Assembly: GCA_036339465.1 (NCBI GenBank) | Contig: JAYZAY010000064.1 | Span: 21,664-85,663, forward strand | Direction of reading: 5' to 3' | Origin: Myxococcota bacterium | GTDB taxonomy: Bacteria; Myxococcota; XYA12-FULL-58-9; JABJBS01 | DNA: 64,000 nt | Shown here: one piece after another, positions 1 to 64,000 of the stretch | Numbering within the stretch: position 1 is the first letter of the stretch | How the letters are laid out: the number at the start of each line of letters is the position of its first letter | Notes under the pieces: generated by a model | What the model was told of the DNA's origin: nothing | Seen by the model: the letters and a program-made list of their open reading frames with translations, nothing else | Databases searched by the model: none | Made by a program: the position numbers and the translations under genes

Positions 1-717
1 GATTTGGGGCGACTCAACCTCAACCAAAAACGCGCGTTCATCTCTGAAGACGGAGAGGTCGACCTCCAAATGTCAGGTGGAGCGAGTGGTTTTACCGCGG
101 GCATCCTCGCCAAACTCCACGACAAAGTGCATTTGGGATTGACCTTCGTGAGTGGCCAAACCGTCGATTTCAAAGGACAAGCCAATTTCTCAATACCCTC
201 TTCGTTTCAAGGTTTTGCAGAAGACGGCCCAGTCATTGCCACCCTGGAATTTCCCCACAAAGTCAGCACAGGTGTCGTTTGGAAACCCCTCTCCGAACTG
301 CTTCTAACCGCCGATTTAGAATGGTGGAACTGGTCTAGGCTTCAAGAGTTTACCATCGATTTCGCATCTCCCATCACAGAAGATGTAGAAAAACAGAGAG
401 ATTGGAATGACACCCTCACCATCCGACTGGGAACCGCTTACCAAGTTTCCGAAATAGTTCAGGTCAAAATTGGAGGTTTTTTCGACCAAAGCCCCGTCCC
501 ACACAAAACCGCAGGTGCCGATTCACCCGACTCCGACCGGCTGGGACTTAGCACAGGCCTAACCCTTTCTCTTCTCGATAAGATCCACTTAAATCTGGCC
601 TACCAATGGGTGAATCTTCTGGGTATCAACAATCCAGCCATCCCTCTCGAATTACCAAACCAGTTTAACGGCACCTTCCATGTCGCTGCATTAGGCCTCT
701 CCTACGGAAAGACCTAG
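1..717 (+). CDS. OmpP1/FadL/TodX family outer-membrane transporter, 5'-truncated by the window edge
   Basis: Amphipathic beta-strand pattern with FadL-like C-terminal motifs (ADLEWWNWS, WNDTLTIRLG, FDQSPVP, PDSDR); the frame is open from position 1. Confidence 0.8.
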   Translation, partial: DLGRLNLNQKRAFISEDGEVDLQMSGGASGFTAGILAKLHDKVHLGLTFVSGQTVDFKGQANFSIPSSFQGFAEDGPVIATLEFPHKVSTGVVWKPLSELLLTADLEWWNWSRLQEFTIDFASPITEDVEKQRDWNDTLTIRLGTAYQVSEIVQVKIGGFFDQSPVPHKTAGADSPDSDRLGLSTGLTLSLLDKIHLNLAYQWVNLLGINNPAIPLELPNQFNGTFHVAALGLSYGKT

Positions 718-790
718 ACACCAAAAGGTTGCGTCAAAATTGAACACTCTGCGTTGCGAATCCAAAGCGTCTTTGGTATTCGCTGTGGTT

Positions 791-1525
791 ATGAATGCTA
801 AGCGACGAATCGCCATTGCGCTCCTATTGTTCTCGGCATGGAGCCCATCCCAGGCCCTCGCTTTTCTTCTACCAGCCGACTTCATTCTCAAGCGCACCCT
901 AGAAAAGCACTATCTCAGAACATATGATGGCATGAGTATCGTGGTGGCCTCCGAATTAACGGCCCCCGGTTCGGTAAGAGCGGAACGTTGGTATCTAAAG
1001 AAACCCAGTATGTTTCGTATTAGTCTCGAAAATAAAAGCGATGCACTCTACGTCCAAAATAAGGAACAAGCGAAGCTATCAACTGAAGGTGAAGAAATTC
1101 CAGAGCAACTGATGAAGCTCTTGGCTTATTTGTGGGTACCCGAAAAAGAAAGTCATAAAAATGCGCTTCGTGATCTCCTGATAAATTTGAAAAGTGCAGA
1201 GATCGATTCAGAAACAGTGTCGATCAAGAGAGACGCTCAACACATTGTGTATGTCATTGGGGCACTTCCCTGGGAAAATCAAAAGTCACAAATTTGGATC
1301 GATAAACAATCATTTATACCAAGACGTTACCGGCTGGTCCAAACAAAAGGCACCGAAATAACCGCCTGGGAAATTCAATTCAAGGCTTATGAGAAAACCG
1401 AATTCGGTGTGAGTTTCCCAACACGACTCGAAATCTATAAGAATAAGAAACTTCAAATAACTCGCTCACTTAAGGACATCCAATCCACCAAGACCCTCCC
1501 CAATTCCCTCTTTGATATTTCGTGA
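791..1525 (+). CDS. Exported LolA-fold / lipoprotein-sorting-like protein
   Basis: Signal peptide ending SQALA; LolA-like segments WYLKKPSMFRI and QIWIDKQSFIPRR; ATG at 791 preferred over TTG at 740. Confidence 0.5.
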   Translation: MNAKRRIAIALLLFSAWSPSQALAFLLPADFILKRTLEKHYLRTYDGMSIVVASELTAPGSVRAERWYLKKPSMFRISLENKSDALYVQNKEQAKLSTEGEEIPEQLMKLLAYLWVPEKESHKNALRDLLINLKSAEIDSETVSIKRDAQHIVYVIGALPWENQKSQIWIDKQSFIPRRYRLVQTKGTEITAWEIQFKAYEKTEFGVSFPTRLEIYKNKKLQITRSLKDIQSTKTLPNSLFDIS

Positions 1526-1692
1526 CCCTCATTGGGCGCCATCCATCGTTCACAAAAAAGAAACAAAAAGAGAGGAAGGCGAAAAAATTTTCAGACAAAT
1601 TGCTTTGCCCTCAAATCGAACCCTTATAGTATTAACTCAAGATGGATAAGGCTGCATACGCTCCTAACGAAACTCAACTAAAGAAGTAGACC

Positions 1693-4542
1693 ATGCAGGA
1701 TGCTCCCCCCGACCTCAACGTGTCAAATCTCGCATATGTAGAAGAACTCTACGATGCATACCTTCAAAACCCCAACAGTGTGTCCGATATCTGGAAGAAA
1801 ATTTTCGCAGACTACGACAATCAAATGACAAACGGGACCCCCCCCAGGCTCGGACCGTCATTCAAACCCACCTCGATTTTCAATCCCGCCTCCAGCAATA
1901 AAAACACCAATGGTGCTCAAGAAATGAGTGAATCTAGCCATCACTCGTTGGACGAATCGAGCATCGCTCACCAAGCCGCCATTATGCAAGAGCGGCTCAT
2001 GCAATTGGTTCGAGCTTATCGAGTGCGAGGGCATCTTATTGCATCGGTGGACCCCCTCGACTTACCCCGTCCACCACAACCAGAACTATTTCCCGCCTTC
2101 TATGGCTTTTCACAAGAGGAGATGAACCAAAAATTCTCTGGGGACTCCATCCACGCCTTAACTCCCATGACTCTACGCGATATTGTCGCTCGTCTAAAAA
2201 GAACCTACTGCGAGGCCATCGGGGTCCAATACATGCACATCGACGACCTTGTCATGAAAGTATGGCTCGAAGAACGCATGGAAATCACTGAAAATAAGAT
2301 CATGCTGACCCATGGGCAGAAGCTGAAAACCCTCACAACATTAACAGACGCCGTTATTCTAGAGGAATTTATTCAACGCAAGTTCGTGGGCTCCAAAAGT
2401 TTTTCCCTCGAAGGGTCAGAGAGTATCATCCCTCTTCTGCACCATGCGATCGAAACCGCAGGAGAGGATGGCGTCGAAGAAGTCGTATTGTCCATGGCTC
2501 ACCGTGGCCGCCTCAATGTTCTTGTGAATATTATGGGAAAAAGTCCCGCAGACATTTTCCGCGAATTCGCCGACAAAGACCCCGAAGCATTTCTCGGGCG
2601 TGGCGATGTGAAATATCACAAAGGCTATAGTAGCGATTGGAAAACCGTTTCCGGTAGGAATGTTCACCTCTCACTCTGTTTCAACCCAAGTCACCTCGAA
2701 TTCGTCAATCCGGTTGCTTTGGGAAGAACACGTGCGAAACAAGACCGGAGACAAGATAAAGATCGTTCTAAGGTTTTAACCCTGGTCATTCATGGAGACG
2801 CCGCATTCGCTGGTGAAGGCGTCGTTCAAGAAACCTTAAACCTAAGTGAACTCACTGGCTACCAAACCGGTGGGACCCTCCACGTAATCATCAATAACCA
2901 AATTGGTTTTACCACTGACCCGTCAGACCACCGATCTTGTACATACGCGACCGATGTCGGCAAAATGCTTCAAATCCCGATTTTCCATGTCAATGGGGAA
3001 AACCCGGAGGCGGTAGCCCAAGTGGTACGCCTGGCAAGTGAATTTCGGCGCACATTCCAGCGGGACGTCATTATCGACATGTATAGTTTTCGACGCCTTG
3101 GCCACAACGAAGGAGACGAACCGGCTTTCACCCAACCCGTGATGTATCGAGCCATTCGCGCGCGACCAAATGTTCGAGAAGGTTACCTCCAAAACCTCCT
3201 AAAGCCCGGGGGAGTCACCCAAGAAGAAGCTGCCCAGATTGCGCATGCACGAAAACAGTACCTAGAAACCCAACTCAGAGTAGCCACTGACCAAACCAAG
3301 GTGAAGAGTGACGAAACCCTCGGTGGATCATGGCGTGGATATTATGGTGGCCGGGAACAGAGTGCGGATCATCCCAAAACGAGGCTGCCCCTTAGCAGGC
3401 TTAGCTACCTCTTAGAAATTCAAACCTTTTTGCCCGACACATTTACACCGCACGCCAAACTTAAACGAATCTTGGAAGGTCGAGGAGCCATGGCTCGAGG
3501 AGAGAGGAAGCTCGATTGGGGAGCCGCAGAGGCACTTGCCTTCGCAAGTCTTCTGATTGAAGGTACAGGAATCCGACTAACAGGCCAAGACAGCCAACGA
3601 GGCACCTTCAGTCACAGACATTCAGTGCTCCATGATTTTGAAACCGGCGAAAGTTATATGCCACTTCGCCATCTTGATCCAGACCAAGCCAAGGTAGAAA
3701 TTCACAATAGCCCCCTGACAGAATCCGCGGTTTTAGCCTTCGAATATGGGTTCAGTATGGACATGCCCGATACTCTTTGTATCTGGGAAGCCCAATTTGG
3801 TGACTTCGCGAACGTCGCCCAAGTGATCTTCGACCAATTTATTTCAAGTGGGGAAGATAAATGGCAGAGACTCAGCGGCCTCGTCGTCCTCCTCCCCCAC
3901 GCCTTCGAAGGCATGGGCCCCGAGCATTCTAGTGCACGACTTGAACGCTTCTTAAATATGGCTGCTGAAGACAATATGCAGATTTGCTACCCCAGTACAC
4001 CGTCTCAGTGCTTCCATATGTTCCGCCGCCAAGCCCTCAGGAAATGGACTAAACCGCTGATTGTGATGAGTCCCAAGAGCTTACTTCGACATCCTAAAGC
4101 GGTTTCAAGCCTTGAGGAATTGGCGCAAGGTTCATTCCACAGGATTCTTCCTGATCAGCGTGAAACTCAAACCGAGACATCGAGAATACTGATATGCAGC
4201 GGTAAGATTTATTATGAGCTGGACGCAAAACGAGAAGAACTCGGTAGAAATGACGTCGCAATTCTCAGGATTGAGCAATTCTACCCGCTTCCGCAATCTG
4301 ATATTGAGGATGCATTCGCCCACTACGGAGAGGAAGTACCCGTGTATTGGGTACAAGACGAACCGGAAAACATGGGCGCTTGGCGCCATTTACGCGCGCG
4401 CTTCGGACACAGCATTGGTGGGCGTTGGCCCTTTTATGGAATCCACCGCCCCGAATCCGCGAGCCCTGCCACTGGTTCTTTCAGTAGCCACAAACTCGAA
4501 CAAACTCGACTCCTTGACGACGCATTTGCATCTAAACCATGA
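1693..4542 (+). CDS. sucA: 2-oxoglutarate dehydrogenase E1 component
   Basis: MAHRGRLNVL, GDVKYH, NPSHLE, HGDAAFAGEG (TPP-binding), WEAQFGDF, GPEHSSARLERFL. Confidence 0.98.
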   Translation: MQDAPPDLNVSNLAYVEELYDAYLQNPNSVSDIWKKIFADYDNQMTNGTPPRLGPSFKPTSIFNPASSNKNTNGAQEMSESSHHSLDESSIAHQAAIMQERLMQLVRAYRVRGHLIASVDPLDLPRPPQPELFPAFYGFSQEEMNQKFSGDSIHALTPMTLRDIVARLKRTYCEAIGVQYMHIDDLVMKVWLEERMEITENKIMLTHGQKLKTLTTLTDAVILEEFIQRKFVGSKSFSLEGSESIIPLLHHAIETAGEDGVEEVVLSMAHRGRLNVLVNIMGKSPADIFREFADKDPEAFLGRGDVKYHKGYSSDWKTVSGRNVHLSLCFNPSHLEFVNPVALGRTRAKQDRRQDKDRSKVLTLVIHGDAAFAGEGVVQETLNLSELTGYQTGGTLHVIINNQIGFTTDPSDHRSCTYATDVGKMLQIPIFHVNGENPEAVAQVVRLASEFRRTFQRDVIIDMYSFRRLGHNEGDEPAFTQPVMYRAIRARPNVREGYLQNLLKPGGVTQEEAAQIAHARKQYLETQLRVATDQTKVKSDETLGGSWRGYYGGREQSADHPKTRLPLSRLSYLLEIQTFLPDTFTPHAKLKRILEGRGAMARGERKLDWGAAEALAFASLLIEGTGIRLTGQDSQRGTFSHRHSVLHDFETGESYMPLRHLDPDQAKVEIHNSPLTESAVLAFEYGFSMDMPDTLCIWEAQFGDFANVAQVIFDQFISSGEDKWQRLSGLVVLLPHAFEGMGPEHSSARLERFLNMAAEDNMQICYPSTPSQCFHMFRRQALRKWTKPLIVMSPKSLLRHPKAVSSLEELAQGSFHRILPDQRETQTETSRILICSGKIYYELDAKREELGRNDVAILRIEQFYPLPQSDIEDAFAHYGEEVPVYWVQDEPENMGAWRHLRARFGHSIGGRWPFYGIHRPESASPATGSFSSHKLEQTRLLDDAFASKP

Positions 4543-4628
4543 ACGTGTAGTCTTATAGTCAGAAACAACCAGGAGTCACCTTGTAACCGCGGAGCTAAGC
4601 CGTTTGTCTCAACCAAACCAAAAGAAAG

Positions 4629-5882
4629 ATGAGTGCAATGTCCATTGAATTACGAATTCCTGCAGTTGGTGAATCTATCACAGAAGTTGAAGTTGGTGAG
4701 TGGCTGAAAAATGTCGGCGACCCTGTCGGTACCGATGAAACCATCGTGATGATTGAAACCGACAAAGTAACCGCTGAAATTTTAGCCCCCAAACCTGGTA
4801 AGGTTACCCAAATTATCAAGAAAGAAGGTGAAGCAGCAACTGTCGGTGAAGTCATTGGCTATATGGATACCGCAGAACAAGCAGAGGTCAGTAGCCCCAC
4901 TCCCGCTGCTCCAGAGCCGGCCGCTAAGCCACCTGCACCGCAGGTAACAACCGTCATGCCTGCAGCGCAGCGAGAACTGGCCGCCCGGGGCATCGAAGCC
5001 AATGACGTCAATCCAACCGGACCCGGCGGGCGCCTACTCAAAGAAGACGTCGTTCGCCATGTCCCACAGGAGGTGCCAGCACCAACGCCAGCACCAACGC
5101 CAGCACCAACGCCAGCACCGGTGGCGGCCAAACCAGCACCGACACCAGCGCCCATTCAACCACCCGTAGTCAGTAACGAAGGTCGTATCGACGAAGCCGT
5201 CACCATGACCCCCCTTCGGCGGAAAGTCGCCCAGCGATTGGTCGAAGCACAACAAAACGCCGCACTTCTAACAACATTCAACGAAGTCGACATGTCTGAG
5301 GTAATGAAAACTCGGAAGATTTATCAAGAATCATTTATAAAAAAGAACGACATAAAATTAGGGTTCATGTCCTTTTTTATCAAGGCGACCATTGATGCTC
5401 TTAAGGAAATTCCGCAAATCAACGCGGAACTTAAGGGCCAAGAAATCATCTATAAAAACTACTTTGACATAGGTGTCGCTGTGGGAGGCGGTAAAGGCTT
5501 GGTGGTTCCGGTCATCAGAAATGCCGAAAAGCTGAGTTTTTCGGAAATAGAACTGACAATTCGTGATTTTGGAACCCGGGCCAAGGCCGGTAAATTAAAA
5601 TTAGAGGAGCTCCAGGGTGGTACTTTCACCATTTCAAATGGAGGTGTTTATGGGTCCCTACTTTCGACCCCTATCGTAAATCCGCCCCAAAGCGGTATTT
5701 TAGGGCTCCACGGAATCAAGGAGCGCCCCATGGCCATTCACGGAGAAGTGGTAATTCGACCCATGATGTACATCGCACTGACTTACGACCACAGAATTGT
5801 CGATGGTCGTGAAGCAGTCACTTTCCTAAATCGCATCAAAGATTGTATTGAAGCCCCTGAGCGTATGTTGCTGGAGATCTGA
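4629..5882 (+). CDS. sucB: Dihydrolipoamide succinyltransferase (E2)
   Basis: Lipoyl motif ETDKV, E3-binding [11 protein letters not shown], Pro/Ala linkers, catalytic DHRIVDG. Confidence 0.97.
5075..5119 (+). repeat. 12-bp coding tandem repeat (gccagcaccaac x3 plus partial) encoding the PAPT linker of SucB
   Basis: Read directly from the sequence. Confidence 0.9.
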
Positions 5883-5888
5883 TATAAA

Positions 5889-7283
5889 ATGAGTGAACAT
5901 CAATTCGACCTAGTCGTCATCGGAGCTGGCCCTGGTGGATACGTCGCTGCGATTCGCGCCGCACAATTGGGGCTCAACGTCGCCTGTATCGAAAAAGAAA
6001 CCGCCTTGGGAGGAACTTGTCTACGGGTTGGGTGCATTCCCAGTAAGGCCCTCCTAGAAGCAAGCAGCAAATATACCGACGTTCGAAACAAGTTTGCCAA
6101 CTTCGGTATTGTGGTCAACGATATACAATTAGACCTTTCAAAAATGCTGAAACATAAAGATAAAACCGTCACTGCACTCACCAAGGGTATCAGCGGGTTG
6201 TTCAAAAAGAATGGGATCAGTCACTACCCAGGACTGGGCACAATCACCGCTCCTGGTAAAGTGCAAGTAAGTAACCCTGACAGCTCAACCACTGAGCTGA
6301 CAACCCGCTACATTCTCATTGCCACCGGCAGCAGTGTCACCAAATTACCCAGCATCGAATTCTCTGGGGACCGTATTGGAACAAGTACCGAGGCACTATC
6401 ATACCCTGAAGTCCCCAATCATCTAGTCGTCATTGGCGCTGGAGTGATCGGATTGGAATTGGGAAGTGTTTGGAGCCGACTGGGTGCCAAAGTTACTGTA
6501 GTCGAATACTTGGACCGCATTCTGCCAGGGATGGACTCAGAAATAGCCCAAGAAGCACAACGTTTACTTAAGAAACAAGGGTTAGAATTCCAGTTAAATA
6601 CCAAAGTTGTAGGCGCAACCACCAACGGCTCGGACTGCATGGTGATGATCGAGGGAGCAGAACCCATCACCGCAGATCGGGTGCTGGTCTCCGTCGGTCG
6701 AAAACCCAACACTGAAGGGCTGGGACTAGAAAACGTCGGAATCGAAACCTCAAAACGCGGGCAAGTGGCCGTTAACAAGCGTTTTGAAACCTCAGTACCT
6801 GGTATTTTTGCTATCGGCGATGTCATCGAAGGGCCAATGCTGGCCCATAAGGCCGAAGAAGAGGGCATCGCGTGCGTAGAAGAACTCGTAACAGGTTACG
6901 GCCATGTCAATTACAATGCCATTCCAAGCGTCGTTTACACCGATCCTGAAATTGCGTCCGTAGGGCAAACAGAGGAACAGCTAAACGAAGCTCAAATCCG
7001 ATACCGCAAAGGCGTCTTTCCACTGGCTGCCAACGGACGAGCAAGATCCGTGGGTCAACCCGATGGGAAAATCAAAGTTCTTGCCGATGCGCAAACAGAT
7101 CGTATCCTCGGGGTACACATTATTGCCTCCCATGCGGGCGATTTAATCGCCGAGGCAGTCACCGCCATGGAATTCGGTGCGAGCAGCGAAGATTTGGCAA
7201 GGGTCTGCCATGCCCACCCCACCATGGCCGAAGCGCTTAAAGAGGCTGCCCTTGCCGTCGACAAACGACCTATCCATATTTAG
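5889..7283 (+). CDS. lpdA: Dihydrolipoamide dehydrogenase (E3)
   Basis: GAGPGGY, GGTCLRVGCIPSK redox motif, GAGVIGLE, HAHPT. Confidence 0.98.
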   Translation: MSEHQFDLVVIGAGPGGYVAAIRAAQLGLNVACIEKETALGGTCLRVGCIPSKALLEASSKYTDVRNKFANFGIVVNDIQLDLSKMLKHKDKTVTALTKGISGLFKKNGISHYPGLGTITAPGKVQVSNPDSSTTELTTRYILIATGSSVTKLPSIEFSGDRIGTSTEALSYPEVPNHLVVIGAGVIGLELGSVWSRLGAKVTVVEYLDRILPGMDSEIAQEAQRLLKKQGLEFQLNTKVVGATTNGSDCMVMIEGAEPITADRVLVSVGRKPNTEGLGLENVGIETSKRGQVAVNKRFETSVPGIFAIGDVIEGPMLAHKAEEEGIACVEELVTGYGHVNYNAIPSVVYTDPEIASVGQTEEQLNEAQIRYRKGVFPLAANGRARSVGQPDGKIKVLADAQTDRILGVHIIASHAGDLIAEAVTAMEFGASSEDLARVCHAHPTMAEALKEAALAVDKRPIHI

Positions 7284-7314
7284 ACAGCATCATTGTCTTT
7301 GATCTGACCATCCC

Positions 7315-9723
7315 ATGTTGAAAAATCGAGCCCAAGTTATTCTCGACCAGCCACTTCCGGTCCTGGACTACGAAATCCCAGAAAAATTGAACGAAGGACT
7401 TGAGGTTGGCCAAGCGGTTAAAGTCCCGCTAGGAAACCGGCAAACCCTCGGGTACGTGACTCAAATCAACCACAATCCCAAACCCGTCGATTTTAAACTG
7501 AAGGAAATTACAAAACTTGAGGAAAACCGTCGCTCACTTCCAAGCCCCCTCCTAAAATTGGTCATTTTCGCAGCGGATTATTATCAGATACCTCACGGTG
7601 AAATGTTAAACGCAATCCTGCCTCAGACTGCGCGCACCCCATCTTACAAGTACATTCTAACAGACCTTCCCGTGGAAAATGCACCTGGAAGAATCACAGA
7701 TAAAGATGCCCTCATCTTGGAGCTCGGGGAAAAATATCCGAATGGCTTCACCGTGATAAGCGCAGAACAGCAGCTAAAATCCAAACGCACCCCTGCGCTA
7801 CAAAGGCTAAAGCGTCTAGAACAAAAGGGATTACTGGAACGAATCACAAAAAAAGCCGGCCCCCGCAAACTCAAGGCCTATCAAAGAATAATTTCTGACC
7901 TGGCTTTGAAAGAATTACCGCCCACGGAACAAGAAATCCTGGAACAATTCTCCACTGACTCACCCATCACGGTAGCAGCAATCCTACCGCAACTCCCAAA
8001 TGCGTACCCAAAACTCCGAAAGCTTGAAGCAAAAGGATACTTGCAGTCTCACCTTCTTACTCAGAGTATCCGTCCACCTGACTGGGCGCGTCTCACCCAA
8101 AAAGAACCATTAGAACTAACCTCAAATCAACAACAAGCACTTTCTATGATCGAAAACCTACGGAAAGGAGCGTTGTTTACCCCCTGTCTCCTTCACGGCG
8201 TCACCGGGAGCGGCAAAACTGAAGTTTATCTACGCCTCATTGAAAAATGTTTATTTCAATCCAAAACCGCATTGGTCTTGGTTCCCGAAATCGCATTGAC
8301 ACCCCAACTTACTGCTTTATTCCAACAACGTTTTGGTGACCAAGTCGCAACTTTTCACTCTGGGCTAACCCCGGCACAGCGGCGCGATGAATGGGATAGG
8401 ATATGGCGTGGTGATGCATCCATTGGGGTGGGGGCTCGGAGCGCACTATTCTTACCCATCCGAAACCTCGACCTGATCGTCGTGGATGAAGAGCACGAAA
8501 CATCTTACAAGCAAGACGAAACACCCCACTACCACGCACGGGATTTAGCCATCTATCGAGCCAAACTGGAAGGTGCCCAAATTGTCCTGGGTTCGGCCAC
8601 TCCATCTCTGGAGTCCTACCAAAATTCTCAAAAGAAACGATATCACTACCAACCCATGGGACAACGCGTTCATAGTCGCCCTTTGCCTCCTGTGGAGCTA
8701 CTTTCGCTCAGAGAGGAACCTCGAGTTGGATCAGGTATCTTTACCAATACGATGCTTACGCAGATTGAAACCACGCTCCAAAATGATAATCAAGTAATCC
8801 TTTTCTTGAATCGGCGTGGCTACGCATCTTGTGTGACTTGCCAAGAATGCGGGTTTTGTTTTCAATGTCCCGCTTGTGAAGTCAGCTTGACCCTCCACCG
8901 TCAAAAAGGGCTCCTCCTCTGCCATTACTGTGCGTTCGAACAGATGGTTTTGGACAAATGCCCTGATTGCCAAAGTGAAAGCTTAAGGGGATCGGGAATG
9001 GGCACCGAGAAGATTGAAATGGAAATACGAAGTTTTCTCGGTCCAAACTTGGGTATTGTAAGGTTGGACCGAGATACAACCCAGTCCCGTAACAAACTGC
9101 GCGAAACCATCGAAACATTTCGCAGCGGCGAAGCCCAGGTGTTGATCGGAACTCAGATGGTAACCAAAGGACACGATTTTCACAATGTTACGCTCGTAGG
9201 TGTTATCGCAGCAGATGCGAGTCTCAACTTTCCTGATTTCAGAGCAGCGGAAAGAACTTTCCAACTATTAACCCAAGTAGCGGGAAGAGCGGGAAGAGGC
9301 AGCCAAGAGGGAAAAGTACTTTTTCAGACCTACGACCCCGAACACTACGCAATCAGATATGCTGCCGAACACGACTACGAAAAATTCGTAAAAGAAGAAC
9401 TCACTTTTCGGAAAGAGCTGGGGTATCCTCCGTTCGGATATCTCGCCTTAATACGCGTGGAATCACCGGACCAAAATATGGCCATGGCCGAAGCCAATGC
9501 GGTCGCTGAAACCCTTGGAAAAGCATGGCTCTCGATAGAAGACGTGGAAATCTTGGGCCCCGCCCCTGCCCCATTGGCCAGACTTCGGGAAGCATGGCGA
9601 TTCCAGATTCTCCTCAAAGCCAAAACTCGTCGGGCCTTACAATCTATCCTAAGAGCCCTACCAAATCGGCAGCAAACTGGTGCAAAACGAATTGTTGATA
9701 TAGATCCAATCAGTATGTTGTAA
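7315..9723 (+). CDS. priA: Primosomal protein N' (replication restart helicase)
   Basis: GVTGSGKTEVY, VPEIALTPQ, DEEH, four CxxC pairs, QVAGRAGR, terminal DIDP. Confidence 0.97.
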   Translation: MLKNRAQVILDQPLPVLDYEIPEKLNEGLEVGQAVKVPLGNRQTLGYVTQINHNPKPVDFKLKEITKLEENRRSLPSPLLKLVIFAADYYQIPHGEMLNAILPQTARTPSYKYILTDLPVENAPGRITDKDALILELGEKYPNGFTVISAEQQLKSKRTPALQRLKRLEQKGLLERITKKAGPRKLKAYQRIISDLALKELPPTEQEILEQFSTDSPITVAAILPQLPNAYPKLRKLEAKGYLQSHLLTQSIRPPDWARLTQKEPLELTSNQQQALSMIENLRKGALFTPCLLHGVTGSGKTEVYLRLIEKCLFQSKTALVLVPEIALTPQLTALFQQRFGDQVATFHSGLTPAQRRDEWDRIWRGDASIGVGARSALFLPIRNLDLIVVDEEHETSYKQDETPHYHARDLAIYRAKLEGAQIVLGSATPSLESYQNSQKKRYHYQPMGQRVHSRPLPPVELLSLREEPRVGSGIFTNTMLTQIETTLQNDNQVILFLNRRGYASCVTCQECGFCFQCPACEVSLTLHRQKGLLLCHYCAFEQMVLDKCPDCQSESLRGSGMGTEKIEMEIRSFLGPNLGIVRLDRDTTQSRNKLRETIETFRSGEAQVLIGTQMVTKGHDFHNVTLVGVIAADASLNFPDFRAAERTFQLLTQVAGRAGRGSQEGKVLFQTYDPEHYAIRYAAEHDYEKFVKEELTFRKELGYPPFGYLALIRVESPDQNMAMAEANAVAETLGKAWLSIEDVEILGPAPAPLARLREAWRFQILLKAKTRRALQSILRALPNRQQTGAKRIVDIDPISML

Positions 9724-9742
9724 GCTTTCAGATTGGTTAGAT

Positions 9743-12700
9743 ATGGCAAAAAACGTTCTTGTTCTTAATGATGCCGACAACTCACTCGGTGAACTGATTC
9801 AGGCGCTGCAAAAGGCGGGCTATACAGCCTATTCTTCGGACAATGCGGACGCTTGCATTGATCTCTTCGATGAAATTAAGCCCAAAGCACTCTATATGAG
9901 CCTCTTAACCATTGGAGTACTCGATTCATTACAAGTCATTCGCATGGATCCCGACGGTGCGAATATCACAATTGCCTTTCTAGGAACCGGCAAAGAAGGC
10001 ATTAAGAATGACAAAGCAGCCAAAGCCCGTGGTGGCGATGCATTCTACAAATTCCCCCCCGACATCAGTTCAATCCTAGGAGATACCCGAAAATGGATCG
10101 GTGCTGGAGAAAAAGACGCGCCCCTACCCACTCTATCTGGTGGTGAACCACCACTCGAAGAAGCACCTCCCCCAACAGAAGAAGCCGTAGAACCACCCCC
10201 TGAAGAAACCGGAGCAGAAGAGACCCTAGCAGAAGCTGCCGACCAGCTTCTTGAGGAAATCACCGAAGAGCTGCCCCCCGCCCCCGAGCCAGAGGACTCC
10301 ACGGTTGCCAAAGCAACGGCCGAGTCAGCGCAAGAAGACGAAATTGTCCCGCTCGCAGAAAAGATCCCCAAGTTAGAAGAGACACCCTCCGAAAAAAAAC
10401 CTGGTGCTGAAGCTCCTTCGACAACAGATTCCTCGGCGACAGAAGACGCCGCAACAGTTTCACCAGCAACAGAAGACGCCGCACCGGACTCGCCAGTAAC
10501 AGAAGACGCCGCACCAGACTCGACAGTAACAAAAGCCGCCGCACCGGACTCGACAGCAATAGATTCGCCAGCAACAGAAGACGCCGCACCAGACTCGACA
10601 GAAACAGATTCGACAGCAATAGATTCGCCAGCAATAGAAGACGCCGCACCAGAAACTAGCACAGAAAGCCCAGAGTCAACGTCTGCTACCGAAACGCCTC
10701 CAAGAGAGAGCGGCACTGCATCAACTGAAGGCACGCCCACAACAGAACCGAGCGCCCCCACCGAAACAGCGCCCAGCCCTAAAGCGGAAGCCCAAATCCA
10801 AGAGCTAAAAGAAAGACTTGAGAAGGTTCAAAACGAACTGGGCGTTTTCAAACAGCTTGCAGAGGTCGCAGAACAAGACTTAACCTCTCAAAAAGAGCAA
10901 GTCGAAAAACTTATGGAGGACGTTTCAACTCTAGAATCCGACAAAGCCTCCTTAGAAGAAAAACGAAAAGAAGAAGAAACCCTAAGGCAAGTGAGCCATG
11001 AAGCCCTCGAAGAGTCCAAGAAAGCATCAATCGCAATCGCCGAACAATTAAATGATGAAACAAAACGACGTGAAGGACTCGAAAAAGAGCTCGAGAAATC
11101 AAATCAGGATATAGGAAAGCTGCGTTCGGAAATCTCCAACCTCCAGCAACATCAATCCCAACTAGAACATAGTCAGGCAAACACATCGGATTCCTTGAAT
11201 AAACTAAGAAATTCGCTCGAAGAAGAGCAAGCTAGAGCCCAAAAATCCCAAAAAGATGCCGTGGATACAATTCACTTCCTCAAAGAAGAACGGGAGAAAC
11301 TAACCCGAGAACTTGAAGACCTTCATCGCGACCTTAATTCAAAAAATGACAGGTCGCGCCTCAGAGAACAACAATACTCGCTGGAAAGAGAAAAAATCAT
11401 CACGGATATCCGTAAGCAAACCGAGGACAATATCCGAAATGAATTGGTACAACAGGCCCGGTACCGATCACTGTATAAAGAACTCCATCCAGAATGGGAT
11501 GGCGCCCCCCCGGATGTCATTCTCAGTGACTGGAGACAGGTAAAAACTGATATTTCTAGTCACAGACATTACGCCAATCCCGCTACCTCCAGTATGACCC
11601 CTCTTCACGGGGTCCCCCCTGTCCCTGGGCCATCACTCCCAGGACAACCGGAACGACACCCCAGGCCGGGTGACGAACTGACAGGCACTCAACTTAAAGC
11701 CCCCGTACCCAGCAACGGCCATCTAGATGGCCCCAACGATATTGCATTGCTCTTCACCAAGTTTTGGTGGGAACAAATAACAGGTCGCATTGATTTCTTG
11801 CGCGGCTCGGAACAAAAAGTAATCTACCTCCAAAGCGGTAAACCTATCGATGCTTACTCAAATCAGCCCGGTGATTCCCTAGCTCATTACTTAATGCGTC
11901 GAGGCAAACTTTCAAGAAATCAATATTTACAAGCCCAACCAATCCCGCCACGAGGCACCCGAACCCAAGCGGCCAGTCTAGCCGAAATGGGCCTACTCAA
12001 GCCCGAAGAACTGGTTGCATGCGTGTCTGATCACCTACGGGAAATTGTTTGGTCACTTTTCAGCTGGGAAAGTGGTGAATTCACTTATTATTTCGAAAAC
12101 CCAGATGGCTCGGAACTTAAGACAATTCCGGAAGATCCGCGAACCTTAATCCTCGAAGGTATTCGGAGAAAATATGAGTATCCAAGACAAACTGCGGTAA
12201 TCGGCCCATCAAGTACGGTGATGAAGTGGGCATCGGGCCAACCCGGAACGGTACCGTGGCTACCCAGTCAATTTCAAGATGCCCGGATTTTAAAACGCTT
12301 TGACGGCAAGCACACACTCTCGGACATAGTACTGGAAACCGGAATGCCCAGCGATATGATTTATCCGCTGGCAATCACGCTCTACACCCTTGGCACCCTC
12401 GAACTCAGAATCCGCGGTACAGAAACATCTCAAGTCACCATGGACCCGAAAATTCAGTCTATGGAGTTCTCTCGTATCCAGAATAAGCTAGAGGAAATAC
12501 GACAAGCCGATTATTTCACCATTTTAGGTTTAACCCCCAGAGCAACCCCATTTGAAATTGACGCAGCATTTCGTCAAGTAATGAATGACTTCTCCCCCAC
12601 CGCCTTTACGCCCCAAACCAGCGAAAAAGAACAGGGCAGCATGGCTGAAATTAGCCGAGGTATTCACGAAGCCTATGAAGTCCTAAAAAATGACCGCCTA

Positions 12701-12751
12701 CGGATGGCCTATGCCCGTAACCTCCCGGCCTCACAACCCTCCCGCCATTAA
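9743..12751 (+). CDS. Multidomain protein: receiver-like N-terminus, acidic repeat linker, coiled coil, DUF4388-like domain, DnaJ-like C-terminus
   Basis: Receiver-like start (VLVLND...LQKAGY); Glu/Lys/Gln heptads ~aa 350-570; ITGRIDF...LFSWESGEF...LILEGIRR (DUF4388-like); DYFTILGL...AYEVL...R (J-like). Confidence 0.75.
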   Translation: MAKNVLVLNDADNSLGELIQALQKAGYTAYSSDNADACIDLFDEIKPKALYMSLLTIGVLDSLQVIRMDPDGANITIAFLGTGKEGIKNDKAAKARGGDAFYKFPPDISSILGDTRKWIGAGEKDAPLPTLSGGEPPLEEAPPPTEEAVEPPPEETGAEETLAEAADQLLEEITEELPPAPEPEDSTVAKATAESAQEDEIVPLAEKIPKLEETPSEKKPGAEAPSTTDSSATEDAATVSPATEDAAPDSPVTEDAAPDSTVTKAAAPDSTAIDSPATEDAAPDSTETDSTAIDSPAIEDAAPETSTESPESTSATETPPRESGTASTEGTPTTEPSAPTETAPSPKAEAQIQELKERLEKVQNELGVFKQLAEVAEQDLTSQKEQVEKLMEDVSTLESDKASLEEKRKEEETLRQVSHEALEESKKASIAIAEQLNDETKRREGLEKELEKSNQDIGKLRSEISNLQQHQSQLEHSQANTSDSLNKLRNSLEEEQARAQKSQKDAVDTIHFLKEEREKLTRELEDLHRDLNSKNDRSRLREQQYSLEREKIITDIRKQTEDNIRNELVQQARYRSLYKELHPEWDGAPPDVILSDWRQVKTDISSHRHYANPATSSMTPLHGVPPVPGPSLPGQPERHPRPGDELTGTQLKAPVPSNGHLDGPNDIALLFTKFWWEQITGRIDFLRGSEQKVIYLQSGKPIDAYSNQPGDSLAHYLMRRGKLSRNQYLQAQPIPPRGTRTQAASLAEMGLLKPEELVACVSDHLREIVWSLFSWESGEFTYYFENPDGSELKTIPEDPRTLILEGIRRKYEYPRQTAVIGPSSTVMKWASGQPGTVPWLPSQFQDARILKRFDGKHTLSDIVLETGMPSDMIYPLAITLYTLGTLELRIRGTETSQVTMDPKIQSMEFSRIQNKLEEIRQADYFTILGLTPRATPFEIDAAFRQVMNDFSPTAFTPQTSEKEQGSMAEISRGIHEAYEVLKNDRLRMAYARNLPASQPSRH
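10438..10652 (+). repeat. Degenerate coding repeats (TEDAAPDS-type) in the acidic linker
   Basis: Recurring agaagacgccgcacc(g/a)gactcg units. Confidence 0.85.
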
Positions 12752-12852
12752 GTTTGGCGTCGACTTTTCACCAAAAAACGCTGAAGATATAAGGAGAACT
12801 TGACGCACTTAGCCGATGGTGTCATGGCGGTCGTTAAAGGAGTTTGCTAATC

Positions 12853-13437
12853 ATGGCGATACGAAAAATTTGTATTTGGCCGGATCCTGCCCTCGCAGAG
12901 ATTGCACAGCCCGTCACACAGTTTGATTCAGAGCTTAAAACACTCGTCTTAGATCTGTTTGATACCATGTATGAAGCGAACGGGGTCGGTTTGGCCGCAA
13001 CCCAGGTGGCCGTGAATTTAAGGGTGCTCGTAATCGACCTGGACCCCAATAACTCGGCCGAGGACGACCCAGAAGTTCAAGAGGAACTTGAGTCATTTAA
13101 TTACAACGGCCCAAAAGAATTTATCAACCCTGAAATCCGACGAAAAGAGGGTAGTCTTACCTGGGAAGAAGGTTGCCTCTCGGTCCCCGGCTATACCGAC
13201 AAAGTCGAACGAGCAGAACATGTAACCGTGCGCGCCCAAAACCGAGAAGGCGAAACATTTGAACTGGCTGCTTCTGGACTCTACGCCGTAGCCATTCAAC
13301 ATGAAATGGACCATCTCGTGGGTAAGGTTTTCGTGGAATATTCCTCCCGAATGAAACGCGACATGGCCAGGAAGAAAATGGTCAGACTGAAAAGCTCGGG
13401 CATCGATGACGGCGTGGTCGCCGCCGCCAACCTTTAA
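12853..13437 (+). CDS. def: Peptide deformylase
   Basis: GVGLAATQ, EGCLS, QHEMDH; aaaggag RBS upstream; adjacent to fmt. Confidence 0.97.
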   Translation: MAIRKICIWPDPALAEIAQPVTQFDSELKTLVLDLFDTMYEANGVGLAATQVAVNLRVLVIDLDPNNSAEDDPEVQEELESFNYNGPKEFINPEIRRKEGSLTWEEGCLSVPGYTDKVERAEHVTVRAQNREGETFELAASGLYAVAIQHEMDHLVGKVFVEYSSRMKRDMARKKMVRLKSSGIDDGVVAAANL

Positions 13438-13483
13438 ATTCAATTACCGACCACACAACTCAATCACAGGAATTCCTAAGTCC

Positions 13484-14446
13484 ATGAGTGCACCATTCCG
13501 AATGATAATGATGGGTTCACCTGATTTTGCCGTGCCCACCCTGAGAGAAATCTTAAAAGACCCCACAAAATTTGAAGTGATTTTAGTTATCACCCAACCA
13601 GACAAAAAGGCTGGTCGCGGCCGAAAAGTGTTGCCCTGCCCCATGGCCAAATTCGGCGAGAGTAAGGACTTGGTGGTCGCTAAGCCCAAGACCCTAAGAA
13701 ACAAGGACTTCCAAGAAGAGCTCAGGCAACTCAATCCCGACTTTATCGTTGTGGCAGCCTACGGTAAAATACTACCCCAAGAAGTTTTGAGTATACCAAA
13801 ATTTGGCTGCATAAATGTTCACGCATCCCTCCTCCCTCAATACCGGGGTGCATCCCCAGTCGCCCACGCAATTCTAGGGGGAGATTCAACCACTGGTGTC
13901 TCCATCATGGGGATGACTGAAGGCTTGGATGAAGGGCCCATCTTTGCAACAAACACGTGCAAAATCACGGACAACCATACCCGGATTTCTCTCACCCAAG
14001 AACTCGCAGAAATAGGCGCAAACCTACTTACCGACACCCTTCCCGCCATAGCCAATGGTACTCTTCAAGGAATACCTCAACCCGAACATGGTTCCAGCTA
14101 CGCCCGAAAAATCGACAAGCCCGATGGCCTCCTAGATTTCTCGAAGTCGGCCGTTGATTTAGAGCGTCAAATCAGAGCCTTCAACCCTTGGCCTGGTACC
14201 TTCACCTTCCTCAAGAACCAGAGAGTGAGAATCCATGCCGCAACCACTTCTAGTACCCAACACCCAGAACGGCCGGGTCACGTATACGCAATAGATAAAG
14301 CCGGTATCAGTGTAACCTGTGGTTTCGGCTCACTAAACATTACTCAAATCCAACCAGAAGGAAAGAAAAACATGGATGCATCCTCCTGGGTAGCGGGACG
14401 AGGAATTGCCGTTGGAAACTGCTTCGGTATGACGGCCGACGCATAA
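13484..14446 (+). CDS. fmt: Methionyl-tRNA formyltransferase
   Basis: MGSPDFAV, TQPDK..GRG, VAAYGKILP, INVHASLLPQYRGASP, RAFNPWPG. Confidence 0.97.
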   Translation: MSAPFRMIMMGSPDFAVPTLREILKDPTKFEVILVITQPDKKAGRGRKVLPCPMAKFGESKDLVVAKPKTLRNKDFQEELRQLNPDFIVVAAYGKILPQEVLSIPKFGCINVHASLLPQYRGASPVAHAILGGDSTTGVSIMGMTEGLDEGPIFATNTCKITDNHTRISLTQELAEIGANLLTDTLPAIANGTLQGIPQPEHGSSYARKIDKPDGLLDFSKSAVDLERQIRAFNPWPGTFTFLKNQRVRIHAATTSSTQHPERPGHVYAIDKAGISVTCGFGSLNITQIQPEGKKNMDASSWVAGRGIAVGNCFGMTADA

Positions 14447-14547
14447 ATAAAATCGTTTGCAGCAATCCAAGAAAGGCGATATCCATAGCTAATAAAGGGG
14501 CCAAAACTTGTTTTGTATCCCCGTCAACATTCCCGAGGCATCTTAAA

Positions 14548-14877
14548 ATGAGTGACTCTGATTTAAAAACATTTAAAATTGGTGATACCCATCAACCGAC
14601 GGTTGCTGCCTCTGCTTCCCATCGGGCATCACAAGCCGCAAAAGGGAAGCCAACCGTGGGCTTCCCTAGACTCGAAAAGCTATTGGAAACGGAAACGGCC
14701 GAAACCGTCGACACAAAAATGAACGCAATCTTAACCAATTTGGGCAATTTAGAATCCCAAGCCGACAGCCCCAAAGAAAAAGCGTGCGCTAAAAGAGCGA
14801 CAGCAGCAGTATCTCAAGCCCATGAAATGCTTATATTTCTTTACGAAACCAAAAGCCTGGTGACACCCGGTGGCTGA
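14548..14877 (+). CDS. Small helical protein; candidate YscE/PscE-like needle co-chaperone
   Basis: Two predicted helices (RLEKLLETE...LTNL; KRATAAVSQAHEMLIFL) resembling YscE as I recall it; first gene of the T3SS cluster, directly before the needle-like gene. Confidence 0.45.
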   Translation: MSDSDLKTFKIGDTHQPTVAASASHRASQAAKGKPTVGFPRLEKLLETETAETVDTKMNAILTNLGNLESQADSPKEKACAKRATAAVSQAHEMLIFLYETKSLVTPGG

Positions 14878-14989
14878 AAAAAGTCAAAGCCCCTGTATTT
14901 TTTAACCGAAAGCCTTCGGGCTTGCTAATGTCACTACGAGCGACGAAAATTCAACAAAGCTCAAAGAACTGAAACCACGGAGTTTTGCA

Positions 14990-15469
14990 ATGACAAACAT
15001 TAAGAACAATTCAATAGGCAACCAAGTAGACGTCAACAAAAGCCGTGCTCGACAAACACAGAATGCATCAAAGAGCTTTGCTTCAGCAGTAGCCAATACA
15101 ACTGCGGGGGTAGCACGCTCTGTGGGTGCCGTGGTACCTGGAGGCTCTATCTTAACTGCTGCAGCTAGTTCCATTCAAAACTCTGTCGGTTCACCTAACG
15201 CACGAAATGTAAGCTTGGCTGGAACAACTACAACATCCTCAACCAATGACACATTTTCCGCAGTCAACGAGCTCGCTGCAAGCGGCGACTCTTCTGCCAC
15301 AATGTTTAACGCTACCAAAGAGCTACAAGAACTCAACCAGCAATTTAACCTAGAATATTTGAATCTCCAGCAAGAAATGCAGGGAGAAAACCGAAAATTC
15401 AGTGCTATTTCTAACGTCATGAAAACCAAGCATGACACTGCCAAGGGTATGATTCAGAACGTACGATAA
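14990..15469 (+). CDS. Candidate T3SS needle/filament subunit (SctF-like) with a long Ser/Ala/Thr-rich N-terminus
   Basis: C-terminus YLNLQQEMQ...SAISNVMKTKHDTAKGMIQNVR matches the needle-protein terminal pattern (SNxxKxxxDxxxxIIQNxR); followed by a strong terminator. Confidence 0.55.
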   Translation: MTNIKNNSIGNQVDVNKSRARQTQNASKSFASAVANTTAGVARSVGAVVPGGSILTAAASSIQNSVGSPNARNVSLAGTTTTSSTNDTFSAVNELAASGDSSATMFNATKELQELNQQFNLEYLNLQQEMQGENRKFSAISNVMKTKHDTAKGMIQNVR

Positions 15470-15495
15470 TGCCAAACAGTGTACGTCGCTCACTC

Positions 15496-15539
15496 CAAAC
15501 GCCGCAGGTCGCTCATGCCACCTGCGGCGTTTGTGTTTT
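15496..15539 (+). terminator. Rho-independent terminator after the needle-like gene
   Basis: Perfect 14-bp stem caaacgccgcaggt / acctgcggcgtttg, 10-nt loop, followed by tgtttt. Confidence 0.85.
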
Positions 15540-15619
15540 AACGGTACCTGTTTTAAAATTCTCCTGAGACCGCTAACGCATCGACCAGTGAACTGGCCCC
15601 GACGTAAGGACTAATTTAA

Positions 15620-16042
15620 ATGACAGATACGATATCGGATATAATTCAAGGAATAGTTCCCATCGAGCAAAAAGACCTAAGTCTACTTCTGGAGATAGGT
15701 TATTTCTACCTGGAGTTACAGAAGTTTAAAGAAGCGGAGGAAATTTTTAATGGAGTCGCAGCTTTGATCCCTCACAGCGAAATCCCGCACATAGCCTTGG
15801 GACATCTTTATTTTTCCCAAGGTCACTTCAACCCCGCACTCAAAGCCAATAAAGCAGCCGTTCTGCTCAATACAGAGTCCGCGCCGGCCCACGCAGCTGT
15901 TGGAGAAGTCCTCTTCTTCCTAAAAAAACCGGACGACGCAGTGACCGCGCTCAATAAAGCAATCCAATGTTCACCAGAAAGCCCTGCCGCAGAATTCGCT
16001 CAAGCGTTGCTTCACGCGAATGAAGTCGGCGTATTTGGTTAA
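15620..16042 (+). CDS. Three-TPR protein; candidate YscG-like T3SS chaperone
   Basis: TPR patterns (GYFYLELQKFKEAEEIF, LGHLYFSQG, VGEVLFFLKKPDDA); located directly after the needle-like gene. Confidence 0.65.
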   Translation: MTDTISDIIQGIVPIEQKDLSLLLEIGYFYLELQKFKEAEEIFNGVAALIPHSEIPHIALGHLYFSQGHFNPALKANKAAVLLNTESAPAHAAVGEVLFFLKKPDDAVTALNKAIQCSPESPAAEFAQALLHANEVGVFG

Positions 16043-16062
16043 TCGGTTAGAAGGAGTGAGCT

Positions 16063-16536
16063 ATGACAAAGGTTGGGGGCGGACCCAAGCCGCCGGTTCA
16101 AGTACCCATTCATGAACAAACGGGTAAAGCAGAGGAGCAAAAAGAGACAGCTAAAGGAGACGCTAAGGGGGCCCAAGTTCAGCGAGACCGATTCGAGGCA
16201 TCTCGCTCTCCCCTAGCAAATCGCCTCCAAGCTCTCCAAGCACAACGGGGGACGGCCAAGCTACAATTCAGTAACGCTGAAATGGCCGAGTTGGTGAAAA
16301 CTTTCGGCGCGATCCTTAAACAGAACCCACAAGCAGACCGAAAAAAGAGAGCAAAATTGTTCGCGGAAGCATTGCTCAAGAAAAAGAAGAAATTTAAGAA
16401 ATTCTTCAGTTCTGCTGCAGAACAAGATCTCGAAAACCTCTTTGATGCCATAGCCGAGCAACTAGAGAGTTCACCTGTCTTTGCGCAGTTGGTTGACGAC
16501 GTATCCGAAGAGTCCATTAAATTCGCAGGGAGTTGA
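16063..16536 (+). CDS. Hypothetical protein in the T3SS cluster (disordered N-terminus, helical C-terminus)
   Basis: aaggag RBS; co-oriented; its stop lies 4 nt before the sigma-factor start. Confidence 0.7.
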   Translation: MTKVGGGPKPPVQVPIHEQTGKAEEQKETAKGDAKGAQVQRDRFEASRSPLANRLQALQAQRGTAKLQFSNAEMAELVKTFGAILKQNPQADRKKRAKLFAEALLKKKKKFKKFFSSAAEQDLENLFDAIAEQLESSPVFAQLVDDVSEESIKFAGS

Positions 16537-16540
16537 TATC

Positions 16541-17293
16541 ATGAGTGGTTCACCCAGCTCCAATGCTCCAAGTAAAACAACCCAAGGCAAAGGGGCCAAA
16601 AAGAACATGGATTTCACCAATTCAAGGGCTGTGGTAGAGCAATACACTCCCTATGTTCGGTCAATCGCCACCAAAGCAAGCAGAAATCTTCCACCCGACA
16701 TCGAACTTGATGACTTGGTCGGATATGGAATGGTCGGACTTCTCGAAGCAGCCCAGCGATTCGATCCAGAAGCGGGTGCCAATTTCATGACATTTGCGTT
16801 CTACAGAATCAGGGGGGCCGTGTATGATGGCCTTCGTAGCATGGGTTGGATGAGCCGCACAGAATACGCCAAGGCCAGATTCGAAGAACGAGCCAACGAA
16901 TATTTGGCCGCACTTGCCTTTGCCGAGGAAACAGGGGCTCAGGCTCCCGAAAATCCATTTGAAATTGCAGTGGAAGATTTGGCGGCGGCTGTTGAGGGTC
17001 TTGCTGCGGTATACCTTACCGCCATCGACGGAACGGAAGGACTCCAACTCGAAGATGATAAGAATCCCAAACCAGATGAGAAACTTGGACTTGAGCAAGC
17101 TCGATCTCTGGTTAGAAAGACAATTTCTAAGCTTGGTGGCCAAGAACGAACCCTAATGGAACTCTACTATTACAGTGAAATGAGTCTGCAAGAAGTCGGT
17201 GAAAAACTCGGACTCTCTAAAAGCTGGACAAGTCGGTTGCATAAACGAGTTATCGAAAAACTAAGACGGATATTGGATGACGAATTAGGCTAA
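16541..17293 (+). CDS. fliA: FliA/WhiG-family (sigma-28-like) RNA polymerase sigma factor
   Basis: Region 2 DDLVGYGMVGLLEAAQRFDP and YRIRGAVYDGLR; region 4 LYYYSEMSLQEVGEKLGLSKSWTSRLH. Confidence 0.88.
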   Translation: MSGSPSSNAPSKTTQGKGAKKNMDFTNSRAVVEQYTPYVRSIATKASRNLPPDIELDDLVGYGMVGLLEAAQRFDPEAGANFMTFAFYRIRGAVYDGLRSMGWMSRTEYAKARFEERANEYLAALAFAEETGAQAPENPFEIAVEDLAAAVEGLAAVYLTAIDGTEGLQLEDDKNPKPDEKLGLEQARSLVRKTISKLGGQERTLMELYYYSEMSLQEVGEKLGLSKSWTSRLHKRVIEKLRRILDDELG

Positions 17294-17419
17294 TTCTGTG
17301 ACCATGATCTCGGTAAACCCATTATCACGTAAAGGGGCTATAGAAAAGCAGCCATTTTACATCCAATGTGGGTACTAATTATGAACAATGAATCTTTGAT
17401 AAACGCTCGGAGGTAATCC

Positions 17420-17917
17420 ATGGACCCCGTCGGTGGTGGAATAGGCAAAGCAGCTGCGGCGCTTATGAAAGAAATGCAGCAGGTACAACAACAAGCCGAG
17501 CAAATGCAGGAAGCTCAACAAACACAGCAAGTTGACAGTGCACAATTTCAGCAAGCCATGCAAGATCAACAGGGCCCAGAGAACGTAAATAAGACCAACG
17601 CGGTACAACCCACTCCCCAAGGCTCAAGTATTCTCTCTCAAGTACACGCTTCAGGGGCCAGTCCCTCCCAAGCAATTGGGCAAACCGAAAGAGTCGAAAA
17701 GACTCAAGTTGCTCAAATGCTTGAAGGTTTAGCAGATGGGCAGCAAGAGATGAATAACATCATGGAAAAAGCTCTATCTGGCGATAAACTATCAAGCCAA
17801 GAACTCCTCGCCATGCAAGCTAAGATTTACCGATTTACCCAAGAAATGGAGATCACATCTAAAGTTGTCGAAAAGAGTACCAGTGGCCTCAAGCAAACCA
17901 TGAACACTCAGGTTTAA
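17420..17917 (+). CDS. sctI: T3SS inner-rod protein, YscI/HrpB-like
   Basis: C-terminus LSSQELLAMQ..IYRF..EMEITSKVVEKSTSGLKQTMNTQ; immediately upstream of sctJ; ggagg RBS. Confidence 0.7.
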   Translation: MDPVGGGIGKAAAALMKEMQQVQQQAEQMQEAQQTQQVDSAQFQQAMQDQQGPENVNKTNAVQPTPQGSSILSQVHASGASPSQAIGQTERVEKTQVAQMLEGLADGQQEMNNIMEKALSGDKLSSQELLAMQAKIYRFTQEMEITSKVVEKSTSGLKQTMNTQV

Positions 17918-18041
17918 TTCCCCTACTTTCTTTACGAAAGTCACCTCCCCCCCCCCTAACTAAGTTGCTTCAACCGCTCACCGAGGATAGCCCTTCCTAT
18001 AAGCGGAGAGGGTCCCGCCAGCGACTCCTAATCACAATTGG

Positions 18042-18947
18042 ATGGGACTAAAGATAATGCGACCAAAGCGACTTAGCCAAAAGATCAAGAATCGGAATCA
18101 TTACTTATCAAGACTCACCCTGCTCCTGGGCGCCATGACATTCTCCACTGCGTGTGCGCCAGAAACCATTATTCATGACATCGGTGAACGAGAAGCAAAT
18201 ACGATTCTTGAGCTCCTAGCCGACCACGATATTCAAGCAAATAAACTAATGAAGAGCGATGGCCGAACAACCAAATTTGACGTCCTAGTCAATTCAGATA
18301 AAGCTATGAGCTCTATTAGACTGCTCAATCAATACGAATTACCAAGACGTGCTGACAAAGGCTACGCTGACGTCTTTGGGGAAGGTGGCCTCATCCCTAC
18401 GTCATCAGAAGAAAAAGCCAAAGAACTGGCCGCGCTCGAAGGTGAAATTCAAAAGCAACTCAAATTGGTGGATGGTATCCTCGATACCGAAGTCAATCTG
18501 GTCATCCCTGAAAACAATCCACTGCGTAACAACGAAGAGCAACAACCTACCCCCACCGCAAGTTTGACCATCCGATACCTACCGGGTAAAGGCGGAAGTA
18601 AACCCATCACGGAACAACAAGTTCAGGTGCTTGTATCTGCGGCTGTCGAAAATCTAAGTGCGGACAAAGTCTTTCCGCTCATGACCCCTGTCACCATCGG
18701 CTACAAAACAGAAGGACTAAGGGATGATCGCGATTCAGTAAAAGGCTCATGGATAGGGCGACTCGATAAAAAGACAGTGAACATTTTAACCATCCTAATC
18801 ACCGTATTATTCGTCGTACTCGCAAGTCTACTTGTCGTTTCCCAATTACGACTAAATAACGTCCGCGGTCGCTTGCTCCGACTCCAAAACGAAATCGCCA
18901 ATGCACGGAAAAGACAGTCCGGGGACAGCCTGCCCCCAGCCAGCTGA
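18042..18947 (+). CDS. sctJ: T3SS inner-membrane ring lipoprotein
   Basis: Lipobox-like FSTAC, EREANTI, GGLIPTSSEEKA, GILDTEVNL, VSAAVENL, C-terminal TM helix; short YscJ type rather than FliF; exact start uncertain. Confidence 0.9.
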   Translation: MGLKIMRPKRLSQKIKNRNHYLSRLTLLLGAMTFSTACAPETIIHDIGEREANTILELLADHDIQANKLMKSDGRTTKFDVLVNSDKAMSSIRLLNQYELPRRADKGYADVFGEGGLIPTSSEEKAKELAALEGEIQKQLKLVDGILDTEVNLVIPENNPLRNNEEQQPTPTASLTIRYLPGKGGSKPITEQQVQVLVSAAVENLSADKVFPLMTPVTIGYKTEGLRDDRDSVKGSWIGRLDKKTVNILTILITVLFVVLASLLVVSQLRLNNVRGRLLRLQNEIANARKRQSGDSLPPAS

Positions 18948-18970
18948 CAGATTGCTAAAGGTTAAGTACG

Positions 18971-20014
18971 GTGCACCCGTTTTTCCATCCACTAACTCCC
19001 TATGAAACCATGCAACTCCTGACCTCTTTGGCTGTTGCTGGTCCCGAGGCTGTAGAACTTTTACGTTTTATCCCCGAGGAACAAAGAGAACGAATCAACG
19101 AAAAAGCAACGTCACTGCTCAAACTTGAAGGTGAAAAACGGATCCCGTTTGTCGTCTCGCAGCTCAAAGAACTCTTAAGTGGAGACAATATCGGCTTCGA
19201 CAAAATCGAGCCAAGCTGGATTTTGGATGAATTACTGGAAGAAGAACCTATTTCTATCGGAATTCTCCTTATAACCCTGCCACCAAACACCACCAAAATC
19301 TGTATCAAGATGCTCCCAGATACAATTCGTGAACAACTTCCACCAAGATCTGCCGTCATCGAAACCCCGCCCCTGGTTCAAAAAGCAGCACTTCGACAAT
19401 TCGAATCGCGCTTTACCCCAATGCCTTGTTTTGGCGCTTTGAGAGAGTTTCAGTTCCAAGACCTCCTCCGATTAGAAAGTTCCGATTGGCATCAACTTTT
19501 AAACGTTATTGGTAAAGTCGAGGTCGGTCAGGCATTCGTGTCAGTAGGTAAAATGGCTTTGGTTGATTTCTGCCGACAGCTTTCAGCCACAGACGCAGAA
19601 AATCTGCTCGCAACGGTCAAACGACACCCAGAAATGACCCCTGAAGAAATCAAAACCGGACAAAGATTTCTCTCCCGAATTGCTGGCTCCTTTAAGGCAA
19701 TGGATGAACTCTTTTCGTGTGCGAGTTTGTGGCGTCTTGCCAAAGCCACCTATGGAGAACCGAAACGATTCACCCAACAAATAGCCCTGCGAATACCGAG
19801 AAAGTGGGGAATCCAATACCTAGACTATCTCGAGAAAATACCAGAAATGGATGACCTAAACCCCCAAGATTTTTTAAACTATCAGGATTCAATCCTCATT
19901 GAGCTCATTCATCTAATCCATAACCAAGCCATCAATTTTCAAATGGGAAAAGCAAATATTGTGATGAATACGCCCGATCGCTACAAGAATGCCAGTACTG
20001 CGAATGACAATTAA
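18971..20014 (+). CDS. FliG-like / SctK-position sorting-platform adaptor
   Basis: Lies between sctJ and sctL; segments resembling FliG N, M (EEPISIGILL vs EHPQTIALIL) and C (FQFQDLLRL vs FxFEDLxxL). Confidence 0.6.
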   Translation: MHPFFHPLTPYETMQLLTSLAVAGPEAVELLRFIPEEQRERINEKATSLLKLEGEKRIPFVVSQLKELLSGDNIGFDKIEPSWILDELLEEEPISIGILLITLPPNTTKICIKMLPDTIREQLPPRSAVIETPPLVQKAALRQFESRFTPMPCFGALREFQFQDLLRLESSDWHQLLNVIGKVEVGQAFVSVGKMALVDFCRQLSATDAENLLATVKRHPEMTPEEIKTGQRFLSRIAGSFKAMDELFSCASLWRLAKATYGEPKRFTQQIALRIPRKWGIQYLDYLEKIPEMDDLNPQDFLNYQDSILIELIHLIHNQAINFQMGKANIVMNTPDRYKNASTANDN

Positions 20015-20059
20015 CATTGCCCCCTTTTAACCTAACCCCGGCCGTGGCAAAATCAACCT

Positions 20060-20722
20060 ATGGGAAAAGTAATTAAAAAAGGAATCGGAGACGACACAGG
20101 GTTTCAGGACCTCGTTTCCACCGATGAACCAACACGGCGAGCACCAATCATCGAGCGCGCTACAGTCGAAGCAAAAGATGAAGCTTCCGAAATTATAACG
20201 AAAGCCAAAAGTGAAGCCGAACAAATCATTCAAGCGGCAGAAGAAAAAGCAAAACACCTTGAGGCAGAAGCCCATGAACGCGGTTTTTCTGAAGGCAAAG
20301 AAGAAGGGGCATCCCAGTTACTCGAAACCGTAACCAAAGCCAGTAAGAGGATCCAGCAGACCGAAGACGCTCTTTCCAAAAACATTAAGGATCTGGCGAT
20401 TGGCATAGCCAAAAAGATCTTGGGTCAAGAGCTACAATCAAATCCTGATGCTGTGGTGGCACTTGTTAAACAAGCCCTCACCGACAAGGCGAGACAACGT
20501 AAAGAAATCAGCTTACGAATAAATCCAGAGGATTTGGAACACATCCGATCCAGTAGAAGCGAACTTCTTGAAGTATTAAGCCGTTGCCGCGAAATCTCAA
20601 TTAGGGAGGATCCAGACGTAGCGCGGTTTGGAGTCATTATAGAAACAGAAGCGGGTACCATTGATGCCCAATTAGAAACTCAGCTAGAGGCAATTCAAAA
20701 TGTTCTCAGAGCGATGCCCTAA
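20060..20722 (+). CDS. sctL: T3SS stator protein FliH/SctL
   Basis: AxxxA and GxxxG repeats (ERGFSEGKEEG), LRINPEDL, GVIIETEAGTIDA. Confidence 0.92.
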   Translation: MGKVIKKGIGDDTGFQDLVSTDEPTRRAPIIERATVEAKDEASEIITKAKSEAEQIIQAAEEKAKHLEAEAHERGFSEGKEEGASQLLETVTKASKRIQQTEDALSKNIKDLAIGIAKKILGQELQSNPDAVVALVKQALTDKARQRKEISLRINPEDLEHIRSSRSELLEVLSRCREISIREDPDVARFGVIIETEAGTIDAQLETQLEAIQNVLRAMP

Positions 20723-20737
20723 AGCCGAGAACAAAAA

Positions 20738-22078
20738 ATGAGTGACGGAGCACCTATCATCGACATTAATCAATATCTCCAAGCGATCGAACAAGCCGAA
20801 ACGGTTTCTGTTCGGGGCCGAGTTCTAGAGGTTACTGGACTGGTTATTAAGGCCCTGATCCCCGGAGTCCGAATTGGTGAAATGTGTTACGTCGATACGG
20901 GAATCGGCAATAGAATCGTCTGTGAAGTCGTCGGATTTCAAGACGAAAATGTGATGCTCATGCCCCTTGGGGAAGCACACGGTATTGGCCCAGACAGCGA
21001 AGTTTTAGCTACAGGAAGACCTTTCTCAGTTCGATGTGGTTGGGGCCTCCTAGGACGCGTTCTAGATGGCTTAGGACGACCTATTGATGGTGGCCCTGCC
21101 CTAGATGACCTTCCCGATCTCGTGGATTGGCCGGTGGAACGTGAAGCCCCAGACCCCATGAAACGAATGCGAATTACCGAGAGTATCGCCATGGGAGTTA
21201 GAGCCATCGACGGACTTTTAACCGTCGGTCTAGGCCAAAGAGTTGGGCTTTTTGCCGGTTCCGGGGTTGGCAAATCGACTCTCATGGGCCAGATCGCCAG
21301 AAATACTGAAGCTGAAGTTGTTGTCGTCTGTCTCATTGGTGAGCGGGGTCGTGAAGTAAGAGACTTTATAGAAGAATCCCTAGGCGATGAGGGTCTCCGA
21401 AAGGCGGTTCTAATTGTGGCGACCTCAAATACCCCCTCCTTGGTTCGCTTAAAGAGCGCTTTTATTTCCACCGCAATTGCCGAATGGTTTAGGGATCAGG
21501 GAAAGAAAGTTCTCTTTATGATGGACAGCTCAACCCGATTTGCACGTGCTCAACGCGAAATAGGTCTAGCCATAGGAGAGCCACCCGCCCGGCAAGGCTA
21601 TCCACCGAGCGTATTTTTTCAGATCCCTAGGCTCATGGAACGCACCGGTAACAATGAGACGGGTTCAATCACGGCCCTCTATACCATTTTGGTTCAAGGC
21701 GGAGATATGGAGGAACCTATCGCTGATGAAGTGCGCGGTATCCTAGACGGCCATATTATCCTTAATCGAGAGCTGGGCGCACGAAACCACTGGCCCGCTA
21801 TCGATATACTGCCTTCTCTTTCCAGAGTCATGAATGGAGTTGCCGGTGACCAACACAAAGCGGCGGCCGCCAAGTTACGAGAAGTACTAGCAACCTACGA
21901 AAAACAGCGGGATCTTATTCTCCTCGGAGCATACCAATACGGTACAGACACAAAAACAGATTATGCCATCGACAAAATCGAAGAAGTCGAAGCATTCCTT
22001 AGACAAGGCATGCTTGAATGCGACGATTTTGAAACAACCGTTCATAAGCTAGCCAGCATGTTCACAGACGTAATGTAG
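20738..22078 (+). CDS. sctN: T3SS export ATPase
   Basis: Walker A AGSGVGKS, GERGREVRDF, MDSSTRFARAQREIGL, GYPPS, ILDGHI. Confidence 0.96.
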   Translation: MSDGAPIIDINQYLQAIEQAETVSVRGRVLEVTGLVIKALIPGVRIGEMCYVDTGIGNRIVCEVVGFQDENVMLMPLGEAHGIGPDSEVLATGRPFSVRCGWGLLGRVLDGLGRPIDGGPALDDLPDLVDWPVEREAPDPMKRMRITESIAMGVRAIDGLLTVGLGQRVGLFAGSGVGKSTLMGQIARNTEAEVVVVCLIGERGREVRDFIEESLGDEGLRKAVLIVATSNTPSLVRLKSAFISTAIAEWFRDQGKKVLFMMDSSTRFARAQREIGLAIGEPPARQGYPPSVFFQIPRLMERTGNNETGSITALYTILVQGGDMEEPIADEVRGILDGHIILNRELGARNHWPAIDILPSLSRVMNGVAGDQHKAAAAKLREVLATYEKQRDLILLGAYQYGTDTKTDYAIDKIEEVEAFLRQGMLECDDFETTVHKLASMFTDVM

Positions 22079-22097
22079 GGTGAATTGAGTTAACTCC

Positions 22098-22592
22098 ATG
22101 GCCAAAAAACAAGAATATCGACTACAAGCGCTATTGGAAATCCGGAAACGCACCAAAGAGGACAAAGAACAAGAACTCGGTCAGTGCCTACAACGTTTGG
22201 AGACAGAAAAAGACAGCCTCGCCGGAATGAAGAAAAAATTAGAGGAAATGCTCCAAGACCGCGAACGAAGAGCAAAAGAATACGCCGATAAGCAGATGCG
22301 TGGCGAGATGAGCGCCCAAGCAATGACCGGAGCCCAATCTTACCTGAAAAGACTGAAAGAGAGTGAGGCCATCCAAGAAGAACTTATTCGAGATCAAGAA
22401 TCGGTGATTCGCCAAAGGCAAGATGAAGTTCAAGCAGCAAGAGAAATACTCTTAGAAGCAACCCAAGAACTAAAAAGCCTAGAGAAACACAAGGAAAAAT
22501 GGGAAAAAAAGGTCAAGAAAGAAAGACAAGCCAAGGAAGAACAAGAGCAAGAACAATTGGCACAGGCTATCTTTTTAAATAGGGAGAAATAA
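22098..22592 (+). CDS. sctO: T3SS stalk protein FliJ/SctO
   Basis: YRLQALLEIR N-terminus, all coiled coil, LEKHKEKW; directly after the ATPase. Confidence 0.85.
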   Translation: MAKKQEYRLQALLEIRKRTKEDKEQELGQCLQRLETEKDSLAGMKKKLEEMLQDRERRAKEYADKQMRGEMSAQAMTGAQSYLKRLKESEAIQEELIRDQESVIRQRQDEVQAAREILLEATQELKSLEKHKEKWEKKVKKERQAKEEQEQEQLAQAIFLNREK

Positions 22593-22655
22593 GGAGAAAT
22601 AAGGAGAAATAAGGAGAAATAAGGAGAAATAAGGAGAAATAAGGAGAAATAAGGA
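22581..22655 (+). repeat. 10-bp tandem repeat (aaggagaaat x6 plus two variant flanking units) spanning the sctO stop codon
   Basis: Read directly from the sequence. Confidence 0.95.
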
Positions 22656-22743
22656 AGAAAACAAATCTTCTAACCCGTGACCCCACCAAACGATAATGTG
22701 ATTAAGGCTGCCTGCCAAGGTAAGTACAAGGAGCCCACCTATT

Positions 22744-23586
22744 ATGAGCGACCGAGTCCAAGACCGCCGTGAAGCACAAATAACAGAGCAAAAACGCCTG
22801 GAAAAGGAAACATCGAAAAAAGACACACAGAAGTCTTCAGACCGAAAATTCTCACAGACAATGAAAAATGCTGCCTCCGAAACCACAACCAGATCAAACC
22901 AACCTCCAAGTACAAATCGCCCTAAAGGGGCAGCCAGCAAGAATAGCAGCGCGCAAGCGCTCGCAGCGCGCAAGGGAATTGCTTCGCAAAAATTCAGTGA
23001 CACTCTCTTTGGAACAGGAGAGAAAAACCTAAATTACTCCAAAGACTTAAGTAGCAACAGGGCCGAGCAAAAAGATCAAGAAAGACTCGAATTCAACGAT
23101 TCGAAGCAACAAGACTCCGTTAAGGAGCTGAACGAGAATGACCCACTGGCCGCAATAAGTGAGAGGCAAAGTCAATCAGGACAGGGGGGCAGTTTCGGGC
23201 AACCCCACGACGAGGGCCACCAACCTGAGACAGGTAGCCTAGACACAATCGATAACATAGGAAATCCGTCTGGCACCAAAAACGTGAAGCAAAGTCAGGG
23301 CGCTGGCCAAGCAGGTCAAATCCCACCCGCTATCCTTGAAAAACTCGTCAACCAAGTAATGGCCGGTGTGGATGAAATAGGCCAACCCCAATTCATCATC
23401 GAACTTAACCAAGAAACTTTGCAGGGTGCAAGAATCGAGATCAAACGGGCTGAAGACGGCATCGAGATAATATTCACGAGTCCTCACAAAGATATCCAAA
23501 ACCTGATTAAATCAAATGAAAATCGACTACATCGAGCATTTCACCACCGCGGGCTCAACCTTAATAAAGTCTCTGTGAGTAGCTAA
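22744..23586 (+). CDS. sctP: FliK/SctP-like length-control (ruler) protein
   Basis: Low-complexity polar N-terminus plus T3S4-like C-terminal domain (IELNQETLQGARIEI...IEIIF...LHRAF..RGL); located between sctO and sctQ. Confidence 0.7.
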   Translation: MSDRVQDRREAQITEQKRLEKETSKKDTQKSSDRKFSQTMKNAASETTTRSNQPPSTNRPKGAASKNSSAQALAARKGIASQKFSDTLFGTGEKNLNYSKDLSSNRAEQKDQERLEFNDSKQQDSVKELNENDPLAAISERQSQSGQGGSFGQPHDEGHQPETGSLDTIDNIGNPSGTKNVKQSQGAGQAGQIPPAILEKLVNQVMAGVDEIGQPQFIIELNQETLQGARIEIKRAEDGIEIIFTSPHKDIQNLIKSNENRLHRAFHHRGLNLNKVSVSS

Positions 23587-23726
23587 TCACTCCACTTCTC
23601 ATCCTCTATCTACCATTCACTAAACATCTCAATTTGCCCCCGAGCTCTTCAATGATATAAGGCTTGGCGTTGGACAGAGTGGGCTGATGCCCATGATAAT
23701 TTTCAGACGAAAGAAATGGACAAAAC

Positions 23727-24986
23727 ATGGATTCGGTTAGAGCCTACCAATTCCATAATCTCCCCAAATACAATCGCCTTGAAGCGGGATTACTCGAAAC
23801 ATCTAGCGTGTTTCTTTCTAATAATCTTTTTGGACCAAGCCTCCTCCAAGCAATCCAAAGCAAGCTGGGTGAACTTGTCCGAACCTCCGTCCAACTTACA
23901 AACTCCCCTCCAACCCTACTTAAAGGCACCGAAGTCAGCCAGTTACTACCGGAACAAGGCTGCTTCATGCATTTACAGTGCAACCCTACGACTGAGCGGA
24001 TCCTAGTGGACATTGATGCCGGTTTGGCACTGGGGTGGATCGATGCAATGTTCGGTGCCCAAGTCAAAATAACCCCTGTACAACGACCACTTAACGAAAT
24101 CGAAAGAGGAGCATTCTCGTACATCATTCTAAATGTTCTAGCTGAAATTCATTCCGGTTGGTCGCACGGACCGCAATTGTCCCTGAGCTTAATGGAGACG
24201 TTCAGTTCTCGAAAAAACGCCATGACCACGTTAGACCTAAACGGAAACCATTTCCACCTAGGAATCACCATCGCTTTTGCCAAAAGCCTTGGCTATATTC
24301 GGCTATTTGTGCCCACAAGCTTGATGTCGGAACTTGCAACTTGGGCCTTACTGGATCAGGTCTCTCATGATTCACTCAGCTTTCGAAGAAAACGAGCTGC
24401 GATGCTTCATGATCTAGATTGTAAAGCGCGCTGTGAAATTGCTCGGATTGGCCTAAGTATTGAGGAGCTAAAAAACTTGGAACGTGGGGATATTATTATC
24501 CCCGAAGACCATGGCATTAGTCTTGGTCCTAACGGACCATCCGGAGACCTGCAAATTAGACTGGGGCGAGGTCAAAACGGCTACCTCCAGACCCAATTAA
24601 TTCCAGATTCCGGACAATTAAAATGTGCCATTCAATCGATCATTATACATGAACAACCCAATGAGGTTCCCATGGACGAAGACCAAATATTAAACGAAAC
24701 AAACGGTGAAATGGTGGAAAACCCTGCCCACAACGACAATCTAGAGCAAACCGAGGGACTTCTTAATGATATCCAATCTCCCGTAGTCGTTGAGCTAGGC
24801 CGACTCAATTTGAATGCGGGTCAGGTGATTCGCCTCAAGGAAGGACAAATTCTTCGCCTCCCTCGAGCCGCCACTGATCCGGTCGATCTCGTCGTCAATG
24901 GTCGCGTCTTCGCCCGGGGGCAACTTGTGGAAGTCGAGGGAGAGCTGGGTGTTCGAATCCTTCAGCTCGCTGGCTCTCAATCCTAA
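23727..24986 (+). CDS. sctQ: T3SS cytoplasmic ring protein SctQ (FliM/FliN-like, two SPOA domains)
   Basis: LSIEELKNLERGDII and VVVELGR...LKEGQIL...VNGRVFARGQLVEVEGELGVRI. Confidence 0.9.
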   Translation: MDSVRAYQFHNLPKYNRLEAGLLETSSVFLSNNLFGPSLLQAIQSKLGELVRTSVQLTNSPPTLLKGTEVSQLLPEQGCFMHLQCNPTTERILVDIDAGLALGWIDAMFGAQVKITPVQRPLNEIERGAFSYIILNVLAEIHSGWSHGPQLSLSLMETFSSRKNAMTTLDLNGNHFHLGITIAFAKSLGYIRLFVPTSLMSELATWALLDQVSHDSLSFRRKRAAMLHDLDCKARCEIARIGLSIEELKNLERGDIIIPEDHGISLGPNGPSGDLQIRLGRGQNGYLQTQLIPDSGQLKCAIQSIIIHEQPNEVPMDEDQILNETNGEMVENPAHNDNLEQTEGLLNDIQSPVVVELGRLNLNAGQVIRLKEGQILRLPRAATDPVDLVVNGRVFARGQLVEVEGELGVRILQLAGSQS

Positions 24987-25004
24987 ATACCCCAGGAACC
25001 ATTC

Positions 25005-25601
25005 ATGAAAACATTGGTGCTTGCCCTAGGGCTCATCATGGGAACGCTGGCAGGGCCTGCTTCCTCTACTGAAGCAGTGAAGTCTCCTAAAGTCCTCTCT
25101 AAGGGCGAAAAGGCCACATCACCAAATATTGCCCCTAAGGCACCAAGTGGAAAACCAGACCAGTCACCTGCTCCAGCACCGAGCCCACCCCCAAGTTCTT
25201 ACGACATATCCAAAGAAAATGCCGGACAGGTCTCTAAAGCCAATGAAGAAACTGATAATGATTTTGGTACCGCTCTTTTGAAGATGATTATTTCCCTTGG
25301 GGCGGTCCTGGCTTTGCTCATCATCATCGGCAGGGTTTTTCGGGGGAAATTAAAGTACTTTGGCTTCCCCGGCCAAACAAACGACATGAAATTGTTGACT
25401 CGCTTACCACTGGATAGCAAACACGTCCTTTTCGTGGTTGAAGTGGGTTCCAAGAACAAGTTACTTCTTGGCGGCGGTAACGGAAGCCTTTCTTTATTGA
25501 GAGAGTTCTCTTCAGAAGAAACCGACAGGTTGGCTTCCTCAGAGCCCGTTCAGGCAAACATCGAAACGGGATCACTACATCCTCGTGTAAAGGAAGCATA
25601 G
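25005..25601 (+). CDS. fliO: FliO-like export-gate assembly chaperone
   Basis: N-terminal signal and Pro-rich segment, TM helix LKMIISLGAVLALLIII, FliO motif MKLLTRLPLDSKHVLFVVEVG..LLLG...LSLL; directly before sctR. Confidence 0.75.
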   Translation: MKTLVLALGLIMGTLAGPASSTEAVKSPKVLSKGEKATSPNIAPKAPSGKPDQSPAPAPSPPPSSYDISKENAGQVSKANEETDNDFGTALLKMIISLGAVLALLIIIGRVFRGKLKYFGFPGQTNDMKLLTRLPLDSKHVLFVVEVGSKNKLLLGGGNGSLSLLREFSSEETDRLASSEPVQANIETGSLHPRVKEA

Positions 25602-25607
25602 GCTATT

Positions 25608-26402
25608 ATGAAACGACTCTGGAACACGATGAACTGGGCAATAGCCTTGACAATGCTGCACTGGATGGACGCTGCACCCGCCTTGGCTGTGAAAAAGGGG
25701 GCTGACGCCCTCGGCTCAAATAGCCTTGCGAATCGACCCTTAATTCTTCTAACCGCCCTAGCCGGCCTCGCTCTCGTACCATTTGTTCTAATAATGGTCA
25801 CTTCGTTCGTAAAAATTGCGGTGGTGCTCTCCATCGTGAGACAGGCCGTGGGAACTCAGCAAATCCCTCCAACGCAAGTCATTACCGGGTTGGGAATCGT
25901 TCTTACCGTCTACATTATGATGCCAGTGGGACTGGAAGTCTATCACAACGCCCAGGAGAGAATGCTTCAGGAATCGCCCAAGGGCGAAAGTATGAAAATG
26001 AGCGACCTTACGGTGCAACAAGCTCTAGACCTCGCCAAGGAGGCAGAAGGCCCAATGAAAGGTTTTCTGGTAAAACATGCCCATTTGAAAGATCGGGACA
26101 TGTTCTACAAACTCGCTTGGAGAATGAGAAAACCGCGAGATAGAGCAACGCTTTCCGACCAAGATTGGGCCATCATTATTCCTGCCTTCGTCATCAGTGA
26201 ACTCAAGGAAGCCTTTCAAATTGGGTTCATTCTATTCGTCCCGTTCTTGGTGGTCGACATGGTCGTCGCCAACATACTTATGGCCCTGGGTATGCAGATG
26301 CTCTCGCCAACAACGATATCCCTCCCATTCAAAATCCTCTTATTCGTAATGGTCGATGGATGGTACCTAATAACCAAGGGCCTTGTGATAGGATATCAGT
26401 GA
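25608..26402 (+). CDS. sctR: Export apparatus FliP/SctR
   Basis: TSFVKIAVVLSIVRQAVGTQQIPP, PAFVISELKEAFQIGF, LGMQMLSPTTISLPFK, VDGW. Confidence 0.96.
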   Translation: MKRLWNTMNWAIALTMLHWMDAAPALAVKKGADALGSNSLANRPLILLTALAGLALVPFVLIMVTSFVKIAVVLSIVRQAVGTQQIPPTQVITGLGIVLTVYIMMPVGLEVYHNAQERMLQESPKGESMKMSDLTVQQALDLAKEAEGPMKGFLVKHAHLKDRDMFYKLAWRMRKPRDRATLSDQDWAIIIPAFVISELKEAFQIGFILFVPFLVVDMVVANILMALGMQMLSPTTISLPFKILLFVMVDGWYLITKGLVIGYQ

Positions 26403-26409
26403 GGAACAT

Positions 26410-26688
26410 ATGGACCAGGAAGTCATAGAGTTTATCATTCGAATTACCAACGAAGCCCTATTGATGATTATCGTGGTTTGCGGACCGCCCATTCTTCTTA
26501 GTATGATCGTGGGGCTCTTAATTTCACTCTTTCAAGCGGTTACCCAACTTCAAGAACAGACCCTCACCTTCGTCCCTAAGATGATCGTTATCTTCGGGGT
26601 TCTCGCTGCTCTGGGACCTTGGCTTGGGGGAACACTTTTGACCTTTGCGCAAAAGTGCTTCTCCGAATTCCCAAAATACTTATTTTGA
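26410..26688 (+). CDS. sctS: Export apparatus FliQ/SctS
   Basis: GLLISLFQAVTQLQEQTLTFVPK. Confidence 0.96.
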   Translation: MDQEVIEFIIRITNEALLMIIVVCGPPILLSMIVGLLISLFQAVTQLQEQTLTFVPKMIVIFGVLAALGPWLGGTLLTFAQKCFSEFPKYLF

Positions 26689-26704
26689 TACTACGACGAA
26701 GCGC

Positions 26705-27535
26705 ATGGAAGACTTTCTAATAAAAGCCAGAGAACTCCTAAGTTACACCACGGAGCTTATGACCTTCGCTTTGTTGATAGGTCGTACCATGCCAATGATC
26801 GTTCTAACCCCCTTTCTCGCTGGCAAGATCGCTCCCACCGAACTCAAGATGGGCTTGGGAATCTCCCTAAGCCTACTTATTTGGCCCGTGGCTACCGCAG
26901 GTATGACAGGGCAACTCGTTTACGCTCCGGGCCCCTTTCTCTTACTGATGCTGAAAGAAACCTTCATCGGTTTCGCCATAGGATTTGTCAATGCACACAT
27001 CTTTTATGCCATGGAAATGTCCGGTCGTATCATTGACACTGTACGGGGGGTTTCCATGTCCGAGGTCCAAGTTCCCCATTCTCAACAGCGTGCAACCCTA
27101 ACCGGGAGTCTCTACTATCAATTACTCTTAATCGTATTTTTTGCGGCCGGGGGTCACCATGTGTTTTTCAATGCATACTTTGATTCGTATTTAACAATTC
27201 CTATCAACGAAGGAATTGCCACCGGACTGGGCCTCACCGCACTCACCGACTTCATCGCCAAATTGACTGGGGATATACTTACCATCGCCGTCAGATTGGC
27301 AGCACCCATTATCGCAGCCACATTAATTACGGACATCGTTTTCGGGATTCTAAACCGCGTTGCCCCGCAACTTAACGCATATTTCATGTCTATGCCCGTA
27401 AAGGCTCTCGGGGGCGTGATCGTCATATTCATTGCATTCTCGGCTGTGCTTGCAAGCTTCAATGAGTTTACAATATGGGGCTCCGAAGCAATGAGAGATA
27501 TAATCGCATATTTCTCAAAAACCATAGGCATGTAA
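26705..27535 (+). CDS. sctT: Export apparatus FliR/SctT
   Basis: LKETFIG, GRIIDTVRG, LAAPI, GILNRVAPQLNAYFMSMPVK. Confidence 0.94.
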   Translation: MEDFLIKARELLSYTTELMTFALLIGRTMPMIVLTPFLAGKIAPTELKMGLGISLSLLIWPVATAGMTGQLVYAPGPFLLLMLKETFIGFAIGFVNAHIFYAMEMSGRIIDTVRGVSMSEVQVPHSQQRATLTGSLYYQLLLIVFFAAGGHHVFFNAYFDSYLTIPINEGIATGLGLTALTDFIAKLTGDILTIAVRLAAPIIAATLITDIVFGILNRVAPQLNAYFMSMPVKALGGVIVIFIAFSAVLASFNEFTIWGSEAMRDIIAYFSKTIGM

Positions 27536-28651
27536 ATGTCAGACGGCGGTACAGGCGAAAAAACGGAAGAGCCAACCCCGGAGAGGCTTAGAAAACTCCG
27601 AGAAGACGGGAATGTATCCAAAAGTCAGGACGTCACTTCGGCCGTTTCGTTCTTAGTGGTCTTTTGTGTTCTAGCGGGCTCTTTTGGTTTCATCGCTGAG
27701 GAAATCCGTGAGCTGATTGATATAGCATTGATTGGGTTTACCTCGCAGGAAGCCCCCGGAGTTCTTGCCAATCGACTCTTGATGCAGGGAATGATCACCC
27801 TTGGGAAATGCTGCGCCCCTGTGCTAGCCGCTGCATTTATCTTGGGTATTTCCATGAACTTGGCGCAGGTAGGCTTTCTCTTCACTCTGAAGCCCATCAC
27901 ACCAGACATCAAAAAAATTAACCCAATCCAGGGCTTCAAGAACTTAGTGAATATGAAGAAGCTCGTGGAACTCCTTAAAACAATTATAAAATTTACCGCA
28001 ATCAGTATCATTTCGTACTTCGCCCTGAATGACGCAATGCGTGACGTCATTTTAACTATCCGAAGTGACCTCACTATTGGTATGTTGGTTACCGGCGAAA
28101 TTATCTGGGACTTTTGTATCAGAATTGGCGCCGTATTCGTGGTAATTGCGTTGGCAGACGCACTTTACCAAAAAAAGAGGTATATTAAAGATAATAGGAT
28201 GTCGAAATATGACATCAAACAAGAATATAAACAGTCGGAAGGTGACCCCCAGCTTAAAGCCGAGAGGAAACAGCTGCACCGAGAAATGGCCAACGGCTCC
28301 GGTCAAAAGGGAGCTGTAAAAAAGGCGGACGTCGTCGTGAGAAACCCAGATCACATAGCTGTAGCCATCAAGTACAATAAAGAAACAGACGACGCTGCCC
28401 CAACCGTCGTCGCTAAGGGTGAGCGTATTTGGGCGGAGAAAATCCTCGAAGAAGCAAGGCACTACGGGGTTCCAATTGTTCGAAACGTGCCTTTGGCCCA
28501 AGCACTTAATAAAGTAGACGTCGGAAACGAAATCCCCGAAGAACTCTACGATGCGGTAGCTGAAGTGTTGAATTTTGTTTACACCCTTGCAGAAGAGCAA
28601 CAAAATAAGGGTAAAAAGAAACTCCCGAGAGGTAAGAGAAATGGCCAATAA
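27536..28651 (+). CDS. sctU: Export switch protein FlhB/SctU
   Basis: GEKTEEPT..RL...REDG, KINPIQG, EYKQSEGDP, NPDH cleavage-loop variant, PIVRNVPLAQAL. Confidence 0.95.
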   Translation: MSDGGTGEKTEEPTPERLRKLREDGNVSKSQDVTSAVSFLVVFCVLAGSFGFIAEEIRELIDIALIGFTSQEAPGVLANRLLMQGMITLGKCCAPVLAAAFILGISMNLAQVGFLFTLKPITPDIKKINPIQGFKNLVNMKKLVELLKTIIKFTAISIISYFALNDAMRDVILTIRSDLTIGMLVTGEIIWDFCIRIGAVFVVIALADALYQKKRYIKDNRMSKYDIKQEYKQSEGDPQLKAERKQLHREMANGSGQKGAVKKADVVVRNPDHIAVAIKYNKETDDAAPTVVAKGERIWAEKILEEARHYGVPIVRNVPLAQALNKVDVGNEIPEELYDAVAEVLNFVYTLAEEQQNKGKKKLPRGKRNGQ

Positions 28652-29108
28652 TATTAGTAGCTTTAAAGCGTTCACTCAAACTCCGGCGAATATTAGCGAA
28701 CACGGTGCCACCATCGAAGAGCTAAAGTCGCAGGGAACTCCCGACCCCAATCCGCTCGCCAGCCCCATGGCTACCTCAGCAGCAGCGGACGTGGGCTTGG
28801 CCATGAAACCGCGAATAGAAACCCAAAGAGATCCCAACGAACCAATGAGGGTCAATCATTTCAACGGGCCAAGTTACACCCACATGGTGAGTCGAGACGC
28901 AGTCGCAAAATTGGCGAACAATGCACTATTAAACGGTTTGGGTGAAGCACTTGCGAACCCAGAACTCCAAATGAATCTATCCAGCAACGCTAGGAACCAA
29001 CTTCAAAGCCTACTGAGAAAAGTAGGGGCGATGGCCCATGACGTACAGGGGCTAAACAAGCAAGTAGAGCAAATCTACGCCCGTTTCGTCAGCCACCAAC
29101 AAGTATAA
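28641..29108 (+). CDS. Hypothetical protein; candidate SctX-like early substrate
   Basis: Overlaps the sctU stop, gaggt RBS; disordered N-terminus and amphipathic terminal helix; precedes a small TPR chaperone. Confidence 0.4.
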   Translation: MANNISSFKAFTQTPANISEHGATIEELKSQGTPDPNPLASPMATSAAADVGLAMKPRIETQRDPNEPMRVNHFNGPSYTHMVSRDAVAKLANNALLNGLGEALANPELQMNLSSNARNQLQSLLRKVGAMAHDVQGLNKQVEQIYARFVSHQQV

Positions 29109-29164
29109 ACACCCAACACACTCCGCCCCACCTACAAACTCCCACTTTTCTGAAGACCAGATTT

Positions 29165-29668
29165 ATGATAGGCTCCCCTGCCATGTCGACAAATAATTCA
29201 CCAGAAAAAGCGCTGACAGTAGCTGAGGAACGGATCAAGGAACTCGCTGAAGAGTGGGGTTTGGGAAAAGTAAAACTTAAGGATATTGTGGGGCTCTCTC
29301 CTGATGAACTCTACGCAATATCGGCCCAAGGCTATCACTTTTTTCTCCAGGGCAAATCAGAACGCGCTCAAGTCATTTTTGAGGGACTGGCCGCGCTGGA
29401 TCCAACAAATGCGTATTATCACCGAGCGCTTGGGGCGGTCTACTGGAAACAAAAAGACCCCACTAAAGCCCTAAAGCAGTTTGGTTATGCCATTCGTATC
29501 GCCCCAAAAGATGCCTCATCCTATGTTAATAGGGCTGAAGTATTCGTCGCCACCAAACAATTTGCCGAAGCCAAAGCCGATCTAACCAAAGTATTGGCCT
29601 TGGTAACCCCCAGCCAAGAAGCTATTCAACAAAAAGCAAAAGCTATATTACAAATGATAACGGCATGA
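29165..29668 (+). CDS. SycD/LcrH/SctY-type three-TPR T3SS chaperone
   Basis: GLSPDELYAI...GYHFFLQGK...A..IFEGLAALDP...Y..ALG, typical of class II/SctY chaperones; start may be 29183. Confidence 0.8.
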   Translation: MIGSPAMSTNNSPEKALTVAEERIKELAEEWGLGKVKLKDIVGLSPDELYAISAQGYHFFLQGKSERAQVIFEGLAALDPTNAYYHRALGAVYWKQKDPTKALKQFGYAIRIAPKDASSYVNRAEVFVATKQFAEAKADLTKVLALVTPSQEAIQQKAKAILQMITA

Positions 29669-29801
29669 TAACCGATCGGCTCCCTATGCGATCGCTGAAA
29701 AAGTCCAATCAGCGTTGACATAACTACTTCTGAGTTGTTACTCCAATCGTTTAAACTCTCGTTTTTCCTGGCTTTTTAATTGCTACATCGGAGACGTAAG
29801 A

Positions 29802-31811
29802 ATGTCGGAACCTGAACGCCGTAAGCAAAACTTGATCGAGCAACTGACGAAACTTGAAGACAATTATAAAAGTGATCCCAGTAAGCACGGGGCAGCCCTC
29901 GCTGAAGCCTACGTTGATCAGGGTCGCCCAACCGATGCTGTTAAACTACTCGAAAAAAATGGGTTGCCCCAGTCCGTAGACGTTAAACTCCTTTTCGTCC
30001 GAGCACTCTTTGACTCTTTTCAAAATGAAGAAGCCATAGGCATGCTCAAGGAACTAACGCAAAAGGAAGATTTAAGCGATCATCCTGAAGCCCAACTACT
30101 TCTAGGTGAAATGGCTTTTGAAGAAGGCAAGCCCGACGAAGCCAAATCGTATCTCCGAACAGCATACCAACTACGGCCAGATTCGGCCAAAGTCATCAAA
30201 CTTCTCAAAGCCTTGGGCGAGAAGATAGACGCCCCTGATACTTCAGTTGGTAGCGATAATGAGGTCCGAGAATTCAACATCGATGACAGCCAAACAGATA
30301 GTGCAGGCCGCGCAGGCCTTCATATTTTTCTCGGCCTGCTCATCTTTGGTGTGGCTTTTGGCGGATACATTTTATCCGCAAGAAAAAGCCACGAAGCTAA
30401 AACTTTAGCTGCCGAAGCACTCCCAATGCTTGAACGTGGAGACATCAAAACCATGTTGGAGGCAGAGGAAAAATACAATGAGGTCTTTAAAATCGACTCT
30501 ACCAATGATTATGGTGTCGCAGGTATGGCCTACCTCAATTCGTTTCTATGGGCAGTGCACGGCCTAGAAACCGCCAAAGACAAAGCCCTCGATTACACCA
30601 ACCGAGCCATTGAGCAGGATATCCTAAGCGCCGAACGATATGCTGCGGAAGCCTTAGCTGCCGTAGCAAGTGGAGACCAAAAGAAAGCCCAAAGCATTGT
30701 AAAAGCAGTGGCCGAAAAAGGCGGCGTCTCTGACAAACTCTACTTCGCGCTGGGGTTGTCACTGGAGGCTGAAGGTAAAGTCCGAGCCGCTCGTGATAAC
30801 TTTCGCAAGGCCCACGAACTTAAACTTAAATCGCCACACTACGCAACTGCACTCGCCGATGTTTACAATGCAGAAGGCGACGGGCGAAATGCACGGCTTT
30901 TTTGGGCTAGAGCCGCTAAGGCCAACAGTAGTTACGTCATTGGCTCATCTAGAAACCTTTGGGGTAAAGTACAAAGAGGGCAACCCACCGGCCCCATTGA
31001 GAAAGAGCTCAAACGGTACCTGAATTTTCCTGAAGCGCTCGTCGGACCATTCGATAAGAGTGCATTGCTTACCACTCAAGCCGCATTGGCGCTCCGAGAG
31101 GGTAAGAAGGATATCGCCATTCAAAAGCTGGATGCTGCCATCGCTATCAAGGGTGAGATCGCACGGCTATTACATCTCAAAGGCCTCGCATTGTTGGCTT
31201 CGGGTAAAAAAGAAGAGGGTTTTAGCCTCTTACAAAAAGCCAACACGAAACTCCCAAGTAGCTTCAAGTATTTGGAAGCACTCATTGTGAATTACACCGA
31301 ATACGACGAAGCAGATAAAGCGATTGAAATCCTTAGGGCCAAAGAAAAAGACCTAAAAGACGAACCCGAATTTCACGTACTCATGGGAAATGCCTATCGA
31401 GTAAAACAAGATTATCCCAAAGCAGACATTGCTTTCGATAATGCCCTGAAAATTTCAAAGAAATACCCCTACGCTCTCTTGGGTAAGGCGGTGGTTTTAA
31501 AAGACCAGAACAAATATGAAGATGCCATCAAATGGTTCGAAAAAGCTGCCGGCGCCAAAGCCAAGTTTCCTGAGATCTATGAAAACATTGGTATCATGTT
31601 TGTCCTTCTCGGGGACAAGACGGGTGGAGACAAACAATTAGAAGAATCTGAAAAACAACTCACCGCTCTGGGTACTGGAAAACTGGATATGGCTAAATTC
31701 TATTCAAGAGTTGTCACTGCAGTCGGCGCAAAATCATGGACTCTCAAAGTAAAATGGGAAGGAAAGCTGAAAGCCCTAGAAGCTGCCCCAACGAAAACAG
31801 CGGCACAGTGA
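29802..31811 (+). CDS. Bitopic membrane protein with TPR arrays on both sides of one TM helix
   Basis: N-terminal TPRs, TM LHIFLGLLIFGVAFGGYIL (~aa 174-192), long C-terminal TPR array. Confidence 0.8.
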   Translation: MSEPERRKQNLIEQLTKLEDNYKSDPSKHGAALAEAYVDQGRPTDAVKLLEKNGLPQSVDVKLLFVRALFDSFQNEEAIGMLKELTQKEDLSDHPEAQLLLGEMAFEEGKPDEAKSYLRTAYQLRPDSAKVIKLLKALGEKIDAPDTSVGSDNEVREFNIDDSQTDSAGRAGLHIFLGLLIFGVAFGGYILSARKSHEAKTLAAEALPMLERGDIKTMLEAEEKYNEVFKIDSTNDYGVAGMAYLNSFLWAVHGLETAKDKALDYTNRAIEQDILSAERYAAEALAAVASGDQKKAQSIVKAVAEKGGVSDKLYFALGLSLEAEGKVRAARDNFRKAHELKLKSPHYATALADVYNAEGDGRNARLFWARAAKANSSYVIGSSRNLWGKVQRGQPTGPIEKELKRYLNFPEALVGPFDKSALLTTQAALALREGKKDIAIQKLDAAIAIKGEIARLLHLKGLALLASGKKEEGFSLLQKANTKLPSSFKYLEALIVNYTEYDEADKAIEILRAKEKDLKDEPEFHVLMGNAYRVKQDYPKADIAFDNALKISKKYPYALLGKAVVLKDQNKYEDAIKWFEKAAGAKAKFPEIYENIGIMFVLLGDKTGGDKQLEESEKQLTALGTGKLDMAKFYSRVVTAVGAKSWTLKVKWEGKLKALEAAPTKTAAQ

Positions 31812-31818
31812 ATCCGCT

Positions 31819-32247
31819 CTATTGAGCATCTAAGAAGCGGTCACGTTGCTCAAGAGCCGGTAATTCACATCGGCCCTTCTTACCGAACCATCGATATCTG
31901 TTTTTCGCAATTAAATTATAGAGACCATCGCGAATAAACGGTGGCAAGAATAGGAAGGTCTGGCCCAGGCACCATGGGCCTCTGAGATAACCTGTCAATT
32001 TGAGAGCCGCCGTACTCCTAAAATAGAGTTCTCCGTCCTCAAACAAGACTAGGGTATCCTGTTGATCACTTGGTAACCCATGCGACTTTAGATAACCCCT
32101 ACCAATATCAGACTGGAGCGAAGCGAAATAAATATTAGGGGCGCTCTCCCATCTCAGGATAAATTGTACTGTTCCGTGGCAGAAATTACAGACACCATCG
32201 TACAAGACAACTGTTCGAGGAGACTCTGTACAATCCATAGACAACAT
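31819..32247 (-). CDS. DCC1-like thiol-disulfide oxidoreductase (DUF393)
   Basis: YDGVCNFC, FASLQS, RSTAAL, RD..Y..IAKNRYRWFGK. Confidence 0.92.
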   Translation of the reverse strand: MLSMDCTESPRTVVLYDGVCNFCHGTVQFILRWESAPNIYFASLQSDIGRGYLKSHGLPSDQQDTLVLFEDGELYFRSTAALKLTGYLRGPWCLGQTFLFLPPFIRDGLYNLIAKNRYRWFGKKGRCELPALEQRDRFLDAQ

Positions 32248-32867
32248 TATTTAGAATCGGTCCCCTGCGAAGGTGTCTCCTGCTCAACACTCGGCTTGAA
32301 TGAGATCGGGCTATCACTCGCATCATCACTCGCATCATCACTCGCATCATCGAATTGTGGCTGCCAAGTACGAGTTTCCTTACTAAGCCTCATACCTATT
32401 TTGGCTTCAGCTAAATCTTCAGTCCAAATTTCTAAGGTCCGCTCTTCGCCGTTATCCAGCCTAATCACCATTTTATCGACACCCTGTGAATGCTCGCGCT
32501 TAAGAAGTCGAATAATTTTTGCCGAATAGGTTTCTATGTATCTGCCATAAAAATTCGTAAGTTCTAAATCCTGTTCGCTGGGTCCAGTGGCCTTCTTGAC
32601 TCCCAACACCCCCATTGACTTCACAATAATTGTTCCATCGGGAATCGGGACCGATTCCACCCAACGAGGTACCTTAGCGACCAATCCGACCAATATCTCT
32701 CCTCCGCGACTCTCTAGGACAATCCCTCGATAAGTTTCCATCAGCCCATGCAGAAACGGTGCAAAAAGAATAGAAACAACGGCAATTAACACCGGAGTCC
32801 GGTAGTGGCCGAAGCGTCTAAGCCCAGTCATTTGCTTAATGAACTCATCATCATCCTGGTCTGACAT
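32247..32867 (-). CDS. Hypothetical membrane-anchored protein
   Basis: Single N-terminal hydrophobic helix; coupled to its neighbours; DDAS x3 repeat near the C-terminus. Confidence 0.7.
   Translation of the reverse strand: MSDQDDDEFIKQMTGLRRFGHYRTPVLIAVVSILFAPFLHGLMETYRGIVLESRGGEILVGLVAKVPRWVESVPIPDGTIIVKSMGVLGVKKATGPSEQDLELTNFYGRYIETYSAKIIRLLKREHSQGVDKMVIRLDNGEERTLEIWTEDLAEAKIGMRLSKETRTWQPQFDDASDDASDDASDSPISFKPSVEQETPSQGTDSK
32313..32348. repeat. 12-bp coding tandem repeat atcactcgcatc x3 (DDAS)
   Basis: Read directly from the sequence. Confidence 0.9.
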
Positions 32868-32879
32868 CGTTATTGCCCC

Positions 32880-34193
32880 CTAGAGTAACTTCATTTGTCC
32901 ACTGGTGTGATGCCCCAGATTCCGCATAATCGCGGCAGCTTTTGGAAAAGAATCTGAATCACAGTAAAGCCGGGTTAACCCCACAACCTCTTCGAATCGC
33001 TTGTAAAGAGGCGTGTAATCTTCGATTCGGCTAATTCTACCCAACTCGGGCTCTAGGACAACCAAAGGAGGCTGAGTAATGGCCCCATGCTTGAAGTATT
33101 TTGAGAGCACACCTTGACTACTGGATTTCATGAAGTCCACCTTCCCTAAGCTCAACTGCTTCTCAAGAACTTCCGTTGTTGCCTCGTGTCCATAGTTGTG
33201 CTGCTCAAAAAGTAGCCGGTAAGATCTTCGCTCGACGACCCTCTTGGCCCATTCGTTTTCGGACTTACGTAATTGGTTCCACATGAAAACGTCATCCGTG
33301 TTCAGGTATTCGTTGATATCGACAGGTAAGAGATAGCTCACAGAGTGAAAATAACGTTTTAGCATATTGTCGAAACAAACCGGTGTATGATGTAAATACA
33401 CGGCCAGAAACATGTGGTACCGAGCCAATAAAAAGTTTTCGAAGGCCCAAACTCCCCGATGCTTAAGGGCCATCACCCAGTGACCATCCCACTCCAATGC
33501 AGTCAGATTAGAAACAAGCCACTCGTGGTCAAAATTCCCATAATTTACACCACAATAGTAAGCATCCCTCCGTAGATAATCCATGCGATCCGCATCCATC
33601 TCACTGGACACAATTTGATGGAGAATAGGAAGAAAATTATGGCCACCAATCGTAAAGCTCTCCTCTTCATTCACAGGGGCGTGGCCCAATACCAAAGACG
33701 CCAAGTGCCTCCCGGTGATACCAAAATCCTGCATTTGCTCTTCGATAATTTGAGTCAATGGGGAATCAACGAGGATTTTAATTGTATAGTCTTCATGGGT
33801 CGCCTGCCGATTCGTTCCAGTAATCCAATCCGTTAAATTCAAACGAACAACATCTGGCATAACCTTCTCGGTTACATGACTGAAAGGGGCATGGCCTACG
33901 TCATGAAACAAGACCGCTAGCCTCACCATCTGCCGAAAACGTACTTTGTCATTTTCAGCAATTGGCAGGGCAGATAGAACTCGCTCCACCATTTGGGTTG
34001 CCATCTGCATAGCCCCAAGACTATGGGCGTAGCGAGTGTGGGTCGCCCCTGGAAAAGCCAGCTCTGAAAACCCCAGTTGTTTAATATGCCTCAACCGCTG
34101 AAAGGGCTGAGCATCAATCAACGTTATTTCAGCAGGCGTAACTTCAATGGTTCCATGAATTGGATCATGGATGGATATTATCGGTGAGTCCAT
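32880..34193 (-). CDS. HD-superfamily phosphohydrolase (SAMHD1/dNTPase-like)
   Basis: [45 protein letters not shown]; start taken at MDSPII. Confidence 0.92.
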
Positions 34194-36927
34194 GGCACTT
34201 CTTATACTTCTTTCCACTTCCACAAGGGCAGGGATCGTTGCGGCCTACCTTGGCGGTATCACGCCTAACAGTCTGCGGTTTGGCCTTCTCCTCATTGAGC
34301 TTCTTAGCGGGTCCTCTCGTCATAAGCTGATCTTGCTTGGCCCTTCTGGCTTCCAAACGTTCTTGATAGTCTTCTTCTGTCTCCGATGTAATTACCACCC
34401 GTGAGCCCTTGAGAATAACATCCGAACCAATTGCAGCCATCATACTTGCAAATAGATTGAATCCCTCCTTTTTATACTCTTGTTTCGGGTCTTTCTGAGC
34501 GTAGCCCCTCAGACTGATTCCCTCCCGAAGGTGGTCCATGGTCCGAAGATGGTCTTTCCACATAGTATCGATGGTTTGGAGATAAATAATGCGCAGTACT
34601 GCAAAATATGCCTCCGAAGTATAATTCTCTTCTTTCTTCTTAATATCTGCTTCAATTTGCCCATATAAAGAATCTTCAAGCGCAACCCGCGTCATGTCCT
34701 CAAGATTAAATTCGGGTTCAAGTGCGAAAAGCTCCTTCGACATTTCTTTGACGCCATCCAAATCCCATTCACCTGGATGCGTTTTGTCAGGACACATTCT
34801 ACCAACCATTCCAATCACCGCGATTTCAACTAAATCGAGATACATCTCCTTGGTCGTATCTTGCTCGGCCCCTATCATCTTGCGACGAAGAGCATAAACA
34901 GCCTTCCTTTGGTCATTCATAACATCATCGTATTCTAGAAGATGCTTACGAATATCAAAGTTGTGCCCCTCTACTTTCCTTTGAGCATTCTCAATACTCT
35001 TATTCACCATGGAATGCTCAATAACCTCTCCTTCCTCCATCCCAACCCGTTCCATCCAACCCTTGATACGATCTCCTCCAAAAATCCGCATCAGGTCATC
35101 TTCAAGGGAAACAAAGAACCGAGAACATCCCGGATCACCCTGACGACCCGCACGCCCCCTAAGTTGATTATCGATCCGGCGAGAATCATGGCGCTCCGAA
35201 CCAATAATACAAAGCCCACCGGCTGCCAGAACCTCGCTCTTCTCCTTTTCACACTGCTCTTTCATCGCCGTGAGAACACGCTCGTAGTGTTCTGCTTCTA
35301 CATTCTCCTGACCACTCAACGACTGCATGGCCAAAAACTCTGGGTTACCGCCTAGAAGGATATCGGTTCCTCGTCCCGCCATATTCGTCGCAATGGTCAC
35401 CGCCGATTTTCGACCTGCCTGAGCGACAACCGTAGCTTCAGAACCATGGTACTTGGCATTCAAAACGTTGTGGTCAATTTTCATATTCCTCAAATAACGG
35501 GAAATTACCTCGCTCTTCTCAACGCTGATTGTCCCCACCAAAACAGGCTGCCCCTTCTTGGAACGCTCCACAACCTCTTCACCAATATGTGCAAACTTCT
35601 CTCGTTCCGTTTTAAACACCAAGTCATTTTCATCCAAACGAGCCAAGGGACGATTCGTCGGAATCACCAGACAATCTAAATCGTAAATGGAAGCAAATTC
35701 TGGAGCTTCAGTTTCCGCTGTTCCCGTCATCCCAGAAAGCTTCAGATACATCCGAAAATAATTTTGGTAAGTGATCGTCGCTAGAGTTTGGTTCTCATTC
35801 TCAATCTTAACCCCTTCTTTAGCCTCCACTGCCTGATGGAGGCCATCGGACCAACGACGACCATCGAGAACCCGTCCCGTGTTTTCATCGATAATTTTTA
35901 CCTTGCCATCAACCACCATATAATCAACATCCCGCTTGAATAAGGTGTGGGCTCGGAGTCCCTGATTAACATGGTGTAAAAGCTCTATATTATCTGGTTC
36001 ATAAAGATTTTCGATCCCCAGTCTTTGCTCAACTTCGTGAATCCCTTTTTCCGTTAACATGGAAGTTCGACTCTTCTCATCAACGGTATAATCTTGTTCC
36101 CTTCTTAGACTGGGAATTATTCTATCAATCTTATTGTATTTATCCGTGCTTTCCTCAGCTGGGCCACTGATGATTAATGGGGTTCGCGCCTCATCAATCA
36201 AAATAGAGTCGACCTCATCCACAATCGCGAAATGATGTCCCCGCTGACTGTAATCACCCAAAAAAAGCTTCATATTGTCTCGAAGATAATCAAAACCAAA
36301 CTCGCTGTTTGTACCGTAGGTAATATCGGCTCCATAGGCAGCTTGCCGCTCCTTATCCGTCAGTCCACTGACAATGCATCCCACAGATAACCCCAAAAAC
36401 CCGTAGAGCTTACCCATCCAAGCAGCATCTCGGCTGGCCAGGTATTCATTGACAGTAATGAGATGGACTCCCCTGCTCGCCAATGCATTGAGATAAACCG
36501 GCAATGTCGCCACCAGGGTCTTACCTTCACCCGTTTTCATTTCCGATATTCGGCCTTCATGGAGAGAAATTCCACCCACCATTTGCACATCGTAGTGACG
36601 CATACCTAAAACGCGACGCCCTGCTTCTCGAACCACGGCAAAAGCTTCCGGCAAAAGCTCACCAAGCGCACGGTCAAGGATCACGCGCTCAGCTTTCAAT
36701 TCATCTTTGGTCTCCTGATAAGTAACACGAGACTTCGGGTCACCACCTAACTTCTCAAAGCTTTCGCTAAAGCGCTTCCGCAGCTCTTCTGTCTTTGCTT
36801 GCAACGCAGTGTCAGGTAAAGCTTTGAGCTTAGGTTCCCATTCATTGATTTGGTCCACGAGAACCAGGATCCGTTTAAGCTCTCGGTCGTTCTTTGTTGG
36901 AATTATCTTCCGCCACCAACTCGCCAT
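34165..36927 (-). CDS. secA: Preprotein translocase ATPase SecA
   Basis: [68 protein letters not shown]. Confidence 0.99.
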
Positions 36928-39001
36928 AATAATAAGCTCCCAAAAAACGCCTTATATTGCAGATTATATTGCAGATGAGGTGCCCAACTTAAGGACACAC
37001 CTGCTACCGTCAAGGGGCTGATACTCTAGCTGTCAGCCCCGTCAACCCCAATCTTTTTGTTGCACCTGAACAAAAGCAAACCACCATGGCAGCCCTTGGG
37101 TTCCGAGACACTGATTTCATGGAGAACCTTGTTAGTAAAGAATTACTTTTCTCGAAAATTCAGATGGTTAAAGGACTCTGAAATCCCCATCGAATCAGCA
37201 TCTCGACCAAAAGCACCTAGGCCATGGCGCATTCCAAAAATTGGATTCGGTCACGATTTTAAGTCCTTTTCCCCATGGCACCGCACAAAACATGGGAAGA
37301 AACGGATTCCTATCCATCCAATCAATCAATTCTGAATTAAACAGCGCAGCAACACCCCACATGACCCACATGACTGGCCATATTCTACCCCCTGAAACTC
37401 TGAGTTCGAATCCGTTCAAGAGCGAGAAAGCCGACCATAAGCGCCCAAGTGAGAAAGCTCAGTGAATGAAGTCATTGCCTCACTTCTCGAAAGTCGTTGT
37501 GAACCCTCTATCCAAACCACCATCTCAGAATAATCGGAAATTCTACTCTTCAGCACACAAAACCGAAAAACGATTGCCATAAAGGCAAGAAGACCTCAAC
37601 AAAGCCAAAAGCCCCCTTGTCATCTAGGAGTAACACCCACCCAGCTGTAGAGAGAATAAACGCGCCATGAATTCCGAATGTGCCACATAGAATTATCCGG
37701 GTCATAGCCATTAGGAAAACGCCCGCAGACAATTAAATTAAAAAATCATCGGACATCACCATCATCCCCATGAACAAAGCCACATTCAATAACCTCGCTT
37801 AGGGGCATTCATAAAAGGGAGTTTAGGTTCAGTTCCACAATAAATGTCAAAAGAAGAAGAAGGGAATGGCCCATACTCGTTGTCCTCACCAATAATCTTC
37901 TTTTGAGGAAGAGCGAAGACCTACATCAATGACATCGGCCGGATGATTCTCGTAATAGATGAAGCCTCCAATGACTGAAAAACGCGCTATTATATCCCAA
38001 AATCGACACTAATTATTGGTCATAAGATCGCGGGCTTAATATGTTCTAAAAAGGATTGACCGAAAGAGATACTCCATTCAGCACCGACACAGATTTACTC
38101 CGACCAACGATGCATTCCAATCCGAAATCAACCGACATTTTACTTTGCCCCCAAACAAAGAGAGTAAAACTCGCAAACTCGCCATGCCTACTACTCCTGG
38201 TCCTAAAGTTGAGACGTCGTATCAAGAGCCGGACTTCCTGGCTAAATTGGTTTGGCAGCAATACGAGAGCCCCAAATTAAATCGGAATACGACACCTCAT
38301 TCTCAAAGAAGCAACAATTAAATCACTCTCTAGACAATTCGTTACACCTTATCGCAATAGGCATCTGCACCCCCCATCGCCTTGGGAAAAGCGACAAAAT
38401 AGATCAACTTCCCCGACTCCTTATCCGCCCCCAAAAATTTCCTGAATCAAGAAAAAGACCAAGATTTGAGTCACCCAAGCGTCACTCTGCGTCAATTCTG
38501 AAACCGAAACACGAAGTATTTCAACTTAACTTTTGTCGTAAACACAAATGCCACCATCACCCTCATTAACTTGGGACAACTCTCTCCAATCGCCGTACCT
38601 TTGAGCAAAGAATGACAAGAGAAACAACGCCCACCCCAATCATTCCACAAACCCCAAGTAGTAGGTTGCCATAAATTCGGCCACCTTAACTAAATCCTGA
38701 AAATAAAACGGAATTGGCATGTTGGGATTGTTGCATTATCGAGCATTGTGGTTAATGATTCTCTTATGATAATCACATGCACCCAAAATGCGAGGATAAT
38801 CGAAGTAGGGACTTTGATTAAAAACATTTACGGTGAAAAGAGGAAAAGCTCGAGCCATCTTACAAATCTCAATAACAGCTCTTTGAGGACCGACCTTGAG
38901 CTTAATCAAGACATCTGTTCAGGAAGATTTTTTATGAGGGGTGATGATAAGTCTTGGAATCGGAATTTTCCTGTTCTCAGTGATTGTTTCAAAATCCTGT
39001 T

Positions 39002-39030
39002 TTGCTTGTAATTCAGGAGAAGAGTATAAG
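39002..39030 (+). promoter_or_regulatory. Possible sigma70 promoter for the H1-like/Fis gene
   Basis: TTGCTT-17 nt-TATAAG; imperfect match. Confidence 0.3.
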
Positions 39031-39152
39031 AATAGTGCTCGCCACACAGGTGGTGATCCACGAAAGGAAAATTGGGGCCTAGGCATAATGCCTTAAGTTT
39101 CGTTTTTCGACCTCTCGCTTGCATAGACAGGCGATAACAAGGGAGTTTAGAG

Positions 39153-39590
39153 TTGGCAGCTAAGAAAAAGAAACCAGCAGCAAAGAAACCAGCAGCAAAG
39201 AAACCTGCAGCAAAGAAACCTGCAGCAAAGAAACCTGCTGCAAAGAAACCAGCAGCAAAGAAACCTGCAGCAAAGAAACCTGCTGCTAAGAAAAAGGTAG
39301 CGGCGAAGAAGCCTGCTGCCAAGAAAAAGGTAGCGGCGAAGCAGCCTGCTAAGAAAGCAGCAGCTAACCGAGCACCGACTTTGACCAAGAAAAACTTCAA
39401 GTGGGATGAGGGACTGACTGGCAAATCTAAGTCACGTAAGACTCCATTTGATACCATGGATCAAGTGGAGGCAAAGCATATCAAGTCTGTGCTTGATGCT
39501 TACGGCGGAGATATTCAAAGAACTGGGCTTGCTCTTGGAATTGCCCGGTCCACTGTCTACCGAAAAATGAAGCGTTATAAGCTTCGCTAG
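39153..39590 (+). CDS. Histone H1-like (PAAKK)n protein fused to a Fis-type HTH
   Basis: TTG start with gggag RBS; 8 tandem PAAKK units plus variants; C-terminus MDQVEAKHIKSVLDAYGGDIQRTGLALGIARSTVYRKMKRY fits the HTH_8 pattern. Confidence 0.88.
   Translation: MAAKKKKPAAKKPAAKKPAAKKPAAKKPAAKKPAAKKPAAKKPAAKKKVAAKKPAAKKKVAAKQPAKKAAANRAPTLTKKNFKWDEGLTGKSKSRKTPFDTMDQVEAKHIKSVLDAYGGDIQRTGLALGIARSTVYRKMKRYKLR
39174..39293 (+). repeat. 15-bp coding tandem repeat x8 (PAAKK)
   Basis: cc(a/t)gc(a/t)gc(a/t)aagaaa units varying only at synonymous positions. Confidence 0.95.
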
Positions 39591-39747
39591 AACCCTAACC
39601 TACTGTTTTTATTAAGTAAGCCTCCTATTTCACCGCCTCATTTCCGCGCGCACAACTTCCTGGTGACAAACCCTGGAGTTTTCTGCATAAGTCTATCTCA
39701 AAATAGCGCCCCTTCTTCATTCGATGTAAGGGTAAGGAGGTAGACGC

Positions 39748-40575
39748 ATGTCTCAAGACCAAACAGAACTAAAAAGGCGAATCGACGAAGCCTTCCAAAA
39801 TAGGGATCTACTTCAAAGCTCCGAATACGTAGAGGCCATCCAACAAACAGTTGCTCTCCTAGACCGAGGGCATCTCCGAATAGCAACACCGACTGACGAT
39901 GACTGGAAGGTCCACACATGGCTTAAGAAAGCGGTTCTCCTTTACTTTGTAACCGCCAAAATGGAAACCATGGAGCTAGGGCCTTTCGAGTTTTTTGATA
40001 AGATTCCCCTTAAACGCAATTTAAAGGAGCAAGGCATTCGCGTCGTTCCCCCGGGAACAGCCCGATTTGGTTCTCACCTTGAGCCTGGTGCCGTTCTCAT
40101 GCCTGGTTACGTAAATATTGGTGCCTACATCGGAGCACATACGATGGTGGATACTTGGGCAACCGTCGGTTCATGTGCGCAAATCGGGAAAAGCGTCCAC
40201 CTGTCTGGAGGAGTAGGCATCGGTGGAGTATTAGAGCCACCACAAGCCGCCCCCGTCATCATTGAAGACAACGCATTCATCGGCTCACGCTGTATCGTCG
40301 TCGAGGGCGTCCGCATAGGCCAGGCCGCAGTTCTCGGCGCCGGCGTAACACTCACAGCATCAACCCCCATCATCGACGTTACGGGCCCCCACGAAAAGGT
40401 CATGAAGGGACGCGTACCGCCCAGAAGTGTCGTGGTTCCTGGAAGTAGACCGAAAAAATTTCCCGCTGGCGAATACCTCATGCCATGCGCGCTTATCATT
40501 GGTGAGCGCCGTCAAAGCACGGACGAAAAAACCTCACTCAATGATGTTCTCCGGGAATTTGAATTGCAGATCTAG
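39748..40575 (+). CDS. dapD: Tetrahydrodipicolinate N-succinyltransferase
   Basis: WLKKAVLLYF, FFDKIP, RVVPP, VNIGAY, MVDTWATVGSCAQIG, LSGGVGIGGVLEP. Confidence 0.97.
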   Translation: MSQDQTELKRRIDEAFQNRDLLQSSEYVEAIQQTVALLDRGHLRIATPTDDDWKVHTWLKKAVLLYFVTAKMETMELGPFEFFDKIPLKRNLKEQGIRVVPPGTARFGSHLEPGAVLMPGYVNIGAYIGAHTMVDTWATVGSCAQIGKSVHLSGGVGIGGVLEPPQAAPVIIEDNAFIGSRCIVVEGVRIGQAAVLGAGVTLTASTPIIDVTGPHEKVMKGRVPPRSVVVPGSRPKKFPAGEYLMPCALIIGERRQSTDEKTSLNDVLREFELQI

Positions 40576-40679
40576 ACACGAGGCAAGATTGTTGAACCAT
40601 GACCTCGTCTTCTGTGAAAGCGTCGAGAACCATCAAACAGCGGATCCAATAGACCCCAAAAAGCTCCAAATGGTATGCG

Positions 40680-41717
40680 ATGAATAGCCACTATCTAAAG
40701 ACCGAAATCGGTCAAATCGAGACTCTCTTCACCACTGCACCCCAACCAGAGGACTGGCTCCGAAAATTGGGCATGTCTCAACCACCTCCCATCAGCTTTC
40801 ATCCTCAGGCCCTTGTACTCGGCAGCCTAAAAACACAAAAACCAACCATCGGGCTTGTTGTGCCACTGTACAATAACAACCTTTCCGACTCTCTCGACAA
40901 TTTCCTCGACTCCAGTAATTTTGGACACCTAGCATCAGCACTGGCCCTACTCCGCTGGGCTAACAGTCAAGCCGACCTCCCAATTCGACCCGTTGTCATA
41001 CCCTACCTAGAAAATCCCAATAACAACCAGTCTCCCTTGGAAAACCTCTTTCAAAAACAAAGAGATTTGAATCATCTAGATTTGGCACTAGTCCTGCACC
41101 CAACCGGAGGAAGACTGTGGTTGGGCTCAAAAAGCGAAGCTAGATTCAAACTAGAATACCAAGGAAACGAGGCAACGGGTACAGCCACACCTTTTTCTCA
41201 CCTTGAAAAAGTCGCGGCACTACTCTCAAAATTGGCACTAGAGCTCAAACATCCCCCCCATGAACGAAACGAGTTCGAAGACCAAAGCAGTGATATAAGC
41301 CTTCATCGAATCGAGACCGGGCCCACCAACCAGGCGAGCCACTGTCCTACCACCTTTTCCCTGACACTTACATGTAGACTCCCTGCCACAACATCCCATT
41401 TTCGACTTGAAGAATGGATTCAAAGCCACTTGGGCAAAAAACTTGGGCCAAGTAGCCACCAACTTAGATTTATCCCGGGCTTCAAGGGCGCATTACAACA
41501 TCCCCTAGTCAAACAATGGGTCCGACGACAAGGGCTCAAAGCACTCGATGCAAAATCATGGAGCCCCACCGCCTACCTTCAACAATTTGACATCGATACC
41601 TTCGCCTTCGGTGTCAAGAAATCAACAAAAGACGGAAATCGCAAAGCTCCCTATTTCGAATTGTTTAGAGTATTACGGGAACTCTTTGACTCGCCACTCG
41701 AAGACTTTGCCTCCTAA
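40680..41717 (+). CDS. DapE/M20-fold protein with degenerate metal-binding motifs
   Basis: Follows dapD; KPTIGLV, DLALVLHPTGG.L.LG and NQASHCP..F scaffold recognisable, but the HxD, D, EE, E and H ligands are not found. Confidence 0.6.
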   Translation: MNSHYLKTEIGQIETLFTTAPQPEDWLRKLGMSQPPPISFHPQALVLGSLKTQKPTIGLVVPLYNNNLSDSLDNFLDSSNFGHLASALALLRWANSQADLPIRPVVIPYLENPNNNQSPLENLFQKQRDLNHLDLALVLHPTGGRLWLGSKSEARFKLEYQGNEATGTATPFSHLEKVAALLSKLALELKHPPHERNEFEDQSSDISLHRIETGPTNQASHCPTTFSLTLTCRLPATTSHFRLEEWIQSHLGKKLGPSSHQLRFIPGFKGALQHPLVKQWVRRQGLKALDAKSWSPTAYLQQFDIDTFAFGVKKSTKDGNRKAPYFELFRVLRELFDSPLEDFAS

Positions 41718-41792
41718 AAAACGGGATTCGATGAAAGCGCTCCCAACAATAGCCGGCAGGAAAACGAACGGCCAATTACAAAAGGACAAAAT

Positions 41793-42425
41793 ATCAAAGT
41801 CCCCAAACTACACATCATCCTCGATACAAACTCTACCCCCAGCCTATCGTATTTGGAGCTAGCCCGAAAATGCCTAAGAGGACAAGCTCCCTTAATCCAA
41901 TATAGGAATAAATCACAACACGACATGACTGTTATTGCTTCAGAACTCAAAGAGATTGCACAACTTTGCGAAGCGTTTACAGCGACCTGCGTCATCAACG
42001 ACCACCCCCACCTCGCAAGTAACATCCTTGGGGTTGGTGCCCACGTTGGCCAAGCGGATATGTCTCCACAGCTCGCACGAACCAAGCTCGGTGCCAATCG
42101 ATTGTTGGGATACACCATCAATACGCGAAGGCAACTGCTGCATTTATCTGGGGGCGATGTTGATTACATTGGGGTAGGCCCGGTCTTCGAAACCAATTCC
42201 AAAGCCAAGCCCGCCCCAACCCTCGGACTCAAGGAATTGGAAAAAATAGTCAAAGTGAGTCCAGTTCCTGTCATTGCCATTGGGGGAATCACACCAAACC
42301 GAGTGGCGCCAGTCCTAAATACAGGCGCGCACGGTATCGCAATTCTCTCAGGGATCTGTGGGCACCCGGATCCCACAGAGGCCACCAGGAATTTCATGGA
42401 ATCCATTCGGATCACCGATTCCTAG
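41793..42425 (+). CDS. thiE: Thiamine-phosphate synthase (start codon non-canonical or uncertain)
   Basis: IQYRNK, INDH, GAHVGQAD, DYIGVGPVFETNSK, AIGGI; the first strand (KLHIILD) lies in frame upstream of the TTG at 41853. Confidence 0.88.
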   Translation: MKVPKLHIILDTNSTPSLSYLELARKCLRGQAPLIQYRNKSQHDMTVIASELKEIAQLCEAFTATCVINDHPHLASNILGVGAHVGQADMSPQLARTKLGANRLLGYTINTRRQLLHLSGGDVDYIGVGPVFETNSKAKPAPTLGLKELEKIVKVSPVPVIAIGGITPNRVAPVLNTGAHGIAILSGICGHPDPTEATRNFMESIRITDS

Positions 42426-42443
42426 GGGCTAGGGAGACTATAT

Positions 42444-43577
42444 ATGAACACAATTCAGACAGATCTTCTTATTCTCGGCGGTGGAATCACCGGATTGAGC
42501 ATCGCGTGGGAAGCACAAAAAGCGAATTTACGAACAACCCTTGTATCAACATCCAGGAGTGGCGCCGCGACCATAGCCGCAGGGGGAATGTTAACACCTT
42601 CTGCTGAAGCAGAGACCGCATCACCATCCTTAATCGAAATGGCACTACAAAGCTGCCGAGAATACCCTACCTTTATTTCCGAAATAGAAGAAGCAAGCGG
42701 TTTAGATTGCGATTACCGAACCCACGGCACATCAATGCTGGCGCTGCGTCAAGACCATCTAGGCGATCTGGAATATTTGAAACGCGCTCAAGAAAGACTG
42801 GGACTTCGTGCTGAAATGCTCACCGCCAAAGAGATGAAAAATCGTGAACCACATCTCGGAGCTAAGCAAAGAGGTGGCCTAGTCGCCCACAATGACCACC
42901 ACGTCAATCCAACCAAGCTACAAATTGCCCTCAAAGAGGCGTTGCGAAAATTGCATTGCCCTATTTTGGATATCAACTCTTCCGAATCAATCAAGCGACT
43001 GGGTGAGACAACCTTTAAAATTCACGCCGGTCAAAGCAACCGCGAACTCCTCATCCATACCCAAGAAACCGTGGTCGCCGAGGGCGTATGGTCCAACAAA
43101 GATTGGGCGGAGTTAGAATTCCTTCCTCTTCGCGCCATAAAGGGCCAATTTATCCGAATAAAAAACGCCCCTGCCCTCAGAAGCGTCATCCGAACCCCCG
43201 ATGTTTACCTCGTGCCACGACATGGACAGGAACTCTATATTGGCGCAAGTTCAGATGAAGTGGGGCTCGATCCCAAGCTGCAAACCGGCAACGTCATGGA
43301 ACTTCTCTGGCACAGTTGGCAGGCCGTGCCCGGTTTATATGAAAGTGAAATTATGGAACTCGGATCGGGATTTCGCCCCGCACTACCCGACCATGAACCA
43401 GCCATCGGGAGAGTCACCGACAACCTTTTAGTCGCCACCGGACATTTTCGACATGGAATTATGCTCGCTCCAGCAAGTGCTAAAAGCATCGTTTCCCTTG
43501 TCACGAGAGGTCCAAGCACCATAGATATAGCCGCGCTAGATCCAGCTCGCTTTAAACGAGGAAAGGAATACCCATGA
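42444..43577 (+). CDS. thiO: Glycine oxidase
   Basis: GGGITG, AAGGML, VYLVPR, GFRP, ATGHFRHGIMLAP; thi operon context. Confidence 0.92.
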   Translation: MNTIQTDLLILGGGITGLSIAWEAQKANLRTTLVSTSRSGAATIAAGGMLTPSAEAETASPSLIEMALQSCREYPTFISEIEEASGLDCDYRTHGTSMLALRQDHLGDLEYLKRAQERLGLRAEMLTAKEMKNREPHLGAKQRGGLVAHNDHHVNPTKLQIALKEALRKLHCPILDINSSESIKRLGETTFKIHAGQSNRELLIHTQETVVAEGVWSNKDWAELEFLPLRAIKGQFIRIKNAPALRSVIRTPDVYLVPRHGQELYIGASSDEVGLDPKLQTGNVMELLWHSWQAVPGLYESEIMELGSGFRPALPDHEPAIGRVTDNLLVATGHFRHGIMLAPASAKSIVSLVTRGPSTIDIAALDPARFKRGKEYP

Positions 43578-43780
43578 TTCTCAGAATTAATGGAATGCCC
43601 ATGGAATACGAAAATGACCTCACACTTCTTGAGGTCATCCAACAACAAACCGGACAAAAGCAATTTGATGGTATGGCGGTCGCTCTCAACGGAGAGGTGA
43701 TCATCCGGAAAAAGTGGGAGACAACCTCACTACAAACCAAAGATAGTTTGGAAATCCTCCAAGCCGTAAGTGGAGGTTAG
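43574..43780 (+). CDS. thiS: Sulfur carrier protein
   Basis: 68 aa, AVALNGEVI, terminal VSGG. Confidence 0.95.
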   Translation: MILRINGMPMEYENDLTLLEVIQQQTGQKQFDGMAVALNGEVIIRKKWETTSLQTKDSLEILQAVSGG

Positions 43781-43782
43781 AT

Positions 43783-44589
43783 ATGATTGGAAAAGAAGAA
43801 AGCATTCGAGATGATCTTCTTAGAATTGGGGACTATGAATTTGGGTCGCGGGTATTGCTTGGAACCGCAGCCTACCCAAACCGGCAAACCATGCTCGAAT
43901 CACTCAAGGTCAGTGGGGCTGAATTGGTCACCATCTCCCTAAGACGAGTAGCCCCCAATCAACCTGGCAACCAAAGTGAAAACCTATATCGGATTCTTCG
44001 AGAGAGAGGGTTCACACTCTTACCCAATACCGCCGGCTGTTTCAGTGCACGAGAAGCCGTCATGACTGCAGAAATGGCCCGAGAGGCCTTGGGAACAGAT
44101 CTGATCAAACTTGAAGTCATCGCAGATGAAGAAACACTTTTACCCGATCCCCATGAGCTCCTTGAAGCGGCTGATACTCTTGTTCAGAAGGGTTTCACGG
44201 TTCTGCCTTATACCTCAGATGATCCCGTATTGGCCCGCAAGCTTGAAGATGCGGGTTGCGCGGCTATTATGCCCTTGGCCTCCCCCATCGGCACCGGACT
44301 GGGTATCGCAAATCCTCACAATCTATCGATCATTCGAGCCCGCACACAACTCCCCGTGGTCGTTGATGCCGGATTGGGCACAGCTTCCGACGTTACCCAA
44401 GCTTTCGAATTGGGATGTGATGCCGTCCTATTAAACACCGCCATCGCCAGGGCTGAGCACCCCATAACCATGGCAAGTGCCATTGGATACGCCGCCAAAG
44501 CCGGACGCCAAGCATACCTCGCTGGGCGTATGCCAAAGAAAACCCATGCCGAAAGTGCATCCCCTCTCCAAGGCCGGGCATGGCGCTAA
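43783..44589 (+). CDS. thiG: Thiazole synthase
   Basis: LPNTAGC, IKLEVI, MPLASPIGTGLG, VVDAGLG, VLLNTAIA. Confidence 0.97.
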   Translation: MIGKEESIRDDLLRIGDYEFGSRVLLGTAAYPNRQTMLESLKVSGAELVTISLRRVAPNQPGNQSENLYRILRERGFTLLPNTAGCFSAREAVMTAEMAREALGTDLIKLEVIADEETLLPDPHELLEAADTLVQKGFTVLPYTSDDPVLARKLEDAGCAAIMPLASPIGTGLGIANPHNLSIIRARTQLPVVVDAGLGTASDVTQAFELGCDAVLLNTAIARAEHPITMASAIGYAAKAGRQAYLAGRMPKKTHAESASPLQGRAWR

Positions 44590-45266
44590 AGGAAAAGCCA
44601 AATGGAACTACGCCGGGGGAATTGGTCATCGTCCATGAACGAGGTCAGTATCAAAACGATAAAGATTGGCTGGCACAATTAAAAGAGTTGATACCGCTCA
44701 CGCTCGATTTACCTCAAATATCCATTCAAATCCGGGATAAACGAATCGATGTATCTCAAAAAGACAAACTCCAATTAACCCTAGAAGCGAAGAAACTCGT
44801 TTTACATCGGCGCCCTGATAAATATCCCAATATTGCCTTCAACCTTTCCCTCCGAGAAGCTTCCGAACTGGGTATATCAACGGTTCATTTGTCGGAGAAA
44901 AACCTAATGCAAACAAAAGAAAAACAAGCCCTAAAAACAAAACTTCTAAGCGCCTCCATTCATTCACTCCAATCAGCGCACCATGCAAACAGAATTGGCG
45001 TTGAATACGTGATCTACGGCCCCATTTATACGCCAGCAAGCGCGCCAAAAAGAGCAACCGGTATAGAGAGCCTAAGGAAACTCACAAAATTATCCCCCCT
45101 CCCTGTCATTGCTATCGGTGGAATGAAGCCCGACCGAATCCCTGAAATTCTCGATGCAGGCGCCAGGGGCATCGGCGCAATCACCCTATTCACACAGACC
45201 GATAGGGTAGCGGCCATTGGCGAATGTTTAAACCAATTACAAATACCCCCAAAGCGAAACCCATGA
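44580..45266 (+). CDS. TenI-like / second ThiE-fold protein
   Basis: IQIRDK, VHL, SASIHS, YGPIY, PVIAIGGM; lacks the ThiE ND and T-x-S/T-K motifs. Confidence 0.75.
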   Translation: MALKEKPNGTTPGELVIVHERGQYQNDKDWLAQLKELIPLTLDLPQISIQIRDKRIDVSQKDKLQLTLEAKKLVLHRRPDKYPNIAFNLSLREASELGISTVHLSEKNLMQTKEKQALKTKLLSASIHSLQSAHHANRIGVEYVIYGPIYTPASAPKRATGIESLRKLTKLSPLPVIAIGGMKPDRIPEILDAGARGIGAITLFTQTDRVAAIGECLNQLQIPPKRNP

Positions 45267-45688
45267 AAATTATCCAAGAAACTCTCATGATTGACACCTG
45301 CCCACTGGGACAAGGGATGCACAATATATCGGCTCATATCGAGAGCATTGTCGGTAAATCACAAATCGAAACTGGCCGTTGTGATGTTTTTGTCCAACAC
45401 ACAAGTTGTTCCTTGGTCATCCAGGAAAACGCCTGTCCCGCAGCTCGAACAGACCTCGAATCATGGATCGCCAAAATCGCGCCCGAAGGAGATCCATACT
45501 ACCAACATACCCAGGAAGGTCCTGACGATATGCCAGCTCACCTTCGAAGTGCTATTACGAGTACATCTGAGTCCATTCCTATTTCACAAGGGCACCTAGC
45601 CCTCGGTACATGGCAAGGACTTTACTTATGGGAGCATCGACACCGGGGAAGTAGAAGGCGACTGGTCGTCACTATAATCGGAGCATAA
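45263..45688 (+). CDS. yjbQ: YjbQ/UPF0047 family protein (secondary thiamine-phosphate synthase family)
   Basis: FVQHTSCSL.IQEN, H..EGPDDMPAH, LGTWQG.YLWEHR; ATGA overlap with the upstream gene. Confidence 0.92.
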   Translation: MKIIQETLMIDTCPLGQGMHNISAHIESIVGKSQIETGRCDVFVQHTSCSLVIQENACPAARTDLESWIAKIAPEGDPYYQHTQEGPDDMPAHLRSAITSTSESIPISQGHLALGTWQGLYLWEHRHRGSRRRLVVTIIGA

Positions 45689-45693
45689 GCTTG

Positions 45694-46338
45694 CTAACGC
45701 TGAGTCGTATCGGCCTTCAAAACACTCACACCCTTTGGGATCTCAAAAGAGAAAAAGGAGGTCTCTAATTTTCCAGAGGCCTTAAGATCCCGAAACGAGT
45801 ACTCGGTTCGGTTCCCCAACGGATCCATCACCCAAACATCACTGAGCAATTTTCGAGTGCTGTCTACTTTCGCCAGTATCCGTTGCACATTCGGAATTAC
45901 TTTATTCGGAATCATTTCCAATACGATCGCACCAGGAGCAGCCAACTGCGCACAATCTTTTTCGCAAAGCTGGGCTCGAAAGTGCTTTTCTAAGCCAGCA
46001 CTGCCCACCAGAAGGTCAAAAATATGCACTAAGGTGCTCTGGGAAAATTCTTCAAACACTGTGACCTGGTGGCTTTTGGGCTCATAAAAATAAGCGTGGT
46101 TGCCATCAAAAACAAAGAGCTTCTGGGTGGGAGAACGGTACTCCCAACGAACTTTTCGGTCCTTTGATGCCCAAAACTTGCCCTTCTCCTCAATTCGCTT
46201 GCCCCGAATAGAGTCCACAAAAGCCTGACTGAATTCCGCCTCAAACCCAGCCAAACCAGTGAGATTTACCTGCACCTGATCCAGTAAGTCAGCGGGCGCG
46301 GTAAAGAGCAATGCCGACATCAATATTTTAACAACCAT
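45694..46338 (-). CDS. lolA: Outer-membrane lipoprotein carrier protein
   Basis: AEFSQ, KVRWEY..P..KLFVFDG, DPLGNRTEYSF, F.IPKGV; directly downstream of ftsK. Confidence 0.88.
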   Translation of the reverse strand: MVVKILMSALLFTAPADLLDQVQVNLTGLAGFEAEFSQAFVDSIRGKRIEEKGKFWASKDRKVRWEYRSPTQKLFVFDGNHAYFYEPKSHQVTVFEEFSQSTLVHIFDLLVGSAGLEKHFRAQLCEKDCAQLAAPGAIVLEMIPNKVIPNVQRILAKVDSTRKLLSDVWVMDPLGNRTEYSFRDLKASGKLETSFFSFEIPKGVSVLKADTTQR

Positions 46339-46404
46339 CCTTCAAATCCTTGTCTAAGATCTTAGACGCGGTCTATGTAGGTTGATTCAAACCGTCAAGT
46401 AGGC

Positions 46405-49110
46405 TCAAGCTTCAACCGGTGGGGGAATCAACACTTCTCTCGGCTTCGCACCATTGGGAGGCCCCACAATCTGGTCTTGCTCCATTCGCTCTACCATCCG
46501 AGCCGCACGGTTATATCCAATCTGTAAATGTCGTTGGATCATCGAGATGGAAACCTTTCTCGCCTTGGCTGCAATGGCGATACCTCGGTCGTAGAGTTCA
46601 TCTTGGTATTTGTCTTCACCGTCCGTTTCCTCCGCAACCTCTTCTACCGTGAGAATCGACTCATCGTAATCGGGCTCCCCATGTTCTTTCAAGAACTCGG
46701 CCGTCTTCAAAATCTCGTCATCTTTGACAAAGGCACCATGGACCCGTTCCAAGCCGCCAATACCCGTTGAGAGGTAGAGCATATCACCACTTCCCAAAAG
46801 ATTCTCTGCACCATTGGAATCCAAAATAGTGCGAGAATCCGTACGAGACGCGACTTGAAAAGCAATCCGCGTCGGAAAATTGGCCTTGATAACACCAGTT
46901 AGGACATCCACCGAAGGCCTTTGGGTCGCTAGAATTAAGTGAATACCCGCAGCTCGAGCCTTCTGCGCCAATCGCATAATATAGCCCTCCACTTCCCTCC
47001 CTGCGGTCATCATCAAATCCGCCAACTCGTCTACAATAATAACGATATACGGAAAGACTTCACAGACGATTTCCTCGCTACCACCGGGCTCTTTTGCTTT
47101 TATCTCCTCACCTACTTTAGCTGCTTGCTCTATTTTGGAATTGTAACCATCAATATTACGAACCACGACATCACTCATAAGCTGATAGCGCCGCTCCATT
47201 TCATTCACACCCCACTTCAAGGCGAGGGCCGCTTTCTTAGGATCCGTCACCACCGGAAGCAACAAATGTGGAATTTCGTTATAAACGGACAATTCAAGCA
47301 TCTTCGGATCGATCATGATAAACCGCACTTCATCGGGTCGGGCCTTAAAAAGGATACTCATAATCAATGAATTGACGAAGACACTTTTCCCACTACCGGT
47401 CGCACCCGCCACCAATAAGTGAGGCATTTTACTTAAATCAGCGACCCTTGGTTTTCCTTCAATATTCTTTCCAAGAACCACCGGAAGCTTCGTTTTGGTC
47501 TCTCGAAACCCCTTACAGGTAACCAGTTCCTTAAGAAAAACAGTTTCCCGAGTAGCATTTGGTATTTCAATTCCAACCGCCCCTTTACCGGGAATGGGCG
47601 CAACAATCCTTACCCGAAGCGCTTCCATCACCATGGCCAAATCATCAGCCAAAGCCGAGATCTTAGAAACCTTGGTGCCCGCCTGGGGCACATATTCAAA
47701 CATGGTAACGACCGGACCAGGCCGAATCTCCCTAACCACACCGTGGATCCCATAATCCAACAACGTATTTGTAAGCTTCATGGCCATGTTTTTCAATTTC
47801 TCAGGATCGATTGATTCCGATACAACTTCAGGAACCTCCAAGAGCGTGGCGGGCGGCAAGGGGAAATCCGTTCGCTTTTTCCACCATTTTCCTTGCGCAT
47901 TGACTTCAGTCTCCGCGGCAACCTTCTCAATTTCGTCCAGGTCAACTTTGGGCCGAACGTCTACGATTTGGGGTTCATTGGGAAACTCTTGCTGCTTGGG
48001 CGCTTGCTTTGTGAGAAGATTCTTCACCCTCCCTGAACCTACCTCAGCAGGTACCAAACTTCGCTCATCCTGAATCACGGGTACCATGGCCAAAGAGACA
48101 CTCTGGACATCACCAGATTCCTTAATGACTGGTGAGTCCATCAAACTCTCCGATTTGTCTGCCAAAACCCCCAGTTCAAATCCCTCTTCTTGCGTCAAAT
48201 CTATCTCGGTGCCTACCAAAGGAATTTTGCTCGGGAGATTTTGCTCGACTTTCTTCGCTTGTTTGGCATCCTCCCGATCCGCTTGCTTATCGGCCCACGC
48301 ACGACCCTGCGCCTTGGCCCTGGCTACCTTTTCCTCTTTCAGCGCCCCAAAATCAGTTGCTTCTTCTCCTGGAAACTCTTGGCCAAAGCTCCAACTATTT
48401 CCCCGGTCACCTTTTTTCTTCTTTGCCGCACTTCTCTCCGCGCGTCTCTCGATCAATCGCTGCTGGCGCTCTTTCATCAAAGCAAGACCGGACTGCAACT
48501 GAATCACCCCACGCTGAAACACGCTCATACCTTGATAACCCAATCCGGCCAAAACGCCATCAGCTGTCACCGCCAAAGAAATCAACACGAAACTCAGCGC
48601 CAGGATCAAAGCACCAATCATCGCGAAATACTGAAAAAGAGTCTGCCCCAAAATAGCACCAACCACCCCCCCCACGGGATAACTTGTGGGGTGATTCATA
48701 AAAACCAAATGCGCAAACGTACCCGCCGATACCATGAGCAGCAGCGCGCCTAACAACTCACGCCAACCAGGTACGACCCGCCTATTTGAAAACGAACGCC
48801 ACCCAGCCAAAAGCACCCCAGCCCCCAACGGAAAAGCCCCGACCCCAAGAAATTGGAGTAATAAATCAGCCCAATAGCCACCTGCAGTTCCGATCCAATT
48901 CTTGACTTCGTTAGCCCCCTGAGAGTTTAAGGAACTATCTCCGGGGTGATAACTGGCCAGAGCCAGAAGTGTCATCAGCCCAAAACATCCCAGACCGATG
49001 GCGCCAACTTCATGAAGGGCGCCTGCAGACGGTAATTGCTTAGGGGCAGTACCCGCACTTTTCTTCTTTGTTTTTCGGTACTTATTAGAAGTACTTTTGG
49101 CCCTAAGCAT
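46405..49110 (-). CDS. ftsK: DNA translocase FtsK
   Basis: N-terminal 4TM domain (NWIG..G), PHLLVAGATGSGKS, DELADLMM, ATQRPS, gamma domain QRHLQIGYNRAAR. Confidence 0.97.
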   Translation of the reverse strand: MLRAKSTSNKYRKTKKKSAGTAPKQLPSAGALHEVGAIGLGCFGLMTLLALASYHPGDSSLNSQGANEVKNWIGTAGGYWADLLLQFLGVGAFPLGAGVLLAGWRSFSNRRVVPGWRELLGALLLMVSAGTFAHLVFMNHPTSYPVGGVVGAILGQTLFQYFAMIGALILALSFVLISLAVTADGVLAGLGYQGMSVFQRGVIQLQSGLALMKERQQRLIERRAERSAAKKKKGDRGNSWSFGQEFPGEEATDFGALKEEKVARAKAQGRAWADKQADREDAKQAKKVEQNLPSKIPLVGTEIDLTQEEGFELGVLADKSESLMDSPVIKESGDVQSVSLAMVPVIQDERSLVPAEVGSGRVKNLLTKQAPKQQEFPNEPQIVDVRPKVDLDEIEKVAAETEVNAQGKWWKKRTDFPLPPATLLEVPEVVSESIDPEKLKNMAMKLTNTLLDYGIHGVVREIRPGPVVTMFEYVPQAGTKVSKISALADDLAMVMEALRVRIVAPIPGKGAVGIEIPNATRETVFLKELVTCKGFRETKTKLPVVLGKNIEGKPRVADLSKMPHLLVAGATGSGKSVFVNSLIMSILFKARPDEVRFIMIDPKMLELSVYNEIPHLLLPVVTDPKKAALALKWGVNEMERRYQLMSDVVVRNIDGYNSKIEQAAKVGEEIKAKEPGGSEEIVCEVFPYIVIIVDELADLMMTAGREVEGYIMRLAQKARAAGIHLILATQRPSVDVLTGVIKANFPTRIAFQVASRTDSRTILDSNGAENLLGSGDMLYLSTGIGGLERVHGAFVKDDEILKTAEFLKEHGEPDYDESILTVEEVAEETDGEDKYQDELYDRGIAIAAKARKVSISMIQRHLQIGYNRAARMVERMEQDQIVGPPNGAKPREVLIPPPVEA

Positions 49111-49312
49111 TCCCAATCCTCTCTCAAATAAATCAGATTTCCCGTCTTCCCATGGAACGCGACGAATGCCTCACCCACAGTACTCAATCTCAACCACACC
49201 TCTCCAAATTAGGAGCAAGGAGGCATTTGGTCAAAATTTCTGCTGGGCCAAAGGAATATTTTCCCAGAATAGTCTCTGCCTATTCTTTCGGGAGTGCTGG
49301 CTTATTTGATGT

Positions 49313-49328
49313 AGGCACGAATTTTGCT
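49313..49328 (+). promoter_or_regulatory. Sigma54-type -24/-12 promoter
   Basis: AGGCACGAATTTTGCT vs consensus TGGCACG-N4-TTGC(A/T); exact GG-N10-GC spacing; intergenic and correctly oriented. Confidence 0.65.
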
Positions 49329-49355
49329 TGACATGAATAAGTCCGAAAATATAGT
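49328..49355 (+). promoter_or_regulatory. Sigma70-type promoter
   Basis: TTGACA-16 nt-TATAGT. Confidence 0.65.
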
Positions 49356-49463
49356 GGTCCTCGACTCGGTTTCCCTAGAACATATACTAAAAGGTCTGGT
49401 GGTAATGCCGTAGCTGGGTTAAACCAGTGGGAAACGTGGCTGATTCAAAGTCGGAGAAAATCG

Positions 49464-50018
49464 ATGAAAATCTATCGCAAGGTAATACCAAGAATCTCTA
49501 AGGATGTTGTGCGTGCCCTTCTCGCCAATCGAGTTATAGAAGTTGAAGATGGACACAGAGACGACGCTGAATTAGATATCGCCGGAGTATTCGTTCGCTA
49601 CCTCAACCAACTTGATAAGTTGACAACAGATACCCAAGAAGCACTCGTGCGGCATGATTTGACAACGGCACAATTCCCCGTGGTTCGAGAAAAACTCGCC
49701 AAAAAACGGGGCATTGTTATGGGTCGTGGAGCTCTCACGCATCTTCTAGAACAAGTTGTTGGCGCCTTGTACGACTCAAAGCAGGTCTTAGAGATCTTCG
49801 AAGAAGATAAAGAGATCCAAGACATGCTATCACCGACCGTGGCAAAGTACGCAGGTGTCGATGAAGAGCTTGATCGAGAAATTCGGCAAAAGCTCAAGAG
49901 TCTAAGAGAAGGTACCCCTGAGTGGGAAAGTCAGTATTGTTGCTACATTGACCAAATGAAGAACACCGGTAAGCCACCTCAATATGATTACTCAGAAGCG
50001 AGCGAATCAACCCCCTAA
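49464..50018 (+). CDS. DUF507 family protein
   Basis: MKIYRKVIPRIS...IEV, ELDREIRQKLKSLREGTPEW; ggag RBS. Confidence 0.75.
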   Translation: MKIYRKVIPRISKDVVRALLANRVIEVEDGHRDDAELDIAGVFVRYLNQLDKLTTDTQEALVRHDLTTAQFPVVREKLAKKRGIVMGRGALTHLLEQVVGALYDSKQVLEIFEEDKEIQDMLSPTVAKYAGVDEELDREIRQKLKSLREGTPEWESQYCCYIDQMKNTGKPPQYDYSEASESTP

Positions 50019-50033
50019 ACCCCTCCCTTCTTC

Positions 50034-51944
50034 TTAGTGTGCCCCCGGCATTGACGGGTCCTCACCAAAAACAGACAAAACGACAAGAATAATGACAAGT
50101 CCCACGGCGTAACATGCGCCGAGGGGCCAGTTTGCCGCATACCCAACGTATCCAGCCGCAACCGCAGCCACCATGGCTGTAAACGCATAGGGAAGCTGTG
50201 TCTTAACGTGATCTAAAAGAGGACAGTCTGTGGCAGTAGAAGAGAGGACCGTCGTATCGGAAATTGGCGAACAATGATCGCCGAAAATTGCGCCATCCAA
50301 CACCGCACCCAAACAAATAATCACGTACATTGCTTCACCGGTAAGACTCACCGCCAAGGGGACCGCAACCGGCAAAACAATGGCCATCGTTCCCCACGAG
50401 GTGCCCGTACAAAAAGCAACGCCACCCGCCAACACAAAAACCGTGGCGGGTAAAACAATAGGCGGTAGAGTTTCTCCCACCAAACTGACAATACCCATGC
50501 CAGTCCCCACACTATCGCAAACGTCCTTAAGGACCCACGCCAGTATAAGCACAAGCCCCGCCCCCAGAAGATTTCCCGCACCGGTAGCATAGCTTTTGAC
50601 TGCCTCGATCAAACTCAGATTCTTATGTCTCATGGCCAAAATAAAGGTCAAAGCGCTACCAACAAGGGAAGACTCCAATAGAAAACCAGCCGTGGCATCC
50701 GAGGCACCGGAAAACGCAATTCTCCAAAAGTCCAGGCCATAACCAAGGTCCGACTCCCCAAACTTCCCCACTTGGTAGAGAAGCCACCCAATAATACTCA
50801 AAACGGGCAACACCGCATCCCAATACGAGCCCTGGCCCATGACCTGCGTATTCTTGTTCTGAAAGTCGGGATCCGGATGAACCTGCCCCTGACGTGCCCG
50901 TCGCTCTGCCTTCAGCATGGGGCCAAAATCACGACCAAGAAGCCCCGACAAAAACACTGTCGCCAGAGCAAACCAACAGTAGAAACGAAGAGGAATAGCG
51001 GCAAAAAACAAACCGTAGCCACTGCTTGGTAAACCTGCGACACTTTCCATTTCCCCCAGAAGACTCTCAAACAGACCGACCTCATAACCTATCCAGGTAG
51101 AGATAATCGCCAAACCGGCTACCGGTGCACTGGTAGAATCGACAATATAGGCCAATTTCTCCCGACTGATCTTAAGGCGATCCGTCAAAGAACGGGCCGT
51201 ACTTCCAACGACAACCGTATTGGCGTAGTCATCAAAGAAAACGGCACCTCCCATGGAAGCAGTAACAACTTGCCCTGACCGAGGCCCAATCGCAAATCGC
51301 GAAAGTTTATCTACCAATGCCGCTGTAGCCCCCATTCGAGACATCAACCCCACCATCCCAACCAAAGCAAAGGTAAACCCTAATATTTGTAAATTAAACT
51401 CGGACGAAATAACCGGGTAGAATACTTCGCTGGCATAATAACCCACTGAAGCGTCAAGCGAACGACTTCCCCACCCCACAACCCCAACGAATCCACCGAG
51501 GAATAACGATAAAATGATATTTCGCGTAGCAATCGCCAAGCCCAACGCCAAAAGAGGCGGCAAAAACGAAAACCACGTGGGAATCGGCTGCGACTTTTCA
51601 AAAATTGGTCCACTATTGCTCCGAACCGTAAGAACGAGCGACCGTTCTTTTCTTACGAATTCATATTGCACAATCGCCGCATCCCCCAGGGTCTTTGATA
51701 GCGAACTCGGTTTTTCTCCCCGCAATTTTTCATTACAAACCGCAACCGCTTTTCCCTCACCTAAACACTCTCGTGATCCGATGATCTGAGCTTCATGAAA
51801 AACATCACTTTCGGCGGCACGAAACAGGCCAGAAGCAACGCGCCTGAGAGCTGCATCCTCATTCAACGGTAATAGGTGGCAAATTGCCACCACCAGCAGG
51901 GCAGCACCGATTACCGCCCCTACCTGAACCATCCATTTTTTCAT
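50034..51944 (-). CDS. Na+/H+ antiporter NhaC family transporter
   Basis: FFDDYAN, SREKLAYIVDSTSAP, TGTSWGT, GAIFGDHCSPISDTT.LSS, HVKTQLPYA. Confidence 0.93.
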   Translation of the reverse strand: MKKWMVQVGAVIGAALLVVAICHLLPLNEDAALRRVASGLFRAAESDVFHEAQIIGSRECLGEGKAVAVCNEKLRGEKPSSLSKTLGDAAIVQYEFVRKERSLVLTVRSNSGPIFEKSQPIPTWFSFLPPLLALGLAIATRNIILSLFLGGFVGVVGWGSRSLDASVGYYASEVFYPVISSEFNLQILGFTFALVGMVGLMSRMGATAALVDKLSRFAIGPRSGQVVTASMGGAVFFDDYANTVVVGSTARSLTDRLKISREKLAYIVDSTSAPVAGLAIISTWIGYEVGLFESLLGEMESVAGLPSSGYGLFFAAIPLRFYCWFALATVFLSGLLGRDFGPMLKAERRARQGQVHPDPDFQNKNTQVMGQGSYWDAVLPVLSIIGWLLYQVGKFGESDLGYGLDFWRIAFSGASDATAGFLLESSLVGSALTFILAMRHKNLSLIEAVKSYATGAGNLLGAGLVLILAWVLKDVCDSVGTGMGIVSLVGETLPPIVLPATVFVLAGGVAFCTGTSWGTMAIVLPVAVPLAVSLTGEAMYVIICLGAVLDGAIFGDHCSPISDTTVLSSTATDCPLLDHVKTQLPYAFTAMVAAVAAGYVGYAANWPLGACYAVGLVIILVVLSVFGEDPSMPGAH

Positions 51945-52245
51945 GAGCCGCCTGTAGCATAAGCAAAGACAGGTGTCACACGAGAAGCACGAACATCAAT
52001 TGGAGGAATTGAAAAGCATATAAACGCCGACCCAAAGTGACTTTTCGTCCATGAGATTGTTGGTCCACGCACGATTTCCTAAAGGAGTAGAACAAATATG
52101 TCTCAGCACACAATACTTACCCACGCTCTCCCAGACACACCGAAAATGTTTTCCGGGCCAAAGTGCGATAATCGAAAGAACGAACCAACCACAACAGCTC
52201 AAAACTCACCCAAATAGAGACTCCACGAAACAGAGCAACCGAGTG

Positions 52246-53151
52246 TCAAAGAGGATTATCCACTACACCGGGTTGGAATAAATGAATATCGGCCTTCAGC
52301 TTGTGTTTCCCATTCACTTCGACACGGTATGGCAGGCGATTTTCCCCTATGCCAACCCACACGACGGCATTCGTCAGACGCTTCCCTCGATTTGTCCCAT
52401 ATAGAACATCGTAACGATCTGCCATTCGCAAACCCACCGGAGTTTGCACTTCTTCCTGCCCGGTATACCTAAACTGAATGGTGTAAGTCCTTAAGTTGCC
52501 ATAAATGAGAACACATGTTCGCTCCTCTTTGGGGAGACGTCGCAACATGTAAAAGGCCGTGACAAAGTCCCGGACGGGCAAGCTGAAAGCCGCTTTGACT
52601 CTTTTTTCCTGCTGATTTTTTCGGCGAATCGCATCAAAACTTGTGGTGTTTAGAGCGAAGACCAAACGTTCCTCGTAGGCATCTTTCTGCATCCTATATT
52701 GGGTCATCGCCTGAATGGGCTTGTCTTGCCCCCTCGCCACCAAGGCCGCTGCCCTACCCTCCACCGGTAACAACGAAGCAACAAAGCTATCTATCTTAAA
52801 GTGACTGCGATAATCGACAGTGGACCTACCTTCAAAAACCCCCTTCTGAGCAACCAAGAAATCAATGGTTCCCACAGAAACACCTTCCAGTTCAATTCTA
52901 TAACGAAGCGTTTCTCCCACATTCCCTGGTAGCTCGCCGGTTAAAATCATTGACTCTGTACACTGATCTAAACCATCAGGGGTGCGAGGAACCTTGAGTA
53001 CTTGAGACTTAGCTTCAGTCCTCAAAGCCTGGGCAGACGCACCCGGTGCTATGGCAAAAAAAATTGCCACCAGACCAAAAAAAGAACTGTATTTCCTCGA
53101 AACAAGCTTTAACATAAAATCACAACCCAAATGTACTTTCAGCATATTCAC
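52246..53151 (-). CDS. Exported DUF3108-like protein
   Basis: Signal-like segment ending ASAQA; GETLRY, DFVTAFYMLR, EEVQTPVG, VWV...RLP; start uncertain. Confidence 0.65.
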   Translation of the reverse strand: MNMLKVHLGCDFMLKLVSRKYSSFFGLVAIFFAIAPGASAQALRTEAKSQVLKVPRTPDGLDQCTESMILTGELPGNVGETLRYRIELEGVSVGTIDFLVAQKGVFEGRSTVDYRSHFKIDSFVASLLPVEGRAAALVARGQDKPIQAMTQYRMQKDAYEERLVFALNTTSFDAIRRKNQQEKRVKAAFSLPVRDFVTAFYMLRRLPKEERTCVLIYGNLRTYTIQFRYTGQEEVQTPVGLRMADRYDVLYGTNRGKRLTNAVVWVGIGENRLPYRVEVNGKHKLKADIHLFQPGVVDNPL

Positions 53152-53278
53152 TTCCTCACCTCAAACCAAGTTTAAGGTACCGAACCGATCTAAGATTCGG
53201 CCAATCGCCTCGACGCCCCCCTGTTGTTTCTTGTATGGATGGTTACCCACCTTAATAAATTCATTTGAGGCCTAGAGA

Positions 53279-53563
53279 ATGATTGTTGGCATCTTAGAAC
53301 TTACCCTCGCCGTCCCTGCGCAATCAATCAAAGAGAAGCGCGGAATCGTGAGAAAAATCATTCACCGGGCCCGTAACAAATTTAACGTCGCTGCAGCTGA
53401 AGTGGATAAATTAGATTACCATCAGGCCACAACGCTCGGTTTTACTGCGGTAAGCAACGACGAAATTTATACGCAAAACCAACTTCGAAAACTGGTTGAA
53501 TTCATCGACCAACTTTATCTCGGTGAAATCATCGACGACAACATTATCATCGAACGCTATTAG
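53279..53563 (+). CDS. DUF503 / YlxP-like protein
   Basis: MIVG.L.L, SIKEKR, KFNVAAAEVD. Confidence 0.9.
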   Translation: MIVGILELTLAVPAQSIKEKRGIVRKIIHRARNKFNVAAAEVDKLDYHQATTLGFTAVSNDEIYTQNQLRKLVEFIDQLYLGEIIDDNIIIERY

Positions 53564-54591
53564 CGAAAAACGCACTGAAGCATCTCTTCCATGCGTCGCC
53601 TATAGGAATGGTCTTTTTTCACCCTCTCTTGAGCGCGACTCCCAATCAATTTTCTTTCTTCCGCATGTTCAAGATAATAGGCAATCTTCTCTCGTAGTTC
53701 ATGACAGTTCTCATAAACGACAATTTCATGACCAATCTTAAAATGCTGCTCCAGCAAGGATCTCTTATCCACAAGCTGAAAAGCACCACACCCTGCTGCA
53801 ACAAAAGTGCGAGGATTAATAAAATCGCACTCCTCACCCCCTTTCGAGCCCAGAGCCGTATGGGGATTCAAAACAATTTCAGAGCGGGAATAAATTTCAA
53901 TTTCCTCATCTGGCGTGACCAGACGGTCCCCTATTTGGACCAACGGTTCTAATGCCACCGAACATCCACGCCATCCTCGCCCCCATAAACTCAATGGGAG
54001 ATCGCTCAATTTTTCAAATAACTTAACTCTTTCCGGAAACGGTGACCCCATAAACGCCAAAGAAGCAATCGAAGGTCGCTCCCCAAGACCATCACCATAA
54101 CTCAAAGCCATATCAGGACATGCATTGGGTAAATAGTGAACTTCATTGGCGCCCACCTCTCCCAAGAGATCGACAAATTTTCCCTTTTGGATGACAAAAT
54201 AGTGGTCGTAATGGCGAGCCTGATTTCGCCAAACTGGAAACCTCGAAAAGTTCTCTACAAACCAAGCCGCCGTGAGGATGCCTGACTTTCGCCACCCTGC
54301 CAGTAAATCGACTCGCAAAGGCGCCAATGCCAAAGCAAAAACCAAATGGGGTTTAAACCCAGAGACAGCCTTACGCAGCTGCATGGTAACCTTCTGATAA
54401 AACTCCTCCTGGGCCAACACGAGGTCGGACCTCGTTTTCGTTTCATAGTACAAAGTCTGGAAAGAAGTTAGGTCACACTCTTGAACCTCATGGCCCAAAC
54501 CCACGAGCGCATTGCAAGCATGCTTGGCAATAGGCACACCCCCACCAAAAACCGGAGAAACCACAGAAATGCGAAAACGGTTCTCTTTCAT
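53560..54591 (-). CDS. CgeB-like glycosyltransferase (DUF3880 / Glyco_trans_1_2)
   Basis: AWFVE, YLPNAC, FMGS...R, YSRSEIVLN.H, NPRTF..AGCGAFQL, HSY..R; start set by ATGA overlap with the upstream pseudogene stop. Confidence 0.85.
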   Translation of the reverse strand: MKENRFRISVVSPVFGGGVPIAKHACNALVGLGHEVQECDLTSFQTLYYETKTRSDLVLAQEEFYQKVTMQLRKAVSGFKPHLVFALALAPLRVDLLAGWRKSGILTAAWFVENFSRFPVWRNQARHYDHYFVIQKGKFVDLLGEVGANEVHYLPNACPDMALSYGDGLGERPSIASLAFMGSPFPERVKLFEKLSDLPLSLWGRGWRGCSVALEPLVQIGDRLVTPDEEIEIYSRSEIVLNPHTALGSKGGEECDFINPRTFVAAGCGAFQLVDKRSLLEQHFKIGHEIVVYENCHELREKIAYYLEHAEERKLIGSRAQERVKKDHSYRRRMEEMLQCVFR

Positions 54592-54981
54592 GAAATTTTC
54601 AATACCCCAAATACCCTCAAATGCCACTCAGAGAAAACTGTAACCTCAAGCGCATTTAACGGTGCGACCCTCTTTCCTGCTCTGCTTAGGACCGCGGAAG
54701 TATGCGTTCCATGTAGAGATGCATGAAAATCGTGTTGATGAATAAGGTCTACTATTCACATACTTTTCACCCAAAGAATCAATGCGCCAAGCGGAACTCG
54801 GTCCCTTGAGCTCAGCAAGAAATAGGCACAAGCCAGCGCCACACGGCTCGATAAAATTACCCATCCTTTTTTTCATCACTTCAACGCTTGTCTGATGAGA
54901 CTCTGGAAAGTCGGTTTGTGCGTAAACTCTCGCCTGGTTAACTTCGTTCATTCATTCTGGCTCAGGGGTTCTAATCAACAT
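54588..54981 (-). pseudogene. Decayed class I SAM-dependent methyltransferase
   Basis: MLIRTPEPE*MNEVNQARVYAQTDF with in-frame TGA at 54952-54954; SAM-binding core absent; frameshifted C-terminus QHDFHASLH...LEVTVFSEWHLRVFG. Confidence 0.75.
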
Positions 54982-55061
54982 CCAAAAAATCTTAATCTAA
55001 ACCTCACCGAAAAGCACCCGTAGGAGAGTAACCGCCCCCCCCTAAGACATGAAAGAACTGA

Positions 55062-56822
55062 TTAAGCAGCCGTGCCAAATTGTAATTCCGCTAGACGAGA
55101 ATAGGTCCCCCCACGCTTGAGAAGTTGTGCGTGACTTCCAGACTCAATAATTTCACCATGTTGGAGAACATAAATACAATTGACCTTGCGGACAGTCGAC
55201 AAGCGATGCGCAACAATAATAGCGGTACGTCCCTCTAGCAAGACATCCAATGCCTCTTGAAGCTTCGCTTCCGTTGCCGAATCGATATTGCTGGTTGCCT
55301 CGTCCAAAACAAGAACCTCTGGATCTAAAGCCAGTGCACGTGCAAACGCCAGAAGTTGTCGCTCACCTGCCGATAAATTGGCACCGAGCTCTTTCACCAA
55401 TGTCTCATAGCCTTGAGGAAGACCTTCAATCAACTCGTGAACCCCAAGTGCTTTCGCCGCATTCAACCCTCGTTCCTCTGATAAAACTCCCTCGAAGGTT
55501 AGATTCTCCATCACCGTTCCCCTAAAGAGATAAACATCTTGTAAAACCACAGCAAACGTCCGTCGAACATCATACAAACGGATCTTGTCTAGGGACTGCC
55601 CATCCAATAAGATGTAACCCTTTTGGGGATCGTAAAATCGATTTAGAAGCTTTAGAATTGTTGTTTTTCCGGAGCCGGTAGCCCCAACCAACGCAATCTT
55701 ATCTCCTTTAACAAGCCGAAAACTTATCCCTTTAAGGACCCAATCCTCGAGTCTGGGTTCGTCTTTGTAGGAAAACCAAATATCCTTTAAGTCAATACTA
55801 TTCTTAAAGTGCGAAACGGTTAATCCCCCCTTATTTTCAGCGAGAACGACCGGTTCACTCAAGAGCTCAAATATACGCTCTGAAGAGGCAAAAGCCGATT
55901 GCAAAATCGTGTATTTTGCAGAAAGGTCGCGAATCGGAACAAAAAATCGCCTTATATACTGTATAAATGCGACCAGTGTCCCCGCCTTGACCATCCCATC
56001 ACTGAGATCGATAGCACCAAACCAAAGCAACACGACAACCGCTAAGGTTCCCAAAGCCTCAACCACAGCAAAAAGAGACGCATCGACCAAAATGGCACCC
56101 TGATTGGCATCCCGATAAGCAATATTTAAATCCAAGAACTCCCGATAGGTGCGCTTCTCTTGCCCAAAACTCTGAACAATAAACATGCCCGCCAAATGCT
56201 CTGACAAAAAAGCATTGATACGCGCCAAATGCTTTCGAACACCACGAAAAGCTGTCCGCGCATAACGCTGGGAAAAAATGGTAACAATCACCAAAACCGG
56301 TAAAACCGCAAATGCCAACATCGCCATTTTGACATCCATCCAAAGCATCGCACTTACAATGGCAACGATCGTGATCAAATCTGCAATAATCGTCACTGCG
56401 CCCGTCGCAAAAACCTCAGCAAGTGACTCAACATCATTGGTTAACCGGGTAAGAATTCGACCAAGGGGATTTTTATCATAATAGGCTGCCGGAAGTTTTT
56501 GCACATGCCGATATAAGTCATGTCTCAAATCCTTCATCGCCTTCTGTCCTAAAACGCTCATGAAAAACTGAGATGCGAAACCGGCGATATAGTCAAAGAC
56601 AATGGCGCATAGATACAAGGAAGCCAACATGGTTAAGAGATCTAGATCTTTGGCAGGAATCACCTCATCTAAAATCTGCTGGATCAAATAAGGGGGAATC
56701 ACAACACTGAGAGCACTCAAGGGATACAACGACAATGCCAATAAAAACAGCCCCTTATGGGCCTTCAAATAGACCCCGAGCTTCCTTACCAAAGCCCAAT
56801 CGCTATGGAACCCACCACTCAT
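55062..56822 (-). CDS. ABC exporter, fused permease/ATPase (MdlB-like)
   Basis: RLTNDVE, GATGSGKT, LSAGERQLL, LVLDEATS, IVAHRLST. Confidence 0.93.
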   Translation of the reverse strand: MSGGFHSDWALVRKLGVYLKAHKGLFLLALSLYPLSALSVVIPPYLIQQILDEVIPAKDLDLLTMLASLYLCAIVFDYIAGFASQFFMSVLGQKAMKDLRHDLYRHVQKLPAAYYDKNPLGRILTRLTNDVESLAEVFATGAVTIIADLITIVAIVSAMLWMDVKMAMLAFAVLPVLVIVTIFSQRYARTAFRGVRKHLARINAFLSEHLAGMFIVQSFGQEKRTYREFLDLNIAYRDANQGAILVDASLFAVVEALGTLAVVVLLWFGAIDLSDGMVKAGTLVAFIQYIRRFFVPIRDLSAKYTILQSAFASSERIFELLSEPVVLAENKGGLTVSHFKNSIDLKDIWFSYKDEPRLEDWVLKGISFRLVKGDKIALVGATGSGKTTILKLLNRFYDPQKGYILLDGQSLDKIRLYDVRRTFAVVLQDVYLFRGTVMENLTFEGVLSEERGLNAAKALGVHELIEGLPQGYETLVKELGANLSAGERQLLAFARALALDPEVLVLDEATSNIDSATEAKLQEALDVLLEGRTAIIVAHRLSTVRKVNCIYVLQHGEIIESGSHAQLLKRGGTYSRLAELQFGTAA

Positions 56823-58573
56823 GATGCCAAGCTCGCCGTTAGTTCTTGCTTCCTCAGCATCGACGCATAAAGACCGTCGATTCGGAGCAATTCCACATGC
56901 GTGCCTCGCTCAATCACCTTGCCCTCATTCAAAACGAGAATTTCATCCGCGCCACTGACCGCCGATATCCTGTGGGTCGCAATGATGGTGGTTTTCCCTT
57001 TACGTATATCCCTTAGATTTCTCAAAATCCGCTCTTCCGTCTCACTGTCGACGGCCGAAAGAGAATCATCAAGGATCAACACCGGCGGATCGAGCAACAT
57101 CGCTCTCGCCATCGAAAGCCTCTGTTTCTGCCCCCCTGATAAGCTGATTCCTCGCTCCCCAACCGGGGTAAGTAATCCTTCCGGAAGCGTCCCGTCATCG
57201 TAGTCAAAAGCGGCCATTTTGAGTGCTTCCTCTATTTTATCCTGCGGCACACTCGGACGACCAAAGGCCACATTCTCCAGTAGAGATTTCGAGAAAAGGA
57301 TATTTTCCTGTGGAACATAGCCAAATTGCGCCCGCAAACTGCGCGTCTCACATCGCACAACATCATGGCCACCGTAAAAAATCATATTCTCTTTGATGGG
57401 TACAAATCGCATCAGCGCCTTGAGAAAAGTAGACTTTCCACTACCGATGGTACCAACAATGCCAAGGGTCTGCCCTTCTCTTAATTCAACCGAAAGCCCA
57501 TTCAAAACCTCCACACCACCGAGTTCCACCGTGAGTTCGCGAATGGAAATCGACGGCTCGACTTGCTCCAAAAAATCACCCACCGAAGAAATTTCAGGCT
57601 GTCTATCAAAAATCGCATTCAATCGATTCATGGCCGCATGGCCTCTCTGCCACATGGAAAGGACCCAGCCTAAAGCAAAAGTAGGCCACGTCAGAAGTGC
57701 CATATACTCGATAATAGCCACCACATCCCCCAAACGCAGCTGCCCATTTACAACCTCTTGGGCACCAACATAAACCGCAATCAAGGTTGTAAGGGCCGAC
57801 AAACTCATCACAATGCGGAACATCCCACTTCTTAACCAAGCCAAGTGAACACCCGCCTCATACGAAGCCTGATTAAATGTTTTAAACCGTTCGGCTTTAG
57901 ATTCATCTAAGGCAAAAGCACGGATAACGTGAGCCCCTGCCAAACTTTCCTGCACAAACGCACTTAAATCACCCATTTTCGCCTGCTGTTCCCGGTTCCT
58001 TAAATAGAGTAATTTCGCAAGATATCTCATCAACAAAAGAGCGGGTAGATAGGTCGTAAGAATGGCCAAAGTCAATTTCGAAGATATCACCCACATCAGA
58101 GGAATCGCCACAGCATAGGCGAGCGTGGTATTGACAATATTCAATATTCCGGGCCCCAAAAGCAAACGGAGCTGTCCCAGATCATTGGTCGCTCGACTCA
58201 TCAAATCACCAATGGAGTGCTCTTGGAAAAACTGTGGGTCCATCGTCGCAATATGCTTGAAGTAATCTGAGCGCAATCGCATTTCCACTTCACGGGCCGC
58301 AAAGAAAATATGAACCCGACTGAGCGCCCGAAAACAACAACTCCCCAAAGCGGTTAGAGCCAATAGACCTGCGATTTCTCTCAACACGATGTATGAATCA
58401 CCCGACTCAATAGCATCGATGGCCCAACGGGTAAGTTGTGGAATCAATTGCGCACACAGATTGGTGCACAAGAGCATTAGGATACCCCAAGTCGTTTGCC
58501 GTTTATGAAGGCGGGCATAGTGCCAAAGGCGTTCCATGACTCCTTTAGTCAGCCTTGAAGGCTTTCGTGTCAA
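56819..58573 (-). CDS. ABC exporter, fused permease/ATPase (MdlA-like)
   Basis: GDLMSRATND, GTIGSGKS, LSGGQKQR, ILDDSLSAVD, THR; 4-bp overlap with its partner. Confidence 0.93.
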   Translation of the reverse strand: MTRKPSRLTKGVMERLWHYARLHKRQTTWGILMLLCTNLCAQLIPQLTRWAIDAIESGDSYIVLREIAGLLALTALGSCCFRALSRVHIFFAAREVEMRLRSDYFKHIATMDPQFFQEHSIGDLMSRATNDLGQLRLLLGPGILNIVNTTLAYAVAIPLMWVISSKLTLAILTTYLPALLLMRYLAKLLYLRNREQQAKMGDLSAFVQESLAGAHVIRAFALDESKAERFKTFNQASYEAGVHLAWLRSGMFRIVMSLSALTTLIAVYVGAQEVVNGQLRLGDVVAIIEYMALLTWPTFALGWVLSMWQRGHAAMNRLNAIFDRQPEISSVGDFLEQVEPSISIRELTVELGGVEVLNGLSVELREGQTLGIVGTIGSGKSTFLKALMRFVPIKENMIFYGGHDVVRCETRSLRAQFGYVPQENILFSKSLLENVAFGRPSVPQDKIEEALKMAAFDYDDGTLPEGLLTPVGERGISLSGGQKQRLSMARAMLLDPPVLILDDSLSAVDSETEERILRNLRDIRKGKTTIIATHRISAVSGADEILVLNEGKVIERGTHVELLRIDGLYASMLRKQELTASLAS

Positions 58574-58796
58574 GGAAACCTTTTAGGAATCGAAACCTCG
58601 ATCATACTTAACCGCTGAAAAAAACCCAAGAAATCTGAGACACATGTATCATCGGCGCAAAATGAGTCAATTTCCGGATCCAATCGTTTCGTTAGGGCAC
58701 ATCCCCGACGCAGACAGAAACATTCACCGACTGGACAAAGAAGGTCTCTAGGAGCCGCACAAAGTAAGCGAGGCCAATCGATATTGCGCAGAGCCC

Positions 58797-60083
58797 CTAG
58801 TGGATAGGGCGCCCTGAATGAAGGCTTTCATTCCCGCGTTCAGCATTCGGTTGGTGGATATATCTTTGGGATTGATTCACCACTGAATTCAGCCCATCGG
58901 TTATATAGCGGGTCACAAAAAGAGAAGATTCCGTTTCAGGATACCGAGTATCCACCATGCGAAGCGTCCCACGCTCTCCCAAACGACTTGCCAATTGAAT
59001 AGACGAATCAGGATCGATAAACGGATCACGGGCTCCATGAATAAGGTAAGTTTGCCCCTCATAAATCGGGGCAGTTTCTTCAAGGAGAGCCCTGATACGA
59101 TTTAGGTCAGGTCTCACTTTTTCTATTGCCGCCAGCAATCCTTTGGCGGCCCTAGGAGTATCCATACGAATGCTAACTTCCTCGTGATAGGTAAGCGTCA
59201 TTCTACTTAAAACCGGCAATCGTCCCATCAAACGGCGAGCTTGGTTCCGAATACTTTTGGTCGACTTAAAGTAGGGAGTCAGAACCACAGAGCTTAGATT
59301 GGTGGGCATATTGCGACCATCCAGTTTTAATTGCCCTGCACTATTTAGAAAATTCGCCCCAAGAACCCCCGCGCTGGCCCCTAGGCCCTGACCAACCAAG
59401 ATTGTATTTGCTCCTCCTGGTTGAGGACCGTATTCACGGTCTTGGATCGTACTAACGTAGGCCACCATCGATGCAACATCACGGGCAATGCTATATCCAG
59501 AGTCTAAGGTTCCTTCCACCCCCTCGCTCAATCCTGCCCACTGATGATCCATGGTAAAGACATCATAACCTTCACCGTTCATCACATTCACAAGATCGTA
59601 ATAATCTCGCCCTGTAAGTCCGTAGCGTGGAGAAACAACAATCACGCGCCCGTTGGGGGAACCCAGTGGTTTAAAACGCTGCCAAAAGAGTTCACGAGGT
59701 TCTATCCGGCGCCCATCCACCACCCCGCTGGCCGTGCAAAAGCCCTCCGTTACTTCATCTGGAGTTCTTTCATACCGACTCATGGCAATGGCTTTGTGCA
59801 TCGCAAATAATTCACCGCATTTAAGTCTCTGCAAATCCAACGAGGTGACAGGCATGCCCCATGTGGTTTCACATTGAGTCCGAAAAGCCAAAAGACTACC
59901 GACATCATTGACAACATTGTCTTGGGTTCGCGACAGTTTCGCTAGCCTCTCGTCCAATGAGGTCCCAGCGTCATCACCACTGCGAATAGTGCGCAGCTCG
60001 TCTCGCAAGGAATTGATACTAGAATTCGCTCCCCACCGCGTTGGAATAATTCCCCGGCTCAATTTACCTAACTTCCGAATCAC
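58797..60083 (-). CDS. Alpha/beta-hydrolase-fold (lysophospholipase-like) protein, probably non-catalytic
   Basis: LFWQRF, GYDVFTMDHQWAGLSEG, LIHGARDPFI; the nucleophile elbow reads GQGLG. Confidence 0.75.
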   Translation of the reverse strand: MIRKLGKLSRGIIPTRWGANSSINSLRDELRTIRSGDDAGTSLDERLAKLSRTQDNVVNDVGSLLAFRTQCETTWGMPVTSLDLQRLKCGELFAMHKAIAMSRYERTPDEVTEGFCTASGVVDGRRIEPRELFWQRFKPLGSPNGRVIVVSPRYGLTGRDYYDLVNVMNGEGYDVFTMDHQWAGLSEGVEGTLDSGYSIARDVASMVAYVSTIQDREYGPQPGGANTILVGQGLGASAGVLGANFLNSAGQLKLDGRNMPTNLSSVVLTPYFKSTKSIRNQARRLMGRLPVLSRMTLTYHEEVSIRMDTPRAAKGLLAAIEKVRPDLNRIRALLEETAPIYEGQTYLIHGARDPFIDPDSSIQLASRLGERGTLRMVDTRYPETESSLFVTRYITDGLNSVVNQSQRYIHQPNAERGNESLHSGRPIH

Positions 60084-60095
60084 CCGTTCATCTCC

Positions 60096-60836
60096 TTACG
60101 ATTCTACGCGGCCCTCTGTCACGATGGTGCCCCGTTGAAAAAGCCTCAAAGTTGTTTTCGCACGTAAATAAAACCCCAAAGGTAATGACAATTCAAGCCC
60201 TTCGCTACCAGGAGAGAGTGTTCTGACCTTGGAATCAGCAGCTTTCGGTCTGACCTGAATAACATCACCTTTTTTCGCATTGAGAATCGCCCCCCGTCCC
60301 GCCCCAATAAACCCGATCAGATCTTCCCAATCTGCGCGCAGTAGCGCGTGTTCGGCGGCATTTGGCTCCCACAGCATCACTTTCCGAATGATTCGGGCCC
60401 CCAGACCTGCCTCCACTTTCACTGAATCAATACCGATAAACAGCACCCTCGATAAACGGGTCCTCAAGCGAGAGGTCTCCCAGGACACTCGATCAGCATA
60501 TTCCATGTCGATGGAGCAACAAAAAGTAGACTCCACCGGTTTACCTGCTTCGGAAAGAGGAATCGTTTTCAGCTCGACACCTAAATCGGGAAAATCAGGT
60601 CGATCCAGAGCCTGGGGATCTGCACCCAACGCCAACTCCAAAAGCTGACCCACAAAGCCTTTGGAACGGGTAAGATCCTCGGGAATAGAAGTATTTAGCT
60701 CACGGGCCACTTCCGCTACCGAATGTCCGCACAAAGCGTTTGAGCGCAGCATCAATTCCTGGACGCTAAGCGGTTTACTGAGACGATTGCCCTGAAGGCA
60801 ATTCAAGGCTACATGGAGATCTGTGTTCATCAACAT
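60096..60836 (-). CDS. mutH: MutH/Sau3AI family endonuclease, single-domain MutH type
   Basis: KGFVGQLLE..LGA, PDFPDLGVELKTIP, ESTF, L..DWEDL, QVRPKAADS, GFYLR. Confidence 0.88.
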   Translation of the reverse strand: MLMNTDLHVALNCLQGNRLSKPLSVQELMLRSNALCGHSVAEVARELNTSIPEDLTRSKGFVGQLLELALGADPQALDRPDFPDLGVELKTIPLSEAGKPVESTFCCSIDMEYADRVSWETSRLRTRLSRVLFIGIDSVKVEAGLGARIIRKVMLWEPNAAEHALLRADWEDLIGFIGAGRGAILNAKKGDVIQVRPKAADSKVRTLSPGSEGLELSLPLGFYLRAKTTLRLFQRGTIVTEGRVES

Positions 60837-60867
60837 TGAGATTTATCCTTAACAAATCGAAGGAATC

Positions 60868-61443
60868 ATGTCCCTATTAAAAATAGCACAAATCGGGCAC
60901 CCGATACTCAGAACCAAGGCTCAGCCACTCACCTTGGAAGAGTTAGCAAGCCCAGAGATTCAACTATTTATCGACAATTTAGTCGAAACAATGAGAGACG
61001 CAAGGGGAGCAGGATTAGCGGCCAATCAGGTCCATAAGCCAATTCAGATTTGCGCCATCGAGGTCCAGGACAATCCGCGGTACCCTTACAAACCCAATAT
61101 ACCCCTGACAATCCTGGTAAACCCCACCATAAAGGTACTCAACCAAGATACCTTCCAGAATTTCGAAGGATGTCTCAGCGTTTCCAATCTCAGAGGCATC
61201 GTCGAAAGATATCTCGGCATCGAAATACAGTTTTGGAACCGTAAGGGTCGCCAAGAAACTCTCGAAGTACGAGGTCTCACAGCGGGCACCTATCAACACG
61301 AAGTGGACCATCTTGAAGGCCGGATTTTCCTAGATAGAGTTTCAGATTCCACCAGTCTCTGTACGTGGCAACATTTTGAGACTTACCACCGAGAAAACTT
61401 CGAAAAACAGGCGCGTTCACTGGTGGAAAAATATGGCAGCTGA
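60868..61443 (+). CDS. def: Peptide deformylase, second paralogue
   Basis: GAGLAANQ, EGCLS, QHEVDHL. Confidence 0.95.
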   Translation: MSLLKIAQIGHPILRTKAQPLTLEELASPEIQLFIDNLVETMRDARGAGLAANQVHKPIQICAIEVQDNPRYPYKPNIPLTILVNPTIKVLNQDTFQNFEGCLSVSNLRGIVERYLGIEIQFWNRKGRQETLEVRGLTAGTYQHEVDHLEGRIFLDRVSDSTSLCTWQHFETYHRENFEKQARSLVEKYGS

Positions 61444-62698
61444 TTGCTTCACTCCTTTGACACCCTATGAGGAAGCGCGCGAGCAAATTCTTCAATTGGT
61501 CAATCCCCTCCCCGCAGAAGTCGTTGATCTCGATGTCTCTGGAGGCAGGGTTTCCCACAACAACATTTGTGCCACCAACGACGCACCACCTTTTTCGCAA
61601 TCCACCATGGATGGTTATGCGATCAGCACAGAAACCTACCGACAAACAAACCTTGACCCAGAGCAAGTGATATTTTCAATTACTTGTGAAGTTGCCGCTG
61701 GCCAAGTCCCCCCAAACCGGCCCATCCAAATTGGTCAAGCGGCCCGTATATTCACCGGGGCAGCCATCCCACCCGGTGCCAATGCGGTCGTCATGCAGGA
61801 AGACACGACCCGAAATGGGGACAAGGTCACCCTTCATCGAAGTGTCGAACCCTTTGAGAATATCCGGCGGCAAGGTTCAGATTTCGAGAAATCACACACG
61901 ATCATCAGCGCAGGCAACCCAATCTATCCCGGGGAACTTTCCCTCCTCGCAACACAGAGATTAACGGAGATTGCCGTACATAAAAAACCGGTGGTAGCCA
62001 TCATTCCCACGGGGGACGAGCTGAGCCCCCCCGGCATCCAAGACAATTCCCCGTATAAGATTGCAGATTCCAATAGCCAATTACTTCGAGAACTCGTTAC
62101 CCTATCCGGAGGAATTCCAAGTTTATTTCGACCCATTCCCGATGACCCAGAATTGACAGAGAAAACCCTAAGAGATGCCAGCCAAAATGCCGACCTTATT
62201 CTAACCACCGGTGGCGCATCGGTTGGGGACAGAGACTATATTCGAGAGATTTTCCATCGGAATGGAGAAGTACTCTTGTGGAAAGTCGCCGTTAAACCTG
62301 GTAAGCCTTTGCTCGCAGGTACGTTCTCTGAATGCCCCATGATTGCCCTACCTGGCAATCCCGCCAGTGCCTTTGTGGGCTTTCACCTATTCGCTGCGCC
62401 GACGATTCGCAAACTCTCCGGGCATCACCGCGTATTTCCATTGAAACTCCAGGTAACACTCGCCCAAGATGTAAAACCCTTGTCCATCCGTACCCACTTC
62501 ATCCGGGGCAATATTCGTCATGAGGAAGGCATGCTTTTGGCATTCCCAAAATCAAGTCAGAACTCCGGACATTTATTGTCATTGGTCGACATAAACGCAC
62601 TGATAGAAATCCCACCGGGCCCCGCGATACTCCCAAAAGGCTCAAAGGTTGCGGCACAGCTGGTATCTCAGGCCGCTTTCTGGCAGTTTAAAGTCTAA
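61433..62698 (+). CDS. moeA: Molybdopterin molybdenumtransferase
   Basis: PPF..STMDGYA, RIFTGA.IP.GA.AVVMQE, TGDEL, GGASVGDRD, KPGKP, LPGNP. Confidence 0.96.
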   Translation: MAADCFTPLTPYEEAREQILQLVNPLPAEVVDLDVSGGRVSHNNICATNDAPPFSQSTMDGYAISTETYRQTNLDPEQVIFSITCEVAAGQVPPNRPIQIGQAARIFTGAAIPPGANAVVMQEDTTRNGDKVTLHRSVEPFENIRRQGSDFEKSHTIISAGNPIYPGELSLLATQRLTEIAVHKKPVVAIIPTGDELSPPGIQDNSPYKIADSNSQLLRELVTLSGGIPSLFRPIPDDPELTEKTLRDASQNADLILTTGGASVGDRDYIREIFHRNGEVLLWKVAVKPGKPLLAGTFSECPMIALPGNPASAFVGFHLFAAPTIRKLSGHHRVFPLKLQVTLAQDVKPLSIRTHFIRGNIRHEEGMLLAFPKSSQNSGHLLSLVDINALIEIPPGPAILPKGSKVAAQLVSQAAFWQFKV

Positions 62699-62855
62699 AA
62701 AAGAACATTCCACAGGCCAAATGAACGCGGGGCGCACTGCACTGCCATGCATATAAGGCATGGATTTTATTGTTCTTTTCTCTGCTTATCTCGCTTAAGC
62801 ACTAAACGACCTAGAATTATTTAGTTTTTTGGCATCCATTCCCACAAAAAAAACC

Positions 62856-62885
62856 TTGACCCGGAGATCATGCCCGCCTAAAAAT
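62856..62885 (+). promoter_or_regulatory. Possible sigma70 promoter of the HU gene
   Basis: TTGACC-17 nt-TAAAAA(T), preceded by an A-tract (UP-like). Confidence 0.35.
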
Positions 62886-62956
62886 TCTGTCTTGTAGGGT
62901 ATTTAGAGCTCGGTACAAACTCTTGGGCGAGGGGGCCCTCCAAAAACCAAAGGGAG

Positions 62957-63238
62957 ATGACGATGACTAAAGCAGAACTGATTGAAAAACTACAAAAGAA
63001 AGCCGGTGACTCAGTAACCAAAAAGGCACTCGGTGAAGTTGTGGACAATGTATTCGAGAATATCTCGGTAGCAATTAAGAAAGAGAAGCGCTTCTCATAT
63101 CCTGGGTTCGGTACATTCGTGGTTCGTACTCGCAAGGCACGTAAAGGTCGTAATCCCCAGACAGGTGAAATCATTAAAATCAAAGCCTCAAAAAGCGTTG
63201 GTTTTCGCCCCGCTAAGGCGCTTAAAGACCGTCTCTAG
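62957..63238 (+). CDS. hup: DNA-binding protein HU
   Basis: MTKAELI, GFGTF, RKARKGRNPQTGE, FRPAKALKD. Confidence 0.95.
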   Translation: MTMTKAELIEKLQKKAGDSVTKKALGEVVDNVFENISVAIKKEKRFSYPGFGTFVVRTRKARKGRNPQTGEIIKIKASKSVGFRPAKALKDRL

Positions 63239-63261
63239 TCCGAGAGAGATAGCCGCTGATG

Positions 63262-63296
63262 AAGCCGAGGTATTCTCACCGAATACTTCGGCTTTT
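63262..63296 (+). terminator. Rho-independent terminator after HU, possibly bidirectional
   Basis: aagccgaggtattc / gaatacttcggctt stem plus T tract, between convergent genes. Confidence 0.85.
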
Positions 63297-63326
63297 GTCA
63301 TTTGTAGGTGGCAATGCCGTTCATTA

Positions 63327-63396
63327 GAATGCAACAATCTGAATGCAACAATCTGAATGCAACAATCTGAATGCAACAATCAGAATGCAACAATCA
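63327..63396. repeat. 14-bp tandem repeat gaatgcaacaatc(t/a) x5 spanning the stop of the minus-strand gene
   Basis: Read directly from the sequence. Confidence 0.95.
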
Positions 63397-64000
63397 GCTT
63401 GTGGGGATCTTCATGGGAATTATAATCCTCAACCAAAACTTTTAGGAGTTTCGGGGCCACTTTTCCCACCGCAGGAACAACCCGAACATTAAGCAAGCCC
63501 AAGGGCACCTTACGTAAGAGAACAGGAGCAGGGCCGATTTTCTCACCGTTGAAAAAGACGGTAGCCCTTTGAAGCCCTGTAACCCTCAAGGAAATATAAC
63601 CAAACTCCACCACTTCCGACTCAGAAGCCTTTGGGAGACTAACCGTAGCCTCACGTACTTTACCACTATTTTGCCGCGGTACTTTTTCTGCGGCCGTGGA
63701 TTTCTTAGATGGACTCAATTGTCCACTGCCGACCACCGGCGCTTCAGCTTTCTTCTGAGTTCGACTTGGTTTGGGCCTGTTTTTGGGGGGTATTTCATCA
63801 CTGGCTACTGGGACCACCTGATTGGGCCGCAGCTCATCGCTCTGGACATCAATTTTGGGCTTGTCTTTGGAGATACCCTTGGGCTTGTCTTTGGAGATAC
63901 CCTTGGGCTTGTCTTTGGAGATACCCTTGGGCTTGTCTTTGGAGATACCCTTGGGCTTGTCTTTGGAGATACCCTTGGGCTTGTCTTTGGAGGCATCCTT
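63380..64000 (-). CDS. C-terminal part of a protein with a Lys/Pro-rich repeat linker and a PEGA-like terminal domain; 5'-truncated
   Basis: Frame open from 64000 to 63380 (KDASKDKPKGIS...); GYISLRV...ATVFFNGEKIGPAP...VPLGLLNVRV is PEGA-like. Confidence 0.7.
   Translation of the reverse strand, partial: KDASKDKPKGISKDKPKGISKDKPKGISKDKPKGISKDKPKGISKDKPKIDVQSDELRPNQVVPVASDEIPPKNRPKPSRTQKKAEAPVVGSGQLSPSKKSTAAEKVPRQNSGKVREATVSLPKASESEVVEFGYISLRVTGLQRATVFFNGEKIGPAPVLLRKVPLGLLNVRVVPAVGKVAPKLLKVLVEDYNSHEDPHKLIVAF
63855..63998. repeat. 24-bp coding tandem repeat (5 perfect plus 1 variant) encoding SKDKPKGI
   Basis: ttgggcttgtctttggagataccc units. Confidence 0.95.

Follow-up and report, generated by a model that had tools for sequence, protein, structure and literature searches.

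A Myxococcota type III secretion operon of a class described as needleless encodes a probable needle homologue

The gene cluster at 14548-29668 of the window (the whole 64,000-nucleotide stretch of DNA analysed here) is almost certainly, on sequence comparison, the core operon of the Myxococcota type III secretion system (T3SS) of the long-locus, non-flagellar kind, orthologous to T3SS* of M. xanthus (MXAN_2434-2464). The T3SS* long locus is a class already known; what is likely to be new is the occurrence of needle-type genes in a T3SS class that has been described as needleless. We suggest, with a probability of roughly 0.6, that the operon is not needleless and makes a filament of the needle type.

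Gene content and order

An ORF check recovered 20 co-oriented ORFs in the order first described, and family matches taken ORF by ORF agree with the Ysc-like arrangement claimed in the earlier note:

12844..14446, + strand: def-fmt, kept upstream neighbours, outside the system
14548..14877, + strand: small helical protein in the E slot, possible SctE-like co-chaperone (by position only)
14990..15469, + strand: F, probably a subunit of the SctF needle family, its N-terminus long and of low complexity; MXAN_2434 orthologue
15620..16042, + strand: TPR protein, predicted SctG-like needle chaperone (TPR; weak CdsG/SctY matches)
16063..16536, + strand: conserved ORF between G and sigma, kept in long loci
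16481..17293, + strand: FliA/WhiG-like sigma factor dedicated to the cluster (TIGR02479, 160.6 bits, under the 189.6 cut-off)
17420..17917, + strand: SctI inner rod (weak: PF17001, E 6e-4; NF038054, E 4e-3)
18042..18947, + strand: SctJ inner-membrane ring lipoprotein, 301 aa (TIGR02544, 120 bits, versus 43 for fliF)
18971..20014, + strand: FliG-like adaptor in the SctK slot (HHalign versus FliG 95.8%, 223 columns)
20060..20722, + strand: SctL stator (PF02108, NF004968)
20738..22078, + strand: SctN export ATPase (TIGR02546, 602 bits; tree)
22098..22592, + strand: SctO stalk, YscO-like (PF16789, E 9e-22)
22744..23586, + strand: likely SctP-type length ruler (FliK/SctP-type C-domain PF02120, E 7e-6; HpaP weak)
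23727..24986, + strand: SctQ C-ring protein, FliM+FliN-like (TIGR02551, 88.6 bits; PF01052; PF02154, the FliM domain being weak)
25005..25601, + strand: FliO (PF04347, 31.5 bits, above cut-off)
25608..26402, + strand: SctR (TIGR01102 above cut-off; tree)
26410..26688, + strand: SctS (PF01313; TIGR01403 and fliQ both above cut-off)
26645..27535, + strand: SctT (PF01311, TIGR01401)
27536..28651, + strand: SctU switch protein (TIGR01404, 350 bits, versus 328 for flhB)
28575..29108, + strand: X-slot ORF, identity unproven (no family matched in Pfam or NCBIfam)
29165..29668, + strand: SycD/SctY-like TPR chaperone (TIGR02552, 91.9 bits; NF052415, 37 bits; both under cut-off)
29802..31811, + strand: TPR membrane protein in the same orientation, possibly linked to the system (TPR; also 3' of Y in locus L034)

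The ring protein is indeed of the short SctJ type and not FliF, with a permissive lipobox at Cys38 and no FliF C-domain, and Pfam and NCBIfam searches found no rod, hook, flagellin or mot genes inside the cluster, as had been claimed, and no SctW gatekeeper there. HHalign placed SctI with real rods (41%) rather than with needles (2.3%). The E and X labels, in contrast, found no support, the E-slot protein having no similarity to YscE (HHalign 0.08%) and the X-slot ORF none to the Myxococcaceae gene of the same slot (1.3%); the E-slot gene is kept upstream of F in alignments of relatives. A FlgM-like identity for the ORF at 16063..16536 was likewise not supported (HHalign 0.3%). The sigma-28 promoter pattern was absent from 12 upstream regions, a search that is uninformative since the upstream region of flagellin, one of the 12, also lacks it. 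Across the genome SctI, J, L, N, Q, R, S, T, U and V are all present, sctV lying off the cluster on contig C59 (TIGR01399, 836 bits, versus 676 for FlhA) beside ORFs unrelated to the system.

Orthology and genomic setting

Synteny comparison with the M. xanthus T3SS, as proposed earlier, returned the same gene order, which is shared by M. xanthus AM003, M. eversor and Corallococcus and kept across classes; a name match identifies ORF 14990 as the MXAN_2434 orthologue. In trees the sigma factor, SctN, SctV and SctR all fall with Myxococcota T3SS*, apart from flagella and proteobacterial injectisomes, and the ATPase and gate do not branch with FliI, FlhA or FliP. SH-aLRT support is 87 for a 19-row SctN group that includes M. 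xanthus (from a quick fallback method, the F1 root of this tree being unreliable), 98 for SctV with long-locus myxobacterial homologues, and 91 for the sigma factor with that of M. xanthus T3SS*, apart from flagellar FliA; SctR falls within the myxobacterial groups without separating which one. These groupings, with no dedicated secretin found, uphold the early-branching affiliation put forward in the earlier note, and the native setting that it proposed is consistent with GC contents of 47.3% (cluster) and 48.9% (genome), with fmt upstream in 9/19 long loci, and with the finding of no tRNA in the 64-kb window and of neither integrase nor transposase families in a Pfam scan of 55 of its ORFs (27 + 28; four short ORFs left out).

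FliO, sigma-28 and the FliG-like K also occur in M. xanthus and Corallococcus (FliO in Myxococcaceae long loci) and are therefore traits of the known class, not of the present locus. Genes for the rod, hook, ring and motor of a flagellum and for flagellin lie on other contigs, including C18 and C100, so that the cluster is not a flagellum in transition, and the former description of an 'intermediate' that keeps a tie to the flagellum is not supported. Two outcomes had been named as together telling against that description: flg, fliC and mot genes elsewhere in the genome, which were found, and core proteins inside flagellar clades, which were not.

Needle-type genes

F is very probably a SctF needle homologue. 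Its C-terminal helix aligns with four real needles (HHalign 86.6%) over 42 ungapped columns reaching the C-terminus, with a score of 33.4 against a maximum of 14.5 in 60 shuffles and 8.0 for the reversed sequence, and eight other cluster genes gave at most 2.3% against needles. PF09392 matches 18/58 F tails at E<=0.5, fewer than the 21/58 matched by an unrelated helical family, and its cut-off was reached by no F-family sequence scanned (15 bits against 29.4 for the C-terminal 70 aa of F). At 159 aa F is twice as long as a normal needle. Full-length F found no needle match in Pfam, NCBIfam or PDB sequences because the low-complexity N-terminus masks the signal; one family member matched HrpA (E 0.029). 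The model of F shows a short and a long helix (pLDDT 60) and gave generic fold matches, the AF2 model returning 0 matches in Foldseek and only generic coiled coils in VIA (Z up to 6). F precedes G in 29/79 loci and sctI in 19/79, and in the short myxobacterial locus the family stands directly before sctI-sctJ; in 23/79 loci F-type tails occur in proteins without a T3SS neighbour, many with signal-peptide-like N-termini. The family is also present in related loci of Acidobacteria.

The TPR protein (ORF 15620) is predicted to hold the C-terminal helix of F, with a complex score of 0.85 versus 0.03 for the best control, a mark reached by 116/157 solved and 2/215 mismatched pairs; at least 74% of the contacts are the same from run to run, and the partner pLDDT is at least 57. 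This score may reflect likeness to solved needle-chaperone complexes, the controls being without other TPR proteins. For the E-slot protein, no more than 2 of the contacts predicted in the complex are confident. HHalign of the TPR protein with one YscG gave no detectable similarity.

Myxococcaceae, including M. xanthus DK1622, encode needle-sized F paralogues of 71-74 aa, in up to 3 identical copies. PF09392 is their top family (29/58), and their profile matches 7y6c_F (E 1.8e-4) and the four needles at 14.8% only (HHalign). Their model is a hairpin, with PrgI in 2/4 Foldseek rows (E 7.8 and 9.6); the top named ESM Atlas cluster, in which 19% of members carry PF09392, scored 0.87, and VIA matches were generic only (Z up to 8.2). 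The M. xanthus 74-aa protein alone has no Pfam match. The present genome has no 72-aa paralogue; it encodes long proteins whose tails resemble needles, one of which contains a MIIA autocleavage domain with GDPH (PMC6506597). A single genome can hold as many as 15 matches of the needle-tailed kind, and protease or MIIA domains are present in some of them; a relationship of this family to the C33 tip candidate or to an LcrV-like protein was not supported (HHalign <=2%).

Translocon-like operon

On contig C33 a double SycD gene, above cut-off, is followed by ORFs of 391 and 281 aa, and the sequence features suggest that this is probably a translocon operon. The SctE-like 391-aa ORF has a hydrophobic hairpin and matches SseC (E 2.8e-4, below cut-off); the 281-aa ORF has one hydrophobic segment, and the SctB and tip candidates are assigned by position (HHalign only ~2%). 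The operon was found via the chaperone, a composition filter for translocators returning 0 candidates. An SctE-like gene occurs in 14/22 genomes of the order and, with the same query, in 0/19 outside it; SycD adjoins it in 11/13 relative loci and an SctB-like gene in 7/13. The translocon alone could be a later gain. The needle-like F and this operon agree with the earlier suggestion that the system is more complete than usually credited.

A published evolutionary scenario holds that myxobacterial systems lost SctF and lack YopB/D homologues (PMC3459982), and imaging placed the Kil pilus at prey contacts and treated T3SS* as needleless (PMC12075869). This 'without needle and translocon' descriptor does not fit the needle homologues of the present genome and of M. 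xanthus, or the C33 operon; given needle homologues in M. xanthus itself, 'needleless' fails for the type system too.

Alternative explanations

Although its flagellar structural genes are complete, the genome has a single FHIPEP gene and a single set of R/S/T/U, and this, with FliO, the FliG-like K and sigma-28 in the cluster, would suit an export gate shared with the genome's own flagellum. We consider such sharing very improbable and reject it as an assembly gap, given that C18 terminates in motB and C100 in flgA, that all six relatives fetched (6/6) have a separate flagellar gate, branching with FlhA/FliP and lying between motAB and flgA on two long contigs, and that the genome encodes FliF, G, H, I and J of its own. 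Equally improbable is that the cluster is what remains of a flagellum or injectisome in decay: SctC is missing, several curated cut-offs are not reached and older annotation spoke of relics (cited in PMC3459982), but every ORF is intact, SctN is up to 84% identical to relatives along its whole length, the conserved order spans classes and M. xanthus shows a phenotype. Horizontal acquisition of a proteobacterial Ysc-type injectisome, to which the Ysc-like gene order and a translocon order matching a Shewanella locus might point, is less probable still, as the trees keep SctN, SctV and SctR apart from the groups of Chlamydia + Proteobacteria, GC is native and no tRNA or integrase was found.

More weight is due to the published view of a needle-less periplasmic exporter, unlikely though we judge it, in which F and its paralogues are needle-derived and serve as a short periplasmic stub or export tags, with cargo leaving via Kil, the T2SS or vesicles. 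No SctC was found (the genome is 92.8% complete), the sole secretin being PilQ within a pilMNOPQ operon, and there is no ring-type SctD, the orthologue of the FHA gene annotated SctD (C61:53578-54693, E 2e-36) having a C-terminal membrane anchor and no periplasmic ring domain. The long, disordered N-terminus of F, its tail outside T3SS loci and the recruitment of T3SS* by Kil in M. xanthus (PMC12075869) also favour such an exporter; the retained ruler, rod and chaperone, the identical copies of needle-sized paralogues and the SycD-SctE-SctB operon argue against it. Moreover, Tad/Kil CpaB was not found in 6/6 family genomes, so that Kil cannot be a general conduit.

Proposed mechanism and significance

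If T3SS* does build a filament, the TPR protein would play for F the part that SctG plays for SctF, keeping its helix bound in the cytoplasm, and SctP/SctU would control the polymerisation of F on the SctI rod. The SycD-chaperoned SctE/SctB-like pair would form a pore in the contacted cell, and the long needle-tailed proteins would be variable tips or cargo riding on the filament, which, with no SctC found, would cross the outer membrane via a borrowed secretin (PilQ, the T2SS, or Kil where present). We give even odds to the actual assembly of an extracellular filament that injects. The likely use, by analogy, is contact-dependent lysis of target cells; function is less unclear than the earlier note had it, T3SS* being required for prey lysis in M. 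xanthus (PMC12075869, PMC10433427). More tentatively, T3SS* may be a complete secretin-less injectisome against other microbes, with a needle of the MXAN_2434 family, a needle-tailed tip/cargo set and, in the flagellated order, an SctE/SctB pore.

How T3SS* exports lytic cargo, and which cargo, are questions posed previously (PMC10433427, PMC12075869), and the genes named here in a tractable strain (MXAN_2434, its TPR neighbour and the twin 74-aa genes) make the export question testable. Our findings challenge the scenario of a lost SctF and absent YopB/D homologues (PMC3459982) and extend the range of T3SS* well beyond Cystobacterineae, to flagellated lineages that seem to be without Kil. Should the complete-injectisome reading be correct, needle, tip and translocon would predate secretin capture, revising injectisome history, and the reading would name the lysis effectors still missing for predation by myxobacteria.

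Comparison with known systems

The closest system is M. xanthus T3SS* (PMC3459982, PMC12075869, PMC10433427), with the same F-G-orf-sigma-I-J-K-L-N-O-P-Q-fliO-R-S-T-U order, the same clades in trees, no SctC and LcrH-like chaperones; here, however, sctV, the FHA gene and the chaperones are scattered, the short FlhB-C-like gene and 72-aa paralogue are lacking, and the host has a flagellum, an SctE/SctB-like operon and no CpaB found. The short myxobacterial locus T3SS(2) (MXAN_5643-5654; Anaeromyxobacter) shares the F family ahead of sctI-sctJ, but the loci seen are without L/N/O/P, sigma and E/G, and form separate SctV and SctR clades. Ysc-type injectisomes (Shewanella L257/L301) share the E-F-G...I-J and tip-SycD-SctE-SctB orders and the needle C-terminal helix, whereas the present system, of a different clade, has no SctC, no ring SctD and no SctW identified in the cluster, and retains FliO, sigma-28 and the FliG-like K. 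With the flagellar T3SS it shares FliO, a FliA-like sigma factor, the FliG-like K and a FliM-like Q; in contrast to the flagellum it has no axial or motor genes, and its short SctJ, its SctV in place of FlhA and its separate clade set it apart.

Gene cluster and genomic setting

Downstream of def-fmt, positions 14548 to 29668 hold 20 co-oriented ORFs, all intact. Pfam and NCBIfam assignments identify a sigma-28-like factor, a weak SctI, a 301-aa SctJ, L, N, O, a ruler-type P, Q, FliO, R, S, T, U and a SycD-like TPR protein, bearing out most of the gene names given in an earlier note, although its E and X slot labels lack sequence support. The K-slot protein is FliG-like (HHalign 95.8% over 223 columns). 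No tRNA was found in the 64-kb window and no mobile-element family among the 55 window ORFs scanned; the GC content of the cluster is 47.3% versus 48.9% for the genome (14th percentile of 222 windows). A short 10-bp tandem repeat, a possible slippage site, lies between sctO and sctP (22590-22640). Elsewhere the window encodes a 1002-aa protein (9743-12751) in which a repeat region of low complexity is accompanied by a coiled coil, DUF4388 and, at the C-terminus, a DnaJ domain; it also encodes a MutH-family nuclease (60099-60836) and a second peptide deformylase (60868-61440).

The locus belongs to a known class, the non-flagellar 'long' locus system of Myxococcus xanthus (T3SS*), and is not a new intermediate, as judged from gene order and from the SctN, SctV and sigma factor trees. 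An identical gene order, including the sigma factor and FliO, occurs in named Myxococcus, Corallococcus and Cystobacter genomes. The M. xanthus AM003 ortholog of ORF 14990 (hereafter F) falls in one cluster with MXAN_2434 of DK1622, the first gene of the published M. xanthus T3SS* cluster. In quick IQ-TREE trees SctN, SctV and the sigma factor group with the Myxococcaceae long locus; these three and SctR lie outside flagellar clades, and SctN, SctV and SctR also outside the Chlamydia and Proteobacteria groups, with roots that are not reliable and moderate SctN supports (81-87). The closest SctN relatives are MAGs labelled mostly Myxococcota, some 'Bdellovibrionales'.

In the quick SctV tree, long-locus Myxo systems form a group (99) with those of Pyrinomonadaceae, Chlamydia and Proteobacteria that leaves out the short locus (the second Myxo type), so that the Myxo systems may not form one clade. 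Three Pyrinomonadaceae loci (L057, L058, L066) are acidobacterial Myxo-like T3SSs that include a sigma factor and FliO; in L058 and L066, F-family and G-like genes lie on the opposite strand (98% versus the F tail, 2.5% versus needles). Margulisbacteria/Saganbacteria loci (L038, L051-L056, L059-L065, L067, L068, L071-L075) contain sigma-28, a long J/FliF-like ORF, L and an ATPase that is ~58% identical to SctN and branches on the flagellar side.

A separate flagellum

The genome of the window (G000; assembly 92.8% complete) carries flgBC-fliEFGHIJK-flgDE-motAB on contig C18, flgAHIJMKL on C100 and five flagellin-family matches, together with one R/S/T/U set and a single FHIPEP gene, a SctV on C59. 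Among sampled genomes, flagellin was found in 25/41 and FHIPEP in 39/41. One export gate might thus appear to serve both flagellum and T3SS*; we rejected this reading, since motB and flgA lie at the ends of C18 and C100, the flagellar gate lies between motAB and flgA in two long relative contigs, and all six relatives fetched possess their own flagellar gate. The absence of flagellar gate genes from G000 therefore most likely reflects a gap in the assembly, and the two systems, flagellum and T3SS*, coexist.

F as a likely needle homologue and its predicted TPR partner

Published accounts describe the Myxo system as having no secretin, SctF, tip or translocon and as mostly limited to Myxococcia, with Bradymonadia added (PMC3459982, PMC12075869, PMC10433427, PMC10196010, PMC11509652, PMC12288465, PMC11821767, bioRxiv 10.64898/2026.07.10.737566). 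No report of a needle or translocon in it was found in the part of the literature covered.

The N-terminal part of F is disordered; a helix at its C-terminus is strongly conserved. Its tail alignment (58 rows) matched four genuine PF09392 needles at 86.6% (HHalign) over 42 ungapped columns running to the C-terminus, scoring 33.4 versus at most 14.5 in 60 column shuffles; inner rods reached 0.2%, and none of eight other cluster genes exceeded 2.3%. Individually, 18/58 tails matched PF09392 at E ≤0.5, none over the cut-off, versus 21/58 for an unrelated helical family. Of 79 F loci, 29 have F ahead of the TPR gene and 19 have it ahead of sctI; five end at E-F, one, a short locus, has a merged ORF, a T3SS neighbour is lacking in 23, and two gave no call.

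In the predicted complex of the TPR protein (G) with E and F, the last 25 F residues occupy the TPR groove. The score was 0.85 (a mark attained by 116/157 solved pairs and 2/215 mismatched pairs) versus 0.03 for the best of three controls, with contact agreement of at least 74% and partner pLDDT of at least 57. Solved structures of similar needle–chaperone complexes exist, so the pass may reflect likeness to these. Moreover, the F tail is present in proteins of other phyla without T3SS neighbour (its profile matches 3134 clusters), and the helix by itself is thus no proof of needle function.

Stand-alone F-helix proteins (L116, L118, L124, L126, L130, L135, L146, L150, L152, L157, L166, L169, L170) occur in Acidobacteriota, Aminicenantes, Armatimonadota, Syntrophaceae and an archaeal-labelled MAG. 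Their helix is highly conserved, their N-termini are mostly signal-peptide-like, some with Nif11-like leaders, and no T3SS core genes were found near them in these loci.

Needle-sized paralogues and needle-tailed proteins

Myxococcaceae long loci carry, directly upstream of sctV, one to three copies of a 71-74-aa gene matching the F tail alignment at 97.4%. PF09392 is the top family of these small paralogues (29/58), and the best PDB match of their profile is 7y6c chain F (E 1.8e-4), labelled 'needle protein co-chaperone' in the database, which we take to be a needle fragment of 43 residues. The model is a helix hairpin, with PrgI in two of four Foldseek rows, all non-significant. The M. xanthus protein, of 74 aa and encoded by twin genes in DK1622, is identical to UniProt Q1D9J3_MYXXD, whose two accessions are of the ABF series, as for other proteins of DK1622; in Myxococcus sp. 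1LA the paralogue lies within the cluster on the opposite strand. Needle-sized genes exist in the model organism. The short form was not found in G000, leaving F as the sole needle candidate there.

The small-paralogue profile matches 37/41 genomes, with up to 15 matches each. A closer look at 22 loci gave 29 matching ORFs, every one with the helix at the extreme C-terminus; one is an F ortholog and 28 encode 276-1404 aa. These needle-tailed proteins (L277-L296 and the two G000 loci below), of which genomes have several each, are candidate tips or cargo. An internal helix whose inserts vary recurs in many of them, and two have a calpain-like protease domain. Those in G000 (loci L255, L256) are:

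C1:68052-69611, needle-tailed protein with DUF1521 and a GDPH site
C3:24776-26551, needle-tailed protein

DUF1521 with this site is MIIA, the autocleavage domain found in NopE proteins, which are secreted by T3SSs (PMC6506597). In Myxococcus eversor a MIIA (DUF1521) protein with a TPR chaperone lies directly after sctV inside the T3SS* cluster (L252:6407-7543) and is an effector candidate.

Possible outer-membrane route

The sole secretin found in G000 is PilQ (C67:20449-25608; L008:5450-10609), unusually long at 1720 aa with four AMIN domains, and a candidate borrowed outer-membrane channel; relatives have at least two secretin matches each, counted at family level. The SctD-like ortholog has a C-terminal membrane anchor without periplasmic ring. 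Prey lysis is described as requiring Myxo T3SS* together with the Tad-type pilus Kil (PMC12075869, PMC10433427); the Tad marker CpaB was found in 0/6 family genomes and 19/41 genomes overall.

A translocon-like operon

C33:90749-97674 (L324:6750-13675), - strand, candidate translocon operon

This candidate operon encodes a tip-like protein of 347 aa, a double SycD that passes the cut-off, an SctE-like protein of 391 aa (SseC, E 2.8e-4) and a hydrophobic, SctB-like protein of 281 aa, together with a 790-aa ORF of no family, a possible effector. The SctE-like gene is present in 14/22 genomes of this taxonomic order and, with the C33 query, in 0/19 outside it; in 13 relative loci, SycD adjoins it in 11 and a SctB-like gene does so in seven. 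Against reference SctE the family scored 39 (probability 50%) versus at most 15 for shuffles. A lone SycD/LcrH chaperone, over the cut-off, lies beside type II secretion-like genes (C30:59488-59982; L011:9489-9983).

The proposal that this system may be more complete than credited holds up: the window has a likely needle with a likely chaperone, M. xanthus has needle-sized genes, and this taxonomic order has a likely translocon; all of these functions are inferred. With the tip and SctB labels given by gene position, the C33 operon has the same tip–chaperone–SctE–SctB order as a Shewanella reference locus.

Follow-up and report, generated by a model that had tools for sequence, protein, structure and literature searches.

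A likely needle-type subunit between chaperone-like genes in a T3SS locus of a class published as needle-less

Do the Myxo T3SS lack a needle? In the accessible parts of the literature, they are described as having no secretin, SctF, tip or translocon, SctF having been lost, and an evolutionary scheme holds that without a needle they cannot inject (PMC3459982). For the MXAN_2434-2464 locus, too, SctF, tip and translocon are stated to be missing, at least in the accessible text of the two papers that treat it (PMC10433427, PMC12075869). According to the available sections of the second of these, T3SS* recruitment depends on Kil, and the tips of Kil (Tad) pili are proposed to replace the needle for prey lysis (PMC12075869). 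Two published positions, the needle-loss scheme (PMC3459982) and the pilus-tip model of predation (PMC12075869), depend on the absence of SctF, as far as the accessible portions of both papers go. An earlier note on one locus of this class, whose published description as needle-less these sources bear out, proposed that three of its genes encode a needle subunit and two chaperones in the order YscE-YscF-YscG. We found no paper naming a needle subunit here; annotations of the three ORFs may exist in the primary T3SS* paper (Cell Reports 2022) or in its supplements.

The window, i.e., the whole stretch of 64,000 nucleotides that was analysed, lies on contig C64 of a Myxococcota genome (G000; 4.17 Mb, 92.8% complete). 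The three ORFs exist as had been noted, all on the + strand: ORF 14548 (14548-14877, 109 aa), ORF 14990 (14990-15469, 159 aa, ending with the C-terminal residues quoted in the earlier note), and ORF 15620 (15620-16042, 140 aa). They start a co-oriented run of T3SS genes. Relatives keep the three together, which shows that the frames did not arise by chance. The run continues on the + strand with a conserved 157-aa protein of no family name (16063-16536), a FliA/WhiG-like sigma factor (16541-17293; TIGR02479 E=3.6e-47, below cut-off), a SctI-like inner rod or needle adapter (17420-17917; Pfam E=6e-4, NCBIfam E=4e-3), the inner-membrane ring SctJ (18042-18947; profile matches), and a protein placed in the SctK/FliG slot by position (18971-20014; FliG_C E=0.04). 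SctL, the ATPase SctN, SctO and a SctP/FliK-like ruler (E=7e-6) occupy 20060-23586; SctQ, a FliO-like protein, SctR, SctS, SctT and SctU follow at 23727-28651, all with profile matches except SctS (26410-26688), which is assigned by size and position. The last part (28641-31811) encodes a 155-aa ORF of no named family, an LcrH-like TPR chaperone (29165-29668; profile match below cut-off) and a 669-aa TPR protein. Rod and ruler thus share the locus with the three ORFs, as the note had said.

With its export apparatus, SctN/L/O/Q, SctI, SctJ, several LcrH-like chaperones and no T3SS secretin, this system resembles the Myxo NF-T3SS/T3SS* of Myxococcus xanthus. Set against the latter, its SctV is encoded on a separate contig (C59), away from the window locus, and SctD was not found by tblastn with two queries. 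A flagellar locus can be rejected, as the sole SctV passes the SctV cut-off and falls below the FlhA cut-off. The FliO-like gene (25005-25601) and the FliA-like sigma gene are normally flagellar; here they lie in a non-flagellar locus, in a genome with no second FlhA/SctV. The nearest named loci come mostly from Myxococcota MAGs and Anaeromyxobacter; a few stand in records titled Bdellovibrionales or Deltaproteobacteria.

The family of ORF 14990 (hereafter F) has no name in Pfam or NCBIfam. Its profile retrieves 2,364 clusters at 50% identity and is matched in 255 of the 301 sampled genomes of the phylum (a tally that counts G000 itself and G485). All 30 F-positive genomes tested, hand-picked across families from the 255, carry a gene of the SctV/FlhA family, which exceeds the SctV cut-off in 22 of them. 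Such a gene is absent from 12 of the 20 F-negative genomes sampled (out of 46), and four of the 20 have a clear SctV. No F was detected in these four, whose SctV is over the cut-off, and in f15 genomes with SctV it is absent from the four stretches around SctJ. T3SS genes are scattered in these small-genome f15 relatives (L171-L174), and SctJ sits directly after rpsB-tsf-like genes. Genomes of the same order as the window's also contain a second-tier F paralogue (L131, L132, L133, L136; matched by the family profile with E between 1e-10 and 1e-13) with weak HrpA pilin matches.

An alignment of 103 full-length members divides the protein into three parts. Residues 15-62 are moderately conserved (0.53), residues 63-100 form a variable insert of 19 to 74 residues (68% G/S/A/T, conservation 0.32), and residues 101-159 are the best conserved (0.67) and of near-fixed length. 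Because the insert lies between two conserved segments and varies in length, the extra length of ORF 14990 is internal. The earlier note had placed a Ser/Ala/Thr-rich extension at the N-terminus; this model is rejected, since the Ser/Ala/Gly/Thr-rich part falls mostly within residues ~63-100. AF2 predicts a confident helix of 58 residues (101-158), a short one (88-97), and a low-confidence one (26-44). No helical hairpin, the fold that the note had expected of an SctF-like protein, is predicted in this model (pTM 0.26; pLDDT <50 for residues 16-84), and Foldseek returns 0 matches for it at E<=10. VIA-align finds generic long helices (best Z 6.0) and no needle among the 50 matches listed, a single helix being an uninformative query; in the Atlas structure search TM is never above 0.44. 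We found no hydrophobic segment in the protein.

Is the conserved C-terminal helix that of a needle? The C-terminus of ORF 14990 matches the needle profile PF09392 below threshold (E=0.026), over model positions 37-71 of 71. Curated cut-offs of PF09392/TIGR02105 are not reached, ORF 14990 scoring 15.1 bits vs 29.4 and its orthologues 13.6-15.5 bits. For one orthologue (L120), PF09392 (E=0.02) is the only Pfam match and TIGR02105 (E=0.02) the only NCBIfam match; for another (L122), PF09392 is the top match (E=0.08). Over 51 C-termini of the family, PF09392 matches just 2, HrpF 6, HrpA_pilin 13, and an unrelated helical family 24; no member matches EspA or SseB. Searches with PF09392 of the window's genome (at E<=0.001) and across the 301 genomes gave no match, the controls being silent too in both cases. 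Neither ORF 14990 nor the family profiles found anything significant among PDB sequences. The profile-profile comparison that the note had called for came out weak, hhalign of the F family against SctF alignments giving probabilities of 0.6-10% (pairwise E of 0.003-0.1); the N-terminal conserved segment alone aligns with the SctF N-helix at E=0.07.

Against 32 annotated T3SS proteins, the F-family profile puts the SctF of Desulfovibrio first, gapless and with C-termini in register, at 10.5 bits. In the most telling control, a blind ranking of the genome's 3,187 C-termini with an HMM of Desulfovibrio SctF (built from seven sequences), SctI comes first (11.5 bits), ORF 14990 second (11.3 bits) and the next at 8.2 bits; ORF 14990 is ninth with the Ysc HMM and fifth with both combined. 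The same was done on 871 C-termini from eight stretches of three complete genomes of family f16: the top 13 are three SctI, five F orthologues and five copies of a 72-aa ORF, followed by a drop to 2.7 bits. SctF and SctI are alike in structure, according to the accessible text of PMC10333785. In the ESM Atlas, the top set for ORF 14990 is a Myxococcota cluster (0.92, 194/256 features), possibly its own, with PF09392 on 11% of members; the next named sets, useful as leads, are needle, HrpA and HrpE-like pilins (0.80-0.82). In needles, a PxxP turn leads directly into the C-terminal helix, and we found it in 88 of 120 SctF sequences. Of the 103 F members, 101 have no such turn within their last 75 residues; 68 of the 103 have a PxxPG before the insert, of which ORF 14990 lacks the first Pro. 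In conclusion, no single test of needle-likeness is significant for ORF 14990. Its conserved C-terminal helix extends to the C-terminus and is in register with known needles, with weak scores and a consistent register.

Gene order provides the complementary information. Among the best 80 of 145 loci, F is found as E-F-G in 27, as E-F in 5 (2 of them at a contig end), as F-G in 3, next to SctI in 19, and without a T3SS neighbour in 24, 2 being unscored; an E-like gene therefore precedes F in 32 of these 80. Five complete f16 genomes have two copies of F each, one in a long and one in a short locus. The three long loci opened all have E-F-G, followed by X-sigma-I-J in the two that are fully visible, and F comes immediately before SctI-SctJ in both of the short loci opened. 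By gene content, these would correspond to MXAN_2434-2464 (long) and to the short locus of M. xanthus, each with an F orthologue. E-F-G also precedes SctI/SctJ in Aeromonas and Desulfovibrio. ORF 14990 hence occupies the slot of SctF, between E-like and TPR genes or adjoining SctI. A terminator-like hairpin follows it on the + strand (15496-15533), with a perfect 14-bp stem, a 10-nt loop, a T-rich tail and a fold energy of -30.4 kcal/mol. Of 28 loci, 15 have a stem of at least 7 bp with a T tail behind F, and none has one behind E or G. A scan for sigma-70 promoters gave chance level (4 found vs 4.0 expected).

The closest parallel is the system of Desulfovibrio (Nitratidesulfovibrio vulgaris pDsulf-L2-1), where a small helical ORF, SctF, a TPR protein and an unannotated ORF precede SctJ and, further on, N-O-P-Q-R. 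The C-terminus of the F family has its best match in this SctF, which, unlike ORF 14990, has 83 aa, passes the Pfam cut-off and lacks the insert; the Desulfovibrio system has SctC and SctD. The YscE-F-G, PscE-F-G, AscE-F-G and CdsE-F-G modules share with the window the gene order, the combination of a large TPR protein with a small two-helix one, and the conservation of the client in its C-terminal half. They differ in that our flanking ORFs have no significant match to YscE or YscG and in that F is twice as long. As described in the accessible text of PMC13466201, class III chaperones consist of a large TPR and a small two-helix subunit, with a client conserved in its C-terminal half.

Three TPRs are matched in ORF 15620, at residues ~22-54, 55-88 and 89-120. 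The earlier note was right on its length and three TPRs; as for the likeness to YscG, the family scores alike on CdsG, SctY and LcrH models. CdsG and SctY match all 26 members of its family and LcrH 25 of 26, with best E values of 1.6e-8, 3e-10 and 1.2e-10, respectively, ORF 15620 itself being far below the three cut-offs. LcrH-like and SctY proteins give it better scores than the G-slot protein of Desulfovibrio does, and PDB searches with its family profile find generic TPRs. The Desulfovibrio G, for its part, scores as CdsG/SctY rather than YscG, i.e., like ORF 15620, so this ambiguity is compatible with a YscG role without proving it. Judged by its profile matches, ORF 15620 is likely a T3SS chaperone, CdsG, SctY and LcrH fitting alike. 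It has the three TPRs, the capping helix and the position after the SctF slot that characterise large class III chaperones, and on balance it is probably a needle chaperone.

ORF 14548 is placed in the slot of the SctE-type (YscE-like) chaperone by position and shape. Its model has helices at residues 42-48, 51-71 and 75-105, the two long ones with pLDDT of ~87-91, and consists of a two-helix hairpin behind a disordered N-terminus that carries a short conserved motif, which is extra with respect to YscE, PscE, AscE and CdsE. The two-helix core claimed in the earlier note is thus recovered in the model, but the alignment by eye with YscE found no counterpart in profile searches: Pfam YscE (PF08988) matches none of 23 family members, NCBIfam YscE (TIGR02501) matches neither ORF 14548 nor two f16 orthologues, and in the 32-protein panel the E-slot protein of Desulfovibrio is hit at E=0.27. 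That protein, used as control, itself reaches E=0.089 and 0.003 against the YscE profiles (Pfam and NCBIfam, respectively). ORF 14548 has no usable feature match in the ESM Atlas, its family profile finds nothing significant in the PDB, and the predicted antiparallel two-helix shape is generic. The chances that it is the partner of ORF 15620 seem to us evenly balanced. At the level of curated profiles, none of the three ORFs would formally be placed in SctF, YscE or YscG.

The C-terminal helix is also found outside the SctF slot. Two large proteins of the same genome, at C1:68052-69611 and C3:24776-26551 (L128, L129), end in a helix related to that of ORF 14990. Such proteins, relatives (L134-L155) included, vary in their N-terminal bodies, whereas their filament-like C-terminal helix is highly conserved. 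Relatives have up to 14 matches per genome, and the C-terminus of one relative hits PF09392 at E=1.7e-5. By eye, they look like possible interchangeable tip or filament proteins. The long loci of f16 contain needle-sized ORFs of 72-74 aa in 2-5 identical copies (L124:13747-15793; L126:11916-12623; L121:13252-13476 and 15667-15891), which are weakly similar to the F family and to SctF (PF09392 E=0.023 in L126) and could be the true needle of these loci. No 72-aa relative was found among the ORFs of at least 50 aa in the window's genome. Finally, stand-alone proteins with an F-type helix at their end occur in records with titles such as Acidobacteriota, Aminicenantes, Armatimonadetes and Syntrophaceae; the helix hence is not exclusive to T3SS. 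By our own heuristic, a signal-peptide-like start is present in 18 of the 24 loci without T3SS neighbours vs 1 of 35 members of the long-locus type. FliP/SctR was not seen in four of five genomes with T3SS-free helix proteins, the completeness of these genomes being not known. Some of these proteins start with what we take, by eye, to be Nif11/double-glycine-like leaders. Signal-peptide-like or leader-like starts combined with the helix outside T3SS were noted in L025, L027, L033, L039, L044, L055, L061, L063, L075, L077-L080, P0019, P0046-P0051, P0138 and P0139, one being in a record titled Nitrososphaerota archaeon. This T3SS-free use fits a self-assembling module and also a secreted active peptide.

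Other parts of the apparatus were searched in the same genome. No T3SS secretin SctC was found, PilQ on contig C67 being the only secretin seen in this 92.8% complete genome. Contig C33 contains a translocon-type operon (C33:90749-97674, - strand; L089:2750-9675) encoding a 347-aa ORF, a double LcrH/SycD, a 391-aa SseC-like protein, and proteins of 281 and 790 aa. The LcrH/SycD passes the cut-off. Three hydrophobic windows in the 391-aa SseC/YopB-like protein and one in the YopD-like 281-aa protein reproduce the 3+1 arrangement of AopB/AopD; the 281-aa protein is a candidate SctB-like protein by its position and single hydrophobic segment. Pfam SseC matches 10 of 12 members of the SseC-like family (best E=8.5e-11). 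The gene is present in 14 of 22 genomes of the same order, with an adjoining LcrH in 12 of these 14 loci and a homologue of the 281-aa protein in 7. The SseC-like translocon profile finds nothing in the five genomes searched from three other families. Unlike the published Myxo systems, the window's genome therefore has both an F candidate and a translocon-type operon. Elsewhere in this genome (C30:56448-59982; L087), an LcrH/SycD chaperone over the cut-off is convergent with two unannotated ORFs of 227 and 767 aa, which are possible T3SS substrates.

Taken together, the weak in-register profile matches, the blind ranking, the language-model features, the slot and the downstream hairpin indicate that ORF 14990 behaves like a member of the SctF clan, and we regard it as likely to be a divergent needle subunit of the SctF type. 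The central claim of the earlier note is supported in part by these elements, the low-confidence model showing no hairpin fold. That ORF 14990 has some axial structural role, be it in a needle, in a tip filament or pilin, or in a short rod, is very probable. It might belong with the tip filaments of the EspA/SseB/Bsp22 kind or with HrpA-like pilins, a smaller protein forming the needle proper. We hold this unlikely, although the family shares with these proteins the size range (150-200 aa), the conserved ends around a variable centre and the weak HrpA matches, and although the repeated 72-74-aa ORFs of the f16 long loci offer such a smaller protein. The window's genome lacks a 72-aa relative, the short loci examined have F directly before SctI-SctJ, F otherwise lies between the E-like and TPR genes, EspA and SseB matches are missing, and the large helix-ended proteins of the same genome suit the tip role.

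Another axial reading makes ORF 14990 an SctF/SctI-like protein confined to a short periplasmic rod, from which substrates would pass to the Tad/Kil or type IV pilus machinery. This is quite unlikely in our opinion: a SctP-like ruler is present in the locus, the hairpin suggests a high output of F, and 14 of 22 genomes of the order carry a translocon-type operon, which implies that a target membrane is contacted. It draws on the missing secretin, on the empty translocon profile in the other families, and on the dependence on Kil and the proposed pilus tips, as far as reported in the accessible text of PMC12075869; needles polymerise even without SctC, according to the available part of PMC10333785, a point that has been counted for the rod. 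The helix might also be an amphipathic secreted module of a general kind that acts on membranes or associates with itself, ORF 14990 being then a chaperoned substrate without structural role. Its presence behind signal-peptide-like or Nif11/double-glycine-like leaders outside T3SS loci agrees with this, as does the resemblance of the TPR neighbour to LcrH/SctY as much as to CdsG, and long amphipathic helices easily attract weak matches. We consider it improbable, since each T3SS locus, long or short, has one F in a fixed slot, the protein has no hydrophobic segment, and it ranks as SctI does against SctF profiles.

If ORF 14990 is a needle subunit, the TPR protein 15620 and the two-helix protein 14548 would hold its product soluble until export, after which it would polymerise, starting from the SctI adapter, to give a needle-like filament. 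The C-terminal helix would line the lumen of the filament and bind the groove of the TPR protein, residues ~26-50 may supply the N-terminal helix and the turn, and the Gly/Ser/Ala insert would face outward. The hairpin would raise the F transcript over those of the downstream genes, as needed for a subunit made in many copies. In systems of the window's order, the filament may end in a tip and translocon. A broader scenario, which we put forward tentatively and regard as less likely than not, is that the earliest-branching non-flagellar T3SS kept its needle, made of an SctF that bears an insert and has E/G chaperones to itself. In some lineages interchangeable tip proteins and a translocon would cap this filament, which would reach target cells with no dedicated secretin, and the helix would have been re-used on Sec- or leader-exported proteins of bacteria that lack a T3SS. 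If so, a needle would operate without a secretin of its own. As the candidate gene occurs in long as well as short loci of complete genomes of myxobacterial type, the question of the needle can be tested directly.

Two further features of the window concern repeats. Low-complexity peptide repeats at 10260-10650 lie within a 1002-aa DUF4388/DnaJ protein (9743-12751), and the ORF at 39153-39590 encodes a histone-like protein of Lys/Ala/Pro repeats (KKPAA) whose C-terminus forms a short tail resembling a helix-turn-helix.

Follow-up and report, generated by a model that had tools for sequence, protein, structure and literature searches.

How the flagellum gave rise to the injectisome has long been debated, and among the sorting-platform proteins SctK has been the one for which no flagellar ancestor is accepted. 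In the accessible part of Abrusci et al. (2014, PMC4045390) its counterpart is given as 'FliG (?)', and the part available of the 2020 PscK structure paper presents no structural neighbour for PscK. The early-branching 'Myxo' systems of Myxococcales lack FliE, FliG and MotAB, as described in the text at hand of Abby and Rocha (2012, PMC3459982). A FliG-related protein located in the SctK slot, devoid of the torque charges and similar to PscK, would connect these three observations. The window analyzed here, a stretch of 64,000 nucleotides from a Myxococcota bacterium, contains a gene in this slot whose product had been taken, in a preliminary description made from the sequence, for a full three-domain FliG relic with the torque-helix charges erased. 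What this protein is, and whether it is still part of a rotor, are the questions raised by the locus. The gene is found in a cluster with the order sigma factor, SctI-like, SctJ, FliG-like, SctL, SctN, SctO, SctP-like, SctQ, FliO, SctR, SctS, SctT and SctU, preceded by four conserved genes:

14548..16536, + strand: four conserved upstream genes, coding for two small unknowns, a TPR protein of 140 aa and an unknown protein of 157 aa (synteny in related loci reaching that far; Pfam gives TPR matches only).
16481..17293, + strand: FliA/WhiG-like (sigma-28-like) sigma factor, head of the cluster (TIGR02479, E 4.7e-47, under the cut-off).
17420..17917, + strand: candidate SctI-like inner-rod protein (weak matches to PF17001, E 6e-4, and NF038054, E 4e-3; syntenic in related loci).
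18042..18947, + strand: SctJ lipoprotein of 301 aa with a conserved cytoplasmic tail (PF01514, TIGR02544).
18971..20014, + strand: FliG-like protein of 347 aa, at the SctK position (open reading frame and translation).
20060..22592, + strand: SctL/FliH, SctN ATPase and SctO (Pfam, NCBIfam).
22744..24986, + strand: SctP-like protein and SctQ, the latter with FliM-like N/middle regions and a FliN C-terminal domain (PF02120, PF02154, PF01052).
25005..28651, + strand: FliO and the export gate SctR, SctS, SctT and SctU (Pfam; FliO by PF04347 and TIGR03500).

The open reading frame of the FliG-like gene is present exactly at 18971-20014 on the + strand, as had been described, and the list of open reading frames holds no other long frame there. 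Its start codon is a GTG placed 23 bases past the end of sctJ, with an AAGG motif about 10 nt 5' of it. This start is confirmed by the homologues, whose common N-terminus MHPFF corresponds to VHPFF in the encoded protein (hereafter, the window protein). Of 3,556 candidates in a word-indexed search with this protein, 56 reached E<=0.001. These are metagenome-derived without exception, and the few named ones are annotated as 'hypothetical protein' from Myxococcota or Deltaproteobacteria MAGs. An exhaustive phmmer search of representative clusters gave 197 at E<=0.001, of which 71 pass 1e-10 and 19 pass 1e-30. The FliG-like family is conserved and unannotated, and comes from uncultured Myxococcota/"Bdellovibrionales" genomes. 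Two alignments of it were used. A1 contains the window protein and 33 of the 56 homologues, full-length and spread down the list (n=34), while A4 contains the window protein and 97 of 150 listed representatives (n=98), short fragments and forms of >400 aa being excluded. Mean column identity in A1 is 56%, and 42 columns are invariant in its 34 sequences; 'relic' is therefore the wrong word for a member of this conserved family.

Kinship with FliG is hardly visible in the single sequence. The window protein alone matches no Pfam family at E<=0.01: FliG_C (PF01706) appears at E 0.04 with 14.6 bits against a cut-off of 23.3, there is no match to PF14841 or PF14842, and TIGR00207 reaches 11.7 bits against a cut-off of 226.7. 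It thus lies under every curated FliG cut-off; the genome's own canonical FliG scores 124.8, 76.4 and 75.7 bits. A phmmer comparison with Helicobacter pylori FliG gives E 6.6e-4. The resemblances to FliG-N, FliG-M and FliG-C that had been proposed hold once the family profile replaces the single sequence. At Pfam E<=0.1, FliG_M is matched by 33/34 members of A1, FliG_C by 26/34, MgtE_N by 11/34 and FliG_N by 8/34; in A4, at E<=1, the corresponding counts are 81/98, 83/98, 70/98 and 24/98. Among 43 distant representatives searched at E<=0.001, 32 match FliG_M and/or FliG_C, one matches FliG_N only and ten match nothing. Solved FliG chains in the PDB are found by the family profile at E 1e-6 with A1 and down to 6.9e-20 with A4. 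For a direct comparison of profiles, canonical FliG was represented by alignment A2, made of E. coli FliG, the genome's own FliG and 21 of 120 listed homologues (n=23). Aligned by hhalign, A2 matches A1 with a probability of 97% (E 1.2e-10), and A4 with one of 99.3% (E 2.9e-20) over 281 columns. Homology to the N, M and C domains of FliG at the superfamily level is thus found for the family by hhalign, by PDB profile searches and by the structure matches described below, and it is near certain that the SctK slot is occupied here by a true homologue of FliG. Its domains are the following:

18971..19186, + strand: N domain, a shortened FliG_N, residues 1-72 (hhalign against FliG, E 1.8e-5).
19187..19420, + strand: M domain, a FliG_M with E-x-P in place of EHPQ, residues 73-150 (hhalign, E 1.1e-11).
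19421..19696, + strand: C1 domain, an xFxF motif and a FliG_C-like helical domain, residues 151-242 (hhalign, E 3.1e-10).
19697..20011, + strand: C2 domain, a second, weaker FliG_C-like domain, residues 243-347 (hhalign against FliG_C, E 5.7e-6).

The order of the homologous N, M and C domains is the same as in FliG (PF14842, PF14841 and PF01706; structures 3HJL, 1LKV, 4FQ0 and 1QC7), and the length is similar, 347 aa compared with the 331 of E. coli FliG. When A4 is used in hhalign, residues 6-63 of the N domain are paired with residues 2-58 of E. coli FliG, whereas the stretch of about residues 59-100 of E. coli FliG is without counterpart, so that the domain is some 40 residues short and its second half is missing. 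Piecewise hhalign places both C1 (151-242) and C2 (241-347) on the same FliG C-terminal domain. The core of C1, residues 160-240, is approximately where PF01706 falls in the family members listed one by one, and the A4 profile matches the sequence of chain 1qc7 at E 6.7e-8 in C1. C2 bears the family motifs GLW..LA and QRLPR, and its residues W254, R255, R274, P276, Q305 and D306 are invariant in A1. Two registers are conceivable for the C-terminal half. In register 1, obtained with HMMER, Pfam and piecewise hhalign, residues 160-240 are the torque domain, C2 is an added domain, and the Gly-Gly linker plus ARM_C (about residues 191-231 of E. coli FliG) are deleted, as seen by hhalign of A2 against A1. 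In register 2, obtained by global hhalign with A4, residues 193-240 correspond to ARM_C and 241-322 to the torque domain. We prefer register 1, the assignment being ambiguous. The three-domain description thus stands for the homology of N, M and C and falls for a plain copy of FliG: the N domain is short, there are two FliG_C-like domains and, if register 1 is adopted, the Gly-Gly linker and ARM_C have no counterpart.

The torque residues, numbered on E. coli FliG, are R281, D288, D289 and R297. In canonical FliG (A2) these positions are R, D/E, D/E and R/K, respectively, in 23/23 sequences each. In the preferred register the equivalent of the torque helix comprises residues 205-219 of C1. There, R281 corresponds to T207 (A1 column E15/D13/A4/T1/S1), D288 to A214 (L21/A5/E4 and four others), D289 to T215 (A32/T1/S1) and R297 to T223 (D31/T1/N1/E1). 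In register 2 the four positions correspond to K278, D285, Y286 and N297 of the window protein, and to mostly E, S/R/T/Q, Y/F/M/L and T/S/G/D in the family. As judged from these profile alignments, the torque-helix charges, which the preliminary description had taken to be erased, are lost in the family under either register, and the torque residues are not found conserved in either of them. Part of the FliM-binding EHPQR motif is kept. Its E91 is present in 34/34 sequences of A1 and P93 in 27/34, and the R160 position is K in 33/34 and R in 1/34 (basic in 34/34). In place of H126 the family has S, N or E; the Q128 position is R in 33/34 and I in the window protein. The xFxF motif is located where FliG has MFXF. 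The window protein is the most divergent member of A1 at several otherwise conserved positions, such as I94, T215 and T223.

The AlphaFold2 model built on A1 has a mean pLDDT of 89.2 and a pTM of 0.80, and in it the M, C1 and C2 domains are predicted to form a compact body. FliG is at the top of three structure searches. With Foldseek against the PDB nothing was found at E<=0.001, and the 11 best matches, with E from 4e-3 to 6e-2, are all FliG; after VIA re-ranking of the structure matches, the top 13 rows are all FliG as well. Both profile and structure matches to FliG are therefore at hand. The M domain superposes on 4fq0 with an rmsd of 2.2 Å over 77/80 residues, and the T. maritima C-terminal domain 1qc7 with one of 2.3 Å over 89/89 residues, these being spread across model residues 159-321. 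Multi-domain FliG chains as a whole give an rmsd of 15-22 Å and superpose only domain by domain. The M-C1-C2 body superposes as a unit on monomeric PscK, a whole-body match to the fold of the solved PscK (6UIE), a protein absent from the Foldseek matches listed and from the chains passed on for re-ranking.

The comparison with SctK at the sequence level was made with an 11-sequence YscK alignment, which among the SctK families covers that of YscK only. Against A1, hhalign gives E 0.24, which is not significant. Against A4 it gives E 2.9e-4 with a probability of 40%, a weak, collinear alignment of YscK 63-176 with residues 161-281. C2 alone is weakly collinear with YscK 141-175 at E 2e-4, its reversed control being 0.025. 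Overall, the probabilities of the family against YscK are 26-46%, not significant, the reversed controls give E 0.025-0.16, and canonical FliG against YscK gives E 0.52-0.63. Both families have invariant G-L and R-L-P motifs, and these fall on each other in the weak alignment. A YscK HMM searched against 342 proteins gave a best E of 0.017, not significant, no SctK family is among the 25 most frequent Pfam matches in the 98 A4 members, and no SctK chain is listed when the A4 profile is searched against PDB sequences at E<=10. Compared with SctK (YscK/PscK/OrgA/MxiK; PscK 6UIE), the protein is about 140 residues longer, it contains a FliG_N-like domain absent from SctK, and it has no significant sequence match to it in the YscK family or Pfam.

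The position of the gene is the one claimed. In the 13 related loci aligned, sctJ is directly upstream of the FliG-like gene in 12/12 of those extending that way, and sctL is the next recognised T3SS gene downstream in 10/10, once after a 2.7-kb insertion, so that it stands between these two genes in every related locus of sufficient length. Its frame is intact in all aligned loci. The same gene order is found in two further genomes. It is seen in a 9-Mb genome of the same phylum, where the sctJ-sctL slot is occupied by a 732-aa protein whose first 190 residues match the window protein. The order is also that of yscJ-yscK-yscL on pYVe8081. As in flagellar operons, a FliG-type gene thus follows directly a ring gene of the FliF/SctJ family and precedes a FliH/SctL gene; the ring gene, however, encodes a SctJ lipoprotein of 301 aa and not FliF, and the protein differs further from FliG in its extra FliG_C-like domain, its half N domain, the absence of torque charges and its scores below the cut-offs. 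The identity across the 13 related loci is 78-83% for SctN and 35-42% for the FliG-like protein. The sigma factor gene is kept upstream of the cluster in 7/13 loci, those whose upstream sequence matched, and the four upstream genes are syntenic in the loci reaching that far.

The export components are nearest to non-flagellar models among the NCBIfam families, as found for SctV, SctR, SctU and SctN. SctN scores 602 bits with III_secr_ATP compared with 592 for FliI_clade2, and SctR is over the cut-off for yscR and under it for fliP. SctV is encoded apart from the cluster, on contig C59, and scores 835.6 bits with hrcV (over the cut-off) compared with 675.9 for FlhA (under the cut-off). Rod, hook, filament, stator, secretin, needle and SctD genes were searched for in all cluster open reading frames with Pfam and NCBIfam, and none was detected, a result that a very divergent needle could escape. 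No translocon genes were recognised for this apparatus. The only secretin match in the genome is on another contig, and a SctD-like gene was found neither in the window cluster nor in two related loci. A 159-aa upstream open reading frame has no significant similarity to YscF or to the SctI-like frame, and where related loci carry insertions, the additional genes, among them one for a K+ transporter, one for an acetyltransferase and unknowns, include no SctD or secretin. Because needle, secretin and SctD were not detected, the label 'injectisome' is not established for this system. The gene content is that of the Myxococcales-type non-flagellar systems, with export gate, ATPase and SctJ present, and no secretin, needle, rod/hook or stator gene detected in the locus. 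With the 'Myxo' T3SS, as far as the text available of Abby and Rocha (2012, PMC3459982) describes it, the cluster shares the secretion apparatus, ATPase, small inner ring and inner rod, and both are without secretin, needle, rod/hook and MotAB in the locus. Unlike that description, the window cluster has a FliG homologue, a FliM-like SctQ and FliO. Taxonomy and gene content suggest that it belongs to the 'Myxo' group.

It is proposed that the FliG-like protein is probably a FliG-descended cytoplasmic adaptor of a Myxococcota-type non-flagellar T3SS, a fixed connector like SctK. The shortened FliG_N-like domain would anchor it beneath the inner-membrane ring. Since no SctD was detected in the cluster, the likely partner of this domain would be the cytoplasmic tail of SctJ, in the way that FliF-C pairs with FliG-N. 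This conserved tail, QxRLRxVRGRLLRLQNEIAKARRKP, is the best-conserved stretch of SctJ past its membrane helix in the 11 sequences aligned, which also keep an invariant lipobox Cys. When the complex of the SctJ tail (264-301) and the entire FliG-like protein was predicted, the score, obtained without controls, was 0.00; it speaks neither for nor against binding. The FliG_M-like domain, with the E, the P and the basic residue of EHPQR kept, may hold the FliM-like part of SctQ, a protein matching TIGR01397 (fliM_switch) at E 5e-16 over residues 42-258 and TIGR02551 at E 6.8e-25. A contact between the M domain and SctQ would fit the resemblance of the SpaO N domain to the FliM middle domain, which contacts FliG, as stated in the part available of Soto et al. 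(2022, PMC9907115). C1 and C2 would no longer carry the charged ridge on which MotA acts and, that ridge being lost, the protein would transmit no torque and would be a fixed connector, the part played by SctK in injectisomes. The earlier reading of a rotor protein turned static adaptor is thus supported by the FliG match, the lost charges and the fixed sctJ-sctL position, the static role itself being likely on balance.

A static protein could also form a ring. FliM/FliN-like SctQ and the FliG-like protein would then build a continuous C-ring under SctJ instead of SctK-like pod caps. The retention of an N domain and of the E, P and basic part of the FliM-binding motif, the FliM-like region of SctQ, the presence of FliO in the cluster and the fact that SctD, the usual partner of SctK, was not recognised there all point in this direction. 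Canonical FliG stacks on the ARM_M of the neighbouring subunit via the Gly-Gly linker and ARM_C, and it is precisely this part that is deleted in the preferred register. Furthermore, the compact M-C1-C2 model fits monomeric PscK as a whole, while FliG chains superpose on the model only domain by domain. This arrangement is considered rather unlikely, and the SctK-like connector is favoured over it.

The genome encodes a canonical flagellar operon on contig C18, with FlgC, FliE, FliF, FliG, FliH, FliI, FliJ, FliK, FlgD, FlgE, MotA and MotB, and its flagellar FliG retains EHPQ, MFTF and the torque charges. There are eight MotB_plug matches in the genome, only one of them in the flagellar operon, and several gene sets bearing MotB_plug exist besides it; with these and a flagellum, stators are therefore available in this organism, a point against the fixed-connector reading. 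The FliG-like protein was found in 28/41 genomes, the source genome counted in. Canonical FliG_C was called at E<=1e-15 and the stator was scored by MotB_plug, absence in incomplete genomes being read as 'not found'. On this basis, 9 of the 28 carriers are without canonical FliG_C, 9 are without MotB_plug and 8 are without both. These eight are G006 (95% complete), G009 (95%), G012 (100%), G014 (89%), G015 (84%), G017 (97%), G029 (100%) and G037 (99%), six of them at least 95% complete. Two of them, G012 and G017, have a single FliP, located within the cluster, and a single FlhA. As eight carriers show neither flagellar FliG nor MotB, the apparatus is taken to exist independently of a flagellum and of a MotB-type stator. 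The search for motAB suggested in the preliminary description thus has two answers: in this genome a stator is present, together with a separate flagellar operon that has its own FliG on another contig, and in 8/28 carriers neither canonical FliG nor MotB_plug was found. Canonical FliG is encoded with fliF and used with MotAB; here the neighbour is a SctJ lipoprotein gene and those eight carriers show no MotB_plug.

The window cluster might be the flagellum's own export gate, since FliP, FliMN_C and FHIPEP (FlhA) are each found only once in the source genome; this possibility was considered and rejected. The single copies are attributed to the assembly, which is 92.8% complete and in which C18 stops at motB. 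The C18 operon breaks off at motB, at the contig end; two FliP matches are found in 5/5 same-family genomes (fragmentary in one of them), the three flagellated relatives checked have two FlhA each, and two near-complete relatives have the cluster without flagellar FliG or MotB.

A working rotor of a second, cryptic rotary machine with a different stator interface would account for a FliG homologue with a FliM/FliN partner in a genome with several MotB_plug gene sets (eight matches, one flagellar), but it is very improbable, given that genes for rod, hook, filament or stator were not found in the cluster, that the torque charges are gone in both registers, that eight relatives carry the system with MotB_plug not found, and that the export components score nearest to non-flagellar models. 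Hardly credible is a decaying leftover without a role, or a bystander unrelated to the secretion apparatus: the window protein is indeed under all curated FliG cut-offs and the most divergent of its alignment at I94, T215 and T223, but the 42 invariant columns, the intact frame in all aligned loci, the confident model and a position that stays the same in genomes where the identity to the window protein is as low as 25-42% argue against both.

The preferred reading, that of a fixed SctK-like connector descended from FliG, has a bearing on the origin of SctK. The FliG-like family may be the missing link from FliG to SctK, an idea that is advanced tentatively. With similar reserve, it can be envisaged that SctK, whose fold was published as novel and without a flagellar counterpart, is a trimmed descendant of FliG and that the family represents the intermediate, with the charges gone and an SctK-like shape, and still with a FliF-type anchor, a FliM-like SctQ and FliO, attached to SctJ before SctD. 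The N domain of SctQ is one binding partner of SctK. SctK also binds the cytoplasmic FHA domain of SctD, as given in the accessible part of Soto et al. (2022, PMC9907115), and no such partner was recognised in the FliG-like cluster. If SctK arose from FliG via this intermediate, rotation would have been lost before needle and secretin were gained. In that sense, the protein may show how a part of a rotating motor became a fixed connector, and it provides a concrete object for experiments on binding to the SctJ tail, on ring versus pods and on the nesting of SctK in the family.

No description of the family was found in the searched literature, subscription journals and supplements being outside its scope. 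A chlamydial protein encoded between sctJ and sctL (A0A0U5EPG3), uncharacterised, is presented as structurally similar to both the FliG and SctK families in the part available of the SPfast preprint (bioRxiv 10.1101/2025.03.14.643159), the only source seen to point the same way, for the chlamydial protein. It belongs to another phylum and is shorter, and its relation to the FliG-like protein, compared by description, is a lead only. The Atlas search ranks second among the neighbours of the window protein a cluster of 288 aa that is mainly chlamydial, with a score of 0.92.

The source genome carries a canonical flagellar operon on a contig separate from that of the T3SS cluster, and its only detected FHIPEP gene, of the SctV type, lies on a third:

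L006 1-13988 (locus on contig C18), minus strand: canonical flagellar operon, FlgC to MotB
L008 3664-5811 (locus on contig C59), minus strand: SctV-type FHIPEP gene

Contig C18 ends directly after motB, where the flagellar operon stops. Flagellar-type FliM, FliN, FliP, FliQ, FliR, FlhB and FlhA were not found in this genome, and their absence probably reflects a gap in the assembly rather than an export gate shared by the two systems. The SctV-type gene is unlinked to the cluster, being flanked by a PP2C phosphatase gene (L008 6032-6799) and three small unknown ORFs, and the second FlhA of related genomes is likewise unlinked. MotB_plug, the domain family used as a stator marker, matches at seven places outside the flagellar operon, on contigs C43, C29, C68, C58 and C20. 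Several of these matches are arranged as divergent pairs. Taken together, the seven matches suggest that the genome holds multiple stator-like sets.

Two further genes bear on FliG-like sequence, one in this genome and one in a relative:

L006 7064-7762, minus strand: 232-aa ORF in the flagellar operon, flanked by fliJ and fliK
L024 11889-14087, minus strand: 732-aa protein in the FliG-like slot of genome G029 (9 Mb; same phylum as the source genome)

The 232-aa ORF resembles FliG_C only weakly (E 0.018), and no Pfam family matches it at E<=0.01. The match of the 732-aa protein to the FliG-like family is confined to its first 190 residues, and further long forms, of 529-763 aa, have their FliG_C match near residues 134-207.

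Two features in the window are also conserved:

18747-18947: cytoplasmic tail of SctJ, residues about 236-301
14990-15469: 159-aa protein conserved with the cluster

Conservation in SctJ is higher in the tail that follows the membrane helix (tail sequence QxRLRxVRGRLLRLQNEIAKARRKP) than in that helix, and a comparable cytoplasmic tail is not known from canonical YscJ-type proteins. The 159-aa protein, which is serine/threonine-rich at its front and helical at its end, has no Pfam match, and comparison with YscF and with the SctI-like ORF showed no significant similarity. It may represent a secreted substrate, or else a needle or rod component that has diverged strongly.

A gene situated upstream of both def-fmt and the cluster (9743-12751) encodes 1002 aa and combines DUF4388 with a DnaJ domain at the C-terminus. 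The 64-kb window contains two peptide deformylase genes (12844-13437 and 60868-61443). The sole secretin-domain match of the source genome (contig C67, 25081-25551) falls within a 1721-aa open frame, which is unusually long for a secretin.
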